Below, one piece after another: positions 1 through 64,000 of a stretch of 64,000 nt of DNA. A program made the position numbers and the translations under genes. The DNA comes from Botryllus schlosseri (lineage: Eukaryota), in NCBI GenBank assembly GCA_051294905.1, contig CM119376.1, forward strand, positions 25,234,001 to 25,298,000, in the 5' to 3' direction. How positions within the stretch are numbered: the first letter of the stretch is position 1; every line of letters begins with the position of its first letter. The notes beneath the pieces were generated by a model that saw nothing but the letters and a program-made list of their open reading frames with translations, ran no database searches and was not told the DNA's origin.

Positions 1-159
1 ATGACTCGAGTACAAGTCGAGTCATTCCAAATATTGACTCGAGTCGAGTCGAGTCATTTTCCCATTTCAAGAAAATGACTCGAGTCAAGTCGAGTCACAA
101 AAAAATCGTGACTCGAGTCTGACTCGAGTCGAGTCATGACTCGAGTCATTACAACCCTG
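1..159. mobile_element. Right end of a non-autonomous DNA transposon (hAT-like MITE) with GACTCGAGTC subterminal repeats, cut by the window edge
   Basis: About ten copies of GACTCGAGTC/GAGTCA, ending in ...GAGTCATTACAACCCTG (reverse complement CAGGGTTGTAATGACTC, a CAGGG-type terminus). The left end and TSD lie outside the window. Confidence 0.65.
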
Positions 160-303
160 CCCATATCCCGATAATCATCACGTCTCTGCATGCGGTAGAA
201 TTACTTAGTTTTGATATAGTCTAGCCTTGCACACATGCAAAATAGACATGGCCGAATCCAGCACCTGGACAAACATTGCGGTGGTGAAAGATAGATAATA
301 ATA

Positions 304-421
304 ACCTATGCGGAAGGGGGGTCTGGGGGTCGGAGCCCCCCAGAAGTTACGGATAGATACTTATAGGGGGCCCCCCGGTAAGTCTCGCCCAGCCCCCCCC
401 CCCCCCCCCGTTCGTAGGGCC
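304..421. repeat. Short GC-rich MITE-like fragment with imperfect inverted ends
   Basis: CCTATGCGGAAGGGGGG at the left and CCCCCCGTTCGTAGGG at the right are imperfect inverted repeats. No TSD recognised. Confidence 0.4.
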
Positions 422-574
422 ACCACTCTATGTGGGTTATGAGACAATGGGGTGGGTGCCTACCCCAAAAACTTGACGTGATAGAGAAAAACGGGAGTCA
501 TTTTTTTAATTCAGCGCCCAAAAGTTAGTCTGATCAAAGTCAACAAAAATTGTGTTTACCAGTGCAATAGGTAA

Positions 575-680
575 ATCGCGAGGATCGCGGAAAAATTTCA
601 GTAAACTACGGCTTCGCGCCCCCTTCACGTGCCTCCACACCCCCAAGGGGAGTCGCGCTCCCCCAGTTTGAGAACCACTG
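575..680. mobile_element. Right end of a CAGTGGTTCTCAAAC-type hAT MITE (left end not found)
   Basis: Ends GTTTGAGAACCACTG at 680, the same terminus type as the complete elements at 28182 and 35789. The start coordinate is approximate. Confidence 0.5.
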
Positions 681-1296
681 CTCAAGTCACATCGCATCAA
701 ATAGGCCTTTTGCACGACTTCGATCACGTGACTAGATACGCATAGCAACCACATATTGGTTAGCAAGCTACATTCTCGCGCACCTGCTTCAGTGCTAAAT
801 ATCGCATAGTGTACTGTTGATTTCTGGTTGTAAACGTTTCGGAAATTTGTTGTAGAAGTCATCAGAGATTCACCTATGCTAGATGTCAATCCTCGAATAT
901 GGTGAATACAGAGCACAGCTGCGCCCTCTAGGGAGCAGTCGTTCAATGTTTGCATCACCGATTTGCCTCAGTGACCCGTGATTGCGCAATCGTCGTCGCT
1001 GCTCAGAGCTCAGAGCAAGACCTGCTATACAGGATTCAGAGAATAAGCTGCAGAACTACAGATGCACCTGCACACTGCAGATCCTTCTTTGAGGCGGCTG
1101 TATAGGCTTTGAAGTCAAAACAGACAGGGAACGATGCGTTTCCAACAGACTTATTCTGAAAAAAAATCACTAAAATGCATGCAGATTAGAGGGTGCATTT
1201 CTGACGACTTGAGATCTTTCTGCATAATGACAGTGAAAGCTTAGTGACATTTTCGTGCTATGAGTCAGGCATCAGAGGCTTAGATTCGTCATTAAT

Positions 1297-1431
1297 TGTA
1301 GTAGCGTGACTGACGGTCTGTCTAATATACGAGACGTGAGTCCTCAAGCAGCCATGTATTCAGTGACGACCAAGCACCGAAGCACCTGCGATGTCGTCAC
1401 ACCCTAGTGGCGCCATAGAGCTACCACTACA
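1297..1431 (-). repeat. 3' LTR (135 bp)
   Basis: Identical to 2923-3057. Abuts the polypurine tract at 1432-1446 (minus strand TCCCGAGAAGGGAGA). Confidence 0.97.
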
Positions 1432-1615
1432 TCTCCCTTCTCGGGACAAGCACAAATGCTTATAAGCAGCACAAACATATACAACGCAAGCACAGAATGA
1501 AGACAATAAACAATCCGAATTGAGGCAGTTAGCGGTACAAAGGTATGAAGCAATTGGCAGGCAAGAGGTGAATGAAGAACACAACATATTTACACACACT
1601 ACTCCTATAACAACA

Positions 1616-2869
1616 TCAGTACTCCTCGATGTATCTGCGAGGTGCGGTTCTGTTCCGATCCGACCGTCGGACTATCGCCGCCTCATGATGGTCCTCACGA
1701 TTGACACTAGTAGCGCTCGAACTGCTATCTCCTCCCTGATCGGGAAATTTGAAGAATTCAGCTGCCTCACTGGTGGTAATGTCGACGCCTTCTTGCGGGG
1801 CATTCTCCGTCTGGTATCTCCGCACCATTCGGCGATTTCTTCTGAAGGTGCCACGCCCAGTTCTGATAACCAAGGATCTGGGTTGAGTGTCAAGTTTTTC
1901 CACAACACCTTGCGATTTGCAGTCCGGAATCCAGACGCGATCTCCCACCTTGAACTCATCTCCAGGTACTACTCTGTGTCTTTTGTTGTAATCACGAGTA
2001 ACTCTGCGTCGGTAATCTGCTTCAGCTTTCTTCACGGCGGTTCGGTCGACAGACTTGGGCAGAAGATCGTCTGGATGACACGGTACTCTTGTTCTTAGTT
2101 TGCGGCCCATGCTCAATTCTGCCGGCGAGTAGCCGATAGCCAATGGCGTGTTGCGGTATGTGAGTAGCGCCAGATATTCATCGTCACATTTTCGCAGAAG
2201 GTTTTTGATGGTCTGAACGGCACGCTCAGCCTCCGAGTTCCCCTGTGGATATCTAGGTGAGGACATGATATGTTCAATTTTCCAGCTTTCGCAAAATGAC
2301 GCAAAGTCGCGGGAAGAGAACATAGGTGCTCCATCGGTGACCAAAGTCTCGCAGATGCCATGCCTACTGAAAATCTTCTTGAATTTCAGAATCGTCTCTG
2401 CTGCGTTCACTGTTTTGGAGACTACGCAAATCTCAATGTCCCTGGAGTAGTAGTCAACGGCTAGCAGGTACATGGAATTCTGGTATTGAAAGAAGTCGGC
2501 ACCAACACGTTTCAAGAATAGCCAAAACTTCCTTCGCATTCTGAAGCGATCATCACGAAGCTCAAAGCACGCATCAAATTTGTCAATGACTAGTTTGTAG
2601 TCATTTTTATCCTCAGCAGGAATGTCTTGATCATTTTCTCGTCGAGCAGGAAGCCACGTGAGATTCTTATAAATTGACTTTCCCTCCGGACCAATAAGAC
2701 TCAGGAGGTGTCCTACCTTGACGCAGTCATCCTTTTGTGATAATTCTGCAGCACAGAGATACGTTTCAAAGTCTTCCTTCCAATCAACCCACGCTTGAGG
2801 CGGGTTGTTTCCAGCCAGTGATAATGGCTTCGGGTGCAGTCCTTGCAAGGCAGTATATCCACTAGCCAT
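1616..2869 (-). CDS. 417-aa Gag(N-terminal)-integrase fusion protein of the LTR element (K02A2.6-like/Mag type)
   Basis: aa 1-116 resemble Mag Gag (PKPLSL..AWVDWKEDFETYL..GHLLSLIGPEG..IY). From about aa 119 an integrase core: GADFF (D125), YLLAVDYYSR, LVTDGAPMFSS (D179), SSPRYPQGNSEAERAVQTIK (E215, D35E spacing), ALLTYRNTP, SPAELSMGRKLRT, and C-terminal FKVGDRVW. No PR, RT, RNaseH or HHCC motif. Confidence 0.93.
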   Translation of the reverse strand: MASGYTALQGLHPKPLSLAGNNPPQAWVDWKEDFETYLCAAELSQKDDCVKVGHLLSLIGPEGKSIYKNLTWLPARRENDQDIPAEDKNDYKLVIDKFDACFELRDDRFRMRRKFWLFLKRVGADFFQYQNSMYLLAVDYYSRDIEICVVSKTVNAAETILKFKKIFSRHGICETLVTDGAPMFSSRDFASFCESWKIEHIMSSPRYPQGNSEAERAVQTIKNLLRKCDDEYLALLTYRNTPLAIGYSPAELSMGRKLRTRVPCHPDDLLPKSVDRTAVKKAEADYRRRVTRDYNKRHRVVPGDEFKVGDRVWIPDCKSQGVVEKLDTQPRSLVIRTGRGTFRRNRRMVRRYQTENAPQEGVDITTSEAAEFFKFPDQGGDSSSSATSVNREDHHEAAIVRRSDRNRTAPRRYIEEY

Positions 2870-2911
2870 AATTCTGAGTAGCTAAGTAATTGCTATCAGC
2901 TGCATTTACAA

Positions 2912-2922
2912 CGCTGCCACCA
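2912..2922 (-). other. Primer-binding site, probably for tRNA-Leu
   Basis: Minus-strand TGGTGGCAGCG directly after the LTR is complementary to a tRNA 3' end ...CGCTGCCACCA. The Leu assignment is from recall of tRNA-Leu 3' ends. Confidence 0.75.
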
Positions 2923-3057
2923 TGTAGTAGCGTGACTGACGGTCTGTCTAATATACGAGACGTGAGTCCTCAAGCAGCCATGTATTCAGTGACGACCAAG
3001 CACCGAAGCACCTGCGATGTCGTCACACCCTAGTGGCGCCATAGAGCTACCACTACA
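2923..3057 (-). repeat. 5' LTR (135 bp)
   Basis: Identical to 1297-1431. Followed on the minus strand by the PBS. Confidence 0.97.
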
Positions 3058-3479
3058 TTAATGCCCTGCGGTATGCAGACTTTTGAAACCGCAGAATTAT
3101 TTTTTTTTCGGCATCACGGCAGTTGAGCATCGCCTGTATCAGTAGGCCAGACTCCAGAGTGGTATTGGTGACAAAGTCACGCACAACTTTCAGTTTGATT
3201 ACTTAACAACCACTATTTCTAGTCTGGTCAGTGGTATGCTACGATTCCTGAAAATTATTTTCCTAATATTATGTTATTTTGTTTTCTCCTTATGCAACAA
3301 CACCCATTTGTTGTCAGCACAGCAAAAAATGGGGATAACTGCACTAGCGATAGTGATAGATAAAGAGTGTGTGTGCGTAATGCAACCATGCTTTTTCAGT
3401 TACACCTGTATAACTATGATCATGTATAATTCATTTCCAGTTGATTTTACCTAAATAATTGAATACCTTAATCTTCAAT

Positions 3480-6400
3480 ATGTCGAAATCTGAGCAATCT
3501 TCGGCAGTCAAAACTACTAGGCCGACCTATAAACGTATGGGTCAACAGTTTGTGTCGGGTGGAGCCGCAGGTTTGTCGATTCTATAATACGGTAACTTGA
3601 ATTCGCGTACATATTTTATGCATATATATATTTGTTTTCAGGACTGGTGGAGATATGTTTGATGCATCCTCTCGATGTTGTCAAAACCAGGTATGGTCCC
3701 GCATTTCATTTCAATAGTGATACATTGAATTTTCTTCATCTATTCTCATGCTCCACTCGTGCTACTCAATCAACTCAACCATAATTTCCTGTTTGTGCTG
3801 TGTCTAATTTTATTTTCCAATAATGATAGCTTAGTGCCGCTATAATGATGGTAAAATGTAATATGCCTTAAATTGGTGAAGAAATACCCAATGTGAGATT
3901 GAAGCTCTGTTTCTGTGATGCTTTTTTATCATGAATGAGTATGTCATGATTTTATCTTCAGATTACATGTTCATTTGAGAACTTTGCAGCTCATTATTAA
4001 GATCACTATTGCTAGTTTGCTACTATTGGTAACCAATCATTATACATCATGATGGTATGAATACAATTATTAGTGTAAATTAGAATATTCAGAAGAGCAG
4101 TATAAAACTATATTTCCGACAGAATATGCATAATACTGGTGAATGATATTCTTGAAAGGAAAAAGATTTTATGTAATAATTTGTATATTATAATTCATCT
4201 TTATTGTTTCTGTAATTGAATGCATTCTCTCTCTCTACTATAAAGCATTGTACATTATATCAAACCATACTCTAGTCATTGAGATGAATCAGATCTTGCA
4301 TTATATATCTTGAACTCAATACTGTTGTCATTCGGCCGATTGCTTTGAGATCAGTCGAACTGACCTCGTGCTCCGGATGTTTTTCAATGACTTTTATTGG
4401 CTTATTTGTTTGCCAATGACAATCATAACTGGACAAATATTTACTCAGCATGAATTTACACATTTTCAACTTCAATGTTTGTATGCCCTCTGCAGTCTGC
4501 ATCAGTTGCAGTGTTGATGTTGTATTGAGCAAATGCTTTGCTAATTATTTAGGCTTCAATTCAAACTTCAGTATTGGTTACTCCATGTTTTATTGGTGGT
4601 TCGCCAGTATGTACCTAATGGTGCGTTTTGCATATTCTGTATGAAAATGAGACAAATTAACATTTGCTCAAGAGGATTTTTGTGAGGAATTACTTGAAAT
4701 CACAATGTGATACCAGCACAGGCCTTCTTATACCAATATTATCGATAGCAACAGCTGGCCAGTGAATGCTACCCAATCTTAGCCCTAAAGTTCCTACAAC
4801 TTTCATGACCATGACTGGTTCTTTTGATATAAATTTTGTTTATTTACTCAGTTGGGCTAGTGCCACAATTAATAAACCATGCGATTTATGGCATGATAAC
4901 AAAAAATTATTATGCTACGCTAGTAAATTCCGAATTTGTCACAGGTTTCAACTTCAAGGTGGAGCAAATGATCCAACCAGATATACTTCTGTGGCTCATT
5001 GCTTTCGTACCATGTATCGAACTGAAGGGTGAGACGTATTAAATTAAATCTCCGTGCAATTTTGTGATTATGTACGCTACTCAAGATACATTGAAGCTGT
5101 CTTAATTCAACCCTTTTGACGCAGGTTCCTATCATTTTATAAAGGAATTCTGCCTCCGATACTTGCTGAAACACCAAAACGCGCAGTAAAGGTCAGCATA
5201 TTCTCATTTCCTATTCAGCACTTTACATTCTCTAATCGATATGGTGTAACTCAGGAATGAGGTATTCCATTGAAACGTGTTAGATCTCGCCAACCCGTTG
5301 CTGTTATGCACAAGTCGTGGCTTTGTTGGTGCACAATGCCGCAAATGAGGGGACCATTAATCTGTTTTCAGTGAATTTGTATGTAGCAGTGGTTTTCAGG
5401 GTCAAAAGTACTTGTATTGAACCAATATACTTGAATAAAGATCATTTTGGAAACCTCTGAATCAAAATGCTTGATTTCATTCAAAAAACTTTAATAAACT
5501 TAAATCTGATGTAGCCTATATTATTGTCTCCACGTAGGTGTGCAACTGTGCATTGATCAGTATCCGTTGGAAAAAATAACATTCGCATCACTAGCACAGA
5601 ACATTGTGGCTGTCAAATGGTTATCGTTGGTGTTAGTTGTCAGAAGCTATTAACAATTAATTCAGACACTCAAACGTATCGTCACTCCTGTTGAATCTAT
5701 TTTAGTTGAGATATGTATCCACTTATTTGCAACTTCCAATTAGAGAGGTTTTCTTCTTCATCGAAATCAATAGTTGTACTTGAGTGGATTATCTACAACA
5801 CTTCCTCTGCACCTATTAGAGTACAGTTCTGCCGGGGACATGGTTCTACTTATTATTGACTGTGCTTTGATCAGCTCTGCTATGTTTCACATATACAATT
5901 GAGCGGAATGAAGAATTTGCATCAAATTTATGTATGTTTACCCCATTTTATGTTTCAGTTCTTCTTCTTTGAAAGATATCGGGAGCTGCTGAGTTTCGGA
6001 CAGCCATCGACGCCGTTGGTACGTTCTGGGTTTTCGCCATTTAACCCTATTGCATTCGCCGTTTCGTAACCTTGATATTTGTTTGGATACATATTTGATT
6101 TTTTTGTCAATAGGGAGTTTTACAACAGACATGTGACTTGAGCATGTGGTGGATCAAATCTCGCTCGTTATCATTGAACATGGCACTACTGGTGAATATC
6201 ACTATTATAGAACAATGTCATGCCGTTTGTCCTGTAACATTGTAGTGCGAGAGCCTGGAAATAATTGTGAAACCCGGCCTAGTACTAAAAGACGTATATC
6301 TAGCTGGATTCCATAGTGAGACGATTCCTAGTGATGCCATTCACTCTGTCTGTATGTAACCAATTGAAGACACCTCATGATTACAAAGGAGTCGAAACGA

Positions 6401-9400
6401 GTAGAAAGGAGTCAAACAGCTATCTTGGCCTTCAGATAACTATAAGATATTGCATACGCACTGAATGAAGTAACAGAAGAAAACATAAAGTGGACGCGCC
6501 ATACAAATCAAGTCATTCAAGTGCATTGAAACCAGTATGCCGGATCGTAGTGCAGTAATCTGTAGCGTAGGCTAGTATTTTTACACTGTTTTGTTTTGGA
6601 AATACGGATTAGGCCACTTTGAACTTTCATGCTCCGCGTCTGAATCACTACTAGCTACTTGTTTGCATTGTTCGCTATTCTGTACTGCGTTTATGCTTTT
6701 TCGTGACTTGTATGTATGTAATAAAGTTCATTTTTCTATTTGCTCAAGTTGGATTTTTTCGAACCCTAATCGTCCTTAGGTGGCGCAAGAGCACCACGCA
6801 ACAATCGAGTCACGATGGTGCGAATCAAATTTAGGATGTCGCTTATCCTAGTAGCGATAGCATGCTATCCGGTGTTTATAATCGGCAACGTGGTCACGAG
6901 TGGTGTGAACGCATGATGCAGCGCACAATGAGATGTTGGAATGCAAATCATTTTCGCCAAATACGATGGCAATTCGTGGTAAAACAGCCATTGTCGGGTG
7001 GCAAGCAACATAATTTGCGCGTACGCGGCCATTCAGTTCACGGCTATGGTTCGCATGACCAACGCATACGCGCCGACCCTACTAATCTGCAAGACAACAT
7101 AACTGCTGATTCTATCTCAAATATTATATCATCAACCGGTATCACGCTGTTGCGTTTCGGCCGAACTATACGAAGACACACTCGAAGGCGGCGAAGCCTC
7201 GCATTTCAAATTGGTAGTTAGCCACTGTAGATATAGACACTTGTAAGGGAACTAATACTGAACCGCCAGTATCACAACTATTTGCTGCGTTTCGCGGCGG
7301 CGTGGATACCGCTTCACTGAATTGCCAGGCCGCGTCTCATCGACCGTCTTTCGTCGCTTTCCAGGTCTACGCGGCAGCCGGTATGGGGTGCGGCCTGACA
7401 GAGGGCTTCGTCATCAATCCATTCGAACGGGTGAAAGTTCAGCTGCAGTCGGAAAGAAACGTCAAATTGGCGGAGGTATGGTCACGTGACCTTTTACCAA
7501 TGAATTTGGCATTAGAAATGTAGTAACAATAATTATTATGAAAGCAACGTAATAATACTGTATTGATGAATTGGAAATGAATGTTTCACTTAATGTGAGC
7601 GTGGGTTCTGATACACGACACTTGGCGAATTATTATAAATGTACCGACTATAATTATTAAGCGATGCGTTACTACTGTATTAATACATACGGAAATGAAT
7701 GTTTCACTGAATATAAGCTAGAATTGTGATGTGATAACTAACTATTATTAAAGCGGTGCAATAATACTGTATTGATTAATTCGAGAATCAATATTCTAAT
7801 TTCCATTTCTGAAAATGCTACAAGAGAACTGTATAGTAGAGCTCTTCAAAAATGACTTTTTTTCACAAATCGTACTGGCTACTTGATAAAATTGTTAGGT
7901 TACCTCATTTAAGCATACACACAAAATTTGGTTCAATTCCAGCCAGTAACCGCTTTGCTACAGGAGAAGAAAGTTTCTATTTATTATATAAAAATGAATA
8001 ATAACAAATTTGAAAATTTTCTGTTCACCCCATGAAAATGTTAGGCTGTCTATAGAAACGATCCTCACCAAATTTGTATCAATTCCAACCAGTGGAAGCG
8101 GAGTTATTACCGTTGAAAAATTTTGATTTGAATAAAATAGTATTTACGGTGAGCACAACTATAATAAATAAACAAAGAATCGGTCACCGTAAATACTATT
8201 TTATTCAAATCCAAATTTTTTAGACGCTCCGCTTTCATTGGTTGGAATTGAACCAAATTTGGTGAGCATCGTTTCTATAGACAGCCTAACACTTTCATGG
8301 GGTAAACAGAAAATTTTCAAATTTTTTATTATTTATTTTCATATAAAAAATAGAAACTTTCTTCTCCTGTAGCAAAGCGGTTACTGGCTGGAATCGAACC
8401 AAATGTTGTGTGTAGGCTTAAATTAGGTAATCTAACAATTTTATCAAGTAGCCAGTACGATTTGAGAAAAAAAGTCATTTTTGAAGAGCCCTACTGTATA
8501 GTGCGAAACGAGTCAAGCTTTGTGTGCAGACATTTGCTATTCCCATGCTTATGTGAATGAACTCTGTTTTGCTATGAACTGAACTTGAATTTTGTCGTGT
8601 GTCTTTCTAGTGCGGAATTAAATACGTTTTCCCAAGTTTTGGCGACTTCAGTAAGTCTAATTCTAATCTAAGAAAATTTACATTTGTCCAAACTGCCGCT
8701 AAGGGCCGATTTCAATATGGGGAATTCACTGGTAACATCGACGCGCCCTATGAGCCTGTTACGCAATTTGTGCGGCGTGCGAATATTTCCGATTTACGTC
8801 CCGTTTCCGAATCGGAAGCATAGTGAGATGTATCGCGGATCGTGCCGCCGTACTGAGAATAGCCTGTATCAATTTACCGGGAGCGTAACAAGCCCCCTTC
8901 CCCGCTTGGCTTAGCGTGAATAGACCTCGTCTCTAGTCGTTCGGATATTGCGAAAAGACGCCCCTCAGTAAAATATTGATGCGGTTTTACAAAGGTGCGC
9001 CTCTTTTGACGGTTTTGACTTTCATATTTCGGCTTTGTTATGTGTGCGATGACCTAAAAATATCGCGCGAGAAATTGCGTTGCGCAAATTGCCAGATGTG
9101 GTCAAATTAGTCAACGTTGGTGGTAGAGTAGAATTGGAAGTAAAGTTGCAAATTTCTACTCGAGTATAAGTAGAAGCAGCGATATCCGAATGACTAAAAA
9201 GTCTGGATTTTTGGGCCCTAGTTTTGCTTAAGTAACTGAAAACAATCGAGTAGAAGTGGAGGTAGTGGAGTAAGTGTTGCGAGTAGACAAAAATACTTGA
9301 GGACTGCGTTAAAGTAGAAATAGCTATTTCCGAGTAAGTACGCATAATAAAGTACGTCTCTGAAGCTTAGTTTTGACTATAAGACTGAAAATTGTCGAGT

Positions 9401-12400
9401 AGAAGTGTAAGTAATCTAAAAGGCAGAAGTGGCGATTTCCGTGTAAGTGAAAAGTGAGTATTTTCGGCCTAGTTTTGCATAAAAAAAAAAGTGAAAACTG
9501 TCAAGCAAAAGTGAAAGTAGTCCAGAATCATAACCAACTGAGTAAGCAGCTTGACTAGATGACATCTACTGAGTACTTCAAAAAAGTAGAAGTAGCATTT
9601 TCGAGGAATTAAAAAAGGTACGTGGTTTAGGGCTATAGTTTTGCCTAAAAAGGTGAAATCTGTCAAGTAGAAGTGGAAGAAGTCTAAAATCATAACCAAT
9701 TGAGCAAGTAGTGCGAGTAAACGAAACATACTTGAGTACTCCAGATAAGTAGAAGTACTCCGTTAATAACCATATCTTTGAATTGCTAACCGACGTAAGT
9801 TCGCTCTGTCGAATGTTGAAATCATACTTCCGAAAACTTCTGTTTCAGCAAGAGTCCACTTTTTCGAAAGCGAGAAAAATCATCAAAAGCGAGGGCCTGG
9901 GCATGAAGGGCATCAACCGCGGTCTGACGGCCACGCTGGGGCGGCACGGAGTTTGGAACATGGTTTATTTCGGGTTCTACCACTCCATTAAGAAGTACAT
10001 CCCGCAAACAGAGGTGAGTCAAATTGATTCGGCTAATGTGTTTATTTGTTTTGCGTCGAGGTTTTGCTATCCTATTCGTTTTAATCGAATCAAGGTGTTA
10101 CCACGCATAAACGGTGGTCGCCTGATTTCCTGCTCAGCATGGCAACGGCGTGTCGCGCATTAATAACACTTTGTTATTTGAACAGCTTCTTTGAGGTACA
10201 GAACTTCAATATACAATTGAATAGTATATTCATATTAAAATGAACCCGAATATTTTCGGCTGACACTCGTCAGGGGTAATCGTCAGCAACTAGTAGAGAA
10301 TTCGAAAGAACAGCGTATATCAACAATCGTAACACAAAATATGACGTCACCAGCACGAAATGTCGAATACGAGTCAGCTACCAGTGATGTAATTTGATGT
10401 TATCCGGTGTGCGTGCCGTGAACTCGAAGTTCGTAATCGCGCTTTGTAAGATGCGCGGCTTCCGACCCCGTCGTTGAGGTGTGGCTTGAGGTTATGATAA
10501 AATACTGTAACTGCGCAAAATACGGATGGTTCGTAGATATTTGCATTGTTAAAACTGATGGTAGGTGTTGAACCGCGTGACGCTATCATGTAGGCTACGT
10601 GTGTTCACTTCCCGACGGGATCCGTATCGAAATACTTGTACTTATTTGGAGCAATCAAGTAGGAATTGCACAGCGTCTTATGACGCCACAACGGGTCCTA
10701 CGCGTACGCTGTTATCTTCTGAACGCATTCTAGATAACACTATGGTTAACCCGAGACAGATACCTTGGCATTGAGCCCGCACGCTGGAATTCCAATCGCA
10801 AACATTGTAACAGGCGTATTGGTATATTGTGAGTGACAGAGCTGATGATGGATACTATTGGTTTTCCTTGGAAATGTCACCCAGCTTACGTCTTGCCCGC
10901 TGCTGTAAGCTTTGATTTACTTCCCTTGTTCCGTGTTTGGTTCTGTGGCACTCTAGCATGTCGTTGCGGTTCGCGAACAGATGTTGTTTTCATATTTTCC
11001 TTCGCAAGCTTTCGGAAACACTTGTATCGCCGGGGCGAAAGTCTTTTAGCGACGTGTGTAGATACCGCCACGCTGCGCGGACTTTGAATGGTGCCCGCTC
11101 TCGTGGGAAGTCGTTTTGCCAATCACAGATTTCATTTCCTTCTTAGTGCGAGTATTCTGCGTCGCCCAGACCCTTTTGTAGCGCCCATGATAGTAGTATT
11201 CGTATGCCTGCGGTTGCCCTACATTTGAGCATGCGACACTTGAACTTTATTATATTATGACTTTGACTTGAATATTTGACTTTATAACCTCAAAACTAAC
11301 CCTAACCCAGAAATCATCACGTACCCAAACTCTAACTCAAACCATACATGAAATCTAATCCTGACCCAACCCTAACTTAAACCCAACTGCTCAAGTGTCG
11401 CACATGCTATTCGTATGCCCGTATGTCTCGTCTATTTTCTACGGACCATGCGTACATTTGTATCGGTAATCGCACCGGTGTTGCGGCTATACACCCGATG
11501 TATCTACCTTGGTAATTTGTCCAATACAACTTAGTTAGTTTCGTGCAAATGTCCAAGGCACTTACAAGTGTCCGTGCTCGATATTGTTGAGGCCCAACTA
11601 TTGTTGCAGCTGAAATTCTAAAACGTACGGATGTGCAATTGTGCATGTTGTATATAGCATAATTCTTCCTATCATGTTGCGGAGTTGTTGCTTTTAGCTG
11701 CCTTCGCCGTTGAATCACGCTAAGCTATTATTCCGACTTGCAAAGCGAAGGCCATTTCAGAAGACTTGTCAAATCTGCGATATTTCGATTCTGCCCAGCA
11801 GTAATGTTTGCGAAATCCTGTCATTAGCTCCCAACTACACCATATATAAGACTGCACAAGTCGGGCTTGGGCTACCGTGTAACATTCACAACACTGCCTC
11901 GTCGCCATGTGGCATTAACAAGGGCTGGGTATGAGTACTGAAATTATACACTCCGTCATACTAAGAGTTAAAATTTATCAGCGAGAATCACAGTTTCGAT
12001 ACTAATTTTCAGTGTGGCAGATTTGAAACCTCAATCGGTCGTATCGCTTCGTACGTAACGCGTATAGTACAAATCTACGCACTTTCATGGAAATAACGTG
12101 TCTGCGAATTCATGATCGACGCGCGGCATTGTCACTAAGTGCAATGAAATAGGCATATTCGTGAAATACCAAATTATCTTTTATGTGATGTAGAACCGGC
12201 ATGATATTCTTTGCGGTGGCATAAAAGTTACGTATTTGAACTTAATACTTCTTTCATACTTTTATGGCGTTATAATTAGTGATGCTCGACTGGGCCCGAA
12301 GCCCAGCCCATGCAGCCCTATATAGTATTAACGAGTATACCTTAATACGCTGGACGTCGCATTGCTTCATGAAGTGAGTCGACTTCGTGCCACAGACCTC

Positions 12401-13836
12401 CAGTCGTGAGTCACGTCGGCAAAATCTTGTCTTTTGTCCGATCCCGTTAATCACGTCTCGTTGCCACAAGTTACACACCTTGTTGGAAGTATTGACGCCG
12501 GCGGCATGATTTCCTGCGCCCCTAAAACTCTCAGTATCTTACGAGCGACGCGTTGATGACAGAGAGCAATAATGTTGGTACTCTTTTCAGTCGAGAGGCA
12601 AGGAATTCGCTTTCAAGTTATTGAGCGGATTCACAGCTGGCACGCTCGCGTCCACAATTAACATTCCTTACGACGTGGCGAAAAGTCGGATTCAGGGGCC
12701 CCAGCCGGTTCCCGGGCAGATCAAGTATTACTACGCCCACCGCACCATGCTGCTGATTTACAAGGAGGAGGGGTGGGTTTGGATGGCGTCTCGTGCGTCA
12801 CGTGGTTTATGCTGCTAATGCTGATATTTTTCTGTGCAGATTCCGCGCTCTTTTCAAAGGATTAACCCCGAAAGTAATGAGGCTTGGACCGAGTATGTAT
12901 TGTATATATTTACACTTACCTTGTAACTAAGCTTGATATAGACTCGACTATTTGAGCAAATATAATACACGTGATCCGGCATTTTTCTTGAAATGTACGA
13001 AAGAAAATCAAGAAAGTAAATGGCAAATGAATTAGCCGTGTTTTAAATTTGACTGGTATACGAACAGCCCGATCTTGGAGACGGGTTCTCGTGTGGCAGG
13101 GGCTGGCGACCTATTAGACAATCGGGCTAGACATGGCCAATGGGCCATGGGCTAGAAAAAGATATCTAAGGCCGTGGGACGCGCAAAAACTTCTAGTAGC
13201 TGCAGGTCTCACCACGTTAGAAATCGCGCTAAGAGACTTGTAAAGCAGTAGGGAATGGCGCGAAGCAAAAATATCCAGGCAATTGAATTAATTTTGTTAC
13301 AAGTATTCGTGCGCAAAGTCAACATTTGCGTGTTCTCTGGTCCTTTTATTAGATCACCCGAGCTTAACTCAAACTTCCCGTACTGGGCTAAGTGACTAGG
13401 CTATTTCGCGGACCGCACATACTATTGAAAGTTGGTATTTATCCGCGGTACGCAGGTTGCGCAGCCCTGTCGTGTAGCATTCCGCGCGTTGCAGCTCACG
13501 GCCCGACGATTTCTCGCGCCGAGATCGAAGGTCAGACAAAAAAGTGAAATCAGTACTTGCGAAAATTTGATCCGTTCCGATCCATCAGGTTTCTGTTGAT
13601 CGCGGTACGCAGTATAAAGCTTGCTTGAAAATGCAGCGCGCGTCGGAAGGCGAAGAATCCGCGTTCGCATTTCAATCCTGCGAATCGTTCGCACGTTTCC
13701 GACTATGATATCGTTTTTTCTGTTGCTCACTCGCCTCGTCGCCAACATTATACATTGCCATTCATTTTCAGGCGGGGCCATTATGCTGGTTGTGTACGAT
13801 TATTTATCGAGCTATCTCGCTGCAAGATTTCCGTGA
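3480..13836 (+). CDS. SLC25A21: Mitochondrial 2-oxodicarboxylate (oxoadipate) carrier, 308 aa, 10 coding exons
   Basis: join(3480..3570,3642..3690,4945..5028,5125..5191,5959..6018,7365..7475,9849..10013,12591..12772,12840..12892,13772..13836) = 927 nt, all GT-AG and in frame. Three carrier signatures PLDVVK, PFERVK, PYDVAK. ODC-diagnostic GLVEICLMHPLDVVKTR, YKGILPPILAETPKRAVK, GLTATLGRHG, KSRIQGPQPVPG. Confidence 0.96.
7531..7790. repeat. Degenerate tandem repeat, about three units of 90-120 bp, in SLC25A21 intron 6
   Basis: GGAAATGAATGTTTCACT at 7573 and 7691. TAATACTGTATTGAT-like motif at about 7552, 7670 and 7762. Confidence 0.7.
7834..8496. mobile_element. Foldback MITE (near-perfect palindrome, about 315-bp arms, about 31-bp loop), TA-flanked, Tc1/mariner-like
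   Basis: Left (C/T)AGTAGAGCTCTTCAAAAATGAC pairs with right GTCATTTTTGAAGAGCCCTACTG. The arms pair inward to ACGGTGA(8146-8152)/TCACCGT(8184-8190). TA on both sides. Confidence 0.9.
9093..9778. mobile_element. hAT-like non-autonomous element rich in AGTAGAAGT repeats (older copy of the 41710 family)
   Basis: Left CAGATGTGGTCA and right ...AGTAGAAGTACTCCGTTAATAACCATATCT resemble the ends of 41710-43382. Degenerate 8-bp TSD CAAATTGC/TGAATTGC. Confidence 0.7.
11197..11419. mobile_element. Small element with subterminal inverted repeats and degenerate (CCTAAC)n core, Helentron/DINE-like candidate
   Basis: Direct repeat TATTCGTATGCC at 11197 and 11408. Inverted repeat AGCATGCGACACTTGA (11228) / TCAAGTGTCGCACATGCT (11391). 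CTAACCCTAACCC-like units at 11295-11387. Confidence 0.5.
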
Positions 13837-14153
13837 ATTGCAACATCTGCATCCGTGTTTGGACCCGAACCTATTTGCCGGCCGATTGTCTCATGAAGCC
13901 AACGCCACTGGAAGACCGGTGGAATCGTGGAATTACATTGCTTTTATATGTTTCGCGGTACTCGATTTTACTGAATCGTATTTCTGTTTCGCATATCTTC
14001 ATTTCAAATTCGATTGTTGTATATTCTGTCGCTGTGCGATTCAAGTGATCAGCAATTGGGGAAGAATATTTTTCTCACTCATCCTCTCACGGAATCGCCT
14101 TTCCAGGATTTCGTAAGATATTTGAGAAGCGAATCGGTTCCGAACGAAATTAC

Positions 14154-14159
14154 AATAAA
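14154..14159 (+). terminator. Candidate polyadenylation signal of SLC25A21
   Basis: First AATAAA noticed downstream of the stop codon, about 320 nt away. Not verified by transcript data. Confidence 0.45.
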
Positions 14160-16768
14160 TTTCTAATACTCGTTCTTATTCTGAAATTTTACCTGGTGAA
14201 TCTTTATGGGTACCGTGTGGCTGACTCTTTCAAATATTATTGTCATTCACCTATTACATCGCACCATGTCACAACCGATATCTCACAATTAGCCATTCAA
14301 TTGCCATCCGTGCTGAAACGGATGCAATAGATTTGCAATTGTATATTTTCCAAAGTGATCGCAAACTTTTTTGCCAAAAGGCGCGCGAGACAAAACCACT
14401 AAAACCATGAGTTTTGCCTCTGAATCTGCTTTGCATACTGCGTAATGTGTCTTCCGTCTGTGTATTTCGTATTTGAACCATGACACTGCAATCACTGCGT
14501 GTTCTTTTATTTCATCGTCGTATCAATGCAAACTTCAGTGCTTCGTTCATAGGTTTTATGGCTGTGACTCACGGAATTCTCCTTTCAGATTCCCTGTCAT
14601 GTCGAATGCATGCTGCTGCAATTATGTAATTTTCTTCTCGCGTGTATACGTTATGTGGTTGGTCGCGACCAAAACATGCCCTTTTAATCATAGTACTTTA
14701 ATCAAATCAATCCGCTTATGCTTTTGGTGCAATATACTGTTCTTGATATGCTTCGTCTCGATATATTTGTAATTCGTCTTGCTTACTAGTGCGTATGTTT
14801 TCGCCTGGGTCAGATCAGCCGACAAATAAAGACATACGTCAGCTTCTTTCGTGTGTTTGTCTTATCGAACTGTCCTCACAGCTGAATTGCTGGTAGGATC
14901 CCGATCGCTAAGAATAGGCTAAGGTTAGCTACGCTGGATATCCCTCTGAGTTCATTTTCAGCCAGCGAAATACACGGGGAAGTGGGGAACCCGCCCTACC
15001 GCGGTATTATTACAAACGTGTTCATATGCGTAGGCAGTTATAGGCACCAACTAGATATTTTACGCTCACGATGTCAGTCGAATACTCGAACTATTGCCAT
15101 AAATCAAGGAAGGATTCGAACACCTGCGCACATTCGAAAAACAAGTGAACCATTCTAAAACAAAACGATGTCTCGTAATAGGTACAGGATCGCCCTAGTT
15201 AACAATTCTTGAGGATCATATCTGCTTTTAGACTTCGACGTGAAATGAAATGTAGTTGATTAATGATAGTGCCCACTTTTTGTCTCATTTGCTCATTGAC
15301 CGGGCATAAATATATAGAATATAACGACTTCGCTTTTATCACTGTTTGTAGTAGAGTTATACGCATGAACATCGCAGATGTATAGGCTTACGCCATTTTG
15401 CAAAAGATACCATATCTGTAGAAATTTCAATTGCCGCTGAATATTTGTGCCTCAGTCAGTTTTACATACTCTATAGCTCTGCGTAACATGTTGCGTTCTG
15501 TCTGAACTTCGACAGATGGACATATTCTATATTTAATATGCAACTCATTCAATTTCCCCGAAAAATGTTTCATCAGGGTCCTGACTTTTCTATACAATAC
15601 GTATAAATTATGCTGCGGTACATCTTTAATATTTTAGCCCATTGATTGAAATCACACCGAAAAATAAGAAATTTCATTTATTGTAAAAACATGATGGAAT
15701 CGAATCAATACAGTTACGAATCGGACATCAGTAAGTCAGCGAGATAGAGAGAGGGAAAGAGAAATTCCAATTTGCACATTAACCCGGTCTGTGGTGTCTT
15801 ATTGTCATAATGACCAAGGTATAGAAGCAGTCAGTATATGAAAAGTTGTTCGCAGTCTCTCTATGTATTTGTAAAAATTCGCTAAAGACAGGACCAACAT
15901 GTATCTGTTATTTATCGCGATACAAAATATATGATGAGACTTAATTTATAATTCGGTTATCTATTTCAGCAAATAATAACGCAGTTCGTAGAAATAGCTA
16001 GTCCATAGCGAATTCTGGGTACACTTCAAACATACATACAAACATGAAAGTGCACGGTATTGAAAGCGTAGTCTTATATATGCATAATGCATATATACCA
16101 TGTGATTAACACTTTATTCTTAACAACTAGGAGTCGAGCGCCAAGGTAACGTTTTCCTTTATTGTGAAATAGCCTATAGTACTGCTCTACGAGCGGAATA
16201 GTCGTTATTTCAATCGGTTGATATAGCAACTCTTCGTTAAAAAGCTCTAAAACCAAATTCCTCCGAATGTATGGATATTAATTTTATTTAGGTACAGTTA
16301 TGAAGATGGGAACCTCTTTATCACAAAGGAAAAAGAGATGATGTATACTGGCTCATCTTATTTAAATGCAAAGTTGTGAACGTGTGGTATCTGATTGTCT
16401 GCAAATCGCAAGAATGGCTTCTAAAATGAAAGATTTGGATCTTAAAATGCAGTGAAATAATGGCGACTTACGAAACGTCGGGGAAATATAAGAAATATTC
16501 AAAAGAGGCAGCACTAATATAACTATATTTATTTTCGAAAAATGTGACGAAGCACAAGAGTTTATCAGCATTTCTGAGATGCTACGTACGAAACCAGCTC
16601 TGTCATCGCTTTCAGTGCTGCAGTCAGTCCATCATTACATGATCAGTATCTGAACCATGAATTATCGCGCGTGCGTCGTTGACAGGTGTTCTGTCCAAGC
16701 TTCATCGCCAATAACCTAGCCGCTCAGCAGTCATTCGGCCGCAGCTTTGCGTATCCTTGTTCAGTTGC

Positions 16769-19700
16769 TCATGATGCATTAACAGCGGTCATGGCCGAAA
16801 CCGTGGGGTGGGGATGTCCTGGGGATTTCGTCATGCTGACGCACTTGCTTTCGTTGCCTGTAAAAGGAATTGAAGCTACGCATTAACAGTAAGTACATGC
16901 GAAGAGGCCTTTTTAGTGAGTTGCCATCGGAGGTTACAATAGCTACACGATCCGAACACCACTAAATCTTGACCAGCATGCCTTAACCAGCAGGGACGGG
17001 ATATAAATCAACCAAATGACAATTAGAATTAGGTATCTTTTTGGTCTCTACAGGTTCCATAATTTCGCAGTCATCATACTGCGATTCACGTCAGTATCCA
17101 TTTATGCATTTATGCAAACGGACAATGGACATTGGATAATGGACATTGCCCGTACACCACGGTCGATCAAGGTTATACTTTGTAACTGGGCAAAAGTAAT
17201 GCCAAGAGAGAGAGAGAATTATTTTATTCGTCAACCATGAAATATAGTATAGGCATTGTCCACAAACATTCACGTCCAATAATACGCATTTTTTATATTT
17301 TCCTAACTATATTCTACACGGTATAGACCGGGAGACCCGATATGACTGAAGTCTTCTAGGCCGGAGTCACCCAACATATATTTGGCAGTATTAATAACAA
17401 TATGAATCTCCTAGCAATGTTAACGTCTAGGTAAATCAGTCACTTGCTCTGACGAAACCTATACTTATGAAGGCTGATAGCAGGTGTCAGGCTCAAGGCC
17501 CTCCAGAAAAATGTGACCACTGGTCCAGTTAATGCGGTCAGCGGGAGAACAAGTGCTGTGGGAATGAGTTACACAGAATGCCAGCGTGAACTTCATATGC
17601 GTTTCGCAACTCTTGCTCGATATTTTGTTATTATTATCCAAAGATTTACATCATACATTGACAATGGACATTGGACAGTCTGACATGGGAACATATTATA
17701 ATACTAAGCATAAACCATTATATCTCTCGCGCTTGCTTGTCAGTATTAATCAAGTTAGGAACACAGATCACGAGAACGGGGTCAATTGTGACGTATAATT
17801 AGTACAGTGGCTCACTTACCGTGTGATAGACTTCCTTGATATTTTGGATAAATTGACATCTGCTGCGGAGCTAGGCTTTGCGAAGGCATTGATATTGTCT
17901 GAATCGGTGGGTACATCTGGCTCTGGTGTTGGTGAGAAGGTGCAAGAGGCATTGTTAAATGATTGACGGTATTCGGAGAGCTGGAAAAGCTTCGTCCACT
18001 CGTCACAGAGTCATGACGCCAACCATTCATCGATGCGGAATATTGATGCGACATGTAAGAGTGACCGTTTGGATAGGCCGTTGATTGCGGAATGCTTGAC
18101 GGCGGAGGTGAAGCGTAAGTCGTATCGGTATTCTCACTGTAGTTCTGTTGTTGATGATCGTGATTCTAAAAAGATGACATATTTATTTCGTTTATGAACG
18201 AAATCTAATCGAATACAAGCTGAGGCGTGTAGGTTATCTAGAGAGCCTATACTTATTAAATCTTGCCAGGGATATCTAGAACTCTTAGATATCCCTGAAA
18301 TCCTGCGAATAATCACACCTGGTAAAATTGGCAACCGCCCAACACTTGGCAATGGAGTCGACCGTATCGATACTGTAAGTAATCCATATATGCATGGCCA
18401 TAAAATATGGGTAGAGAATACTTACGTTCGGGGACATGGACGGATGATTTTTGTCACCATTCGTAGGAGAAGTCCCGTTTATATTGACGGACGTGGCTTG
18501 TGCTGGTGGCGTTACTCCATACGCTGGGACTTTAGCCCATTCTTCTATTTTGGTGGACATATTGTTTGATATATCATGAGGTCCGGTTACGTCGTTTAGA
18601 TTCCCGTAGTGTCCATCTATGGATTGCAGTGTACCAGTGGAGCTGGGAACTGAAATGGAAATGATACGTTTTAATAAAGTATATAGACTAAATATACCAA
18701 CACAAGTTATGTGGGCATTTCTCTCTCGGAGTAACGGAAAATAGCTCGAGCAGCCAGACGATTAGTTCATCCTGTCGACTGCATATTTGAACCATTCATC
18801 AGAGTGCCTCCTTATTACACCAAAGTGAGGTACTGAAGGAGAGGTCGTACAACTGAATGCATATATCAATCGAGCGAAACCCAAAATCCTCATCCGAAGT
18901 AACCCCGCGTAATTAGCTTGTTTGCCGAGCCTCACCGTCTCGGAATATTCAATCACGTTTCACTTACTCTCTGTGGCATTACCTTCTCAAACTATGCTAG
19001 CCTTGCCAGGGCGAGATATAGCGAAGCACGGAAAATAACACAAAATGAAGTACGAATTCTGTCAAGTAGGTCAAACTAGACTTTGGGAAAGGGGCTGGGT
19101 CCAATAACGCTTTTTCCTAAGTGACCTTATTCAAACAAAATCATTTACTATTCCTGACTGTTTATTCAGCCCCAAAGATCTTCTGCTAATTGGGCAAGAA
19201 ACAGCAGGTGAAAGCAAGGCTCACTGTATTGATTCTGCATGAGCATTCAATGAAGGTTATTTAAGCTGAGACAACTTCGAAAAGAGGGCCATTACGTCAC
19301 CGACTATACTTGACTTGATTTTTCACACATACCATCTGATTACGTTTATATCAATACTATTGTAGTATCGATCCTCTTAGTCCAACTATACCAAAGAACC
19401 ACTGCGATCCGCCAACTCGGTGTCTTAAAAAATGCCTAGAAGTGGGCCGTGCCTCAAATCGGCAGATGTGGAATTGTAATAAAGAATATCGGCCTGGTGT
19501 AAATGAACATTGTGGTTGGAAAACTCCACGAATACCACAAACTACAACAAGTGTGAGACCCAGGCCACTATATACTGGAAATGTGAAAGAATATTTGCGC
19601 TGGGAATTAACAGGTCGTCGCAAAGTACTTCGTTAAATGAACGTTTCTTCTGTTTGTCAATCCTTCTATTTTTAGGAGTGTGTGAAATCGTCATATCAAC

Positions 19701-22700
19701 ACAACTCAAGAAACTTAGTAACCTTCATTAGAGGAACGGCGTAGGCCTTGCACGCTATCCTCGCGCCATTTTGTTCATTTGACATGTCTTAAATTGTAGA
19801 AGTAGGAAGGCCCACTCATATTGCAGTATGGATTCTATCCCACGAAGAAGTGGGAAAGCGCGTTGGAGGTGGAATGAAAAATAAATTTTAACGGGGAAAT
19901 CCTGTTCGACGTAGATGCATGCATGCAAAAGCGTAACGACTAGATCTCTGAATGGAAATGCGTAACCGTATCCAGTGAAGTTAAGTTCTGACAAATTGAA
20001 CCATGAACGGATTAGGTTAAATGAACGCCAAAGTATATCCACGTCCAGCTGTCAGCGCCGACGGTTTCTTACCGATATTCCGCGCTTCGTAACTTTGAAA
20101 ACGTATAGACCCACCGATTTTCTATGGTCAATTGGTTAAGCAGTGTAAAAATTGTCACGGTTGTACCCTTCACTGGACCGAGGTTGTACTACGAACAGGA
20201 GCCTCGTGTTTTGTCCGTTCGGCAAATTCTTCGTTATGCGCATTCAACGTTGCACGGTGAACCACGACTTGTCGGTGCGAACGCTAACATTATACGGATT
20301 TCCGAATGCAACTAACACGTGCATGACGATTTACGCTCATTCACGGTAAACGCATGGTGATGTATGATGACTTGACAGGGCCCGGTTTCTCATGCTCACA
20401 CGTGAACAATATACTGATCAACGGAACATATATCTTTACCTGAAATGTGCGGCTGATCGAACCTCGGGAAACCAAGGATCTCGTTGACCGAGTGGCAATA
20501 CATCGGGTACGGAACCGCTGGGTGCCTGAATGAAGCAGGTCCCGGTACGGACGGAGGCAGTGGATGTGGCTTTGAACCTGGCTGCAGCATGTAGGGAGTA
20601 TACATCGCGGACGCAGCATTGCTGTACACGCCTTGATGATGGACTCCTGGCGGAGGCGACACGTCTTTTATCATATTTTCTTGGCATGATGCCGGATAAT
20701 TTGGGTTCAGTGGATTGTTCGGATGCAGCACATTTCCGATCTTGTTCCGCAGGATTCTGCTGATGGAACTGACGGACGGCACGTTGTACTTGTCGCATAT
20801 GCAATCCGATAACAGCCTGTCTCTAATCTCCCAAGCGAAAATCCCGGGATCGCGGACTTTATAATCCTTGATTGCGTTCACCACCGACGGGGTGGTGACG
20901 CGTGGCTTGCTACCCCCAATGGCGCCCGGTAAGATGGAGCCTGTCTCGTTGTAACGGGCGAGGATTTTGCTGACACAGCCGTGCGAGACGCGAAGTTGTC
21001 GGCTGATGTCGCAAGGTCTGATGCCGAGTTGAGCGAGTTCCACGATACGCAACCGAATGGCGTTTGGAAGCGGGCGTCCGTTCACGAAAACCCCGCCGAG
21101 TTGATTCACTTCACCGAAGGTTTGCTCTGTTCTGCAAACTGTTGTTGCCGAAGAGAAGTCCATGAAAAAGAATGGATATATGTTAATTTAGAAGTAATGA
21201 AATGGATTGTGCATTCAGTATTATTGTTGCCATAACATGAAGTTAAAATAAAGGGCTGGTAATCGTATATTTTGTATCTTTCTACGTGGGTGACTACACA
21301 CGCGACCGCGGTGTGGTGTCAATATACGCGATGAGTAATGTACATATAAGTAAGCCCCCAGTTATACACCCACCAGTGCCTCTTTATCCAGAAAATATCC
21401 GTAAAATGGCGGGCTTCACGTAATAAATATTGTTTCTGATTGTGGTAGCAATTAAGGCGGAATTGAAGCATAATTTGATGTCGTACATCCGAATATTGAC
21501 GGCAAATATACACTATAGCTTGTACTCGTCTAAAGAGCACCGAATTCCCAACTACAAATATAAGATAGCAGGTACCAACACCTCTCCATATCTAATAGAT
21601 AATGTACGAACAACTTATGCGGATTAACCTTGATGCTGGACATGTAATCTTGCTAAGGATGACATAGCTCTTGACGTCATAACACGCGATATATGATCAG
21701 CCGCTGCAGAGCTCCCGAACGCATCAAAATCAGTCAAATGATGACCGGCCGTAGGCGGTATTCCCACACACGAAAGCATATTCATACAAATATATTACTA
21801 TAAGTTTTACTGGTACAGTATACTGCCAGAATTATCCACATTGGATTATCCTCAATTTCGAAATAGTATCTTCGCCATCTGACTTGCAGCCTCTACCTAG
21901 TTCGCATAGTTTGGCCTGAAACCTTTGAATCCGAACCTCGCCATTATTGACAAGCGGTGAACCAGAGTCAATCAAGATGTTTGTTTGTTCGTTATATTTT
22001 TGTGGACACTACGGCTTATTGTTACCCACTTTTTCAATTTTGTCTCACAGTCGTTTCAATCGTCTCTCAATTGATCGCTTTCCTATACGATTGCCCTATT
22101 TGATATAGACAATGCGGAAAATAGGTGAGATTTCTGAAAGCCATATCGCCACTATTCTTTGGAGTTATCAGATCATAGATTAGTTACTAATATTGTTTTA
22201 TTAAACTGTATAGGTTACATTTTATAGATGTATATTTTTGATCTGCCTGTTCAGAATTTCGGTACGCACCTAACGTACAATCGATATCGCGGCCCTTTCA
22301 AACGGTAACTGCGGTTAGCTGCATTGGTCTTGGAATTTTCTTTGCATCCGTACAATCCAAATTCAAACCAATGAGGAAGCGATCCATCTGCGATTGCTTG
22401 AACGCAAATTCATTGCTGCCAGTTATACTTCTATTGATGTTGCAAAATTGGAATTTTACATAGGTGGTTGATTCGAATTGATCGGGTGCTATTGGTAGTT
22501 TGCATTCACAAAAACAGCGCAATAAGAATAAATTAAATTTCGCAGAGTAAACCCTTTAAATACCCTTAAATATCCGTCGCTTGTATCATTGTAAGTTGTT
22601 GCTAATTGTGCATGTTCGGGGATTACACCCCAAGTGATTGTGTACGCCTTCCCTGCTGGCAGCAGTTATATCAGTAGAAAGCGGTATACGAGTAATGCTA

Positions 22701-24771
22701 AATTATTCACGCACACCATAATCCATGATAGATTACCCCTTCCCTCGCAACCGTTCCAGCTATTTCGACCCCTCCAAACATATTCCGAAAGTCGAAATAT
22801 TACATGGCTAGGCACTGCTCGGACATTTGGACAATGAGAGTCCTATGTAAACAAGAAACATTCGTATTGTATCGACATACTTTCTTTAAAAGTTTCTGTA
22901 TAGTACTCACTCGCGTGACTAAGTAATACTGATATAACGAATGGTCATTTTCAACCCCCCTTGACTATTTGTCTTTAAATTTCATCCCCCTAATCTCCGA
23001 TATTGTTTTTAATTCAGATGCTCCTCTACTCCGTCATGATATTATCATTACATGGTACTATCATGTCGCGAAAATTTCTTCTTTTCGATTGAGATCGATG
23101 TGGGAAATTCAGAGAGCTTTAGTGATCAATTAAATTGAATAAAAGAGACGGACTCCTTACTTCATAATCGGTAACAAATATTATCAGTTTTAGAAAGTTC
23201 ACACATTTGCAAACATGGAAACAAATACATTAGAGGGTTTACGATGCGATAATAATATATTCAGACTAATATGAGCTTGTATTGGATTAAATACGAGAAA
23301 CCGATAGTAATGCTCCTACCCAATTCTGAAATATCTTAAGTTAGACCCCAAATTGTTTGGAGGTAAATTCTTTATTATATTTAAAACATCGTCTTCTATA
23401 TCATTATACTTGGAGCATGTATCTTTATCATATTTATACTCTCAGCTCTGGATGCGTTATGAATTTGGCTGAAATATATGACCACAGAGAAGTTATTTAG
23501 CAATGAAAATTAGTATTAATCCTCAGCGGCCCACCGGGTGGTATATTTGTGGACTTTTAGTTTGTAATCCAACTGTAGACGATATATAGACTACTTGAAA
23601 ATTATTTATTCAGAATTTTGATGACTTCTCTGACTGATTATGTTTATGTATTGATAAGACGCAGTTACTAGTCAGCCTAACATGTGTGCTTACCATTGAC
23701 ACCCTTGGATTCTTCACGACGCTTACGTAATGTATTTCAAGGAGTTGGACAGCGATGTACCTGTGCGTCACGTCAATGCGATTTAGCGGATAGCTTATAC
23801 TGAACGATGATATCGTCGATTTTCCAAACAAACAATTCTAAAGGTTTTGTCGCTGGGTTTGGACTATGAAAACAATTTGTATTATCGAATAGCGCGATTT
23901 CTTAAACCCCCGTGCGATACAAAGGTGTTTATTCAACAAGCTCTTGTACCGCCCGTGCGATGTACCAGCAAAATACTGTCAATCGTTCTTTCTTGTACAG
24001 ATTACTGATAGGTTTATCACGATAATGCTCGATTCAAAGTTCGATACAAGGTCTAAAATCAGATGGTACAGTATTAGAAAACTCCTACCCGCGAGTAATA
24101 ATATTTGAAACAAAATGGCGCTCAAGGTTATGCGGATAGATTCTATATTAAATTATAGATCATGCTCAGAATGTTTCGCACTATCACCCTAACCATGACA
24201 TTTTTCTTTTCATATTTTCAATCTGCGCCTTTTCATCGTGATATTGGAAGTGGCACAGACTACAGACACACATTCATTGTTAGATATTTTCTTATACTCA
24301 TTTGTCGCTATTTGTTTGTCTGGGATTCGCACGACTTTATGAAGAGTGGTCTCTAAAAATCTTATTTGTCAGCGCAATTCACCAGTTTTTCTAAATTGTT
24401 CCCACTACTTAATTACGGCAAATACTGTAATTGTAATCCAAGCAGAAATAGCCTTATTTACACCAGCAGCGCTCACGGTATTGTCATATTTGCTACCAAA
24501 TATTATGTACAATATTAATATTGAAACCTACCATATGCCAACTCTCCAGGAAAGTTAATAAAAATATTTCTGTAGGTTCAAAACGATCAAATTAACTTCA
24601 AATTCTAAGTACATACTTCCCATACTAACGTATAACAATCATTCACATTAGCATTCACAATAAATAGTACTCACTTGTTCCCGATGTCTGCATAATTGAA
24701 ACCATACCAGGTGGACCCGGATGAGGAGAACTGAATGTGACAGGCTGGCTCTGCGTTGGAGATTGAATCAT
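16769..24771 (-). CDS. Pax1/9: Paired-box transcription factor Pax1/9 (paired domain + octapeptide, no homeodomain), about 480 aa
   Basis: complement(join(16769..16857,17820..18165,18426..18649,20440..21126,24675..24771)); phases are consistent, 1443 nt. Paired domain [79 protein letters not shown] is Pax1/9 type; octapeptide HSVNEILG. The paired exon is secure, the three 3' exons are well supported by splice signals and frame, and exon 1 (24675-24771) is tentative. An alternative in-frame ATG lies at 21163. Confidence 0.93.
17320..17394 (+). repeat. 75-bp dispersed repeat (inverted copy at 33855-33928)
   Basis: Both copies share GAAGTCTTCTAGGCCGGAGTCA and flanking GGGAGACC..GATATG and TTTGGCAG.ATTAA. 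Confidence 0.8.
19418..19510 (+). repeat. Dispersed SINE/LINE-3'-end-like repeat, copy A
   Basis: Core CGGTGTCTT..AAA.GCCTAGAAGTGGGCCGTGC..CAA.TCGGCAG...TATCGGCCTGGTGTAAAT shared with copies at 40897, 41597 and 59065. Confidence 0.8.
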
Positions 24772-25024
24772 GTTGAACGCAGTGTTTTTTTCAACGCCTC
24801 AAGTTACTTCGCAAGACTTCACTTCAATAGGGTTTGGGTGAAATGGGAAAGACCAATTCTTGATTACAACTGAGCCGGTACCTTCTCTTGAATTTCAGTC
24901 TTATTGGAATGAAGCTGTAGCCAAAATGCTGGTCTCTTCTGTATATGGTTTCCTTATAGAGAAGTAAACTCCACTAGAAGATTTCCGAAGAAATGGAACA
25001 ATAGATTTCATATAGGAATGTTTC

Positions 25025-25031
25025 TTATATA
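25025..25031 (-). promoter_or_regulatory. Candidate TATA box of Pax1/9
   Basis: TATATAA on the minus strand about 250 bp upstream of the tentative ATG at 24771. Motif only. Confidence 0.25.
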
Positions 25032-28000
25032 AAAAGCGAATGAGTATTTCAACGAAAAAAGTAGGTTCTTCGCTCCGTCATCACCACGTAGCTCGCGATG
25101 GGTTTTGGGGTGAAGAGAGAAAAAATGGGTAAAGTCGGAGGGTTGTTTTCTCAAGAGCGCTCTTCGCTGCATTTCGGTGTGGCTATGGAAAATGTAATCC
25201 GTCGAATATGTCAGTGCTTTGACTTCAATTTCACCACCCAGTAACTGTGAATAGATTAATTATATGTAACTTATGGAAAATATATCTCGCTAAGACAACT
25301 CGCTACAATGTTAATAGCAAATTATGTAATGTTTGGGGAAAGCAGTAATTGGTCCGTGCACCTGCAAACATATGATTAAATCCAATTTGGTTTTTGTGGT
25401 AGCTCTATGTATGAATTTATTGCGGATGTGTCGGATATTGTATGAATTCACACCTTGGAGGATTGTAAAGAACGTATGACAATATAACACAAATAAGTAA
25501 TTAATCAAGTCCACGGATCTATTTGAATTCGTCGCTTATATTGTGGGATAGGAGGTTAAAATATGTAGCTCAAACATTTACTATATTTCGAATTTCCCTG
25601 ATTGATCAAATCAAAGTTTTTGCTACGAAGTTCCGCTCCATCTCTCACTCTTCGCATTTTCTGATCTGTTCCTCATTTTCAAGCATCGGTCCGATCTTTT
25701 ATTGCGATACCCGAGATTTGCTCGAATTTCTATAGGTATTGATGAGAGCTTCATGTCTTTTCCACGCATGCATCGCTAATCCCCTATTTTGCTAAGCATA
25801 CAATACGGCTTCGAATGATCGCAATCCATCAAATATTATTGTTCGGGGCAGTTATGTTTTGTTCGATATTCATTTGTTTACTACTTTTTACTTCAACGTA
25901 TCCGTATCTGTTCACAACTCATATTTAATAACTCTGGAGAATGTTTATATAGATTGAACTTTTTTCTCTTGAAAATCTGAATAATTGCTGATGTCGTGGG
26001 AAAGGTTTCCATTTTCTGTTCATTTGGGTTTTCATCACGCGTTTGTTATCTATTTTATGGATTTGAGGTGGGAGATCTTTCATGATGTTATATTTTCTTT
26101 GGTCCTCGTGCTACCCGCTATGATATCGGGACACCATGGGTCACTTGTAAACAAAAACTCAATATAGATTGCAATGTCTGCGTACTTTCGGCTTTGTTTC
26201 GATCTGCCGTTAACTCGCTATCGTAAGACTTTGAGCAATGAGTTTATCGTCTTGAAGGGGATGGTAAATCATTGAGAATATAAACATCTCTATACGCAGG
26301 AAACTGTGTCTATATATATATACTATTCATAAATCACCTCGCGAATGTGTTACTATGATGGTGTTATACAGTATACACATTACACAACGCATACAGGATT
26401 ATTTGTAATGGAATTTGTTTTAGACCTATTTGTAGCGGACATAATCTGACAGCATTGGTTTTTTAGAACAAATGAAATCTAAAAATCTCATCCGATCTCC
26501 AACTATGTTTATGCGCACACCGCAACAATAAAGGAACCAATCGCAAAATCCGCGAAACAAAGGAAAACGTATGAAGAAAATTACAGGAACAGCCTTGGTA
26601 TGCGCAGACATAGAATACAAACGATTTCATTAATGATTATGATTATTCAAATCGAATGACATCCCATCTACATGGATTCTTAAACGAGCAGGGTAGTCCA
26701 AGCCTGAGATTTGCGTTCGTTTCCGAAATCCGAACATTGCGAACTGAGAGGCTCGGGTTCACGAGCTTGCGAAAGTATTTCATGCCTTAGGACAGATTTT
26801 GTCACAATATTCACGTGCAAAGTCAGCATATGCATAAACTTGGTGATTAATATGTCATTTTGACAATTATGTTAGCTCACAAATGTACCAGATCAAGATG
26901 ATTAGAAACCGACATCGCGGGCCGCGCGCCATTCAAAATTGTTCGGGCCGCAGGTTGCATAAGTACATTGTACATTGTTCGTTCTGCAATGTGCATCCCC
27001 ACCCCCAGCGGGGCATATTGCCAAGGTTGATGAATCACGTCACCACAGTTGGCGGTGTATTGCGTGATAAGAAATAGGTTGGAAAGCTGTCCTTAGTGTA
27101 TTTGTCATAATCGTGGGTATCACTTAGAACTACGGCTGTTACGACTAGTTATCTCTACTTTACGTGAACCTATAGGCATCGTCATGGTATGATTACTCTC
27201 GTTGCAGCTTTTTAATTCTGACACCATTTCGTTCAAATTTTCACAATTGAGCTGCGTCGACGGTATACGTTCTGCCGAGGGTTAACCAGATCCACAGTGC
27301 CCACATACCACAACATAGCGCATATAGCCAACAGATATATACAATATACATATACGTAATCTGGATGTCGGATTCTTTACAGAGTGGACATACATTTTTG
27401 CCGGAAGTGCCGAGCGGCGACAGAATTCTGTAAATCTAAATTACGAAAAAGACTTTTTGCCTGCCTGCATTGAAAGTTTCGAACCGTCCTAACCTCGTCG
27501 TGTTTTGTAATCTACAAACCACCGCACCTTAACCGGATTTCATGGCATATTTCTATATCTCAACGATGCCAAGTTATAGCGGGATTGTCCATGACAAGCT
27601 CGTCAGAGCTTAATTTCGAACAGGGTTGTTTTCGGAACCGAATCTACAAAAACTCCGATGATCCGTATATTACCATGATAGCCACACGTTTCCATAACGA
27701 CGCATGGTGTGCGCTGTGAGGACGCTTGTACATTATGATACTGCAATGAACTGGATTAGTTTTAATTGAGTGTGATGACTGCGTATATATGTCAATATAA
27801 TAATTATTGTGTTGTCGTCGTTTGCTGAGTGGGACAACAATGTCAAGGCTTGGATTTCGTGATGTGAACACGGGGCATCGATGGTGTTAAATTTACGCCA
27901 TGCTGTCTCGAGTTTACTCAACTGAATCCCGCTAATAGAGCGGATAGCTCTATTTCAATATTTGAGTGTTTTAATAATTATCGCCTGTCAAATCGTGTCG

Positions 28001-28181
28001 AGGCGATCCTGTCGCATTGAGTATCGATGGAGCAAGTAGGTTTCAAGACTAGCAATGTTTTAGTTACCGGAATCGCTTCAACATTATTGAAAATTACTTC
28101 ATTAATTAGGGACGGTTAATTGCAAATCTTCGTTAACCCGGTCTTCAAATATAAAATCTTTTCGTGGCGTAGTCTCTATAC

Positions 28182-29027
28182 CAGTGGTTCTCAACCTTTT
28201 TGTCTTCACGGACCCCCGAAGTTTTAGTTCAAATTTATTTCAATCATCGTACAATCGTCATCTGTTTTGTGCAAATAATATCTCTAGGCTATAGTGATAA
28301 ATAGCAACAAACAGAATTTTCTTTAAAATAACATCATATACTATTTACGTAGAAATTGGGCTAATTTCAAAGTGAATTTTGCAACTGCATTTTATGAAAT
28401 ACGTAGTCGGGTCTTGAAAATCCGCGCCTTCGATTTGATATGAACGACTGTAGCCGAAAATCCTCTTCCACAAAGATAGGTGGTTGCGAACGTAATAATA
28501 ACGCGTAACCCTTCCGACGACGCATTTGGGCATGATCGCAACAAAAATGGCATCAAGACTGACAAACAAATTTTAATGGATTGGAAATATAACGGCAAGC
28601 CTTGTCATTTCTATCAAGCAGCTCATCTTGAAGTTATCATGGAAAAATGGTTATATCGCGAGAGAGAATGTTTTTTTGTAAACATTACGAAGTCACCGTG
28701 ATTGACCTTGCTAATCCAACTTTTTATTTTTTGCACAATCCCCCGAAAATATCTCTAAACAGCAAAATATATGTATCAGTAGGTAATGGTAATTTAGCAA
28801 TTAAAATGAGTATAGACAGTAGGATATTTCATCTCAGAGGGCCATTCTGTTGATGTGAGTTCTAGTCTAACTAGTAATCAAGCGAAACTGTCTCGCGATT
28901 TTCCTAATTTAAAAAATGCAAATTCGGTTACCAACGATTTTGAAAATTTAGAGGCTTCGCGGACCCCCTGAAAATGCTTTGCGGACCCCCTGAAAATGCT
29001 TTGCGGACCCCCGGTTGAGAACCGCTG
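28182..29027. mobile_element. hAT-type MITE, 846 bp
   Basis: TIRs CAGTGGTTCTCAACC / GGTTGAGAACCGCTG. 8-bp TSD CTCTATAC/GTCTATAC (7/8). Subterminal tandem GCGGACCCCCTGAAAATGCTTT repeats at about 28959-29012. Confidence 0.88.
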
Positions 29028-32000
29028 GTCTATACCAGTCGCATTAATCACGACGTGCGTCGTCGGGTAATCATCTGCAACCTTATTCCCGCAACGCGAC
29101 TCACACGAGACTTTCAAAAACCTGCCTTTTCGAAGCGAAATGTCAAATGCTGCTATATTCTGTAATACAATACAGTGCCACGGGAGTGACTAACCATTTT
29201 TTTTTCAATTATCGTTGTGCAATAAGCGTTATCCCACTGAAGGAAATAACGAAATACATGAAAGCAAATGATACATGCCCGTATTTTCGGATTGGTTTGC
29301 ATGGAGCTGATGATGTGGCTTTTAACGTCGTGTCCAACCAATTCGCGAAATATCTATTCTATTTGTGCTGTTGCTTGCTGAATTAATATAACCCGTACGT
29401 TTTCATCACTTCATATCAGAAAAGGCCATAATACTTACTGGCAGTTGACGATCACAGAAAATCCAGTTATACGGAACGTTAAAGTAAGAAGGATTTTCAC
29501 GGAAAAAACTAATTAGCCGGCAGCGCGTCGTCTGGGACCATCAATACCCTCATGTTTTCCTATGAGTCTGACATTTTGTTGTCTTTTTGGACAAGCCATC
29601 ACTCGTCGGCTCCGTGAGTCATTTTCACGCGACAAGGCATCGTCCAATGGATAGTGAGAGATTAATTTGGTATGAGTGTCTTTAGAATATATCATGTAAC
29701 CATTCCTGAAATGTACACTATTACGAACAAAACATGCGTGACCCGTAGCTTTTGCGTCACTCAAATAACGCTGTATGTAAGGTTTTCACGGGCAGACCCG
29801 TGTCATATATGAATAACCGCACTTGGCTCGGCTGCGGATTTGCGTGAGAATTTGCTGAATACGGCCTAAATCGGAAGGCGATTTTTATTGATTGGTATTT
29901 GCGTTGGCGTGCTGCGGTATCGAGAAAGTATGCCGGCGGTCTAACCCGATTGTCCTCTTGCGATAGAGGCTTGCGTATGATAAGAGAATAGTAGCGGTGA
30001 ATGAATTTTGTCTGAGGTTGTTAATATTTATTGCTACCTATAGTTGCGTGGACATGGGGTAACCTACTAAGTTAATTATTTGAAATTTTGGTTTGGAATG
30101 GAGCTTGCCAAACGTTTTTCCTCCCTCACCGGGATATACTTTTAAGTGGTTGTTGAAAGTCTCAATTCAACAAAAATTATAAACAACTGGTCCTCGAACC
30201 CGGTAAATCACGATGTGAATAATCTTTTGTTCGGTTGCACCTGTTTAACAACTTCGTTCAAATTGAACGTCTGACAAGTAACACTGAGTGACGGCTGACG
30301 GCACTCAATACTTTGTGTAGAATTGGCATTACCCCCGGCCACCCCCGTTATCGATATTGTTATATATCCTGGACGAGACATTTAGAGCCTTACAGATCCG
30401 CTTGCCTCGGGTGAAATAGTATTTTGCGCTGAAGCGCTAACTCCTCACACAACTATACTAACCAACTCACAATTTGGAAAGTTCCGAATTAGAATAATAA
30501 CTCCATACTTCTCACCTCATATATGATATGTATAGAAACAAGAGGCTGATTGAAATCTGAATCCTGTCCAATAAGTAGGCGAATTTCTATAGTGTAGCAC
30601 AACAGCTAACCAAAAGTGAAGAATTTCCGGCATTGTTAACGAATAGGACTATATCCGGCATAAAACTCTAAAAATGCATACAGCTCTCTCGTGCGATTAC
30701 AACGCATGCTCATTGTTCAATGTTCACTCACTTTCAAAATTGTAGTAGGTCAAAATTTTGCGCCTCAATTTTCGTTTGAGAAGTAACTTGAGATCACTAC
30801 ATGCGTGTAAGATTTGGACGATTTTATCCCACTTTACATGTTTAATTCACAGTTTTGTATTCAACATGAGTGCGATCACATATTGTCATTTCTTTCTCGG
30901 AACGGAACGCGCGGACATTCGTTATCCTTTGCTTACACACTAAAGTATTATGATGAATATATGATGTGAATCATCCGCGGTTTACCTTGATTAGACTTCT
31001 GTTGGGACTTGGGGCGGATTACCACGAGCGGTTACATCGCTTAATCCGATCGCGAAGGAATTTCATTGCCCAGTATTGTGGGTGGCATAGAAGTGGGTAT
31101 AGGATGTATCTCTAAATCGATTTTGTGATGACAATTCCTCTGTCACAATGAACAAGGGTGACAAGCAGTTATGGCTCATTAATTGCCGCGTATAAAGTTT
31201 CAACATTCGATAGCGCCTGAGATTGCTTATGATACATAATGCAGATGATCAATATGAAAACCTCACAACTTTTTGGACCACCTTGTGAAAAAATGTAACA
31301 TCGACAATATGTAAATTGATTCGGTATTCTTTAGATTCGCCGTTTTCCGTCACCATCACTATATAGTTTCAACTCAACCCTATTATGATCCAGCCGCTGT
31401 CTTTGATCTTCGTGTAACGGTTCAACTAACTGTTTCTGTGTGCAAAGTGAAGCCTGAAAGACGGCTAGGCCGGTAGAAGGTATTTGCGGGAGTGCAGTGA
31501 TTTGTCTCGAAAAGATTGTCACTGCTTCCGTGGCGTAGGCTTGTATAAAATCGTGTAATTGGATGTCCAGTGTCCGCATTCACAGTAGTTTGGCTCGGTG
31601 AGGTCTATGGAGAGGTGAACGCGACAATTCGAATAGTTGCTCTTCGGTGTCCATACCAGAGTGTCAATGCATTGCAATCTTTTTTGAAACTAGTGCCGCA
31701 TTTACCATCCTTTGTTGTTGTTGTTTATTAAACAAAAAGATTTGGTGATTATCGCCGGTCGGCCTTTTGCACCACGGTCAGTAACATTGTACATGAATTG
31801 TACATCATTTGTAATACACATCTCGTTTCCAACGAGGTGTATAGTCCATGCAAAATATTCAATGAATATGAAATACAAAGCGTCCAGGATTTAATTATCT
31901 GATACATCTTTCCATATCGTTGATAGCGCATGAAGTAATCTGGTTAATTCACTCCATATCTATTTCATATGCACATATTTATATTTATAAATTGAACTTC

Positions 32001-32046
32001 ACTCTCCTCCGTTCTGTTAATGCTGAGTGAATGGACTGTGTATGTA

Positions 32047-32660
32047 CAGTAGGGTTGTTCAAAAAAAACTTTTTTTTCCAAATCTCACTCGCCTACTGAC
32101 TAAATCGTCAGGTTGTCCAAGAAAACGATGCACACCAAATCTGACTCAATTCCATCCAGTCAAGGCCGTGCAATCTTGAATTGAAATTTTTAATTTATTA
32201 AAAAAAATTAAAAAAAAAATTTCTCTAATTTTTCTGTCAACCCCATGAAATTGTTGAGCTGTCTTCAAAGACGATGCAAAACAAATTTGAGTCAATTCCG
32301 ACTTGTAGAAGCGGAGTTATTCGCGTTTTTCGTTGATATTTGTCGGATTATCCTTGATCCGGGCATTATCAACGAAAAACTCAAATAGCTCCGCTTCTAG
32401 TAGTCGGAATTGACTCAAATTTGTTTTGCATCGTCTTTGAAGACAGCTCAACAATTTCATGGGGTTGACAGAAAAATTTGAGAATTTTTTTTTTTTATTA
32501 TTTTTAATAAATTAAAAATTTCAATTGAAGATTGCACGGCCTTGACTGGTTGGAATTGAGTCAAATTTGGTGTGCATCGTTTTCTTGGACAACCTGACGA
32601 TTTAGTCAGTAGGCGAGTGAGATTTGGGAAAAAAAGTTTTTTTTGAACAACCCTAAATTG
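32047..32660. mobile_element. Foldback MITE (about 290-bp arms, about 28-bp loop), TA-flanked, diverged relative of 7834-8496
   Basis: TA|CAGTAGGGTTGTTCAAAAAA ... TTTTGAACAACCCTAAATTG|TA. Arms pair inward to 32338/32367. Shares CCCCATGAAA, TCAATTCC and GCGGAGTTAT motifs with the 7834 element. Confidence 0.9.
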
Positions 32661-33854
32661 TACAGTTGTACACTTGTACAGTATCGTATACCAGTGTTAT
32701 TTCATGTCATCCTATGCCTGAATTACATTCCCCAACGTATCTCGGAGTTTCCGTACCCTACATGCCATATCATATAATTAATATAATCTCATGAAGCTTC
32801 CAGCATTTTGTGCCGTTGTTTGATTTGTTATGGCATATGCAACCAAAACAAGTATTGGCAATCAGGATTACTTTCCAAGCGGGTGTATCGCGATAGATTG
32901 CCGCGACATGGCTGTCAAGCATACAAAAATATTCTCGACGAAACCCATAGGATGCTCTTGTCGAGAAGCCCGTTCTGTTTAAAGAAAAAGATTGCGTTTT
33001 TTACTGCATGTAAAATTAATTTCCTGTTTCGTCCATCTTGATCTATAGTCCCCACAGAACCAACGCCCTGTCTTGGAGATGGATAGAAATTATTCTAAAA
33101 AAAGTAATTATGAACGCAACCTGGCAATCTCGTAAACTTATCATGACAAATTGACCGAATACCAGCCAATAAAATTCAAATAATATTGTTATTTTGATCA
33201 CGACTGCTTTCGTGTGCCCTTGAAACGTGATAGCTAAATTTATAAAACAACATATTTTAAGCTTCTCATCGACTTTTCGGTTCATTTGGAAGGACTCGTC
33301 ACGTAATATCACGCCTGGCTTAGGATTATTATTCAATGAAAAGCTTGGTTTAAGGTCTATGAATGCATTGTGATTATATGAAATCGAGTATTAAACATAT
33401 TCCTTACCACAGAATTTTGATCATTTAAGTGAAGGCCGGGTATTCCTAAACGTGAACTCTCGTGCCAATTGATGTGACAGCATGTCTAAGGTTTTGTTGA
33501 AATTATGATGATAATGACAGATTACTGGTGCTTCGTTAAGCGATGAAATTAAAATTAAGGTGGGCTACTGCAAATGTAGGGTTAGGCCTACCATATAATT
33601 CCTCCTTTTTCATGAAACTTAAAATGTCTTCCGAGGACGCCCAAATGTCCTTTCTTCTCAATTCGATTGTTCATAGACAACTCAACATGCCATAATAGAC
33701 GTGAAATCTGGATTACGACGACCAGGTTGACTAAAAAAACTCCAAAGCAATTATTAGTGGGACGGGTTGTCGGGAGTCAAGTCGGGATAATGACCTTTTT
33801 CAATAAACCCATCAATATTACCAGTACAATTTCCAAATTTCCCGTATTACTGAA

Positions 33855-33928
33855 TTAATGCTGCCAAATATGCTTGGATGACTCCGGCCTAGAAGACTTC
33901 GGACATATCTGGTCTCCCAGTATATACC
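33855..33928 (-). repeat. 75-bp dispersed repeat (copy of 17320-17394)
   Basis: Reverse complement aligns with 17320-17394 over its length, with scattered mismatches. Confidence 0.8.
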
Positions 33929-35788
33929 ACGTAGAATTTGAACGTGAATGTTTGTGGGCATTGCTTATACTATATTTCATGGTTGACGAATAAAAGAATT
34001 CTCTCTCTTTACTTCGTCTTTTGTGACTTGTAAAAAGTTTCCTCTTTTTCGGTTCGCAGAATGTGGTAACCATGGACTTCATCTAAAATTCTAAAATAAT
34101 TTTCACCAAATTAAAAATAAAAGCGTAATTTTATCTTCATTTCCCTAAATCTATATTACCGCGGTCAGATATTTAATGAGAGAATACGTTTTTAGTCCAC
34201 CCATAACGAAATCAGCCAACAAAGAAACATTTATGTGTGAGAACGAAAGATATCGTGCAGTGATTGAGTACTCGAGCGCTAATAAGATATGTATGGACTT
34301 TTGGCCACTTCCGTGTCAGTCGGATTACCATTCAAATCTACACGTGAGTATTACGAACCCAATAGGTAGAAATTATACATTTTATGTTTGTAGATATGTT
34401 GTCGGCATCGTGCTCCTGAAGGATGCTGTTTGTACTGCCGCCGGACAATGCAGGCTTGGCGATTTACGGTAATTTTTTTCACCAAATTTTGCCATCAGGT
34501 ATCCTTGATATAGTTTCTCAAGGCCATACGAGTGTATTGTTTGCTGAATAGTCACCTCAGCCTCTCGTCAAAAGGCACCGCTATTGACCGTAAGTAATTA
34601 ACCTGTATTTGTGTTACTAATGGACCGTCTCAAAACTAAATCATTTTTACCCTTTTCTGAATGACACCACTGTTGAATTTGAGTGTTATCCGTTTTGCAA
34701 TCTTCACCACAAAACTTTGTAGGCTTATATAGATTGATGACATTTATAAATAAAAGTGTAAGAAACACATCTCGATACTATCTGAAGAAGTTGTGAGAGA
34801 GCCAAATTGGGACACATAGGTACGGGATAAATCGGTGATTCCATCAGTCAGCAAGAGGATCAAGTTACGGATGACGAATTACGTACCCCACCTGCCCTAC
34901 CCATTCCTATTTGTTCTCGTAAGCAGGGAAAGTATCGCGTTTCGTTAGTCCAATAAGCAAAATGTTGTTTCACGACTTTTTTCACAAAATACCTCATTCT
35001 GGCCAGTCCCTCTCTTACGAATTTTGTCAGCTGCGTCCGGCTCCAAGAGATAGCGATGAGCAATAAATTTTTGTATCTTTCTCCCCGGATATTATCTGAG
35101 AGCGGTTCTACGCATTCTTTTCGCGAAAGCTATTAGGGATCTACCCAAATCTCAGCCATTGATTTCCGTCGACCCTCTTCGCATCTCACTGCCCCCTTAT
35201 TTGAAAACAATGAAGTCGCGCATTCCAGCGATGAGGGGTTCGACCTCCATATCGACTTTCCCTCTTGATTTATATATTTTTGCAGCAGTAAAAACCAAGA
35301 TATTTGCCCGTACAGCCGAGGTGTTCTTTACATCTCATCGAGGTTCCTAAGTCAACAGGCTGACTTGAAGAGGTCTTATTCGCGCGCGGTGCACGCTCCC
35401 TATACTTGACTATAGCTCCCACTTTTATTGATAGCAATTTTGCGGATTATATGGCTCTGGCGTCAAATAATGCGGTGAAACAACACAAGAGCAAACTCTA
35501 TATCCACAATTGAACACGCGCACGACAGAATGGTGCCTCACGTCCTACTCTCTACACAAGTCACAAGTGTCCTGATGACATATTATTTGTAATAAAAACG
35601 CATTGCATTCACAACGGCCTGCTTATATGCCATCGAATCGCATATTATCCTTGGCGATTCAACATGATTGCGTTCCGAAATGATACTGCTGTAAAAGCTT
35701 CATTTTCTTTTACTATTCATGCGACCGGTTGGTTTTATTGAGCGACTACTTCTGGTATCATTAATGCAATTGTCTCGAAATTCTAGAC

Positions 35789-36157
35789 CAGTGGTTCCCA
35801 ACCTTTTTCGCCCCATCGCCCCCTTTTCAAGGTGAACACCGATCATCGCCCCCCAAATTTTGTGTACCGAAAATTGGGCATACAAACTGTAATTACCGGC
35901 GGGTTGACTAAAAAAAAAAGGTCAAATTTCCGGCACGATGTCTAATTTGACACACTTTTTGAGCTAAATTTCCGTGTGTTGACTAAGAAAAAAAGGTCAG
36001 CCGTTTTGGCGCGTCATCGCCCCCCTATCGCCCCCTTCGCTATTTTCGCCCCCCGTCGCCCCCTTTGTCCATTTTTGCCCCCCTGTCGTCATTTTCGCCC
36101 CCCTAGACAGCCAAATCGCCCCCTGGGGGGCGATATCGCCCACGTTGGGAACCACTG
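35789..36157. mobile_element. hAT-type MITE, 369 bp, with CGCCCCC subterminal array
   Basis: TIRs CAGTGGTTCCCAAC / GTTGGGAACCACTG. Perfect 8-bp TSD TTCTAGAC (35781-35788, 36158-36165). Confidence 0.93.
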
Positions 36158-39100
36158 TTCTAGACAATCTATATGCGGTTCCCGATTTCAATGGAATCGC
36201 ATGCGAATTGTGGATGTTGTGATAACTTCAACCGGAAGGGATGATCTTTTATTCTAACCTTTGTAACTGACCATAATCTAGGGTAGTACTAGCATCCTTA
36301 GCGTAACCAGGTAAAGATGGGTTGGCTTTTCATGCCATGACTATAATTTTGTTCGTGACGTCTTGATAAGTGACAGCTGCGCTCTTCGCATGAGATGAGC
36401 CAGGGTGCAATCTAAGGTTTTTCGGTAATATTGTTTAATAAACCGTTGTAAAATATTGGTCCGTAATTAACCAAACATCAGACTAGCACCAAGTCTAACC
36501 GTGGCCTACGATAACTTAGTTATCTAACATTCTCCAATTTCGCAGGACAGCACAATGTTTGGAATATTGCCAATTTGAGTAATGTTGCGGCCTATTACGG
36601 ATGCAGATTTGAGCACCGCTGTTTTACTGAGTCTGCACAATGTCATTGTCTATGCCAAAAATTCAGTTTTTGTTATTGACAGATAGTTCGCTGATGGTCT
36701 TGCCATATAAATGTTTGATATCGTGAGTACATGCCGTCACTCTATTGTAAGAACACGGTCATAAAATTGATTTACGATCTGAAATTTTTTTACGGCACTA
36801 GGAAAGGGGATCTTATAAAATCACACACGGTTCGGATCAACGATTGTATATGCAAATTGCAATGCAATATTGGCCGCTTATAATCATTACAAGTTTGTGG
36901 TATAGCGTCCGCCCGCACATCCATGTCAAATGTGAATAATGTAATTAGTGTCAACGCACCGTGATTGCCCAAGAGCGATTCTCGAAAAAGCAGAACGTAG
37001 AGGAACACGAATACAATATATATTATCTCTATAAGCTGTAACCCGCCCTATCTATTCCAGTTAACTTATTTTAAAATACCCTGCATTCCCCGAGACTTTG
37101 AGTTACCACCCAGCATAGGTGCAAACTGACATGTGTGCTTGCACTGCGCGCAACAGGCGAAAAATATCGAGGCCGGCTTTTGTGTCGGATGGGAAGTGAA
37201 TGTCGCGGAGACACTCCGAAATGTTCCCATTCAACTAGATTATAATATTATAACGAAGTCACGAAATTCCCACCGCGAATCTGCGCGGACTGTTTACTTA
37301 CCCCTCCGTCTGTCAGAGACTCTTCATGATGTGCCGGTTGATCTATTCTCGACGAGGATTACGCACGCCGTACATTTGGCACAATATGGAAAGGTATCCG
37401 ATTCCCACTTGATATGACGCTCAATTTGCGACAGTCGAAGTAACAACCGCGTCGATATGATACTTTTTACGAATTCTACACAAGCGCCCGAGACCGAGGA
37501 AGAAGGGTTGAGTGAAGCGACATTTTGTATGCGTCTTGAGACTCAAATTTTCGTCGCAAATTCTGTTCCCTGCGAAACGTAGCCTACGCATCCCATATCG
37601 AGTTGGACAGATTTGCAACAGGAATATTTTGTGAGAAGCCTTAGCCACTGTCTCCGGTCATATTTGGGTATACAGAACAGTAACTGGGATGTGATAATCA
37701 TTTTCATTTGATTTATTATAAGTATTATAACAATAGGGGGACATTGGGACTCGTAAAAAACCCTAACAGAGTGAGACACCACCATAATGACATACATATC
37801 ATGCGGGTACATTATTATACACGTGACATTCAGTTTCTTATAAACATGTTATCTTATCGCTGTCGATATCAAAAGGTATTACCCATAAAGTCCGAAGTAT
37901 TTTAAAATTTTCGACTTATCTATTTTATTTCAATGGCCTGTGTCAAATCCGTCTTAAGAACATATTCATTTCGTTTTACGCGCGTTGATGTTTCTCTACA
38001 CGCTGAGGTATTTTTTCTCTCTGCAAAAGTATTGGTCGTATAATGTCCTTGGCATTTCTGAATTCGAGCGATTGCGTGCGTACTTGGAGTTATTTGCCCT
38101 TGAACAAATATAATAACGTTTTAAGAAGGCTCTTCTTAAGCGTCAATGACTCATACCCCACGATTTGGCGTATTTGTCGAGTGGCAGCGCATTAGCGCTA
38201 TCGAATAACGCCACGCGGCGCTTGCATCTTCTTCCATAGGCTTGTGTTTCATGTTTTGGAAAATGACCTGTTCGGATTACTTATGGCAGCGGGCATAACC
38301 TACAGCCTGAATTCGGGAAGCTGCTACTCGTATGATACTATTTCGTAATCTCGGCGTGTCTACACAGCGACAGTCCGACACACATCTTCTAACTATATGG
38401 TGGAGTGAAATGTTGAAGTGTTGCTGGCTGGTTGTATATGTTACTTCCAGATTAAACAATAAATGTATGATGTGTTTGACATGTTTTGGTACATTTCGAT
38501 AACACAAACGGGGCGGGCGTTAAATCTTTTATTGTCAGTAGGGCGTTAGAGGAGGAGCATATTACAAAACCGTTCCTCCCGATGAATGAAGTCCAATCAA
38601 TAACCATTGTTCTATCCGTGTCAAACATGTTATTCCTTACCTCCCAAAACACGAGTGCTGTATACTCCCGTCTTGTACATAATCTGAGTGATTGTGTCCC
38701 GGAAATTAGATACTTCCAACCCAGCGATTGTATATTGTTGAACGGCTTGTTGGATTGCTTACACAAAGAACCAACCTCCATTCCTAGGGATCGGTTATAT
38801 CTACACGCTCTATTCCGAGATACCGTATCGTCTACATTTTGTTCTAGTGCCTTGCCAAGCTCTTCAGGCAATGAAAAGGCTAGAAACATGATATACTGCT
38901 GGTTCACCAGGAATGAATGCAATCACAATAGAATCAGCGTATTTGGAACCCGTTTGGTCTCGATTCGCAGTCCTTCAACCTTGGAAAATTGAAATCGCAT
39001 TATTCTGGGTCACTGGGTTCCAGTATCAAAATGATGATAGCTCGTTTACTACAAATTGAAACAGCACTTCATCGGGAATGAAAATGGGTGGATAGAACTC

Positions 39101-40874
39101 CCGGTCAAACACGCAATATGCATCTTTTACATGAAGGTTTGTACGCAACAATTTGTTATTGTCGTGTCGACCATGATGTTGATATCGCATTCACAATTTG
39201 AAGACGGTAAAATTGGTATTTTGGCGAAAATCGAATATTAAGGAATCCCTTGCCTGCATTCTTACACTTGATGTAGCAAGGCTTCGCCGACGTCAATTTC
39301 TGGTCGGTGTTAAGACAACTTGGGCGGGGTGCGCACAATATTTTATCAACAAATTTTGTAAAATAATCCCTTTGTATCACTTGATTCCACACGACAAAAG
39401 CTTTAGAACAACCACTAATTAAGCGTGGTATAAACACAGTCCGATAGATCAGGTAATATTATATTGTTGAGTAAATCTGGTACAAGAGAGCATAAGCTCG
39501 ACGATACGTCACGATCATTCACGCAGATATTCACCGATTCCACCGAGTTAATTTGACAGTCCAAACATTGTGCAATAGCGCCGACCATAATTAGACTTTT
39601 CCGGTTCTACAAAGTTTCTCGCGCAGCGCATAGTTATGCTCAGATCTTCAAATAACTGTAGTCATTTACCAGTAGAACTGGGAATATCAACATGTTTAAG
39701 CTACGCTTGAAATTATCGGATCATGATTTGATTTGACGTATCGATCGTATCATTTGCCGTCGATATCGACACATGCCACGTCTTCTTCATAGCTTGTCCA
39801 ATGTCGATTTTCAACCTATTATTTTGTTATTTCCCTTCAGCGTGCATGCCCCATTTTTCATTTAATTGGTTGATTGATTGATTGACTATTTCAATTCGTT
39901 TCGTCTCCTTTCTATCTTTACGTGGTATCGCAATATTCTGTTGCTTGAACTGATAGAAATATCATCAAACGAATTATGATAATAATAATCATCTTCCAAG
40001 AGTCGCACCCCCCACCAAATAATGATATAGGGCGCCAATATAGCACTGCGACTCCATGAATTATTATTGAAACATACCCACTGCAATAATTTTATGATCT
40101 TCATGGTCAATAATATAATAATAATAATAATAATGTAATATGGGAATATAGTTAATGGTTATTATGTATCGCCTACTGCATATCTCGACCATTAGTAATT
40201 GATACTGATTCATATTGACCGATGTATTAGCTTGTGGTTATGACTTATGATATGTCAATGCGGATGAGGATTTCAGTCGTTGTTCGGACTTCTCATTTTC
40301 ATATGGTCACGATTTCTCTCGGGACATCAAGGCCGTTCTGGTTTCCGGTTTTATGTATGCGCTGAAAAGATTTCCCCGTGGCTTGGCCCGTAAATTTAAT
40401 TCCTTAGGAATAGTTTACCTTAAGCTGCAGGTGTTTACGATCCGCGGCCAAGAAATAGTACTTTCATTTATCATAAAACATTCCATTTCAATACCGTTGT
40501 CATTATTAGCGGCGTTTGAAGGCATAGATCGTATGTCATCCGTTCAGTAGGTACATGATATGCGGCATTGCATCTGAATTGGCAGTAAAGAGCTGTAACC
40601 ATCCAGTGAATAGATTCTCTAGCGCCACCAAGCGCAAATATCATACAGTATTTCGATAGCTCAGTGTATAAAAGGAGTAACACACTGAACTATTTAACCA
40701 CAACGGTCCGAATCATTTATTAATTTTATCATTTCAGAATTTTACATGATTGCAATTGCAATATTGCATGATGCAATAAAATAGCATTCAAAAAAACGAT
40801 TAAAGAATATATGTTAGCAAATCACGAGGGTCCTAGTCACAAGACATTCTCTGATTTTAATTATTGACTCTCTA

Positions 40875-40990
40875 CTCGCCATCTAACCTGCGTAAACGGT
40901 GTCTTAAAAAAGCGTAGAAGTGGGCCGTGCTACAAGTCGACAGATACGAAATGATAATACAGAATATCGGCCTGGTATAAATAACCATGC
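40875..40990 (+). repeat. Dispersed SINE-like repeat, copy B
   Basis: Same core as copy A. Confidence 0.8.
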
Positions 40991-41571
40991 AGTCAATCAC
41001 ACTAAAAATATCTTGCTTATGCAAAGCATGCCCTCTACCCATTGCCCACTCAATTGTGCTCCTTTGTTGGTTGCTGTCCTTGCAATACACCACACCTTGC
41101 TTCATATAGATCATATTTTATAAATGGAAGAACTAGGATATTATTTGAATACTGAGATAGCCATCGCACGGTATTTCGTCAAAATTTCCAGGAATTTAAA
41201 ACCAATTCGGACTGCACTAAATTATTATATTTTTTATCCAGTTTTATTCAATGCCTGGAGTCATTACAACCCTATTGAAATATCATTGACGAATCGCTAT
41301 TGCAGCGACGTGTGATAACCTTCGTCGCGATTTCCAATTTTTATGCCAAAGGCTCATCGGGGTTATTATCTGATTTATATTTGGTTTATTTCACATCTCG
41401 TGCAAACCACTAACGAATTAGTTTTTTAATCAATGATCATCGTTAAGTCAGTTAATTGCTTGAAAGATTTTATTATTCATAAATTAAATTACTTGGTGCG
41501 CATGTAGTGGCAAGATAGCGTAGTGGTATAATCAAAATTGCTACCTAAATGTTGGAGGTTTACCTTGGCTC

Positions 41572-41709
41572 CTCCTCGCCATTTCACCCGTGTTAGCGGT
41601 GTCTTATAAAAAGCCTGGAAATGGGCCGTGCTACAAGTCGGCAGCTACGGAATACAAATGAGGAAAATTGACCTGGTGTAAATTACCAGCATAGTAGTCG
41701 ACAAACACC
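41572..41709 (+). repeat. Dispersed SINE-like repeat, copy C (a hAT-like insertion begins at 41710)
   Basis: Same core as copy A. The pre-insertion sequence resumes at 43391, after the TSD. Confidence 0.75.
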
Positions 41710-43382
41710 CAGAGGTGGTCAAAGTGGTCAAGAAAGCTACTCAAGTAGAAGAAGAAGTAGCGACGAAAAAATCTACTCAAGTACGAGTAGAAGTACTTCT
41801 TCCATGAGCAACCTAAAACTACTTGAAGTAGAAGTAAAATTTACTGACTTTAAAAGTACTCAAGTAAGTAAGTAGTTGTGAAAACGATCCTAATTCGTTC
41901 ACATGAATCGTAAAAAGGTGCAAATTGAGCTATGCGAAAGGTGCCTAGCTTGATTCATATTGATGCATACCAGCAGGTCTCCAATTTTCGATAGCATGTA
42001 AGCATTAGTGCGGAGCGGATCGACAAATTCTCTGGTCCGGCTCCGGCCGCATCAGTAAAAGTACTGATCCGGCTCCAGTCCGGTTCCGGCCAAAAATGAA
42101 AAAGTCCGGCCAGAAATCCGGCCCTACTCGGTACGGAGGTTCCGTGAATTGATAATTATGCCTCGTTTATGTTCACACTGGCTTGGTGGTTATTTACGTG
42201 TGGTTGGTTGGTAGTTATATAGCTATAAAAGTTATGCTTATCCATAGAGATTCTGGCCGGATCAAAAAAGTAGTGATCCGGCTCCAGCCGTAACAGAAAA
42301 AGTACTGATCCGGCTCCGATCCGGTCCAATCAAAATTGTAAAAATCCGGCCGGATATCCAATCCGGCTCCGGTCCATGATCCGCACCAGTAAGCATTCGT
42401 CCACATCATGGGATGAAAATGATAGTATTTATATCGAAATGCGATACTAATTCTCCGTTTACTTAAACAGCACGTTTTAGAAAATACCATAGTACTGCGC
42501 ACTCTCCCATATTATAAGGCATGTAGTTTTGTCGAAGAGCAATACGGAGATGTTGTGTTGGATACGGTGTAAACGCTTTGTGCGATTAGTAAACGTTAAT
42601 AAAAATATGGTGGACCGTAAGCTATATTGTGTAGCTTTATATCTGGAAATTGAAGACATTACTACACTTGTTTTTATGCTTCAACATGTATTGTACGTCA
42701 TCCAGACAAAAGAACTGATATAAATTTGAAATCAAAATATATGGTACTGGGAATTGAAAGTGAAATATAAATCCAAAAACGGAATATGTATTTAATGTCT
42801 TTAGTCCAGAAAGTTACGAAGGTTGGTATGCTAAAACAGCTCTAAAACTAAAAAAGTCAGAGTCCACTTTTCCGGATTAGGACACGCCATGGACTGCTAG
42901 ATTGCGATATGATATGGAAATGCTAGATTGCGAAACATCAGTTTCAAACGTTATGATAAGCCATATATACTGTGATGAAATACTTGATATGGCGAAGGGC
43001 GACAATGCGGTGTGAACGGAACCACGCCACCCCGCCACCTAAATTATATTGACCGATACTTTCGTGAAATCATACTGGTTACTCCGTATTCACTGCGCGC
43101 GAAGCGCGACGAAAATTCTGGGCTTAACTCAACTTTTATGAAAATTAAATGTCGATACTCCGTGAAAACAGCCCCGAAATTTCTCAGGCTATCTTCCTGA
43201 TTGGAGGATTAAACTACTTCTACTTGACAAACTGAAAATAGCGAGAAGTAAGTAAGTAGATCACAAAATATTATGAAGTAGAAGTAGTGAAATTCAGATC
43301 TACTTGAGTAAGTACCAGAAGTAGAGGAAAACTACGTGATTACTGCGAAAAAGTAGAAGTACTTCGTTACTGACCACCTCTG
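41710..43382. mobile_element. hAT-type non-autonomous element, 1673 bp, AGTAGAAGT-rich ends
   Basis: TIRs CAGAGGTGGTCA / TGACCACCTCTG. Perfect 8-bp TSD CAAACACC (41702-41709, 43383-43390). No transposase ORF. Confidence 0.93.
42006..42388. mobile_element. hAT-type MITE, 383 bp, with CCGGCTCC repeats, nested in 41710-43382
   Basis: Ends TAGTGCGG / CCGCACCA. Perfect 8-bp TSD GTAAGCAT (41998-42005, 42389-42396). Confidence 0.9.
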
Positions 43383-44246
43383 CAAACACCATGAATATTG
43401 CGAACACCAACAACATGATGCGCATAACTTTATACTTCCATGGTTACCTCGAAGAGGGAAATTCACCATTGGATCTATGCAATGATTTTAAATCGTAATA
43501 AAATATTCTATTGATATACATTATACAACCACGAGGCTATAACGCGCGGCAAAATTATTCCCGTTGCCGTGACAGACTGTGCGTCTTGTTAAGAATTTGA
43601 AGTAGTTTTAAACGTACAAAGGTGAATTTTAGGCTCCTAAATGGCAGATTTCATGCATATCTAGTGGATCTTACTTGAATTATTTAAAGATTTGTACAAA
43701 TTCGAAACAAAAGCTGTAATTATTGTGCCGATTTTCGAGATGATTCAACAATCTAGATAAACACATGATCACTTTGGAAATAAATCTCAGAAAATTGAAG
43801 GCATTTAGGAAGAAGATTCCCATTCGATGAGGCAATAAGAGTTACACAGCAAATGATACTAAGTTGACTTTTCGTACGCGATTACGTAAGACTGCCGAAA
43901 GTCGATTTAGCATTCATGACTGCAACATTACTACGGAATGATTTGATTAATAAATTCTTAACATATTAAATCCATATATGAACCACATATACAAATATAT
44001 GGATGTTAAATTTACTTAAATGTGTATTTATGCCACACTAAAGAGACATATTATTTACCACAGAGGAGTGCAAACCCTTATCGACGGGCGTGCTAAAGAA
44101 TGGTTAACGCAGTGACACCGTTGGCGGTTGGCGCACATATATGCTCTCCAGATGCGAATATCACGATTGCATTGAGAATTGGTGACGGTCATGGCGAGAC
44201 TTAACAATAGAGTTTGATATCGAACCATACAATTATGAATATAGTT

Positions 44247-44651
44247 CAGCGGTTCTCAACCTTTTTCGACTCATCGCCCCCTTATTAATCTCGACGCAAA
44301 TGTTCGTCCCCCATATTTACGTACACAAAAAAGATTACATATGATCGGAAAATTTATTCATCTAACTCTGATCGCTGCTGAATTTACTAAAAACGGCCGT
44401 ATTTCCTAGGTTGTAGGTGCTAGGAAGAGCGGTTTCCGCGTCTACTTTCCGCTGAGTTGATCTTTCATTCGCGTCATACGCAGGATAAGCCCTCTTCTCG
44501 TGCATTTATGAGCGTGTTAATTAAATATATCTCACTGAACGTTCCAACATTTTCGCCCCTCAGTCTCACCCTTGGTATTTTCGCCCCCTGGCTTCTCAAA
44601 ATCACGCACTGGGGGGGGGGGGGGCGATATCGCCCACGTTGGGAACCCCTG
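44247..44651. mobile_element. hAT-type MITE related to 35789-36157
   Basis: CAGCGGTTCTCAACC ... GGGGGCGATATCGCCCACGTTGGGAACCCCTG. The right end is near-identical to that of the 35789 element. No TSD match. Confidence 0.7.
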
Positions 44652-44874
44652 AAGGAAAAACGATTTCAGGTTATTGAATATATTATGTCGAAAATATTTA
44701 TATGCAAAGTCATCATATGCATATTGTAGTGGGTCCTAGCCCTCTACACCTTAGCTCATACGTATCAGACAACGCTCCATTATCAACCCATTTTACACGC
44801 CGCACGCCACCCAGAATTGGCACATGTTCTCTGGCCGCAAGCTTTTTCTTTGCAGGCTGCACATTGCATACCCA

Positions 44875-45320
44875 TAGGGTTGCATTTAAAACAAATTGTT
44901 GTTTAAAACACTCTGTTTAAAACATATTCAAACAGTGTTTTAAACAGAGGCCTTCTTTAAGAAAATTGTGTTTTTTTCAAGTTGTAAAATCGGGCCATAA
45001 TTGTGTAAATACTTTCCAAAAAACATGTTGTATGAGCCTATTCGGACAATTACCACCCGATGTAGCCGACGTATACGATATGGGATGGTTGGAACCCTCA
45101 AATTAGTCGGTTCAACAGCTACAGTACGTATATATGTCGTCACAGGAACTATATTTACCCTATATTTTAAATGGTCAATGTAAAACGACAATGACGTCAC
45201 AATTCAATATTCGTGACGTCATGGCGTTAAAAAATAAAAAATAGAAAAAAATGTTTTGAACGAGGGCCTTGTTTTAATCATGTTTGTTTTAATTTGATTT
45301 TTGTTTTAAATGCAACCCTG
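44875..45320. mobile_element. MITE with TAGGGTTGCATTTAAAAC TIRs (family of 54202-54743, opposite orientation)
   Basis: TAGGGTTGCATTTAAAACA / TGTTTTAAATGCAACCCTG. The internal sequence aligns with the reverse complement of 54202-54743. TSD not recognisable. Confidence 0.8.
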
Positions 45321-47109
45321 GCCATGTATATCTAATATCATTCATTTCGATTCGACAATTCATTCTTCCTTCTTACCAATCGCCAAACTTCTTTGAACCT
45401 TCGCGATTCGGGGCCTCCTTTCGCGTATACAGTCAACTCCGCTTAATTCGTACACTTTGATTCCGCACGCTTTTGGCCGAATTAAGTGGAAATCAACTGT
45501 TTCGTTTCATGGTCATGGGTAAAGGCAGACAAGGCAATAAAAATGATGCAGGCGTGTTGCTTGTTGCCTGATGAATGAATCGCAGCTGCGCTGTACTGCA
45601 AAATTTGACAATGATAGCATAAAACGAAAAAGAATTGTAATATGTACCTTCGGGTTGGTTGAACTGTACACTGTACAGAATTTCTATATCTCACGATTCA
45701 ACCAATACTTTATATCACCGTGTAATACTGTAATACATACATATGGGGTAAAATAGTACAGTAATCACTCAAATACAGTACCAGTACAGTACCTTGCAGC
45801 AATGGCTATAACGGTATTTTCACTTGATAAATGTAAGCCTACACTACAAAACAGAAGGAATTAAAAGCAAAAAAAAATTTAGTTGGACAAAAATCATTCA
45901 TGGAAAAGTTAGCAACGAACTGTCAAGGAAAGATCTTTACTTCTTTCATTGTTTACTGTAGTGAAAAATTTAATATTTTCTGGTAAACCTTTCTGTACGA
46001 TTCTGTTCTGCTTGCCGGTCTTGTATGAATACATCGTCGATTGTTATTGTGTGGATCGTCATCATTTTACCATAATCTCTCATAATGCAGTTGTATCTTG
46101 TTGAGAACCAGCGTCCGAATTGAGCGGATAATTGTCCGAATAAAACGGAGTTTTTACGTGCAATTTTCACTTTTGTTCCGTCCCTGAGCATTTTGACCTA
46201 ATAAAGACGTTATCCGTTGTCCGAATTAAGAGGAGTCGACTGTATAAGGCTGCGAAATTTTCAACAAATATTAATTCATATTATTTATCATAGTGTATTA
46301 TCAATTAGAATTAAAACTCATATTTGGGACAGAGCTATACTGTTTCCCTCGTATACTGAAGTCCTACTATTTCCTTCAAAGCTGCTATACTCTTTAAAGT
46401 TATTATCAACTTGTTATCATAACTTGTTTTTATAGAAGAATATTCAACCCAGATTACATCGCGGAAAGGTAATTCAATCCATTGCATTTTCGATACATTA
46501 TTATGAGTGTCATTCTGAATATCTCACAACTCGACTCCCATTATGACAAGAAAAACATCATTTTGATCAATTTTTCATGCCCATTTCTCGTATTTCCGGG
46601 TCTCGGGGACTTATTAGCTAAACCGAGGCTTGATTAATCCTTCTCTGGTTTGCAATATCGCAGCACGTGATCGCTTGAGTCGTTTTATGACAGCTAAATA
46701 GAGTTGCGCGGACAGTTTTTGAAGTGTCGAAGTGTATCAGATCATTAATTAATGAGGATCGAATGACAGCTTGTAAAAGCTGTTATTTCCACAAAACCCG
46801 AGATACGGGACATTTGGTCGGGCACGGTTGGATCTCGACAGAAATCTGGTGAAATGGAGTGAAATCGAAGAAGGAATGGGTCGGATTTGTTGTCGTTTTC
46901 AACACGATTTAACCAGATCTTCATGAATCATGAATGGCTCTCATGCCATACCTACATAGGTTAACTACATTACGCTATGCAGGTATATTTTCTCTTCGAC
47001 GATACGATCTCATTCGAGAAAGGCGCGTCGAACTTGATTAGTGACAATCAGCAGCATCCAATGATAATACATTAAAATGCTCGCAGTGTGCATAAAATAT
47101 ATCACTACA

Positions 47110-47440
47110 ATCACATCAATCTTGGTCGTCTCTGCTTTTTATATCTTCAGAGGAACATAATTATGCAACATGAAATCTTTTGCTTACGGGATGGATATTA
47201 ATTCGCAGGTATATCAAATTTATCTTCTAATTAATATGACAAAACTGGCAATGTTGATTTCGGTCGTGGTTGTCTCTGCTTTTTATATCTTCAGGGAAGC
47301 ATATACACAGTATAGATACTATATTATACAGTATGAAATTATTTACCTACGGGATATAGATATTCATTCGCTGATATATTGAATTTATCTTCTAAATTAA
47401 TATGAGAAAACTGGCAAAGATGATTTTCATTACCCCGATT
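47110..47440. repeat. Local tandem duplication, about 145-165 bp period
   Basis: GTCTCTGCTTTTTATATCTTCAG identical at 47128 and 47272. AATTTATCTTCTAA..TAATATGA.AAAACTGGCAA at 47217 and 47383. Confidence 0.8.
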
Positions 47441-50272
47441 ATCATCTTGATCAATATCTGCTTGAGTTACTGGCATTTAAGAAAGACCAAACCCATTCAT
47501 ATTTTGTCACATTTTAACTCCGAATCTAATCAAACTTCAGAAATCACATACGTAAAGCAGTGGGCTTACAAACGCTCGCATTTGCGAAACTCATGATTAA
47601 AGGTCAACGTTGTCGTCCTTTCCACATTTTTCTGTCTGTCCGATGGATCACCAAGCATGACGCGACGTTTTGAAATGATGTAAATCTATATTGATTGATT
47701 ATCCAGGGAAAATTAGAATGCATTTCGCGCAGACTGAAATATTCCTACGAAGCACACTCATGCGCGGCAACGCTGGGGCGTTACAATAATTCCAATGAAC
47801 GTAGAAACCCGAAGTCAGTGTGATCGAGAGTGAATGGCACTATTATCATCATCGAATTGTCACGATACCAGTCCGATATCCCATTGGGTCAGTACCATAA
47901 TCGCCCGAACGCTGACTTTGGGTACTTTTGAATCATTCCAAACTGTTTCATCATTTATATTGCCATAGAATATGGCACAATGATAGGCATATATCTACAA
48001 CTGCATTAGGAGTTGCGATGCATGAAGTAGGCTAAAGCGTATAGAAGGATAATCTCATACAGTCAAATATGTTGTCTTTCGTTTCACTTCAGTTCTCGAA
48101 TGGTTAGACCCAGCTGCGTCATCTTGTGATTAAAAATCTGCAATCGAGTTTGCGGAAGCCGTGGATAATGTAATCTGTGTTTGCTCGAGTGAGATTATTA
48201 TCTCATTTCTAACTGACAGGATTACGTTGTTTCTAATTGAACTCGCTAAAAATGGAGATTCGAAGCAATTACAGAGCATTACTTCACATCTCCTGTCTTG
48301 TGTATTAAAAGAGATTACAGGCGATGAATTTGAAACGGCCCAGAAAGCGCCGTAACCGTGAACGCTTAGAGCAAATTGGATATGAAATTTCGCTTGACTT
48401 TTCTCACGGTCATCTTTATTCCGACCATTGCAAGAATATTTGATAATCGCCTCGGGCATTTGTGTAGATATTTTATTCTGTTGAACTTTATATTGCGTGT
48501 GGATAAATCGTGGGTTAATCGCATGAATAATGAACCTGGGAAAATTGTTTTGGCAAATGTTCAATTTTCTGATAAAATTCCCACAGCCTAATGATGAACT
48601 AATATCGATTTATAGCAAGTATCACGAGTTATCGACAATGTTACTATGTGTCAACATTTAAAACATTTTATTAACGCATCCACGCTTCCCTTGTCAAATA
48701 GATATCGAGGTAAATAGACCGGTTGGTATAGGTATTAATAGAACTCCACATATCGTAAGCCTTCTTATTCATGTAGCTTTTTTTAAACACAGAGATGTAA
48801 TCGACATTTCAAGCGTATCCTATGCGCACCTCCAAATTATATGTCACGAATATATGGACTGCCAAGGCAGGTGCACTTTTGAAATGCCTTACGGGGTACG
48901 AGATACCATATCAACTCAATACCTTGGTATATTTTTCTATCTTATGCGTTGGTTTTTCAACTTAATAACTTCACCACGTAACTGTAACCAAAATATCAAA
49001 AACTAGTCCACGTTGATGACGCAAATTTCGAACGAAAAATCGGCGTCGACAGTACCAAATAATTTTAAATAGTCGTTGATAATGAGGTAAATCCTATCCA
49101 CAATGTGAAGAAGTTACGATGGTGTTCTACTAATCTGCTTCTACGCATTATCCGATACCAAATCAATAGCACAAAGCTGAAATCCCACATCAATGAAATT
49201 TCAAGTCGTACTGACGAAATATTACATGCATACAGAGAACAAAATAGCTCCTCGATTGACCGTTGTCCGATAGATCTCGATCAAAATTGTGACCGTAACT
49301 TAATTATATTTCATTTACCGTAATATAACATAGGGAGTTACATGACATAATAATTTCATGGATTATGATGTGTATTAATTTGGTTCTGGCTTACAGGCTC
49401 GATGATGCACCGTAAGGTGGCTCAATAATTATTAATTAGATATCGGATTATCCTCGATCGTCTGTCGACATGACGGTGCGCCGCCGACGTGAGAAAAGAT
49501 GCGCCATTACATTACAAATGGCATTAGTGGATTAGAAATATCGGTCCGATAATCTGATTTTCTGTACGACAATAATGTATATTTACCTCAGATGCTGTTG
49601 ATCTGTTATGTTAAGGTAAATTCGAGCTTTGGCATTCGATATAAACATTACCCTTCATTGTGCTTTCTATACAGCATTTGGTCCGTACATAGGCTATCGG
49701 CATTGGAAATGCGTCACTTTAGCATGTGGGTTAGAGTTAGGTCCTGTACTGAGGTTAGGCTTATAAATTCACTCAATCGTGGCTATTCAACTGTCGTTTA
49801 TCCTGTCGACTGTCATATGTGTTGAAATCTCTATATTTTTATATTAGAAAATCCGCAAACGTTTTTCTTTTCTGTTCACTGTCAGATACAAATATACCTG
49901 ACTGTTAGTCCAATTTTTGGACGGTGTGCAGAATTGCGACATTTTTATACCAACTGCAAGATACGGGATATATTAAAATACGTATATACATTTCATTTGA
50001 AAGAGATATATACGCAGTTAAAACATTACGAAATGACTGAAATTGGCGAGCTATTATCGATTCTGATTAGATTCAAAATAAAAAGTTCCGAAGAGTTGCA
50101 ATTAATGATATAAACTATATTGAAAACTAAATCTTTTAATCTAATACTGGTAGGAATCCGATATCGCAGGATAGTAAGCTTAAAATATACTGCATCAGGA
50201 GACGAGAAAGTATATTTCCATTATGGTGCGAAGTGGCCTCGATAAAACTGAGGTACAATCGTCATTGTAAAT

Positions 50273-50330
50273 CAGGGGTTCTTAAACAGGGGCTCACAAA
50301 CTGGTTTCAGGGGGTCGTGAGGGGTATTGT
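50273..50330. mobile_element. Left-end fragment of a CAGGGGTTCTTAAAC-type MITE
   Basis: Terminus resembles the CAG(T/G)GGTTCTCAA family. No right end found. Confidence 0.4.
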
Positions 50331-53300
50331 GACGACCTTGTTCGGTCCTTAATAGCCTAAAGAGAGTTGGGCTTGATATGATCACCTTCCAGTCATCGGC
50401 TTCTGAAATTTTAGGGGGAAGCGAAACCGCCCACAAAACATGAAGAGGTCTGCGATCAATGAAGTTCACGAACAACTGTTGAAAATAAACTGTCCACAGC
50501 TTTGCAGGGTTGAATCAAATATAACTCGACAGAGACTTGAATTTTCATGATAATCCTATATCTGACATACGCACGGCTGGACTGGATATGTAGTCTATTG
50601 TAAAATTGGGACTGGACTGCGTCATACAGAATGCTCTGGCGTTGGACGTTTATGCCGCTCGATAGATATTAATTAATGTACAGCCCCCGCAATTAAGGGC
50701 GTTTGAATATGGACAAACTCACTGTTTAGCAGAAATTACAAAGTATCCGCTTATAAAGCGATATCATGACGGTGGCAATTGTTACTTTTAATATTCATAT
50801 AGTAAAGTTAGTGCGTCAAGAAAACTTGTCGATAATGCGTCTTCGTGGAATTGGCGTGTGAGGGATGCTTTGTAGTTATCTAAAAGCATTACCACGTAAA
50901 ACAGTTCTAGAATGATCCAGCATCCCTCGAAAGAAGTCTGATAATTTACGTCAACGTAAAGACATGAACAAAGCTTATAGCTTGGGAGTAAGTATTTTAA
51001 CCACTCCTTTATTACTGCACCAAACAATAGGCAGGAATTAGAACGTACTACGCACCGTCTCATCGAAAGTGAGGTCCTTTCGGACGTTGAACAAACGGCC
51101 GGGCAGAGCTCTTGTCGGATTGGCCGTTATCGCTCGACTCCTTGGAAACGCCTCCAGATCTTCCACTTCTTAATTGCTAAATCGTGGGCTGCTAGACTGA
51201 GTTATGATTGTGCATATGGTTTGTCACTATGTAAAATCCATTTTACAAATCAAGATCCAAAGGACTCCCTAAAAGCTGTCAAGTACACCCAGGCCAGAAG
51301 CGTGTGGGGCATAAAATTCATTGAGACTAGGCCTACTGCGTTTGAACCACACGGGGTTCATATGAATATCAGATTGAAACCCATCCACTAACTTTGAGAA
51401 TTTTGACGCAAGGTTTCAAACATATAATTATGAAATAACACAATCTTGCTAAAAATATACCTATCTTTCATCGCTAATATCGCAATATTTAAATGTTTAA
51501 ATTTCGATTTTTCTTTCTACTGCCGCTTTGACAGTCTTTCTCTAAAGCCCACCCATTCTGATATCGTCCAGTGCTATACGGGATGCAAATAATTATAATT
51601 ATTTGTGATATGAATATACAATCTACAATACGTTGTATCAAAACGGCCTAGAATGGGCTTAACGTTTAATGATACCATTAGTCCTTTATTCATCGTGTGA
51701 TTCTGCGCACATTTAAACAAATTTATACCAACTCAAAATTAATATATGGCAGAATTTTGGACAATGATGACCACCCATCTCTCTTATTAATTTTTCAGCC
51801 TTTCAGTGACACCTTATATTCGGTGTGTGTTAATATTAGTCGCCTATAGGCTGCAGGGTACAGCCCCGGTTATGATATTTATTTAATTAATTAATCATGA
51901 ACTTGCACAATGGACGTCAATTACATCATTTGATTACGCCTACTTCGTAGAACGCAATTTGATTAAAGGGCGTATTTCAGGATACTATATGATGATAATA
52001 TTTGAAGCTTTGGAGCACTATAGCCTATGCAGCATGCGGTGAATGTGCTAAGTGTGATAAGCGTCAATTCAATCTTTCATATATAACACTCCTCCTGATT
52101 TCCTTTAATCAATAGAAAATAGAACTCTCCACACATCAGATTAAAGTTAGGTACGGAAAAATTATGTAATTAGCCTATATATCGACATACCGCGTGTTTG
52201 CATGTCTAAACGCACGCGTATTCGTATACTGCTTCATATACGAATTTGAAATAGGCAATCGCAGCGTGACTTCTTCCAACCATTTTTTGTCCGTGATTCT
52301 AGTTTCAACGCTACTTATGAAAAACTTCCAGCTAATCAATTGTCCCTGTAGAAAATGAAAATTCATGTCGAGGAAAATTGTTTTGACGAATTGATTATGT
52401 CCAATTTCCATTCCCAATTCGAAATCTCCGTGCGATTGCCAGAGGAATTTTAATCTCATTCGAAAGATCGAATCACATTAACCATTAATATGCAACAGTC
52501 TCTATACAAGAAATGACCCTCATGTCAAACGCCGTTAATTCGATACCTAATCCATAGCTGTGCGAGAGAGAGCCTTCAAAATAAAGGGAGCCCTCTCCAT
52601 CACATCTTCAGGATCAGTTTTAGATCTAGAAGGAAAAAGGTTTACTGTGTTCTGTCATGAAAAACTGTGGAAGGAAACAGTCTTACTGAGTTTTTTCCAT
52701 AATGTGAGCTAATGATATAAAACACAGTGCCTAGGACATTTTATAAGGTTTCAGATAGTTGTTCCCGCGAGTTGTATATTGGAGATAGCATAACAGGTGG
52801 AGATTACTGGGATATAAGGTACTATATATGAATTATTGCAAATTAGGAGGTTGTTGCAGATACTTTCTTCGCCTATCTATATATTTCGTGTATTGCAACA
52901 TTTTTCAGTTGTATGCTGTCAATCACGAGATTTGAAATATGACTAACTCTCTGCAGAGCATCAAATTTTTACAACCCCGATGCTGCTTTATCTTATAAAC
53001 TTGTACGAAGGGAATCCAAAATTATTCACTTATATAAATCCAGATTATTTTGTATTGTATTCTATATTTTTATGTATAATATATTTTGATATAAATTGTA
53101 TTTTTGGCAAAATCATTTGAGTCAGCTGTGCAATTTCTTTAGTATGACGAATAAGGAACCGTAATAAAGGCGAATTGAAATTTCACACATAGAACCTTGC
53201 ATTGTTTTGAAGCCATAATGGTACGAGTTGTCGGACGATTATAATATATTAGAACTAAATGGAGCTTTTAGCCTATGCTTTTGGATAGGCTTATATACTT

Positions 53301-53499
53301 CATTGTGGGGATCCTAATATTACCATTTTTAGAATCATTCAAAGGACGCAAGCCTCTAGTTTAACGTTGAGTAACTAATTCTTACCAATGACTCCACCAT
53401 AACCATTGTACTTCTGTTAATAGGAAGTATTATATTGAATAGAACCATATTATATATAGAAACGGTGATCTTTATAATAGGGCGACGGCTACTTGCGAA

Positions 53500-56400
53500 A
53501 TGTATTCCAAAAAGCTTATTGACGGCCCGGAGAATTCTGAACAATGTCGCGCAGACGCTCAATACACTCATACAGAATCACAAGAATCCGATGACTGCTC
53601 TAATCCGGAATCAAACTCAGACCTGGCGAAGGATCCGTGCGACCGCGTTACCGACAATGGCGGAGAATCAATCGGTTTCACAACTTATCCCAGCGTCAAA
53701 AATGACATTTCCAACAACAAAAACACAAAATTAGAGCGATTCTCAATAGATAATATTTTGAAAACGAAATACGAAGACCCGTCAGGTGGTCGCGAAGTCG
53801 TCGATCGTGCGGCGGCCATTTTGTCGTCGCGCGTCCAGTACGAATCGAGAAGCAGGGCAGAAATGCAACCTTTCATACGCTCCTCGTCGAACTCTTCCGA
53901 CACATGCCTCGATAACTCTTCAACTCGGGCGGAAGAAGACGGGAAACTAAACCCGCCCCAATCTACCAGCGTCCCGACAGGAGAATACAGCTCTTTCCAC
54001 TCGAACTACGGCGTCTACCCTGCGTTTAACCCGTTCTCGGCGTTTTCGCACTACAAGCAAGCTCTGGAACTTGCCGGTCAGGCGGCGCGCGAGGCTTTGC
54101 CGCATAACCCGTACAATATAGCGCGGTTGCTATCGGGCTCCAGGTTGAAGATGGAAAGGAACCGGATACTGTATCCGCCGTTTCCGTCGCAGTACGGTGA
54201 GTAGGGTTGTATTTAAAACAAACATCTTCAAAACAAGGCCCTTGATTTAAAATGTTTATTATTGATTGTTTTAGTCATGACGTCACGAATATTTAGTTGT
54301 GACATCGTAGTGAATTAACATTGACAATTGAAAATTTAGGATAAATATTACTCTTTTGACGAAAAGGGCTTCCGACCATTGTCATAAATAGACCAAAAAT
54401 GTATTTAATCGGGACTATACCGTTATGCAGCATTTTTACGGTCGGCGGCAATTATCATCAGAACACCCATTCCGTACCAACGATGTATATCTTTATGCTA
54501 AAACTGTTGAATCGACGACGATTTCGAGGGTTCCAGCCACCCCATATCGTATTCGCCGACTGGGCGCAAATCGTCCGTAGGCTCATACACTACATGGTTT
54601 TTCGGACGTATTTACACAATTATGGCATGATTAGTCAACGTTTGAAAAAATAACATTTTTTAAAAGGCATTTGTTAAAACACTGTTTAAAACATGTTTTA
54701 AACAAAGTGTTTCAAAACATCGTTTGTTTTACATGCAACCGTGACGGTGAGCTACTTGGTTGGAAAAGTTCGTGAAGAGTTGCTGAACCCTCCCCCCACC
54801 CACATTACCGCATAGGCCTATATAGCAGTTATTGTTGAGCAACTTTTTCGCGTTTTTTTGTTAATCAGGTTATGGTTGCAGCTGATCACAATAATTCGAG
54901 TGAAATACTGTGAAATACATGGGTGAAATACATGGTTTGTTCAAGAAACACAAAATTATTTTTGATTTTGTGTAATTAGAGCATTTTTTATAGTTGCATA
55001 AAAGGTACATACATTGTAACATTTCAAGTAATACATCCTGCTAAACGCTAATAGAGGATTAGCAATGCAATTTCGTTTCTTATTGTAACGTGTTGTGTAG
55101 CTTACAAGCGCCGAACATAGATATCGTCTTGGTGTGCAGCTATAGCGTAGGCCTAGTTTGCAGTGACCTGTCGGACGAAGGATAACGATCACTGATCAGT
55201 TATCTAATCGCGCAAGTTCGTCAAGATGTGGAAAACCGTTGACTGAATTTACCGAACGCTAGTTTTAGCACTTCGGTTTACATCATCGATTTCATCCATG
55301 GTATGAGCGTGATCTCTTACTGCTGCTATTTTGCATCAGAGTCGGTATTAAGAATGCAATTCTGAAGTCCGAAGCTTGTTTCTGTATCGACGACATAAAC
55401 TGTTTTGCGATACTTGAGCTTTGCATGAGTTTAGCGGAAGCTTATACGCAGCTTAGTAAGGGCGCCACGCAACAGTCGAACGATATCTTTATATTCTGTA
55501 TTGAGTCCGTATTTTCAAATCATAGAATGCGCTGGGATCGACGGGTGTTTTCCGCGGTTGTCGGCGAGCGAGGAATCGGACAAAAATGAAAAGAGCTCGA
55601 AGGTTTTCGACGACAAAAACTTTTTTCTGGAAGAGATAAAGACTGAAGATGGAAATCGCGACTTCGTTTCGAGAGGCGGCAAATCGACTAAAAAGAGGAA
55701 AGCCAGAACAGCGTTCTCGGACGAACAGCTGCGTACGTTGGAGGAAAGTTTTAAAAGGAATAGGTAAGAAAACAGCAAAACCGAATCCCGCCTTTATCAA
55801 TTGAAAATATTTCTTTTGCGTGTAGCAAACAAAAATTGGTAACTCGAGAAATTATGGGGCCGTGCCGTAAATAATATCAGATTGCACAACGCTCTATAAA
55901 ATAACAATAGTACCACTTCCGGGTGCTATTCGGTGGCGTCACCAAAAATTTAGGATGGCAACTTCTCTATCAACTGAATAACATATTGGCGTTTTGTGAC
56001 ATCAGACACGCAATGATATTGTATTCAGCGAGGGCTCCCTAGCCCCATCACACTATATGTGTACCATGCACGCAAATTTCACTGCTATTTTCAACACAAT
56101 TATTAAATATGTTATCAATCTCTGCATAGGACAATTCGATACCAATCCTGGTACTAAAGAGACTGTAGTCCTACTACAGTCTGGCACGGTACCGGTACTG
56201 AAGGCCATCTCGATTATTGCGTCACCATGCTGTGGGGCACTTTTTTTGTCACTTTTTATGCCTTTGACCAATTGACTTCCTATTGACCGTTTATTTCAAT
56301 TTCGTGTGTTGCATAAATGGTTTCAAATCGCAGTACTGGCCATATGGATGTTTCTATAACATTTCACGAGTGGCGATTAGGACTGTATGTCTCATGAAAA

Positions 56401-57827
56401 ATATGCCCGAACATTGGAATTCCTATGAGATTCTATATGTGACTATTTAAACTTAAATACTGGTCACTGTTTTTAGATATTTATCAGTAGAAAAACGTCA
56501 CGAGTTGGCGAAAGTACTCGAACTCGAGGACGTCCAGGTGAAGACGTGGTACCAAAACAGACGGTTAGTTTATCTTTCTTGCCTCCGTGTGCCGCGGCGC
56601 GTTAAATTATACCATTACAACAGCAAATTAACTCCCTCGAAACGTCGGAAGCAGGGTAGGTAAACCTTCCGGACACATCTGTCGATAGTTTCGCGTATAT
56701 TTCTGTGTACTAACGATGGTCATTAGCGTCGGTTGAAGATTAGGTATGTTGAGTCGTATAGATCGTTAAAAACGCGCAATTACCTATTCTCTTGCAAAGC
56801 TATGACTATACTAATGATCGGTAAAGCGTTTTCATTCCAATTAACGGGTTTTACATCGATTTTGTGTTGTAGGACCAAGTGGAAGAGACAGACTAGCGTG
56901 GGCGTGGAGCTGTTACTCGAAAAGGGAGATTTCGCCACCGTGGAGCATTTTCTCGCCAGTCAACATCGTGAACTACCGCAAGGATTGCAGCATTTCTCGA
57001 ACCCACTATTTCCGTATTCCTACAGGACGCTGCCAGGTTAATATTAACACTAAATGGTCAATTGTTTCCTTGAAGTCATTGCAGCGTTCAGATTTAGCAG
57101 TATTTCTTTCACTTCATAGTAGCATCAATAATTTGCCAGGCATTTTGCGTACTCAAATATGGTGACCCTCACTTTAACTTACTCGCAGGCCTATAGAGGG
57201 CTGTATCGTGCAGTGCAAACGACCATTTTGCAATCGCGGTTGTATGTTTCGTCTACTTATTATCGTAGGCCCCGTGGAATTTTTACTTAGATAAGTTGAT
57301 TTTCTGAACGATTATTGTCTGAACAAATGCGATTTGAGAGTTTATAATTTGGTTCAAGAGTGACATCTCAAATCTGATTTGCCGTCTCTGTGACAATATG
57401 GCTTATTAATTCCATAATACTTCGATTTATTTCATAATTACGTATAGTAATATAAAATATCTTGTATTTATACAAGGATTTGCATACATTGATTGTTAAT
57501 CCCACGTGTGCCATGAGCAAATTAACATGCGGAAAAATTTTGGTCGACCAAAAGTCTCTATCCGTGTATGTGTCAACACTACATCGTGCTGGTGACCATG
57601 AACGATTTGGGGAGTGTCAAAACAAGCCGTTTGTGGACCTGTGACATATTCAACATTCTTTTATTCCAGGAAGCGGCTACCCCGTCATGTCGATGCTCCC
57701 GTTTCTACATCAATTCAATGGTATGAACGGACAACTACCGCATATCGGGGCTTCCCCGCGAAATCCGCAATCCGTGCAAAAATCGCCGCCCGCCAGCCCG
57801 CGACTCGCGCCAGGCGCGGAGAACTGA
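53500..57827 (+). CDS. BarH: BarH-like homeobox transcription factor, about 447 aa, 5 coding exons
   Basis: join(53500..54196,55526..55763,56477..56563,56873..57036,57670..57827) = 1344 nt, in frame, GT-AG. eh1/FIL motif FSIDNIL. Homeodomain [60 protein letters not shown] has the BarH-type T47/Y49, followed by SVGVELLLEKGDF, which resembles Barhl AVGLELLAEAGNY. The start codon and last exon are less certain. Confidence 0.9.
54202..54743. mobile_element. hAT-type MITE, 542 bp, inserted at the BarH intron-1 donor
   Basis: Ends TAGGGTTGTATTTAAAACA / TGTTTTACATGCAACCGTG. Perfect 8-bp TSD ACGGTGAG (54194-54201, 54744-54751). Confidence 0.92.
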
Positions 57828-58021
57828 TGAGTTTGCGCGAATTGTTACTGTCGAAGTTAATTTATCGGAGTAGAATCTCAATTTCTTTCTGCTTTCCAAA
57901 GAATGTCTCATAAGTGTGACATTGTTTTCCGCGAAAATTATATGTAACTATATTACTATTGCGTGTGCGATAAAATTCATCATCAGTTCGTGTTTTTATT
58001 TTGCGGCGTCTCTTTGTGACG

Positions 58022-58027
58022 AATAAA
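58022..58027 (+). terminator. Candidate polyadenylation signal of BarH
   Basis: AATAAA about 195 nt after the predicted stop. Confidence 0.5.
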
Positions 58028-59044
58028 GTACTTTGTCAAGAAATGATATTCTATAAATGAGTCGATTTACGTATTTGGCAGGCTTAGGCTAACCACGTCA
58101 CATCCCTGACACCAATCCGCTAACTTTGGGCCGAGTTTGATCTCAAATCACACCGACGCTTCTCTTCTCTCAGCCTGCTTTTTACAGTGCCAGAATTTTT
58201 ACTCAATCGCAGTGGAGTGCGTATAGTCCAATACAACAAATAGGCAAACAGGCTTCGTAATATGTTTGTTTCAATTATTCATCCAAACATTGTTTCCGAT
58301 TTAGAGCATTTAGAACCCGAGGATAAGCAGATTCCCAATCTGAATAAGATAGCAATGAAAATTTCATTAGGCAAACCTGCGTTCGAAACGATGTCATTGC
58401 AGATTTCATTTACGGTGTTTACCTAGATCAGTGGTGGCGTACCTGCGACCGTAGAAGCATAGGCCGAGCTGTGCGGCCGTCTGGCGTCTACACATAATTA
58501 AACAAGCACGTGTTGGCGGCCGTCGACATGCAAATTGAATTTACGAATTGGTTTCCAAAAAGAGTTCAATTCAACTTAATAATTTTATTCGCGCGAGTCA
58601 GAGTGACTCAATGCGTCGATTGCAATATAGTAGGCTATATTCCTTACAATCTGTTCCGCACTTCACAAATGCAAGACACTGACGAAAATGTTGAACCCGT
58701 ATAGAACTACCTATTTGGAGTCGTGTACGGATCACTAATTAAGGTTTTTCAGGTACGTTTGGGTACGATTTCAATAACTTTTCATAACAAGAATACTCTT
58801 GATTTCGGTGCATATAGTAAGCCTGCTGGGGCGTTCTATTTCTACGATTAGAAATTTTCATGAGCAAGGTATTTACCAAGCAGACAGTGATGACACAGAA
58901 CACCACAAGGCCTGTCCCCGATGTGAAGTCCCCAAGTAGCCAATTTAACATGGATATTTGGCGTCCAGTACAGGTGGTCTATTACGACTTTCGGATGTAT
59001 ACGTAATCGAAATGCGGCCGTGAATGGCAAAAAGGTTGAACACC

Positions 59045-59180
59045 CATGACCTCATCCGCGTAAGCGGTGTCTTACAAAAAGCCTAGAAGTGGGCCGTGCC
59101 TCAAGTCGGCAGTTACGAAATAAAAATGATGAATATCGGCCTGGTGTAAATGACATTGAATACCACAAAACAAACAAACC
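59045..59180 (+). repeat. Dispersed SINE-like repeat, copy D, with (AAAC)n tail
   Basis: Same core as copy A, followed by CACAAAACAAACAAACC, a retroposon-like tail. Confidence 0.8.
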
Positions 59181-59289
59181 GCTGACCTAGTTCATTCATT
59201 CGTCTAGTGTTGGTTGTTATAAATTGCAACATCACACAAACCATGAAAACAGAGTATTCCAAGAAAAGCTGTATTTGCAGGACGTAGAT

Positions 59290-60473
59290 CAAAGGTCTCA
59301 AACACGCGGCCCGCCAGAGCATTTTGTGCGGCCCGCGACGACATTTTAGATTTTTCATAATTTGACAATATATGAGAGTCACATATATCTTTTCAGGTTA
59401 TAAAGTGAAAATTCCCTCTTAAATTGCTCCGAAAGCCTGAAACTATTCATCAAACTTCACAATCGCATCAATTGCAAACGCGACCATGCAGTGGAAAATT
59501 CACTATTTCGCCACATTTCCAATTCATGATGACAAAACCTGACCCTTAGACGATTCGTGACTGAAATTTGTGAGTTGGACTTGGACGCGACCTTTCTTAG
59601 AATTACTCAGACTCGGGCTAACTCGATGGCAAAATGAAAATGACTCGAGTGGACTCGGAGTGACTCGGAATGCCGTGAATTTGTTAGAACCATGGACGCA
59701 ACAAACTAATCGTGTATCAGGGGAATAGTAATAGATCAGAAGGTCGCAGCTTGGTTTTTCGTTAACTAAGCAAGTAGTTATGGCAACCATTGGCAATCTG
59801 TCAGTTACATCTTTGATCGCTAAACCATGTTATCAAGGCCACTTAAAGGTACCGAGTACCGTAATGGTACGCTCCAACGATGTAACAACAATGGGCCGTT
59901 CGGCGTTCCGACATTTCAATCACTAGGACACATTCATTAATATATTTATATTATATTTATATTTTTTTCTTCTCCTATATTTGGCCATGAGATAAATAGC
60001 CTACTTATCAGAAGTATACCCGAATCCTGGATTGGAATTACAATGCTCAACCTAAAAATGTTTTGATATCAGATCAGTCTCTATAACCAATCTGTTAAAT
60101 TCAAAATATTCATAGTAGCTGCAAAATTATAACCCGATAGCTTTTATGATGGCATCATACATTTGTCCACCCATATGGTGTCTATATCTTATAATTATTA
60201 TTATATATCAAGTACAACAACAATTCTATTCAAATAGGAATAAATTGGTGATTCTTTTCGTGCCAGGCCTAAATTGATACAAGAGTAAATCACATTTTGA
60301 CGATGTGTGTTTACTGTCAGTCTGCTGGATCGGCTCACTTTCAATAGGACAATTCATTCCCGCCAAATAAGGCCTACTTGGAAAGACATAGAATGCCCCT
60401 ATGATGCTGCGGCCCGCGGCGTCGTCAAAGCTGGAAAACTGGCCCGCGAGCACATTTGAGTTTGAGACCTCTG
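59290..60473. mobile_element. hAT-type non-autonomous element, 1184 bp, with GCGGCCCG subterminal motifs
   Basis: TIRs CAAAGGTCTCAAAC / GTTTGAGACCTCTG. Perfect 8-bp TSD ACGTAGAT (59282-59289, 60474-60481). Degenerate GACTCG repeats at about 59570-59670 inside. Confidence 0.92.
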
Positions 60474-61612
60474 ACGTAGATCATACGTCTGCGTTAGCGC
60501 CTCAAGTATATCAGCTTGAGTGGAAACTATATGCTTTCATGTTTCGAAATATAGTGCACGTGTGAATGGTTCTCGTGAAAACCACCCCTCCCTTAAAAGA
60601 AAATGTCTGTAGTGTCAATTTACTGATATCTCCTGGTGCGCTACTGAACATTGACGCAACTGAATGCGTTTCCAAGCACTACAACACGGGGTCATGATTT
60701 GACGATTGTAGTCTCCGCAATTGTCTCGATAATTTTCGTAGATTCATATTTCTGCCGAAAATGACATAATCGGTGCGTGGCCTCTCAATCCAATATACAG
60801 TAGGTAGTCATATCTGCGCGAACTATAGCATCACTACTTTCACCGCGCACTGGATAGAAACGACAAGCCTGTCATAGAAGTCTTAACCCATCCCTACAAC
60901 AAGGAATAACCTCGCATCTCCAGCATTACATAATACTATATCTACAGGTGTTTGGCATTGCCTACTGCACAACCATTCAATCCTATCCCACGGAGATGTC
61001 CACCAAGACAACGCTTCCATTCTATGAGTATTCATTTGAATAATCGACATTTCTCGAATTAACTCCAGATATATGCATAATAAGCAGTTCATACAGAAAG
61101 AAAATGCCAACGTAAAATCAGCGAAGAAACGGGATCAAGGCTATATCAAAAAGGCGACACAAAATCTCATACACAAATATACTATCTCCACCCTGATGAC
61201 GGGGATCGATCCGAGTTCATACGAGACATTTGCTGGAACGTACACACACATACAATCATATACACTGATATTGCGTCGAAATGTTCTGCGACTAGAAACG
61301 TACACTTAAATGTTACGCAATCACCGATCAGTCACAACCGTATCGCAACAGCTCCAAGCCGACACAAGGCAGTGAGAAACAGATACAGCCGAAGAGGGCT
61401 TGCTCGCTTAGAGAAGAGCAGTACACGTTTCTGATTAGGCATGACGATAGAGAAATGGGGGAGATCTGGTTTTTTTTTCGCGTCCGAGAAATTACTACCT
61501 GCGACATTACCGCGCAGAAAACGGAACGTTTAGCGTTCAGATGAACCAACCGGCACTCGCGTTAACGAATCAGGTCCGGCAGTCACTCACAATTTCGTAG
61601 AAATAATAACAA

Positions 61613-62026
61613 TAGGGCTGAGCACAAGTCGAGTATTGGTGGCAATGATTCGAGTCGTTTAGTAAGAATCGATTTTTATACACATGATCATACGTGCCAT
61701 TCAACAAAGAACTATTTTTATCAGCCGGAAATTACCAATAAAGCCTGTAAACTTCGATTGGCTATCTAAGAATATAAAACATGTAGTACGAGCCAATCAA
61801 TGCAGAACATTAACACAAAGTGCATGTCTTTATGGTTAACAAATTAGAAAAATTCATGTTGCTATGTGTAAATGGCATTATTTTTTCACTTATTGTACGA
61901 AAGGCACATATTTGAGCTTTGAGCAGCAAACTTCATAGTGAGCTGTACTCGAATATTCAGCTAGACTCTAATCTCAATACTCGACTCGGAATCAAATCAG
62001 TGGGTACTCGATTTCACCCAGCCCTA
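61613..62026. mobile_element. hAT-type MITE, 414 bp, 110 bp downstream of the ACTR2 stop codon
   Basis: Ends TAGGGCTGAGCACAAGTCGAGTA / TACTCGATTTCACCCAGCCCTA. Perfect 8-bp TSD AATAACAA (61605-61612, 62027-62034). Confidence 0.88.
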
Positions 62027-62136
62027 AATAACAATAAGAAAGCGATACGATGCCTATTAATATTTCTCAAGCTATATGATCACAACCCGAACGGCGGCGG
62101 TACAATCACCGGCTTTGTTGATGCGTCTCGGCTTCG

Positions 62137-62301
62137 TTACTTCACGCCCATTTTCTCCAGCACCCGGGAGCCCTTCTCCATGTATTCGTCGCGGCTCATC
62201 CAGAACGATTCCTTGTCCTTCATAATGTCGGCCAGCACCGCGCCTCCCAAGAACACCATGTGCTTTCTGCGCGGCGGGTCTTCGATACGAATTTTGAATT
62301 T
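62137..62301 (-). CDS. ACTR2: Actin-related protein 2 (Arp2/3 complex), last coding exon; upstream exons not found in the window
   Basis: After the acceptor TTTTCCGTACAG: [54 protein letters not shown], matching the Arp2 C-terminus. This frame is absent from the ORF track because it lacks an early ATG. Confidence 0.93.
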
Positions 62302-64000
62302 CTGTACGGAAAAACGAGGAAGGCAGAACTAAGCGCGAGGTCGACATTAAAAACAAAACAAGCGACAAACAAACTCGAAGCAAAAAAGATTAGTGAACAT
62401 CAAACACATACAGAGCGATCGTCTTTTCATTCTGAACGCTACCGACTACAGAAAGATTTGAGCTACAATTTTTCAGACAAATCCAGATATGGCTTGGAGC
62501 CACAAACGAGTTATTGCGAAATCAAGGCAAAAATTTCATTTCATGTCATATTCCATGTTATCCACGCATCAAATTCGAGAGAGCAACTGGAAAAGAACAT
62601 GCCATTGCTGCATCACAATTTGGTCGGGTGACAGACCAGGTCCAGGCAGCGAAAGCTATTGCATACAACAGGCTGCTATTGCATACAACAGACAACAGGA
62701 CAGGGACATGATGAACACCGAACACGCAACAGTTCTTTTACATGTAGCGCCGGCAGCATATCAAAACCTCTCAAGGCTCAAGGCTGATTATTCAAAAAAC
62801 ATATAATATAAAGCCAGATCGCCTGTCGCAACTGGCTGGAGATATAATTCGCTCAAGCACGATCAGATTTGGTATGTGCCACAATTCTAAAATACCCTGA
62901 GAACAGTTGGTGAGGAAGGCGCAAATTGTGGTTCAAATGTAGCACAACAACGACTACAATCTAGGTGTCGTGCTAGGCGGAAGGTATCACCCAGCTAACA
63001 GCTATGTGTGTACTGTGTATGTTAATGAGAAGAAAAGTTAGCGGAAGACTTGACGAAATTTAATCGGACAAACTGCATAATTCCTAATTTCTTGCATTTC
63101 TCAAAATTGAGACAGAGAGAATGAAAGAGTTGAGACGGAGAACAGACATATTTATCTGTATACTTTCACTGAACACATTGCACAGACAACTACATAATAG
63201 AACAGGCGTATGAAACGATTATCTTGCAGTTGCAGAGACATCGAAGAGGCAAGTTAAATTGAAATACAGGAGTAATATGTATCAGAACCTAGCTGAAGTA
63301 CTCGCACAACCAGCGCAGTTGACAGTACAGCACAACAAACAAACAAACACAGCATTCAGAGCACAAGGACTAATCCGGTAGATCGAAAACCAACATTTAG
63401 TGCATCGTCAGAATAAAATTATATTTCACTGGGAATGACGATGTGATCTACATCTGGCAAGAGACAACGTCAGCAGCTGGTTACAGTCTTACAGCATTTA
63501 GATTCATTTAACTGGGGCGAATATTAGAGACAATTCAGTCGATTCATTGGAAGATGTCAATCACTTGTATATTATAAGCCTAGTTATCAGAGTTTTTACA
63601 GCTAAAACCTGAACTAAATCTACTGCATGACCAAGATTCCACTGATATGAGTCATTATTCAAAATACAAAACCCGTACAAGTCATACATCCTGATCCTCA
63701 CAAGGGCACACCGTCATCCTTGCAATACATGCTACCTCAATCTAGATGTGCATGCAGCTAATGGTTATGACAACAACGGTGGCAATCCCAAATCAAAACC
63801 AGTTTCAACACGTGCGCCAGACCCTTGCTATGTGAAATTCACAAGTGCATTCACGGTGACCAAGTATTAGTGCTATGGTATACTGGTATAGCACATCAAA
63901 ATCAAATAGACAGGTTAGCACACTTATTGTAGTGAAAATTCATTTGACCGATTGACCTTCCAGCTACATAAGAGAGATGTTACGTTGAGCTACATAAAGC

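Follow-up and report, generated by a model that had tools for sequence, protein, structure and literature searches.

In-frame gag-pol deletion derivatives of LTR retroelements are already known. In the mouse, a 1.9-kb deletion in an endogenous retrovirus gave rise to IAP I-delta-1, whose single ORF codes for a new, in-frame fusion of gag and pol; this high-copy element is non-autonomous and highly active, and its fusion protein acts in cis (PMC6466679). In sugar beet, a survey described short LTR families with target-site duplications (TSDs), which contain GAG and/or INT, RT and RH fragments and require autonomous partners, and noted that the non-autonomous size range of 1.5-4 kb is nameless (PMC13570524). 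As for the named classes, TRIM and LARD elements have no coding capacity, and TR-GAG elements have an ORF for the complete Gag but lack pol (PMC4350172). The first-pass annotation of the present locus had taken the described non-autonomous classes to be either non-coding or Gag-only; this premise was incomplete, given the mouse and beet elements just described. For the Mag C training set of Ty3/gypsy elements, an average LTR length of 174 bp was reported (PMC3601003).

We analysed a 64-kb window (the whole stretch of DNA under study), which contains a mini LTR element of 1.76 kb. The element lies on the minus strand, and its 5' LTR therefore occupies window positions 2923-3057. Its features are given below in window order; L001 is a close copy from an ENA metagenome, and P0124 (1370 aa) is the nearest full-length relative found.

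1292-1296, no strand: left copy of the target-site duplication TTAAT, read directly and identical to 3058-3062
1297-1431, minus strand: 3' LTR, 135 bp, TGT..ACA on either strand, 100% identical to 2923-3057
1442-1432, minus strand: polypurine tract (PPT) GAGAAGGGAGA, adjoining the 3' LTR; the tract is also present in L001 at 1237-1247
1443-1615, minus strand: 3' untranslated region; together with the PPT, 1 of 184 positions differs from L001
1616-2869, minus strand: single uninterrupted ORF of 417 aa, in which a shortened Gag runs in frame into a shortened integrase
1619-2509, minus strand: integrase part, residues 121-417, without the HHCC domain
2227-2225, minus strand: catalytic E215
2335-2333, minus strand: catalytic D179
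2497-2495, minus strand: catalytic D125
2510/2509, minus strand: deletion junction K120/R121; DNA homology to L001 begins exactly at 2509
2510-2869, minus strand: Gag N-terminal fragment, residues 1-120, 41% identical to P0124 residues 10-109
2870-2911, minus strand: short 5' untranslated leader, the interval from the PBS to the start codon
2922-2912, minus strand: primer-binding site (PBS) TGGTGGCAGCG, directly after the 5' LTR
2923-3057, minus strand: 5' LTR, 135 bp, 100% identical to 1297-1431
3058-3062, no strand: right copy of the target-site duplication TTAAT, read directly

Direct repeats with TG..CA ends, a TSD, a PBS and a PPT, the structural marks of an LTR retrotransposon, were thus all present. 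The identical 135-bp LTRs, the 5-bp TSD, the PBS, the PPT and the single 417-aa ORF of the first-pass annotation were confirmed in the sequence, and the LTRs, PBS and PPT, which it had described as retained terminal cis signals, could be read directly. A 40-mer from the LTR occurred exactly 2 times in the 64-kb window (0 expected), and the LTR was identical to that of L001 at 133 of 135 positions. The PBS 11-mer TGGTGGCAGCG was also found 3' of the LTR in two distant relatives, L012 and L015 (18 nt in L015). We take the PBS to be a putative match to the 3' end of tRNA-Leu; a search of the 64-kb window itself turned up neither tRNA genes nor Rfam families. The mini element is a genuine, recently inserted copy of a retrotransposon, probably of the gypsy type. 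It had been called very young, and the LTRs are indeed identical; however, the bound on its age is loose, as 0 differences in 135 bp are compatible with an LTR divergence of up to ~2.2% at 95%.

The 417-aa ORF takes up 1254 of the 1491 internal bases of the element and is by far the longest in the 64-kb window, where the runner-up has 255 aa. A profile search had been proposed earlier for rve, zf-H2C2 and Gag domains. Pfam found rve (aa 132-208) as the only domain match, whereas Integrase_H2C2/zf-H2C2 and the Gag domains gave no match in the ORF. The catalytic core spans residues ~121-300 and carries a D,D-35-E triad in an RNase H-like core. Its residues D125, D179 and E215, which had been proposed from the sequence, were invariant columns in two alignments (A2 and A4, with 19 and 39 relatives, respectively); A2 spread Gag residues across Pol and was used for integrase columns only. 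In the AF2 model the core reached a pLDDT of ~90 and was followed by an SH3-like C-terminal domain at ~311-345, with predicted beta strands and a pLDDT of 83-91, and by a disordered tail at 360-401. The model matched the folds of the PFV and Ty3 integrases (E ~1e-13), the fold alignments to two-domain and full-length integrases covering ~240-270 columns, and the best sequence match among solved structures was the Ty3 Gag-Pol polyprotein 7q5b. At the protein level the integrase part was 97% identical to P0001. The open ORF and the intact-looking triad and folds fit the youth of the element and would also fit selection.

The integrase is not whole, contrary to what had been supposed: its HHCC N-terminal zinc domain is deleted, as seen from the rve-only Pfam result and from L001, which retains the end of the finger. 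In retroviral integrase this domain is required for multimerisation and concerted integration. The fusion protein should have no integrase activity of its own, and because the HHCC domain is gone, the earlier proposal that the element supplies its own integrase is doubtful. If made, the protein might at most join mixed multimers with a helper integrase.

On the other side of the joint, an AF2 model of the P0124 Gag has nine predicted capsid helices, and alignment A3 together with this model places helices 1-5 in the Gag fragment and the breakpoint after the fifth. The P0124 Gag model itself gave fold matches to retroviral and retrotransposon capsids. Alignment A1 placed Gag fragments over the integrase region and was not used for Gag. 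The fragment lacks four capsid helices and both CCHC knuckles; with 5/9 helices left and neither knuckle, an integrase tethered to the capsid, as had been suggested, is unlikely.

P0124 carries Gag, PR, RT, RH and IN in one ORF, with a Gag containing two CCHC knuckles, a DTG protease, RVT_1, RNase H, Integrase_H2C2 (1016-1070) and rve. It aligned with both halves of the 417-aa ORF, at 10-109 and 1087-1321, and the integrase half was 52% identical to it. P0124 has the order RT-RH-IN, and the mini element itself has no PR, RT or RH. Relative to P0124, ~975 aa (~2.9 kb) are missing: the Gag C-terminus, PR, RT, RH and the HHCC zinc domain of the integrase. The joint leads from Gag residue 120 to a residue four positions ahead of the first catalytic Asp. 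The comparisons with Pfam, L001 and P0124 thus bore out the claim of an internal deletion that joins a Gag N-terminus in frame to an integrase core without PR/RT/RNaseH. The Gag-integrase fusion itself stands, but its junction had been placed at RKFW/LFLK, after ~116 aa of Gag, and actually lies at K120/R121, after ~120 aa. L001 was 98.5% identical from window position 2509 through the 3' LTR, with a different flank. Upstream of the breakpoint, L001 continues into the final part of the integrase zinc finger, with no deletion on the integrase side, which marks the window copy as a deletion derivative. The homology boundary was sharp: of the best matches listed from the top 150 database hits, nearly all started at query aa 119-122.

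P0124, P0033 and P0005 were the relatives closest to the Gag half and also to the integrase half, and the two halves therefore come from one lineage. P0005 has in-frame stops under the standard code. Full-length Mag-like Ty3/gypsy elements ('K02A2.6-like', for example P0124) have a single ORF, to which both halves of the mini-element ORF likewise align. The mini element further resembles them in its short LTRs with TGT..ACA ends, its 5-bp TSD and the PBS 11-mer of L012 and L015; unlike them, it has lost the ~975 aa. Its LTR ends fit the Mag C motifs TGTNATRT..AYANAACA only partially. With RT deleted, the element is placed among Mag-like Ty3/gypsy elements by its single-ORF relatives and short LTRs, and this assignment is circumstantial.

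Compared with the described systems, the mini element shares LTRs, PBS, PPT and TSD with TRIM, LARD and TR-GAG elements but fits none of these classes. TRIM and LARD are excluded by the 417-aa ORF, and it is not a TR-GAG, as its Gag ends after the fifth of nine helices, the CCHC knuckles are absent and rve is present. The beet families are from a plant and have mostly decayed domains, whereas here we have an animal element whose fusion ORF is open throughout and of which one copy is known. Like IAP I-delta-1, it has an in-frame gag-pol deletion, would require Gag and Pol in trans, and has kept its LTRs and cis signals. In contrast to IAP I-delta-1, it has one known copy; ~2.9 kb are gone, and an integrase without its zinc domain is the sole pol remnant.

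Our preferred reading, to which we give a probability of about three in four, is that the mini element arose by internal deletion from a single-ORF LTR retrotransposon of the Ty3/gypsy type (Mag-like) and is non-autonomous. It has the look of an ordinary defective derivative rather than a new class. One deletion of ~2.9 kb removed the C-terminal part of Gag, PR, RT, RNase H and the HHCC domain of the integrase. This deletion may have originated in an RT template switch during the cycle that made the insertion, or in a chromosomal deletion after insertion. An in-frame joint has a prior of one in three, and given such a joint the 417-aa ORF follows automatically, because both flanking parts belong to one ORF in the parent. 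As both LTRs, the PBS and the PPT were kept, mobilisation in trans is possible in principle: the RNA could be packaged, reverse-transcribed and integrated by the proteins of a full-length relative. On its own the mini element would be unable to move.

Among the alternatives, it is unlikely, though the best of them, that the mini element belongs to an amplifying semi-autonomous family, in which the Gag-IN form transposes by borrowing RT, PR and Gag in trans and the fusion acts in cis. Such a family would agree with the intact cis signals and ORF, the identical LTRs, the invariant triad and the confidently folded core and C-terminal domain, and it has a precedent in IAP I-delta-1 (PMC6466679). 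Similar architectures in the distant relatives L015, L014 and P0180 also speak for it. However, the junction occurs only once in the 64-kb window. An exact look-up of the 417-aa fusion protein in a 15-billion-protein collection gave no hit, and word-indexed protein searches gave no matches for the Gag part (region 1-119) or for a 140-aa junction-spanning piece. At the DNA level, the junction 26-mer was absent from metagenome and viral contigs, a Gag-side 27-mer from prokaryotic genome and viral contigs, an LTR-PBS 25-mer from viral contigs and an LTR-internal 30-mer from prokaryotic genome contigs. A search of metagenome contigs for related loci returned distant relatives only. There was thus no sign of amplification in the window, the protein collection or the metagenome, viral and prokaryotic contigs searched. 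Moreover, the sole close copy, L001, lacks the integrase-side deletion, and the HHCC domain, the nucleocapsid and part of the capsid (helices 6-9) are gone. The dN/dS against L001 was 0.59 (3 synonymous and 6 non-synonymous differences, p = 0.44), a comparison that has no power.

Differing internal-deletion derivatives do occur in relatives. L015, from a freshwater metagenome, is a 2.45-kb LTR-flanked Gag-PR-IN element without RT, RH and HHCC; its LTRs are 95-97% identical and there is no matching TSD. L014 is a Takifugu Gag-IN element that contains a stop. P0180 is a psyllid Gag-IN protein whose only listing is a UniRef accession and for which no contig is recorded; from the style of the accession we suspect that it is transcriptome-derived. 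Many apparent 'Gag...IN' proteins of one annotated pseudoscorpion assembly turned out to be multi-exon or multi-element gene models and were not counted as deletion derivatives. L002 was also rejected as a Gag+IN fusion, as its actual order is IN, LTR, Gag. The integrase-side breakpoints of L015, L014 and P0180 lie 4 to 21 residues ahead of the first Asp, and 3 or 4 independent fusions in distant relatives have their breaks inside one ~20-aa linker that immediately precedes the catalytic core, a clustering for which pure chance is no obvious explanation.

The Takifugu locus, the freshwater-metagenome element, the psyllid protein and the mini element here would be the examples of a broader claim, namely that Mag-like Ty3/gypsy elements of animals repeatedly yield compact derivatives, in which a Gag(-PR) N-terminal part is fused in frame to the IN core and C-terminal domain and RT, RH and the HHCC domain are lost, and that these are favoured as a semi-autonomous, I-delta-1-like class. 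In that case, the zinc-domain-less IN fusion, or a cis-acting sequence in the core coding region, could promote mobilisation by a helper. We regard this claim as improbable. Every Gag-IN fusion found in relatives was a singleton cluster, and two of them (L014 and L015) were decayed, which also argues against an amplifying family.

It is very improbable that the joint goes back to the retro-copy of a spliced subgenomic RNA, in which a Gag exon was joined to an integrase-core exon. Such an origin would explain recurrent breakpoints, and both the clustering of the integrase-side points in several lineages and the UniRef-only P0180, with its suspected transcriptome source, are in its favour. Against it, L001, the proxy of the parent, has ..GGTCC before the junction; with no AG at the acceptor position, canonical splicing was rejected as the origin of the joint. 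The alignment cannot slide, as the adjacent base differs, and the Gag-side and integrase-side points differ in each lineage.

An assembly artefact, that is, a collapsed or mis-joined full-length element, is a still poorer explanation. Collapse is common at repeats, and the IN-LTR-Gag order of L002 may itself be an assembly wrap. Assemblers collapse sequence at repeats, however, not between unrelated sequences, and the joint here cleanly connects non-homologous stretches of Gag and integrase in frame, contains neither N nor a repeat, and lies inside an element with perfect LTRs and TSD. Least credible of all is the domestication of Gag and integrase as a host gene, for although the ORF is long and intact with a conserved catalytic triad, it is flanked by identical LTRs, TSD, PBS and PPT, it is 98.5% identical to another transposon copy (L001), and no close-identity orthologues with such an architecture were found in the 15-billion-protein collection.

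The mini element is a neat example of one internal deletion making a defective but, in principle, still mobilisable copy out of an autonomous retrotransposon. In repeat annotation, host-gene status should not be given to the 417-aa ORF, and the LTR, PBS and PPT provide a handle for locating the full-length parent. If the junction proves to be multi-copy, the element would be an invertebrate counterpart of mouse IAP I-delta-1 and would offer a natural test of what contribution a zinc-domain-less integrase is able to make in trans.

The minus strand is the coding strand of the 1.76-kb element at 1297-3057 (positions in the window), whose parts are listed below.

Parts of the window element
1297-1431 and 2923-3057: LTR pair, identical direct repeats of 135 bp with ends TGT..ACA
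1292-1296 and 3058-3062: flanking TTAAT
3057-2923, minus strand: 5' LTR, with TGGTGGCAGCG directly 3' of it at 2922-2912
1431-1297, minus strand: 3' LTR, with GAGAAGGGAGA directly 5' of it at 1442-1432
1616-2869, minus strand: single ORF of 417 aa between the LTRs

The features described in the first-pass annotation, among them the identical LTRs, the 5-bp TSD and one 417-aa ORF, were all present in the sequence. A 40-mer from the LTR occurred exactly twice in the 64 kb (0 expected), and no part of the element recurs elsewhere in the window. The ORF was the longest of the window by a wide margin. In the 5' leader (2895-2872, minus strand), an upstream ATG opens a 7-codon mini-ORF whose stop lies just 5' of the main start codon. 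Elsewhere in the window, two other kinds of features were recorded.

Other features of the window
20396-21163, minus strand: 255-aa ORF with a complete paired-box (PAX) domain (Pfam PF00292, E = 2e-65)
28954-29012: short tandem repeat, 22-bp unit x 2.7
36017-36088: short tandem repeat, C-rich 29-bp unit x 2.5

The PAX ORF, whose sequence looks to be of the Pax1/9 type, probably represents a single large exon of a gene for a developmental transcription factor, and its presence shows the DNA of the window to be animal.

The only Pfam match of the 417-aa ORF was the integrase core (rve) at residues 132-208. In a profile-free search with the ORF (1.84 billion representatives, 23,587 matches), almost all of the best matches listed from among the top 150 started at query residues 119-122, and the homology boundary there is very sharp. 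The N-terminal 120 residues matched the extreme Gag N-terminus of full-length relatives in sequence. The best full-length match to the Gag part was P0124, a single-ORF polyprotein of 1370 aa: its residues 10-109 were 41% identical to query residues 13-116, and its residues 1087-1320 were 52% identical to query residues 120-351. Two CCHC knuckles and a DTG protease were read from the P0124 sequence, and Pfam assigned RVT_1 (549-706), RNase H (770-902), Integrase_H2C2 (1016-1070) and rve (from 1083). With P0124 as the yardstick, the window element is short of about 975 residues (about 2.9 kb).

Only one close relative was present in the collections searched: L001 (protein P0001), a 1481-bp low-coverage contig of the ENA metagenome assembly ERZ650156. 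Its DNA is 98.5% identical to that of the window element over the remainder of the ORF (from window position 2509 on), the 3' UTR, the PPT and the entire 3' LTR. The flank beyond this LTR is unrelated to that of the window, and L001 is therefore a different insertion. Upstream of the equivalent of 2509 the two sequences diverge completely: L001 codes for the zinc finger of the integrase (its C-terminal part) plus the linker (..CEKC...FPERPWS), then RVGADFF, whereas the window element has ..RRKFWLFLK, then RVGADFF. This point of divergence places the junction at K120|R121 (window 2510|2509), four residues before D125. The first-pass annotation was right that Gag is joined to integrase; the joint lies about four residues downstream of the one it proposed. 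At the junction point the Gag of the nearest relatives reads FW.HLKRE.. (alignment A3), so the junction Arg codon could derive from either side.

The window element is a deletion product, and a near-identical lineage without the deletion exists. We consider it, with a probability of about 75%, to be non-autonomous and defective, derived by one internal deletion from a single-ORF element of the Mag-like Ty3/gypsy type. This deletion may have resulted from RT template switching in the cycle that made the insertion, or from a chromosomal deletion afterwards, and the product would presumably depend on a helper. The prior chance of an in-frame joint was one in three; because the parent was a single ORF, the open 417-aa ORF was automatic once the joint was in frame.

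D125, D179 and E215, the last two separated by 35 residues, did not vary in either of two alignments, one of 19 and one of 39 relatives. With alignment A4 as input, AlphaFold modelled a core of RNase H-like fold with confidence (residues 121-300, pLDDT about 90) and, beyond it, an SH3-like domain at the C-terminus (311-345) and a tail predicted to be disordered (360-401); confidence was low exactly at the joint (109-116). The fold of this model matched the PFV intasome integrase and the Ty3 integrase (7q5b_B), with E-values of about 1e-12 to 1e-13, and the best solved relative by sequence was the Ty3 Gag-Pol polyprotein. The HHCC zinc-binding N-terminal domain of the integrase has been lost. 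This domain is required for multimerisation and concerted integration, and cores lacking it are inactive alone, though complementable in mixed multimers; the fusion is therefore probably inactive as a stand-alone integrase. In a model of P0124 residues 1-300 (mean pLDDT 84), nine helices lie between 20 and 211 and the zinc knuckles come after them; the top structural matches of this model were all capsids of retroviruses or retrotransposons (SIV, HIV, MLV, RSV, copia and PNMA2), with weak E-values of 0.03-0.2 and probabilities up to 0.97. The breakpoint of the window element maps to where helix 5 ends (A3 and the model), so that the fusion lacks four capsid helices and the whole nucleocapsid. 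Consequently, the anatomy gives no support to the proposal that the element supplies its own integrase, HHCC being missing, or that this integrase is capsid-tethered.

An amplifying semi-autonomous family, a new class that borrows RT in trans, had also been proposed, and we regard it as unlikely. The identical LTRs do indicate a recent insertion, but "very young" is loosely bounded, since at the 95% level identity over 135 bp does no more than cap the LTR divergence at about 2.2%. The exact 417-aa protein was absent from a collection of 15 billion proteins, and protein searches returned no protein of comparable length covering both halves at close identity and no match to the Gag-part and junction-spanning queries. 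The junction 26-mer, Gag-side 27-mer, LTR-PBS 25-mer and LTR-internal 30-mer were absent from metagenome, viral and prokaryotic-genome contig collections. L001, the sole other known copy, retains the integrase N-terminus undeleted. The integrase part differs from L001 by 3 synonymous and 6 non-synonymous changes, a comparison with no power (ratio 0.59, p = 0.44). Nothing tested supports a new class, and its premises were partly wrong: the integrase lacks a domain, and deletion derivatives that code for protein had been described before.

Retro-copying of a spliced RNA is very unlikely, as the L001 bases before the junction are ..GGTCC, not AG; canonical splicing was rejected as the source of the joint. 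An assembly artefact seems even less probable; the 64-kb window contains no Ns. A domesticated gene is the least credible of all.

Other Gag-integrase fusions came to light while Gag N-termini were being aligned, and three in distant relatives were contiguous in DNA.

Gag-integrase fusions contiguous in DNA in distant relatives
154-2603 of L015 (protein P0205; ENA ERZ936926 freshwater metagenome contig): 2.45-kb compact LTR element
4001-5290 of L014 (P0107; Takifugu flavidus CM011089.1): Gag N-terminus fused in frame to integrase core
5722-9407 of L012 (P0129; Cordylochernes scorpioides CP092864.1): rearranged locus

L015 has LTRs of the 136-bp class (95-97% identical), an 18-nt PBS (TGGTGGCAGCGGTGGGAT) and a PPT; no matching TSD was found at this locus. 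In its single 695-aa ORF, Gag, CCHC, PR and the beginning of RT are fused in frame to the linker, core and C-terminal domain of the integrase; the rest of RT, RH and HHCC are absent. L014 has the architecture of the window element: about 140 aa of Gag N-terminus precede the core and C-terminal domain of the integrase, the joint lying near residue 165 of a 304-aa protein (..LSD|RPWQRVGADLF), with an integrase-side breakpoint four residues from that of the window element. A single premature stop interrupts L014, its LTRs are not detectable, and it adjoins fragments of another retroelement. In L012, about 117 aa of Gag are joined inside the integrase zinc finger, the order being LTR with PBS TGGTGGCAGCGG, Gag-integrase fusion, inverted LTR and Gag start, second integrase copy and LTR. 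Immediately downstream of this locus is a Helitron-like gene that has a 69-bp tandem array. In P0180 (UniRef, Cacopsylla melanoneura; no contig on record), Gag is joined to ..WERVGIDI.

In four independent fusions the integrase-side breakpoints precede the first Asp by 4 (window), about 6 (P0180), 8 (P0107) and about 21 (P0205) residues. They all lie in the short linker that connects zinc finger and core, within about 20 residues of each other. Other derivatives break elsewhere: P0033 before RH, and P0005 before the zinc domain, the latter decayed with in-frame stops. Every Gag-integrase fusion was a singleton cluster. The sample is small, the linker was defined after the data were seen and retrieval was via integrase similarity; we regard the recurrent breakpoints just before the core as a modest, unexplained lead and do not count them as evidence of selection.

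Many apparent fusions in one annotated genome were discarded as multi-exon gene models. L002 (JAAUYF010165777.1, 26-1492), from a distant relative, was also rejected as a fusion: its order is integrase C-terminus, LTR (about 180 bp) and Gag N-terminus, reflecting either tandem elements with a common LTR or an assembly that wrapped around at the LTR. The gene call for P0005, on a TARA metagenome scaffold (L016:1022-3169), reads through several in-frame stop codons, TGA and TAG. Read under the standard code, this locus is a decayed deletion derivative and no intact ORF, which calls for caution on metagenome gene calls for eukaryotic DNA.

Membership of the Mag clade is plausible for the window element, a copy without RT: it has short LTRs and a 5-bp TSD, its relatives are single-ORF elements, and its PBS recurs in relatives with LTR ends matching the Mag C motif. 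The window element differs from TRIM and LARD in being protein-coding, and from TR-GAG in that Gag is truncated and integrase is present. In sugar beet, non-autonomous families with INT, RT or RH remnants were described, as was a 1.5-4 kb size class that has no name (PMC13570524). Among described elements, the nearest analogue is mouse IAP I-delta-1, in which a 1.9-kb deletion created an in-frame gag-pol fusion; it is non-autonomous yet the most active subtype, and the fusion protein works in cis (PMC6466679). The window element would behave like other internally deleted LTR elements.

Follow-up and report, generated by a model that had tools for sequence, protein, structure and literature searches.

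A convergent SLC25A21–Pax1/9 gene pair in an ascidian genome and possible reasons for its retention

The neighbouring genes pax1/9 and slc25a21 are a textbook case of microsynteny, in which enhancers are believed to keep the two genes together. An earlier note on a 64-kb stretch of genomic DNA (the whole of which is referred to here as the window) recognized these two genes lying tail to tail, guessed that the genome was that of a tunicate, and regarded the retention of the pair in such a lineage as notable and possibly unreported. The locus raises two questions: whether this is the ancient pair, and what has kept its members together.

Linkage of pax1/9 and slc25a21 in tunicates is already known. 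Blanchoud et al. (2018, Sci Rep 8:5518; PMC5882950) found a distance of ∼3 kb between Pax1/9 and slc25a21 in Ciona robusta. Both there and in Botrylloides leachii, no other linkage of the pharyngeal cluster was seen to have survived. Clustering was not seen in Botryllus schlosseri or Molgula oculata, for both of which the assemblies were fragmented. The two genes also form a microsyntenic block across bilaterians, with pax1/9 regulatory elements located in the introns of slc25a21 (Simakov et al. 2015, PMC4729200; Lin et al. 2024, PMC11175523). Since the linkage has been published for both sea squirts and bilaterians, the pair described below is real but ordinary, and the suggestion that its retention might be new does not hold.

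The two genes and the spacer between them

The gene models and the interval between them are as follows.

3480..13836, + strand: SLC25A21 orthologue (mitochondrial 2-oxodicarboxylate carrier), 10 exons, 308 aa; ATG at 3480, stop codon 13834–13836
SLC25A21 exons 1–5, + strand: 3480–3570, 3642–3690, 4945–5028, 5125–5191, 5959–6018
SLC25A21 exons 6–10, + strand: 7365–7475, 9849–10013, 12591–12772, 12840–12892, 13772–13836
13837..16768, no strand: spacer from stop codon to stop codon, 2,932 bp, as given by the two gene models
16769..24771, − strand: Pax1/9, 5 exons, 484 aa; ATG at 24771, stop codon 16771–16769
Pax1/9 exons, − strand: 24771–24675, 21138–20440, 18649–18426, 18165–17820, 16857–16769

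The introns of both genes are of the GT-AG type throughout. Pax1/9 matches the Pfam PAX family (PF00292, E = 2.3e-65) and carries the octapeptide HSVNEILG but no homeodomain, and this combination of a paired domain and an octapeptide without a homeodomain is that of Pax1/9. The sole homeobox motif of the window, at 56.5 kb, belongs to a different gene. The best matches are Pax-1/Pax-9 proteins, and in a tree of Pax1/9 proteins, without other Pax subfamilies as an outgroup, the gene lies among the tunicates in a stolidobranch clade (support 98/97) beside Styela clava and Halocynthia roretzi. This position among stolidobranch ascidians identifies the genome as that of a tunicate, as had been guessed. 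No near-identical protein was found in the collections searched, the nearest being two proteins from transcriptomes, whose overall identity does not exceed 78%.

The ends of the Pax1/9 model are backed by stolidobranch Pax1/9 proteins at both exon 1 and the last exon; the latter, which is short (16857–16769), matches the conserved C-terminus of S. clava Pax1/9 and of two further stolidobranch Pax1/9 proteins. A spacer of 4.0 kb, suggested by an open frame that ends at 17812, is ruled out by this additional exon.

The carrier model has the length (∼300 aa) and the three repeats of a mitochondrial carrier, each with a signature of the PX[DE]XX[KR]X[KR] type, legible as PLDVVKTR, PFERVKVQ and PYDVAKSR. 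Pfam Mito_carr matches were obtained on three of its exons, in the second and third repeats. Proteins named SLC25A21 are 58–60% identical to the model over their full length (59.6% for the frog protein). In a search of large protein collections (1.84 billion representative proteins), for which one exon served as the query and the matches were then compared locally with the model, the named best matches were all 2-oxodicarboxylate carriers. A phylogeny, which the earlier note had named as a possible refutation, upholds the orthology: the gene lies within a clade of animal 2-oxodicarboxylate carriers (ODC) that comprises 15 rows (support 98/94), with protist carriers and UCP1, the only named paralogue in the outgroup, outside. 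The diagnostic stretch SRIQGPQPVPGQIKY is also present. As an SLC25A21 orthologue, the protein is predicted from its sequence to transport 2-oxoadipate and 2-oxoglutarate. The gene is 10.4 kb long.

SLC25A21 and Pax1/9 are adjacent, convergent and tail to tail, and their stop codons lie where the earlier note had placed them, at the same coordinates and the reported distance of about 2.9 kb. Both gene identities given there are borne out by the trees, the PAX match and the identity to frog SLC25A21.

The same pair in other ascidians and the rest of the neighbourhood

A comparison of gene order with other ascidians, as the earlier note had proposed, found the same convergent neighbours in Styela clava (gap of ∼6.3 kb), Ciona intestinalis (∼0.6 kb) and Clavelina lepadiformis (∼2.9 kb). 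In all three, the carrier beside Pax1/9 matches that of the window exon by exon. The S. clava region is that of OZ123513.1 at around 20.08–20.13 Mb. Because both genes face each other in the same way in three further ascidians, their adjacency in the window is not due to chance. The pair is common to most sampled ascidians, and it is very probable that the window shows, in its ascidian form, the ancient pax1/9-slc25a21 pair of bilaterians, unbroken since the bilaterian ancestor. The linkage seen by the earlier note therefore stands, without its novelty.

One Clavelina-like assembly (ERZ21736675) differs. The 18.4 kb on the 3′ side of its SLC25A21 lack a Pax gene; a hAT transposase and a FANCL-like exon are present there. 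The pair appears broken there, so that any constraint on it is not absolute. Of four further Pax contigs examined for a carrier downstream of Pax1/9, L001 and L002 are uninformative and L003 and L004 borderline, as the 10-kb flank stops too early to reach past the long Pax introns.

Pax1/9 lies beside slc25a21 as it does in the pharyngeal cluster, but the cluster as such is not seen at this locus, where Nkx2.1/2.2 does not adjoin the pair, nor does Mipol1 or FoxA within the 3.4 kb of the window beyond SLC25A21. Nkx2, FoxA and Mipol1 genes were not found in the 64-kb window, nor was an msx or cnga gene seen in it, and it contains no forkhead motif anywhere. The 39 kb upstream of Pax1/9, where the cluster would have nkx2.1 and nkx2.2, contain no Nkx2 gene; they hold one BarH-like homeobox gene, followed by the 3′ end of Arp2. 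The homeobox gene (53.5–57 kb) was considered as an msx/msxlx or Nkx2 member of the cluster and rejected, since both of its homeodomain exons are closest to BARHL2 (E = 1e-7), ahead of Nkx2.5 (1e-5) and Msx1 (2e-4). On the far side of SLC25A21, the window extends for only 3.4 kb and contains a small LTR element; in Ciona, a trypsin-like gene follows the carrier on that side, and FoxA is on the same chromosome as the pair. As in the window, Pax1/9 is linked to Arp2 in Ciona and Clavelina, and this linkage in three ascidians fits a regulatory block around Pax1/9.

Conserved non-coding elements and the retention of the pair

Comparison of the window with an S. clava contig (L007) by blastn revealed elements that include the following.

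38467..38574, no strand: strongest conserved non-coding element, 13.7 kb upstream of the Pax1/9 ATG
29645..29742, no strand: second collinear upstream element, 74% identity over 101 aligned columns with L007 7099–7197 (E = 2e-9)
23865–23936, 21623–21675, 20110–20164 and 18782–18894, no strand: four elements in Pax1/9 introns 1 and 2 (E of 1e-6 to 4e-5)

The strongest element aligns without gaps to L007 749–856 (82% identity over 108 bp, E = 3e-25), and its S. clava counterpart precedes the Pax1/9 gene of that species by 9.2 kb. The ORFs that overlap this element have no match in Pfam, and the element has none in Rfam; an Rfam scan of the whole window reached no family threshold. The four intronic elements occur in the same order in the window and in S. 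clava, and these four, like the upstream pair, are all single copy. The spacer and the last two SLC25A21 introns, the part of the carrier gene compared with S. clava, show no conserved non-coding element. Comparison of the SLC25A21 introns with those of Ciona, Clavelina and an aplousobranch-like contig gave nothing credible; a 38-bp match to a Ciona intron (7980–8017) is not collinear (E = 0.007) and was taken as chance.

By analogy with vertebrates, the pair would most likely have been kept because SLC25A21 is a bystander within the cis-regulatory territory of Pax1/9. The very short convergent spacer would, in addition, leave few sites for a harmless break. In the mouse, a cassette inserted in Slc25a21 reduces Pax9 expression (Maguire et al. 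2014, PMC3958370), and enhancers within vertebrate Slc25a21 introns are among the findings cited by Simakov et al. 2015 (PMC4729200). Regulatory constraint on the ascidian pair is therefore plausible as an extension from vertebrates. All the elements detectable here lie upstream of Pax1/9 or within its own introns, and hence they lend the bystander mechanism no direct support for tunicates.

The pair may instead have persisted passively, without regulatory constraint, in that the target for a harmless break is tiny (0.6–6 kb between convergent 3′ ends) and the neighbourhood, including Arp2, may rearrange slowly. We regard this as possible but the less likely course. It agrees with the lack of conserved non-coding sequence in the spacer and in the SLC25A21 introns compared, with a spacer that varies freely in length among species (0.6 to 6.3 kb), with the apparent break in the Clavelina-like assembly, and with the absence of clustering in the fragmented Botryllus and Molgula assemblies (PMC5882950). 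It accounts less readily for a pair that has been kept across bilaterians and through three orders of ascidians in which gene order has otherwise been strongly reshuffled, or for the vertebrate data that tie Slc25a21 functionally to the regulation of Pax9. That the carrier is some other SLC25 paralogue, adjacent to Pax1/9 by coincidence, is extremely improbable: only an inconsistent gene name speaks for it (PMC5882950 twice writes 'slc25a29' for Ciona), against the full-length identity to SLC25A21 proteins, the diagnostic stretch, the tree, in which it groups with the ODC proteins and not with UCP1 or other carriers, and the Ciona neighbour, which is 71–89% identical to the window's carrier in the best-conserved exons.

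Returning to regulatory constraint, a stronger form of it can be put forward tentatively, and we consider it rather unlikely as a whole. Arp2, Pax1/9 and SLC25A21 might constitute an ascidian-wide regulatory block, in which the elements shared with S. clava, chiefly that at 38467–38574, would act as gill-slit enhancers, while further elements in the earlier SLC25A21 introns would hold the carrier in place. If so, the bystander-gene model that underlies the deuterostome pharyngeal cluster could be studied in tunicates at a locus of small size.

Comparison with known systems

The pair in the window is a further instance from an ascidian and leaves the published picture unchanged (tunicates, 2018; bilaterians, 2015 and 2024). 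The gains are modest: exact gene models, a block that reaches Arp2 in three ascidian orders, and collinear elements that are candidate Pax1/9 enhancers. With the pharyngeal cluster (nkx2.1-nkx2.2-pax1/9-slc25a21-mipol1-foxA; PMC4729200, PMC11175523), the window has the central pax1/9-slc25a21 block in common, but where the cluster has Nkx2, upstream of Pax1/9, the window has Arp2 and a BarH-like homeobox gene. Vertebrate SLC25A21 extends over hundreds of kb with conserved non-coding elements, whereas that of the window is compact and none were found in the introns compared. The arrangement itself is that of the vertebrate PAX9-SLC25A21 block (PMC3958370), convergent and with Pax9 on the 3′ side of Slc25a21, and the tunicate pair described previously (PMC5882950) consists of the same two genes, close together, as in the window.

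Gene models and identity of the convergent pair

The window contains no runs of N and has a G+C content of ~40%. An earlier note had described adjacent, tail-to-tail SLC25A21 and Pax1/9 genes between 3480 and 24771, with stop codons about 2.9 kb apart. Complete gene models on the + and - strands bear this out, and both coordinates are exact, being the start codons of SLC25A21 (3480) and Pax1/9 (24771). The spacer from stop to stop (13837–16768) measures 2,932 bp in the two models. A gap of 4.0 kb appears only if the last Pax1/9 exon is left out; this short exon is present, since it aligns with Pax1/9 of Styela clava and with two further stolidobranch proteins.

Exons of the convergent pair
3480–3570, 3642–3690, 4945–5028, 5125–5191, 5959–6018; + strand; SLC25A21 exons 1–5
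7365–7475, 9849–10013, 12591–12772, 12840–12892, 13772–13836; + strand; SLC25A21 exons 6–10 (stop codon 13834–13836)
24771–24675, 21138–20440, 18649–18426, 18165–17820, 16857–16769; - strand; Pax1/9 exons 1–5

The carrier gene comprises 10 exons with canonical GT-AG introns and encodes a 308-aa mitochondrial carrier. One diagnostic exon was searched against 1.84 billion representative proteins, and the full-length matches were then locally aligned to the spliced 308-aa model. The best of these share 58–60% identity over the entire length, and the names on the matches are those of mitochondrial 2-oxodicarboxylate carriers (ODC) of frogs, mammals, ticks and a beetle. Phylogenetically, the model falls within an animal ODC clade of 15 rows (support 98/94), whose sister clade includes a yeast (Hanseniaspora) carrier; UCP1 and protist carriers fall outside. 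The gene is therefore the SLC25A21 orthologue, rather than a different carrier.

The Pax gene has five exons and encodes a 484-aa protein. The exon 2 frame encodes a full-length paired domain (PF00292, E=2.3e-65) with the octapeptide HSVNEILG after it, and the protein has no homeodomain. Its top matches are Pax-1/Pax-9 proteins. Exon 1 is 94% identical to a stolidobranch Pax1/9 protein, while the overall identity to the nearer of two transcriptome-derived proteins is 78%; for the paired-domain exon, identity is ~81% to S. clava, 80% to Halocynthia roretzi, and 71–75% to Ciona and Clavelina. The Pax tree places the protein in a tunicate clade (100/98) and therein in a stolidobranch clade with S. 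clava and H. roretzi (98/97), just outside these two with moderate support (92/79). Ciona, Clavelina and several further contigs form the sister group of the stolidobranch clade. The searched collections contain no protein from a closer relative with a species name. By this placement, the genome, which the earlier note had supposed to be that of a tunicate, belongs to a stolidobranch that is neither S. clava nor H. roretzi. The gene identities in that note are right, and retention of the pair is real.

Arp2 and other neighbouring genes

Features flanking the pair
1297–3057; small LTR retroelement directly upstream of the SLC25A21 start
53500–57041; + strand; BarH-like homeobox gene, four exons, homeodomain split over three
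62140–62328; - strand; last exon of Arp2 (ACTR2), the gene running past the window end

The Arp2 exon (E=1e-26 to Arp2 residues 339–391) corresponds to a 394-aa 'Actin'-family gene located just upstream of Pax1/9 in Ciona intestinalis and Clavelina lepadiformis, where both genes have the same orientation. Since Arp2 is upstream of Pax1/9 here and in both these species, the order Arp2-Pax1/9-SLC25A21 is common to three ascidian orders as a three-gene block. No report of this block was found in the literature.

The Arp2-Pax1/9 interval holds the BarH-like gene and, between that gene and Pax1/9, a 28.7-kb stretch without recognisable genes. The BarH-like gene, absent from the fetched Ciona, Clavelina and Styela loci, has the only homeobox motif in the window. 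Assignment to Nkx2 or Msx was ruled out, as BARHL2 scores best, ahead of Nkx2 and Msx proteins, for both homeodomain exons tested. Its exon 1 contains an EH1-like motif, FSIDNIL. No forkhead motif is present in the 64-kb window, which extends only 3.4 kb beyond the SLC25A21 start, the side on which the cluster order would place Mipol1 and FoxA. The retroelement has a 417-aa open frame (1616–2869, - strand) with an integrase core domain (Pfam rve).

Conserved non-coding elements and retention of the pair

Comparison of the window with the S. clava locus, covered there as far as the last three exons of the carrier, revealed eight non-coding matches, all single-copy and collinear.

Conserved non-coding elements
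29645–29742; upstream of Pax1/9
34828–34896; upstream of Pax1/9
37913–37955; upstream of Pax1/9
38467–38574; upstream of Pax1/9; 82% identity, 108 bp ungapped, E=3e-25
23865–23936, 21623–21675, 20110–20164, 18782–18894; Pax1/9 introns 1 and 2

The four upstream elements all lie within the 28.7-kb gene-free stretch; the strongest, 38467–38574, has runs of identical bases up to 19. All four are candidates for enhancers, either of Pax1/9 or of BarH. The spacer and the last two SLC25A21 introns gave no conserved non-coding match to S. clava, and only exons match between the window and Ciona, Clavelina or a Clavelina-like contig.

In the usual explanation, SLC25A21 would be a bystander gene within the DNA that regulates Pax1/9. 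Simakov et al. (PMC4729200) cite pax1/9 regulatory elements located in the introns of slc25a21. In mouse, a selection cassette in Slc25a21 lowered Pax9 expression, and clean loss of the carrier was without effect on it (PMC3958370). By analogy with vertebrates, regulatory constraint would be the likeliest cause of retention.

The pair in other ascidians and bilaterians

We examined annotated Pax1/9 genes in three ascidians covering the three orders. A mitochondrial-carrier gene lies immediately downstream on the opposite strand in all three, and each carrier aligns exon by exon with that of the window.

Distance between Pax1/9 and carrier gene ends
Styela clava, OZ123513.1: ~6.3 kb
Ciona intestinalis, AP043577.1: ~0.6 kb
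Clavelina lepadiformis, OX392444.1: ~2.9 kb

An apparent exception is the Clavelina-like assembly ERZ21736675. Its contig ctg14079l carries a complete SLC25A21; the 18.4 kb that follow contain one FANCL-like exon plus a hAT transposase and no Pax gene. The Clavelina-like Pax1/9 of the sample sits on a different large contig, ctg14226l. The pair may be broken here, if the two contigs do belong to the same organism.

The earlier note had regarded retention as notable in a tunicate, a view overtaken by these ascidian loci and by published work; with the linkage in the literature for both ascidians and bilaterians, novelty is lost. What is added here is small, namely the Arp2 linkage and a list of candidate Pax1/9 regulatory elements. 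Blanchoud et al. (2018, PMC5882950) found close linkage (~3 kb) left only between Pax1/9 and an slc25a gene in C. robusta, and Pax1/9-slc25a21 as the sole remaining pairing in Botrylloides leachii. That paper twice calls the Ciona carrier 'slc25a29', evidently in place of slc25a21; the gene next to Pax1/9 in Ciona agrees exon by exon with the SLC25A21 orthologue of the window. The pair is a published, widespread feature of ascidians and bilaterians: the pairing is also found in protostomes (Simakov et al. 2015, PMC4729200), and is one of three bilaterian microsyntenic blocks (Lin et al. 2024, PMC11175523).
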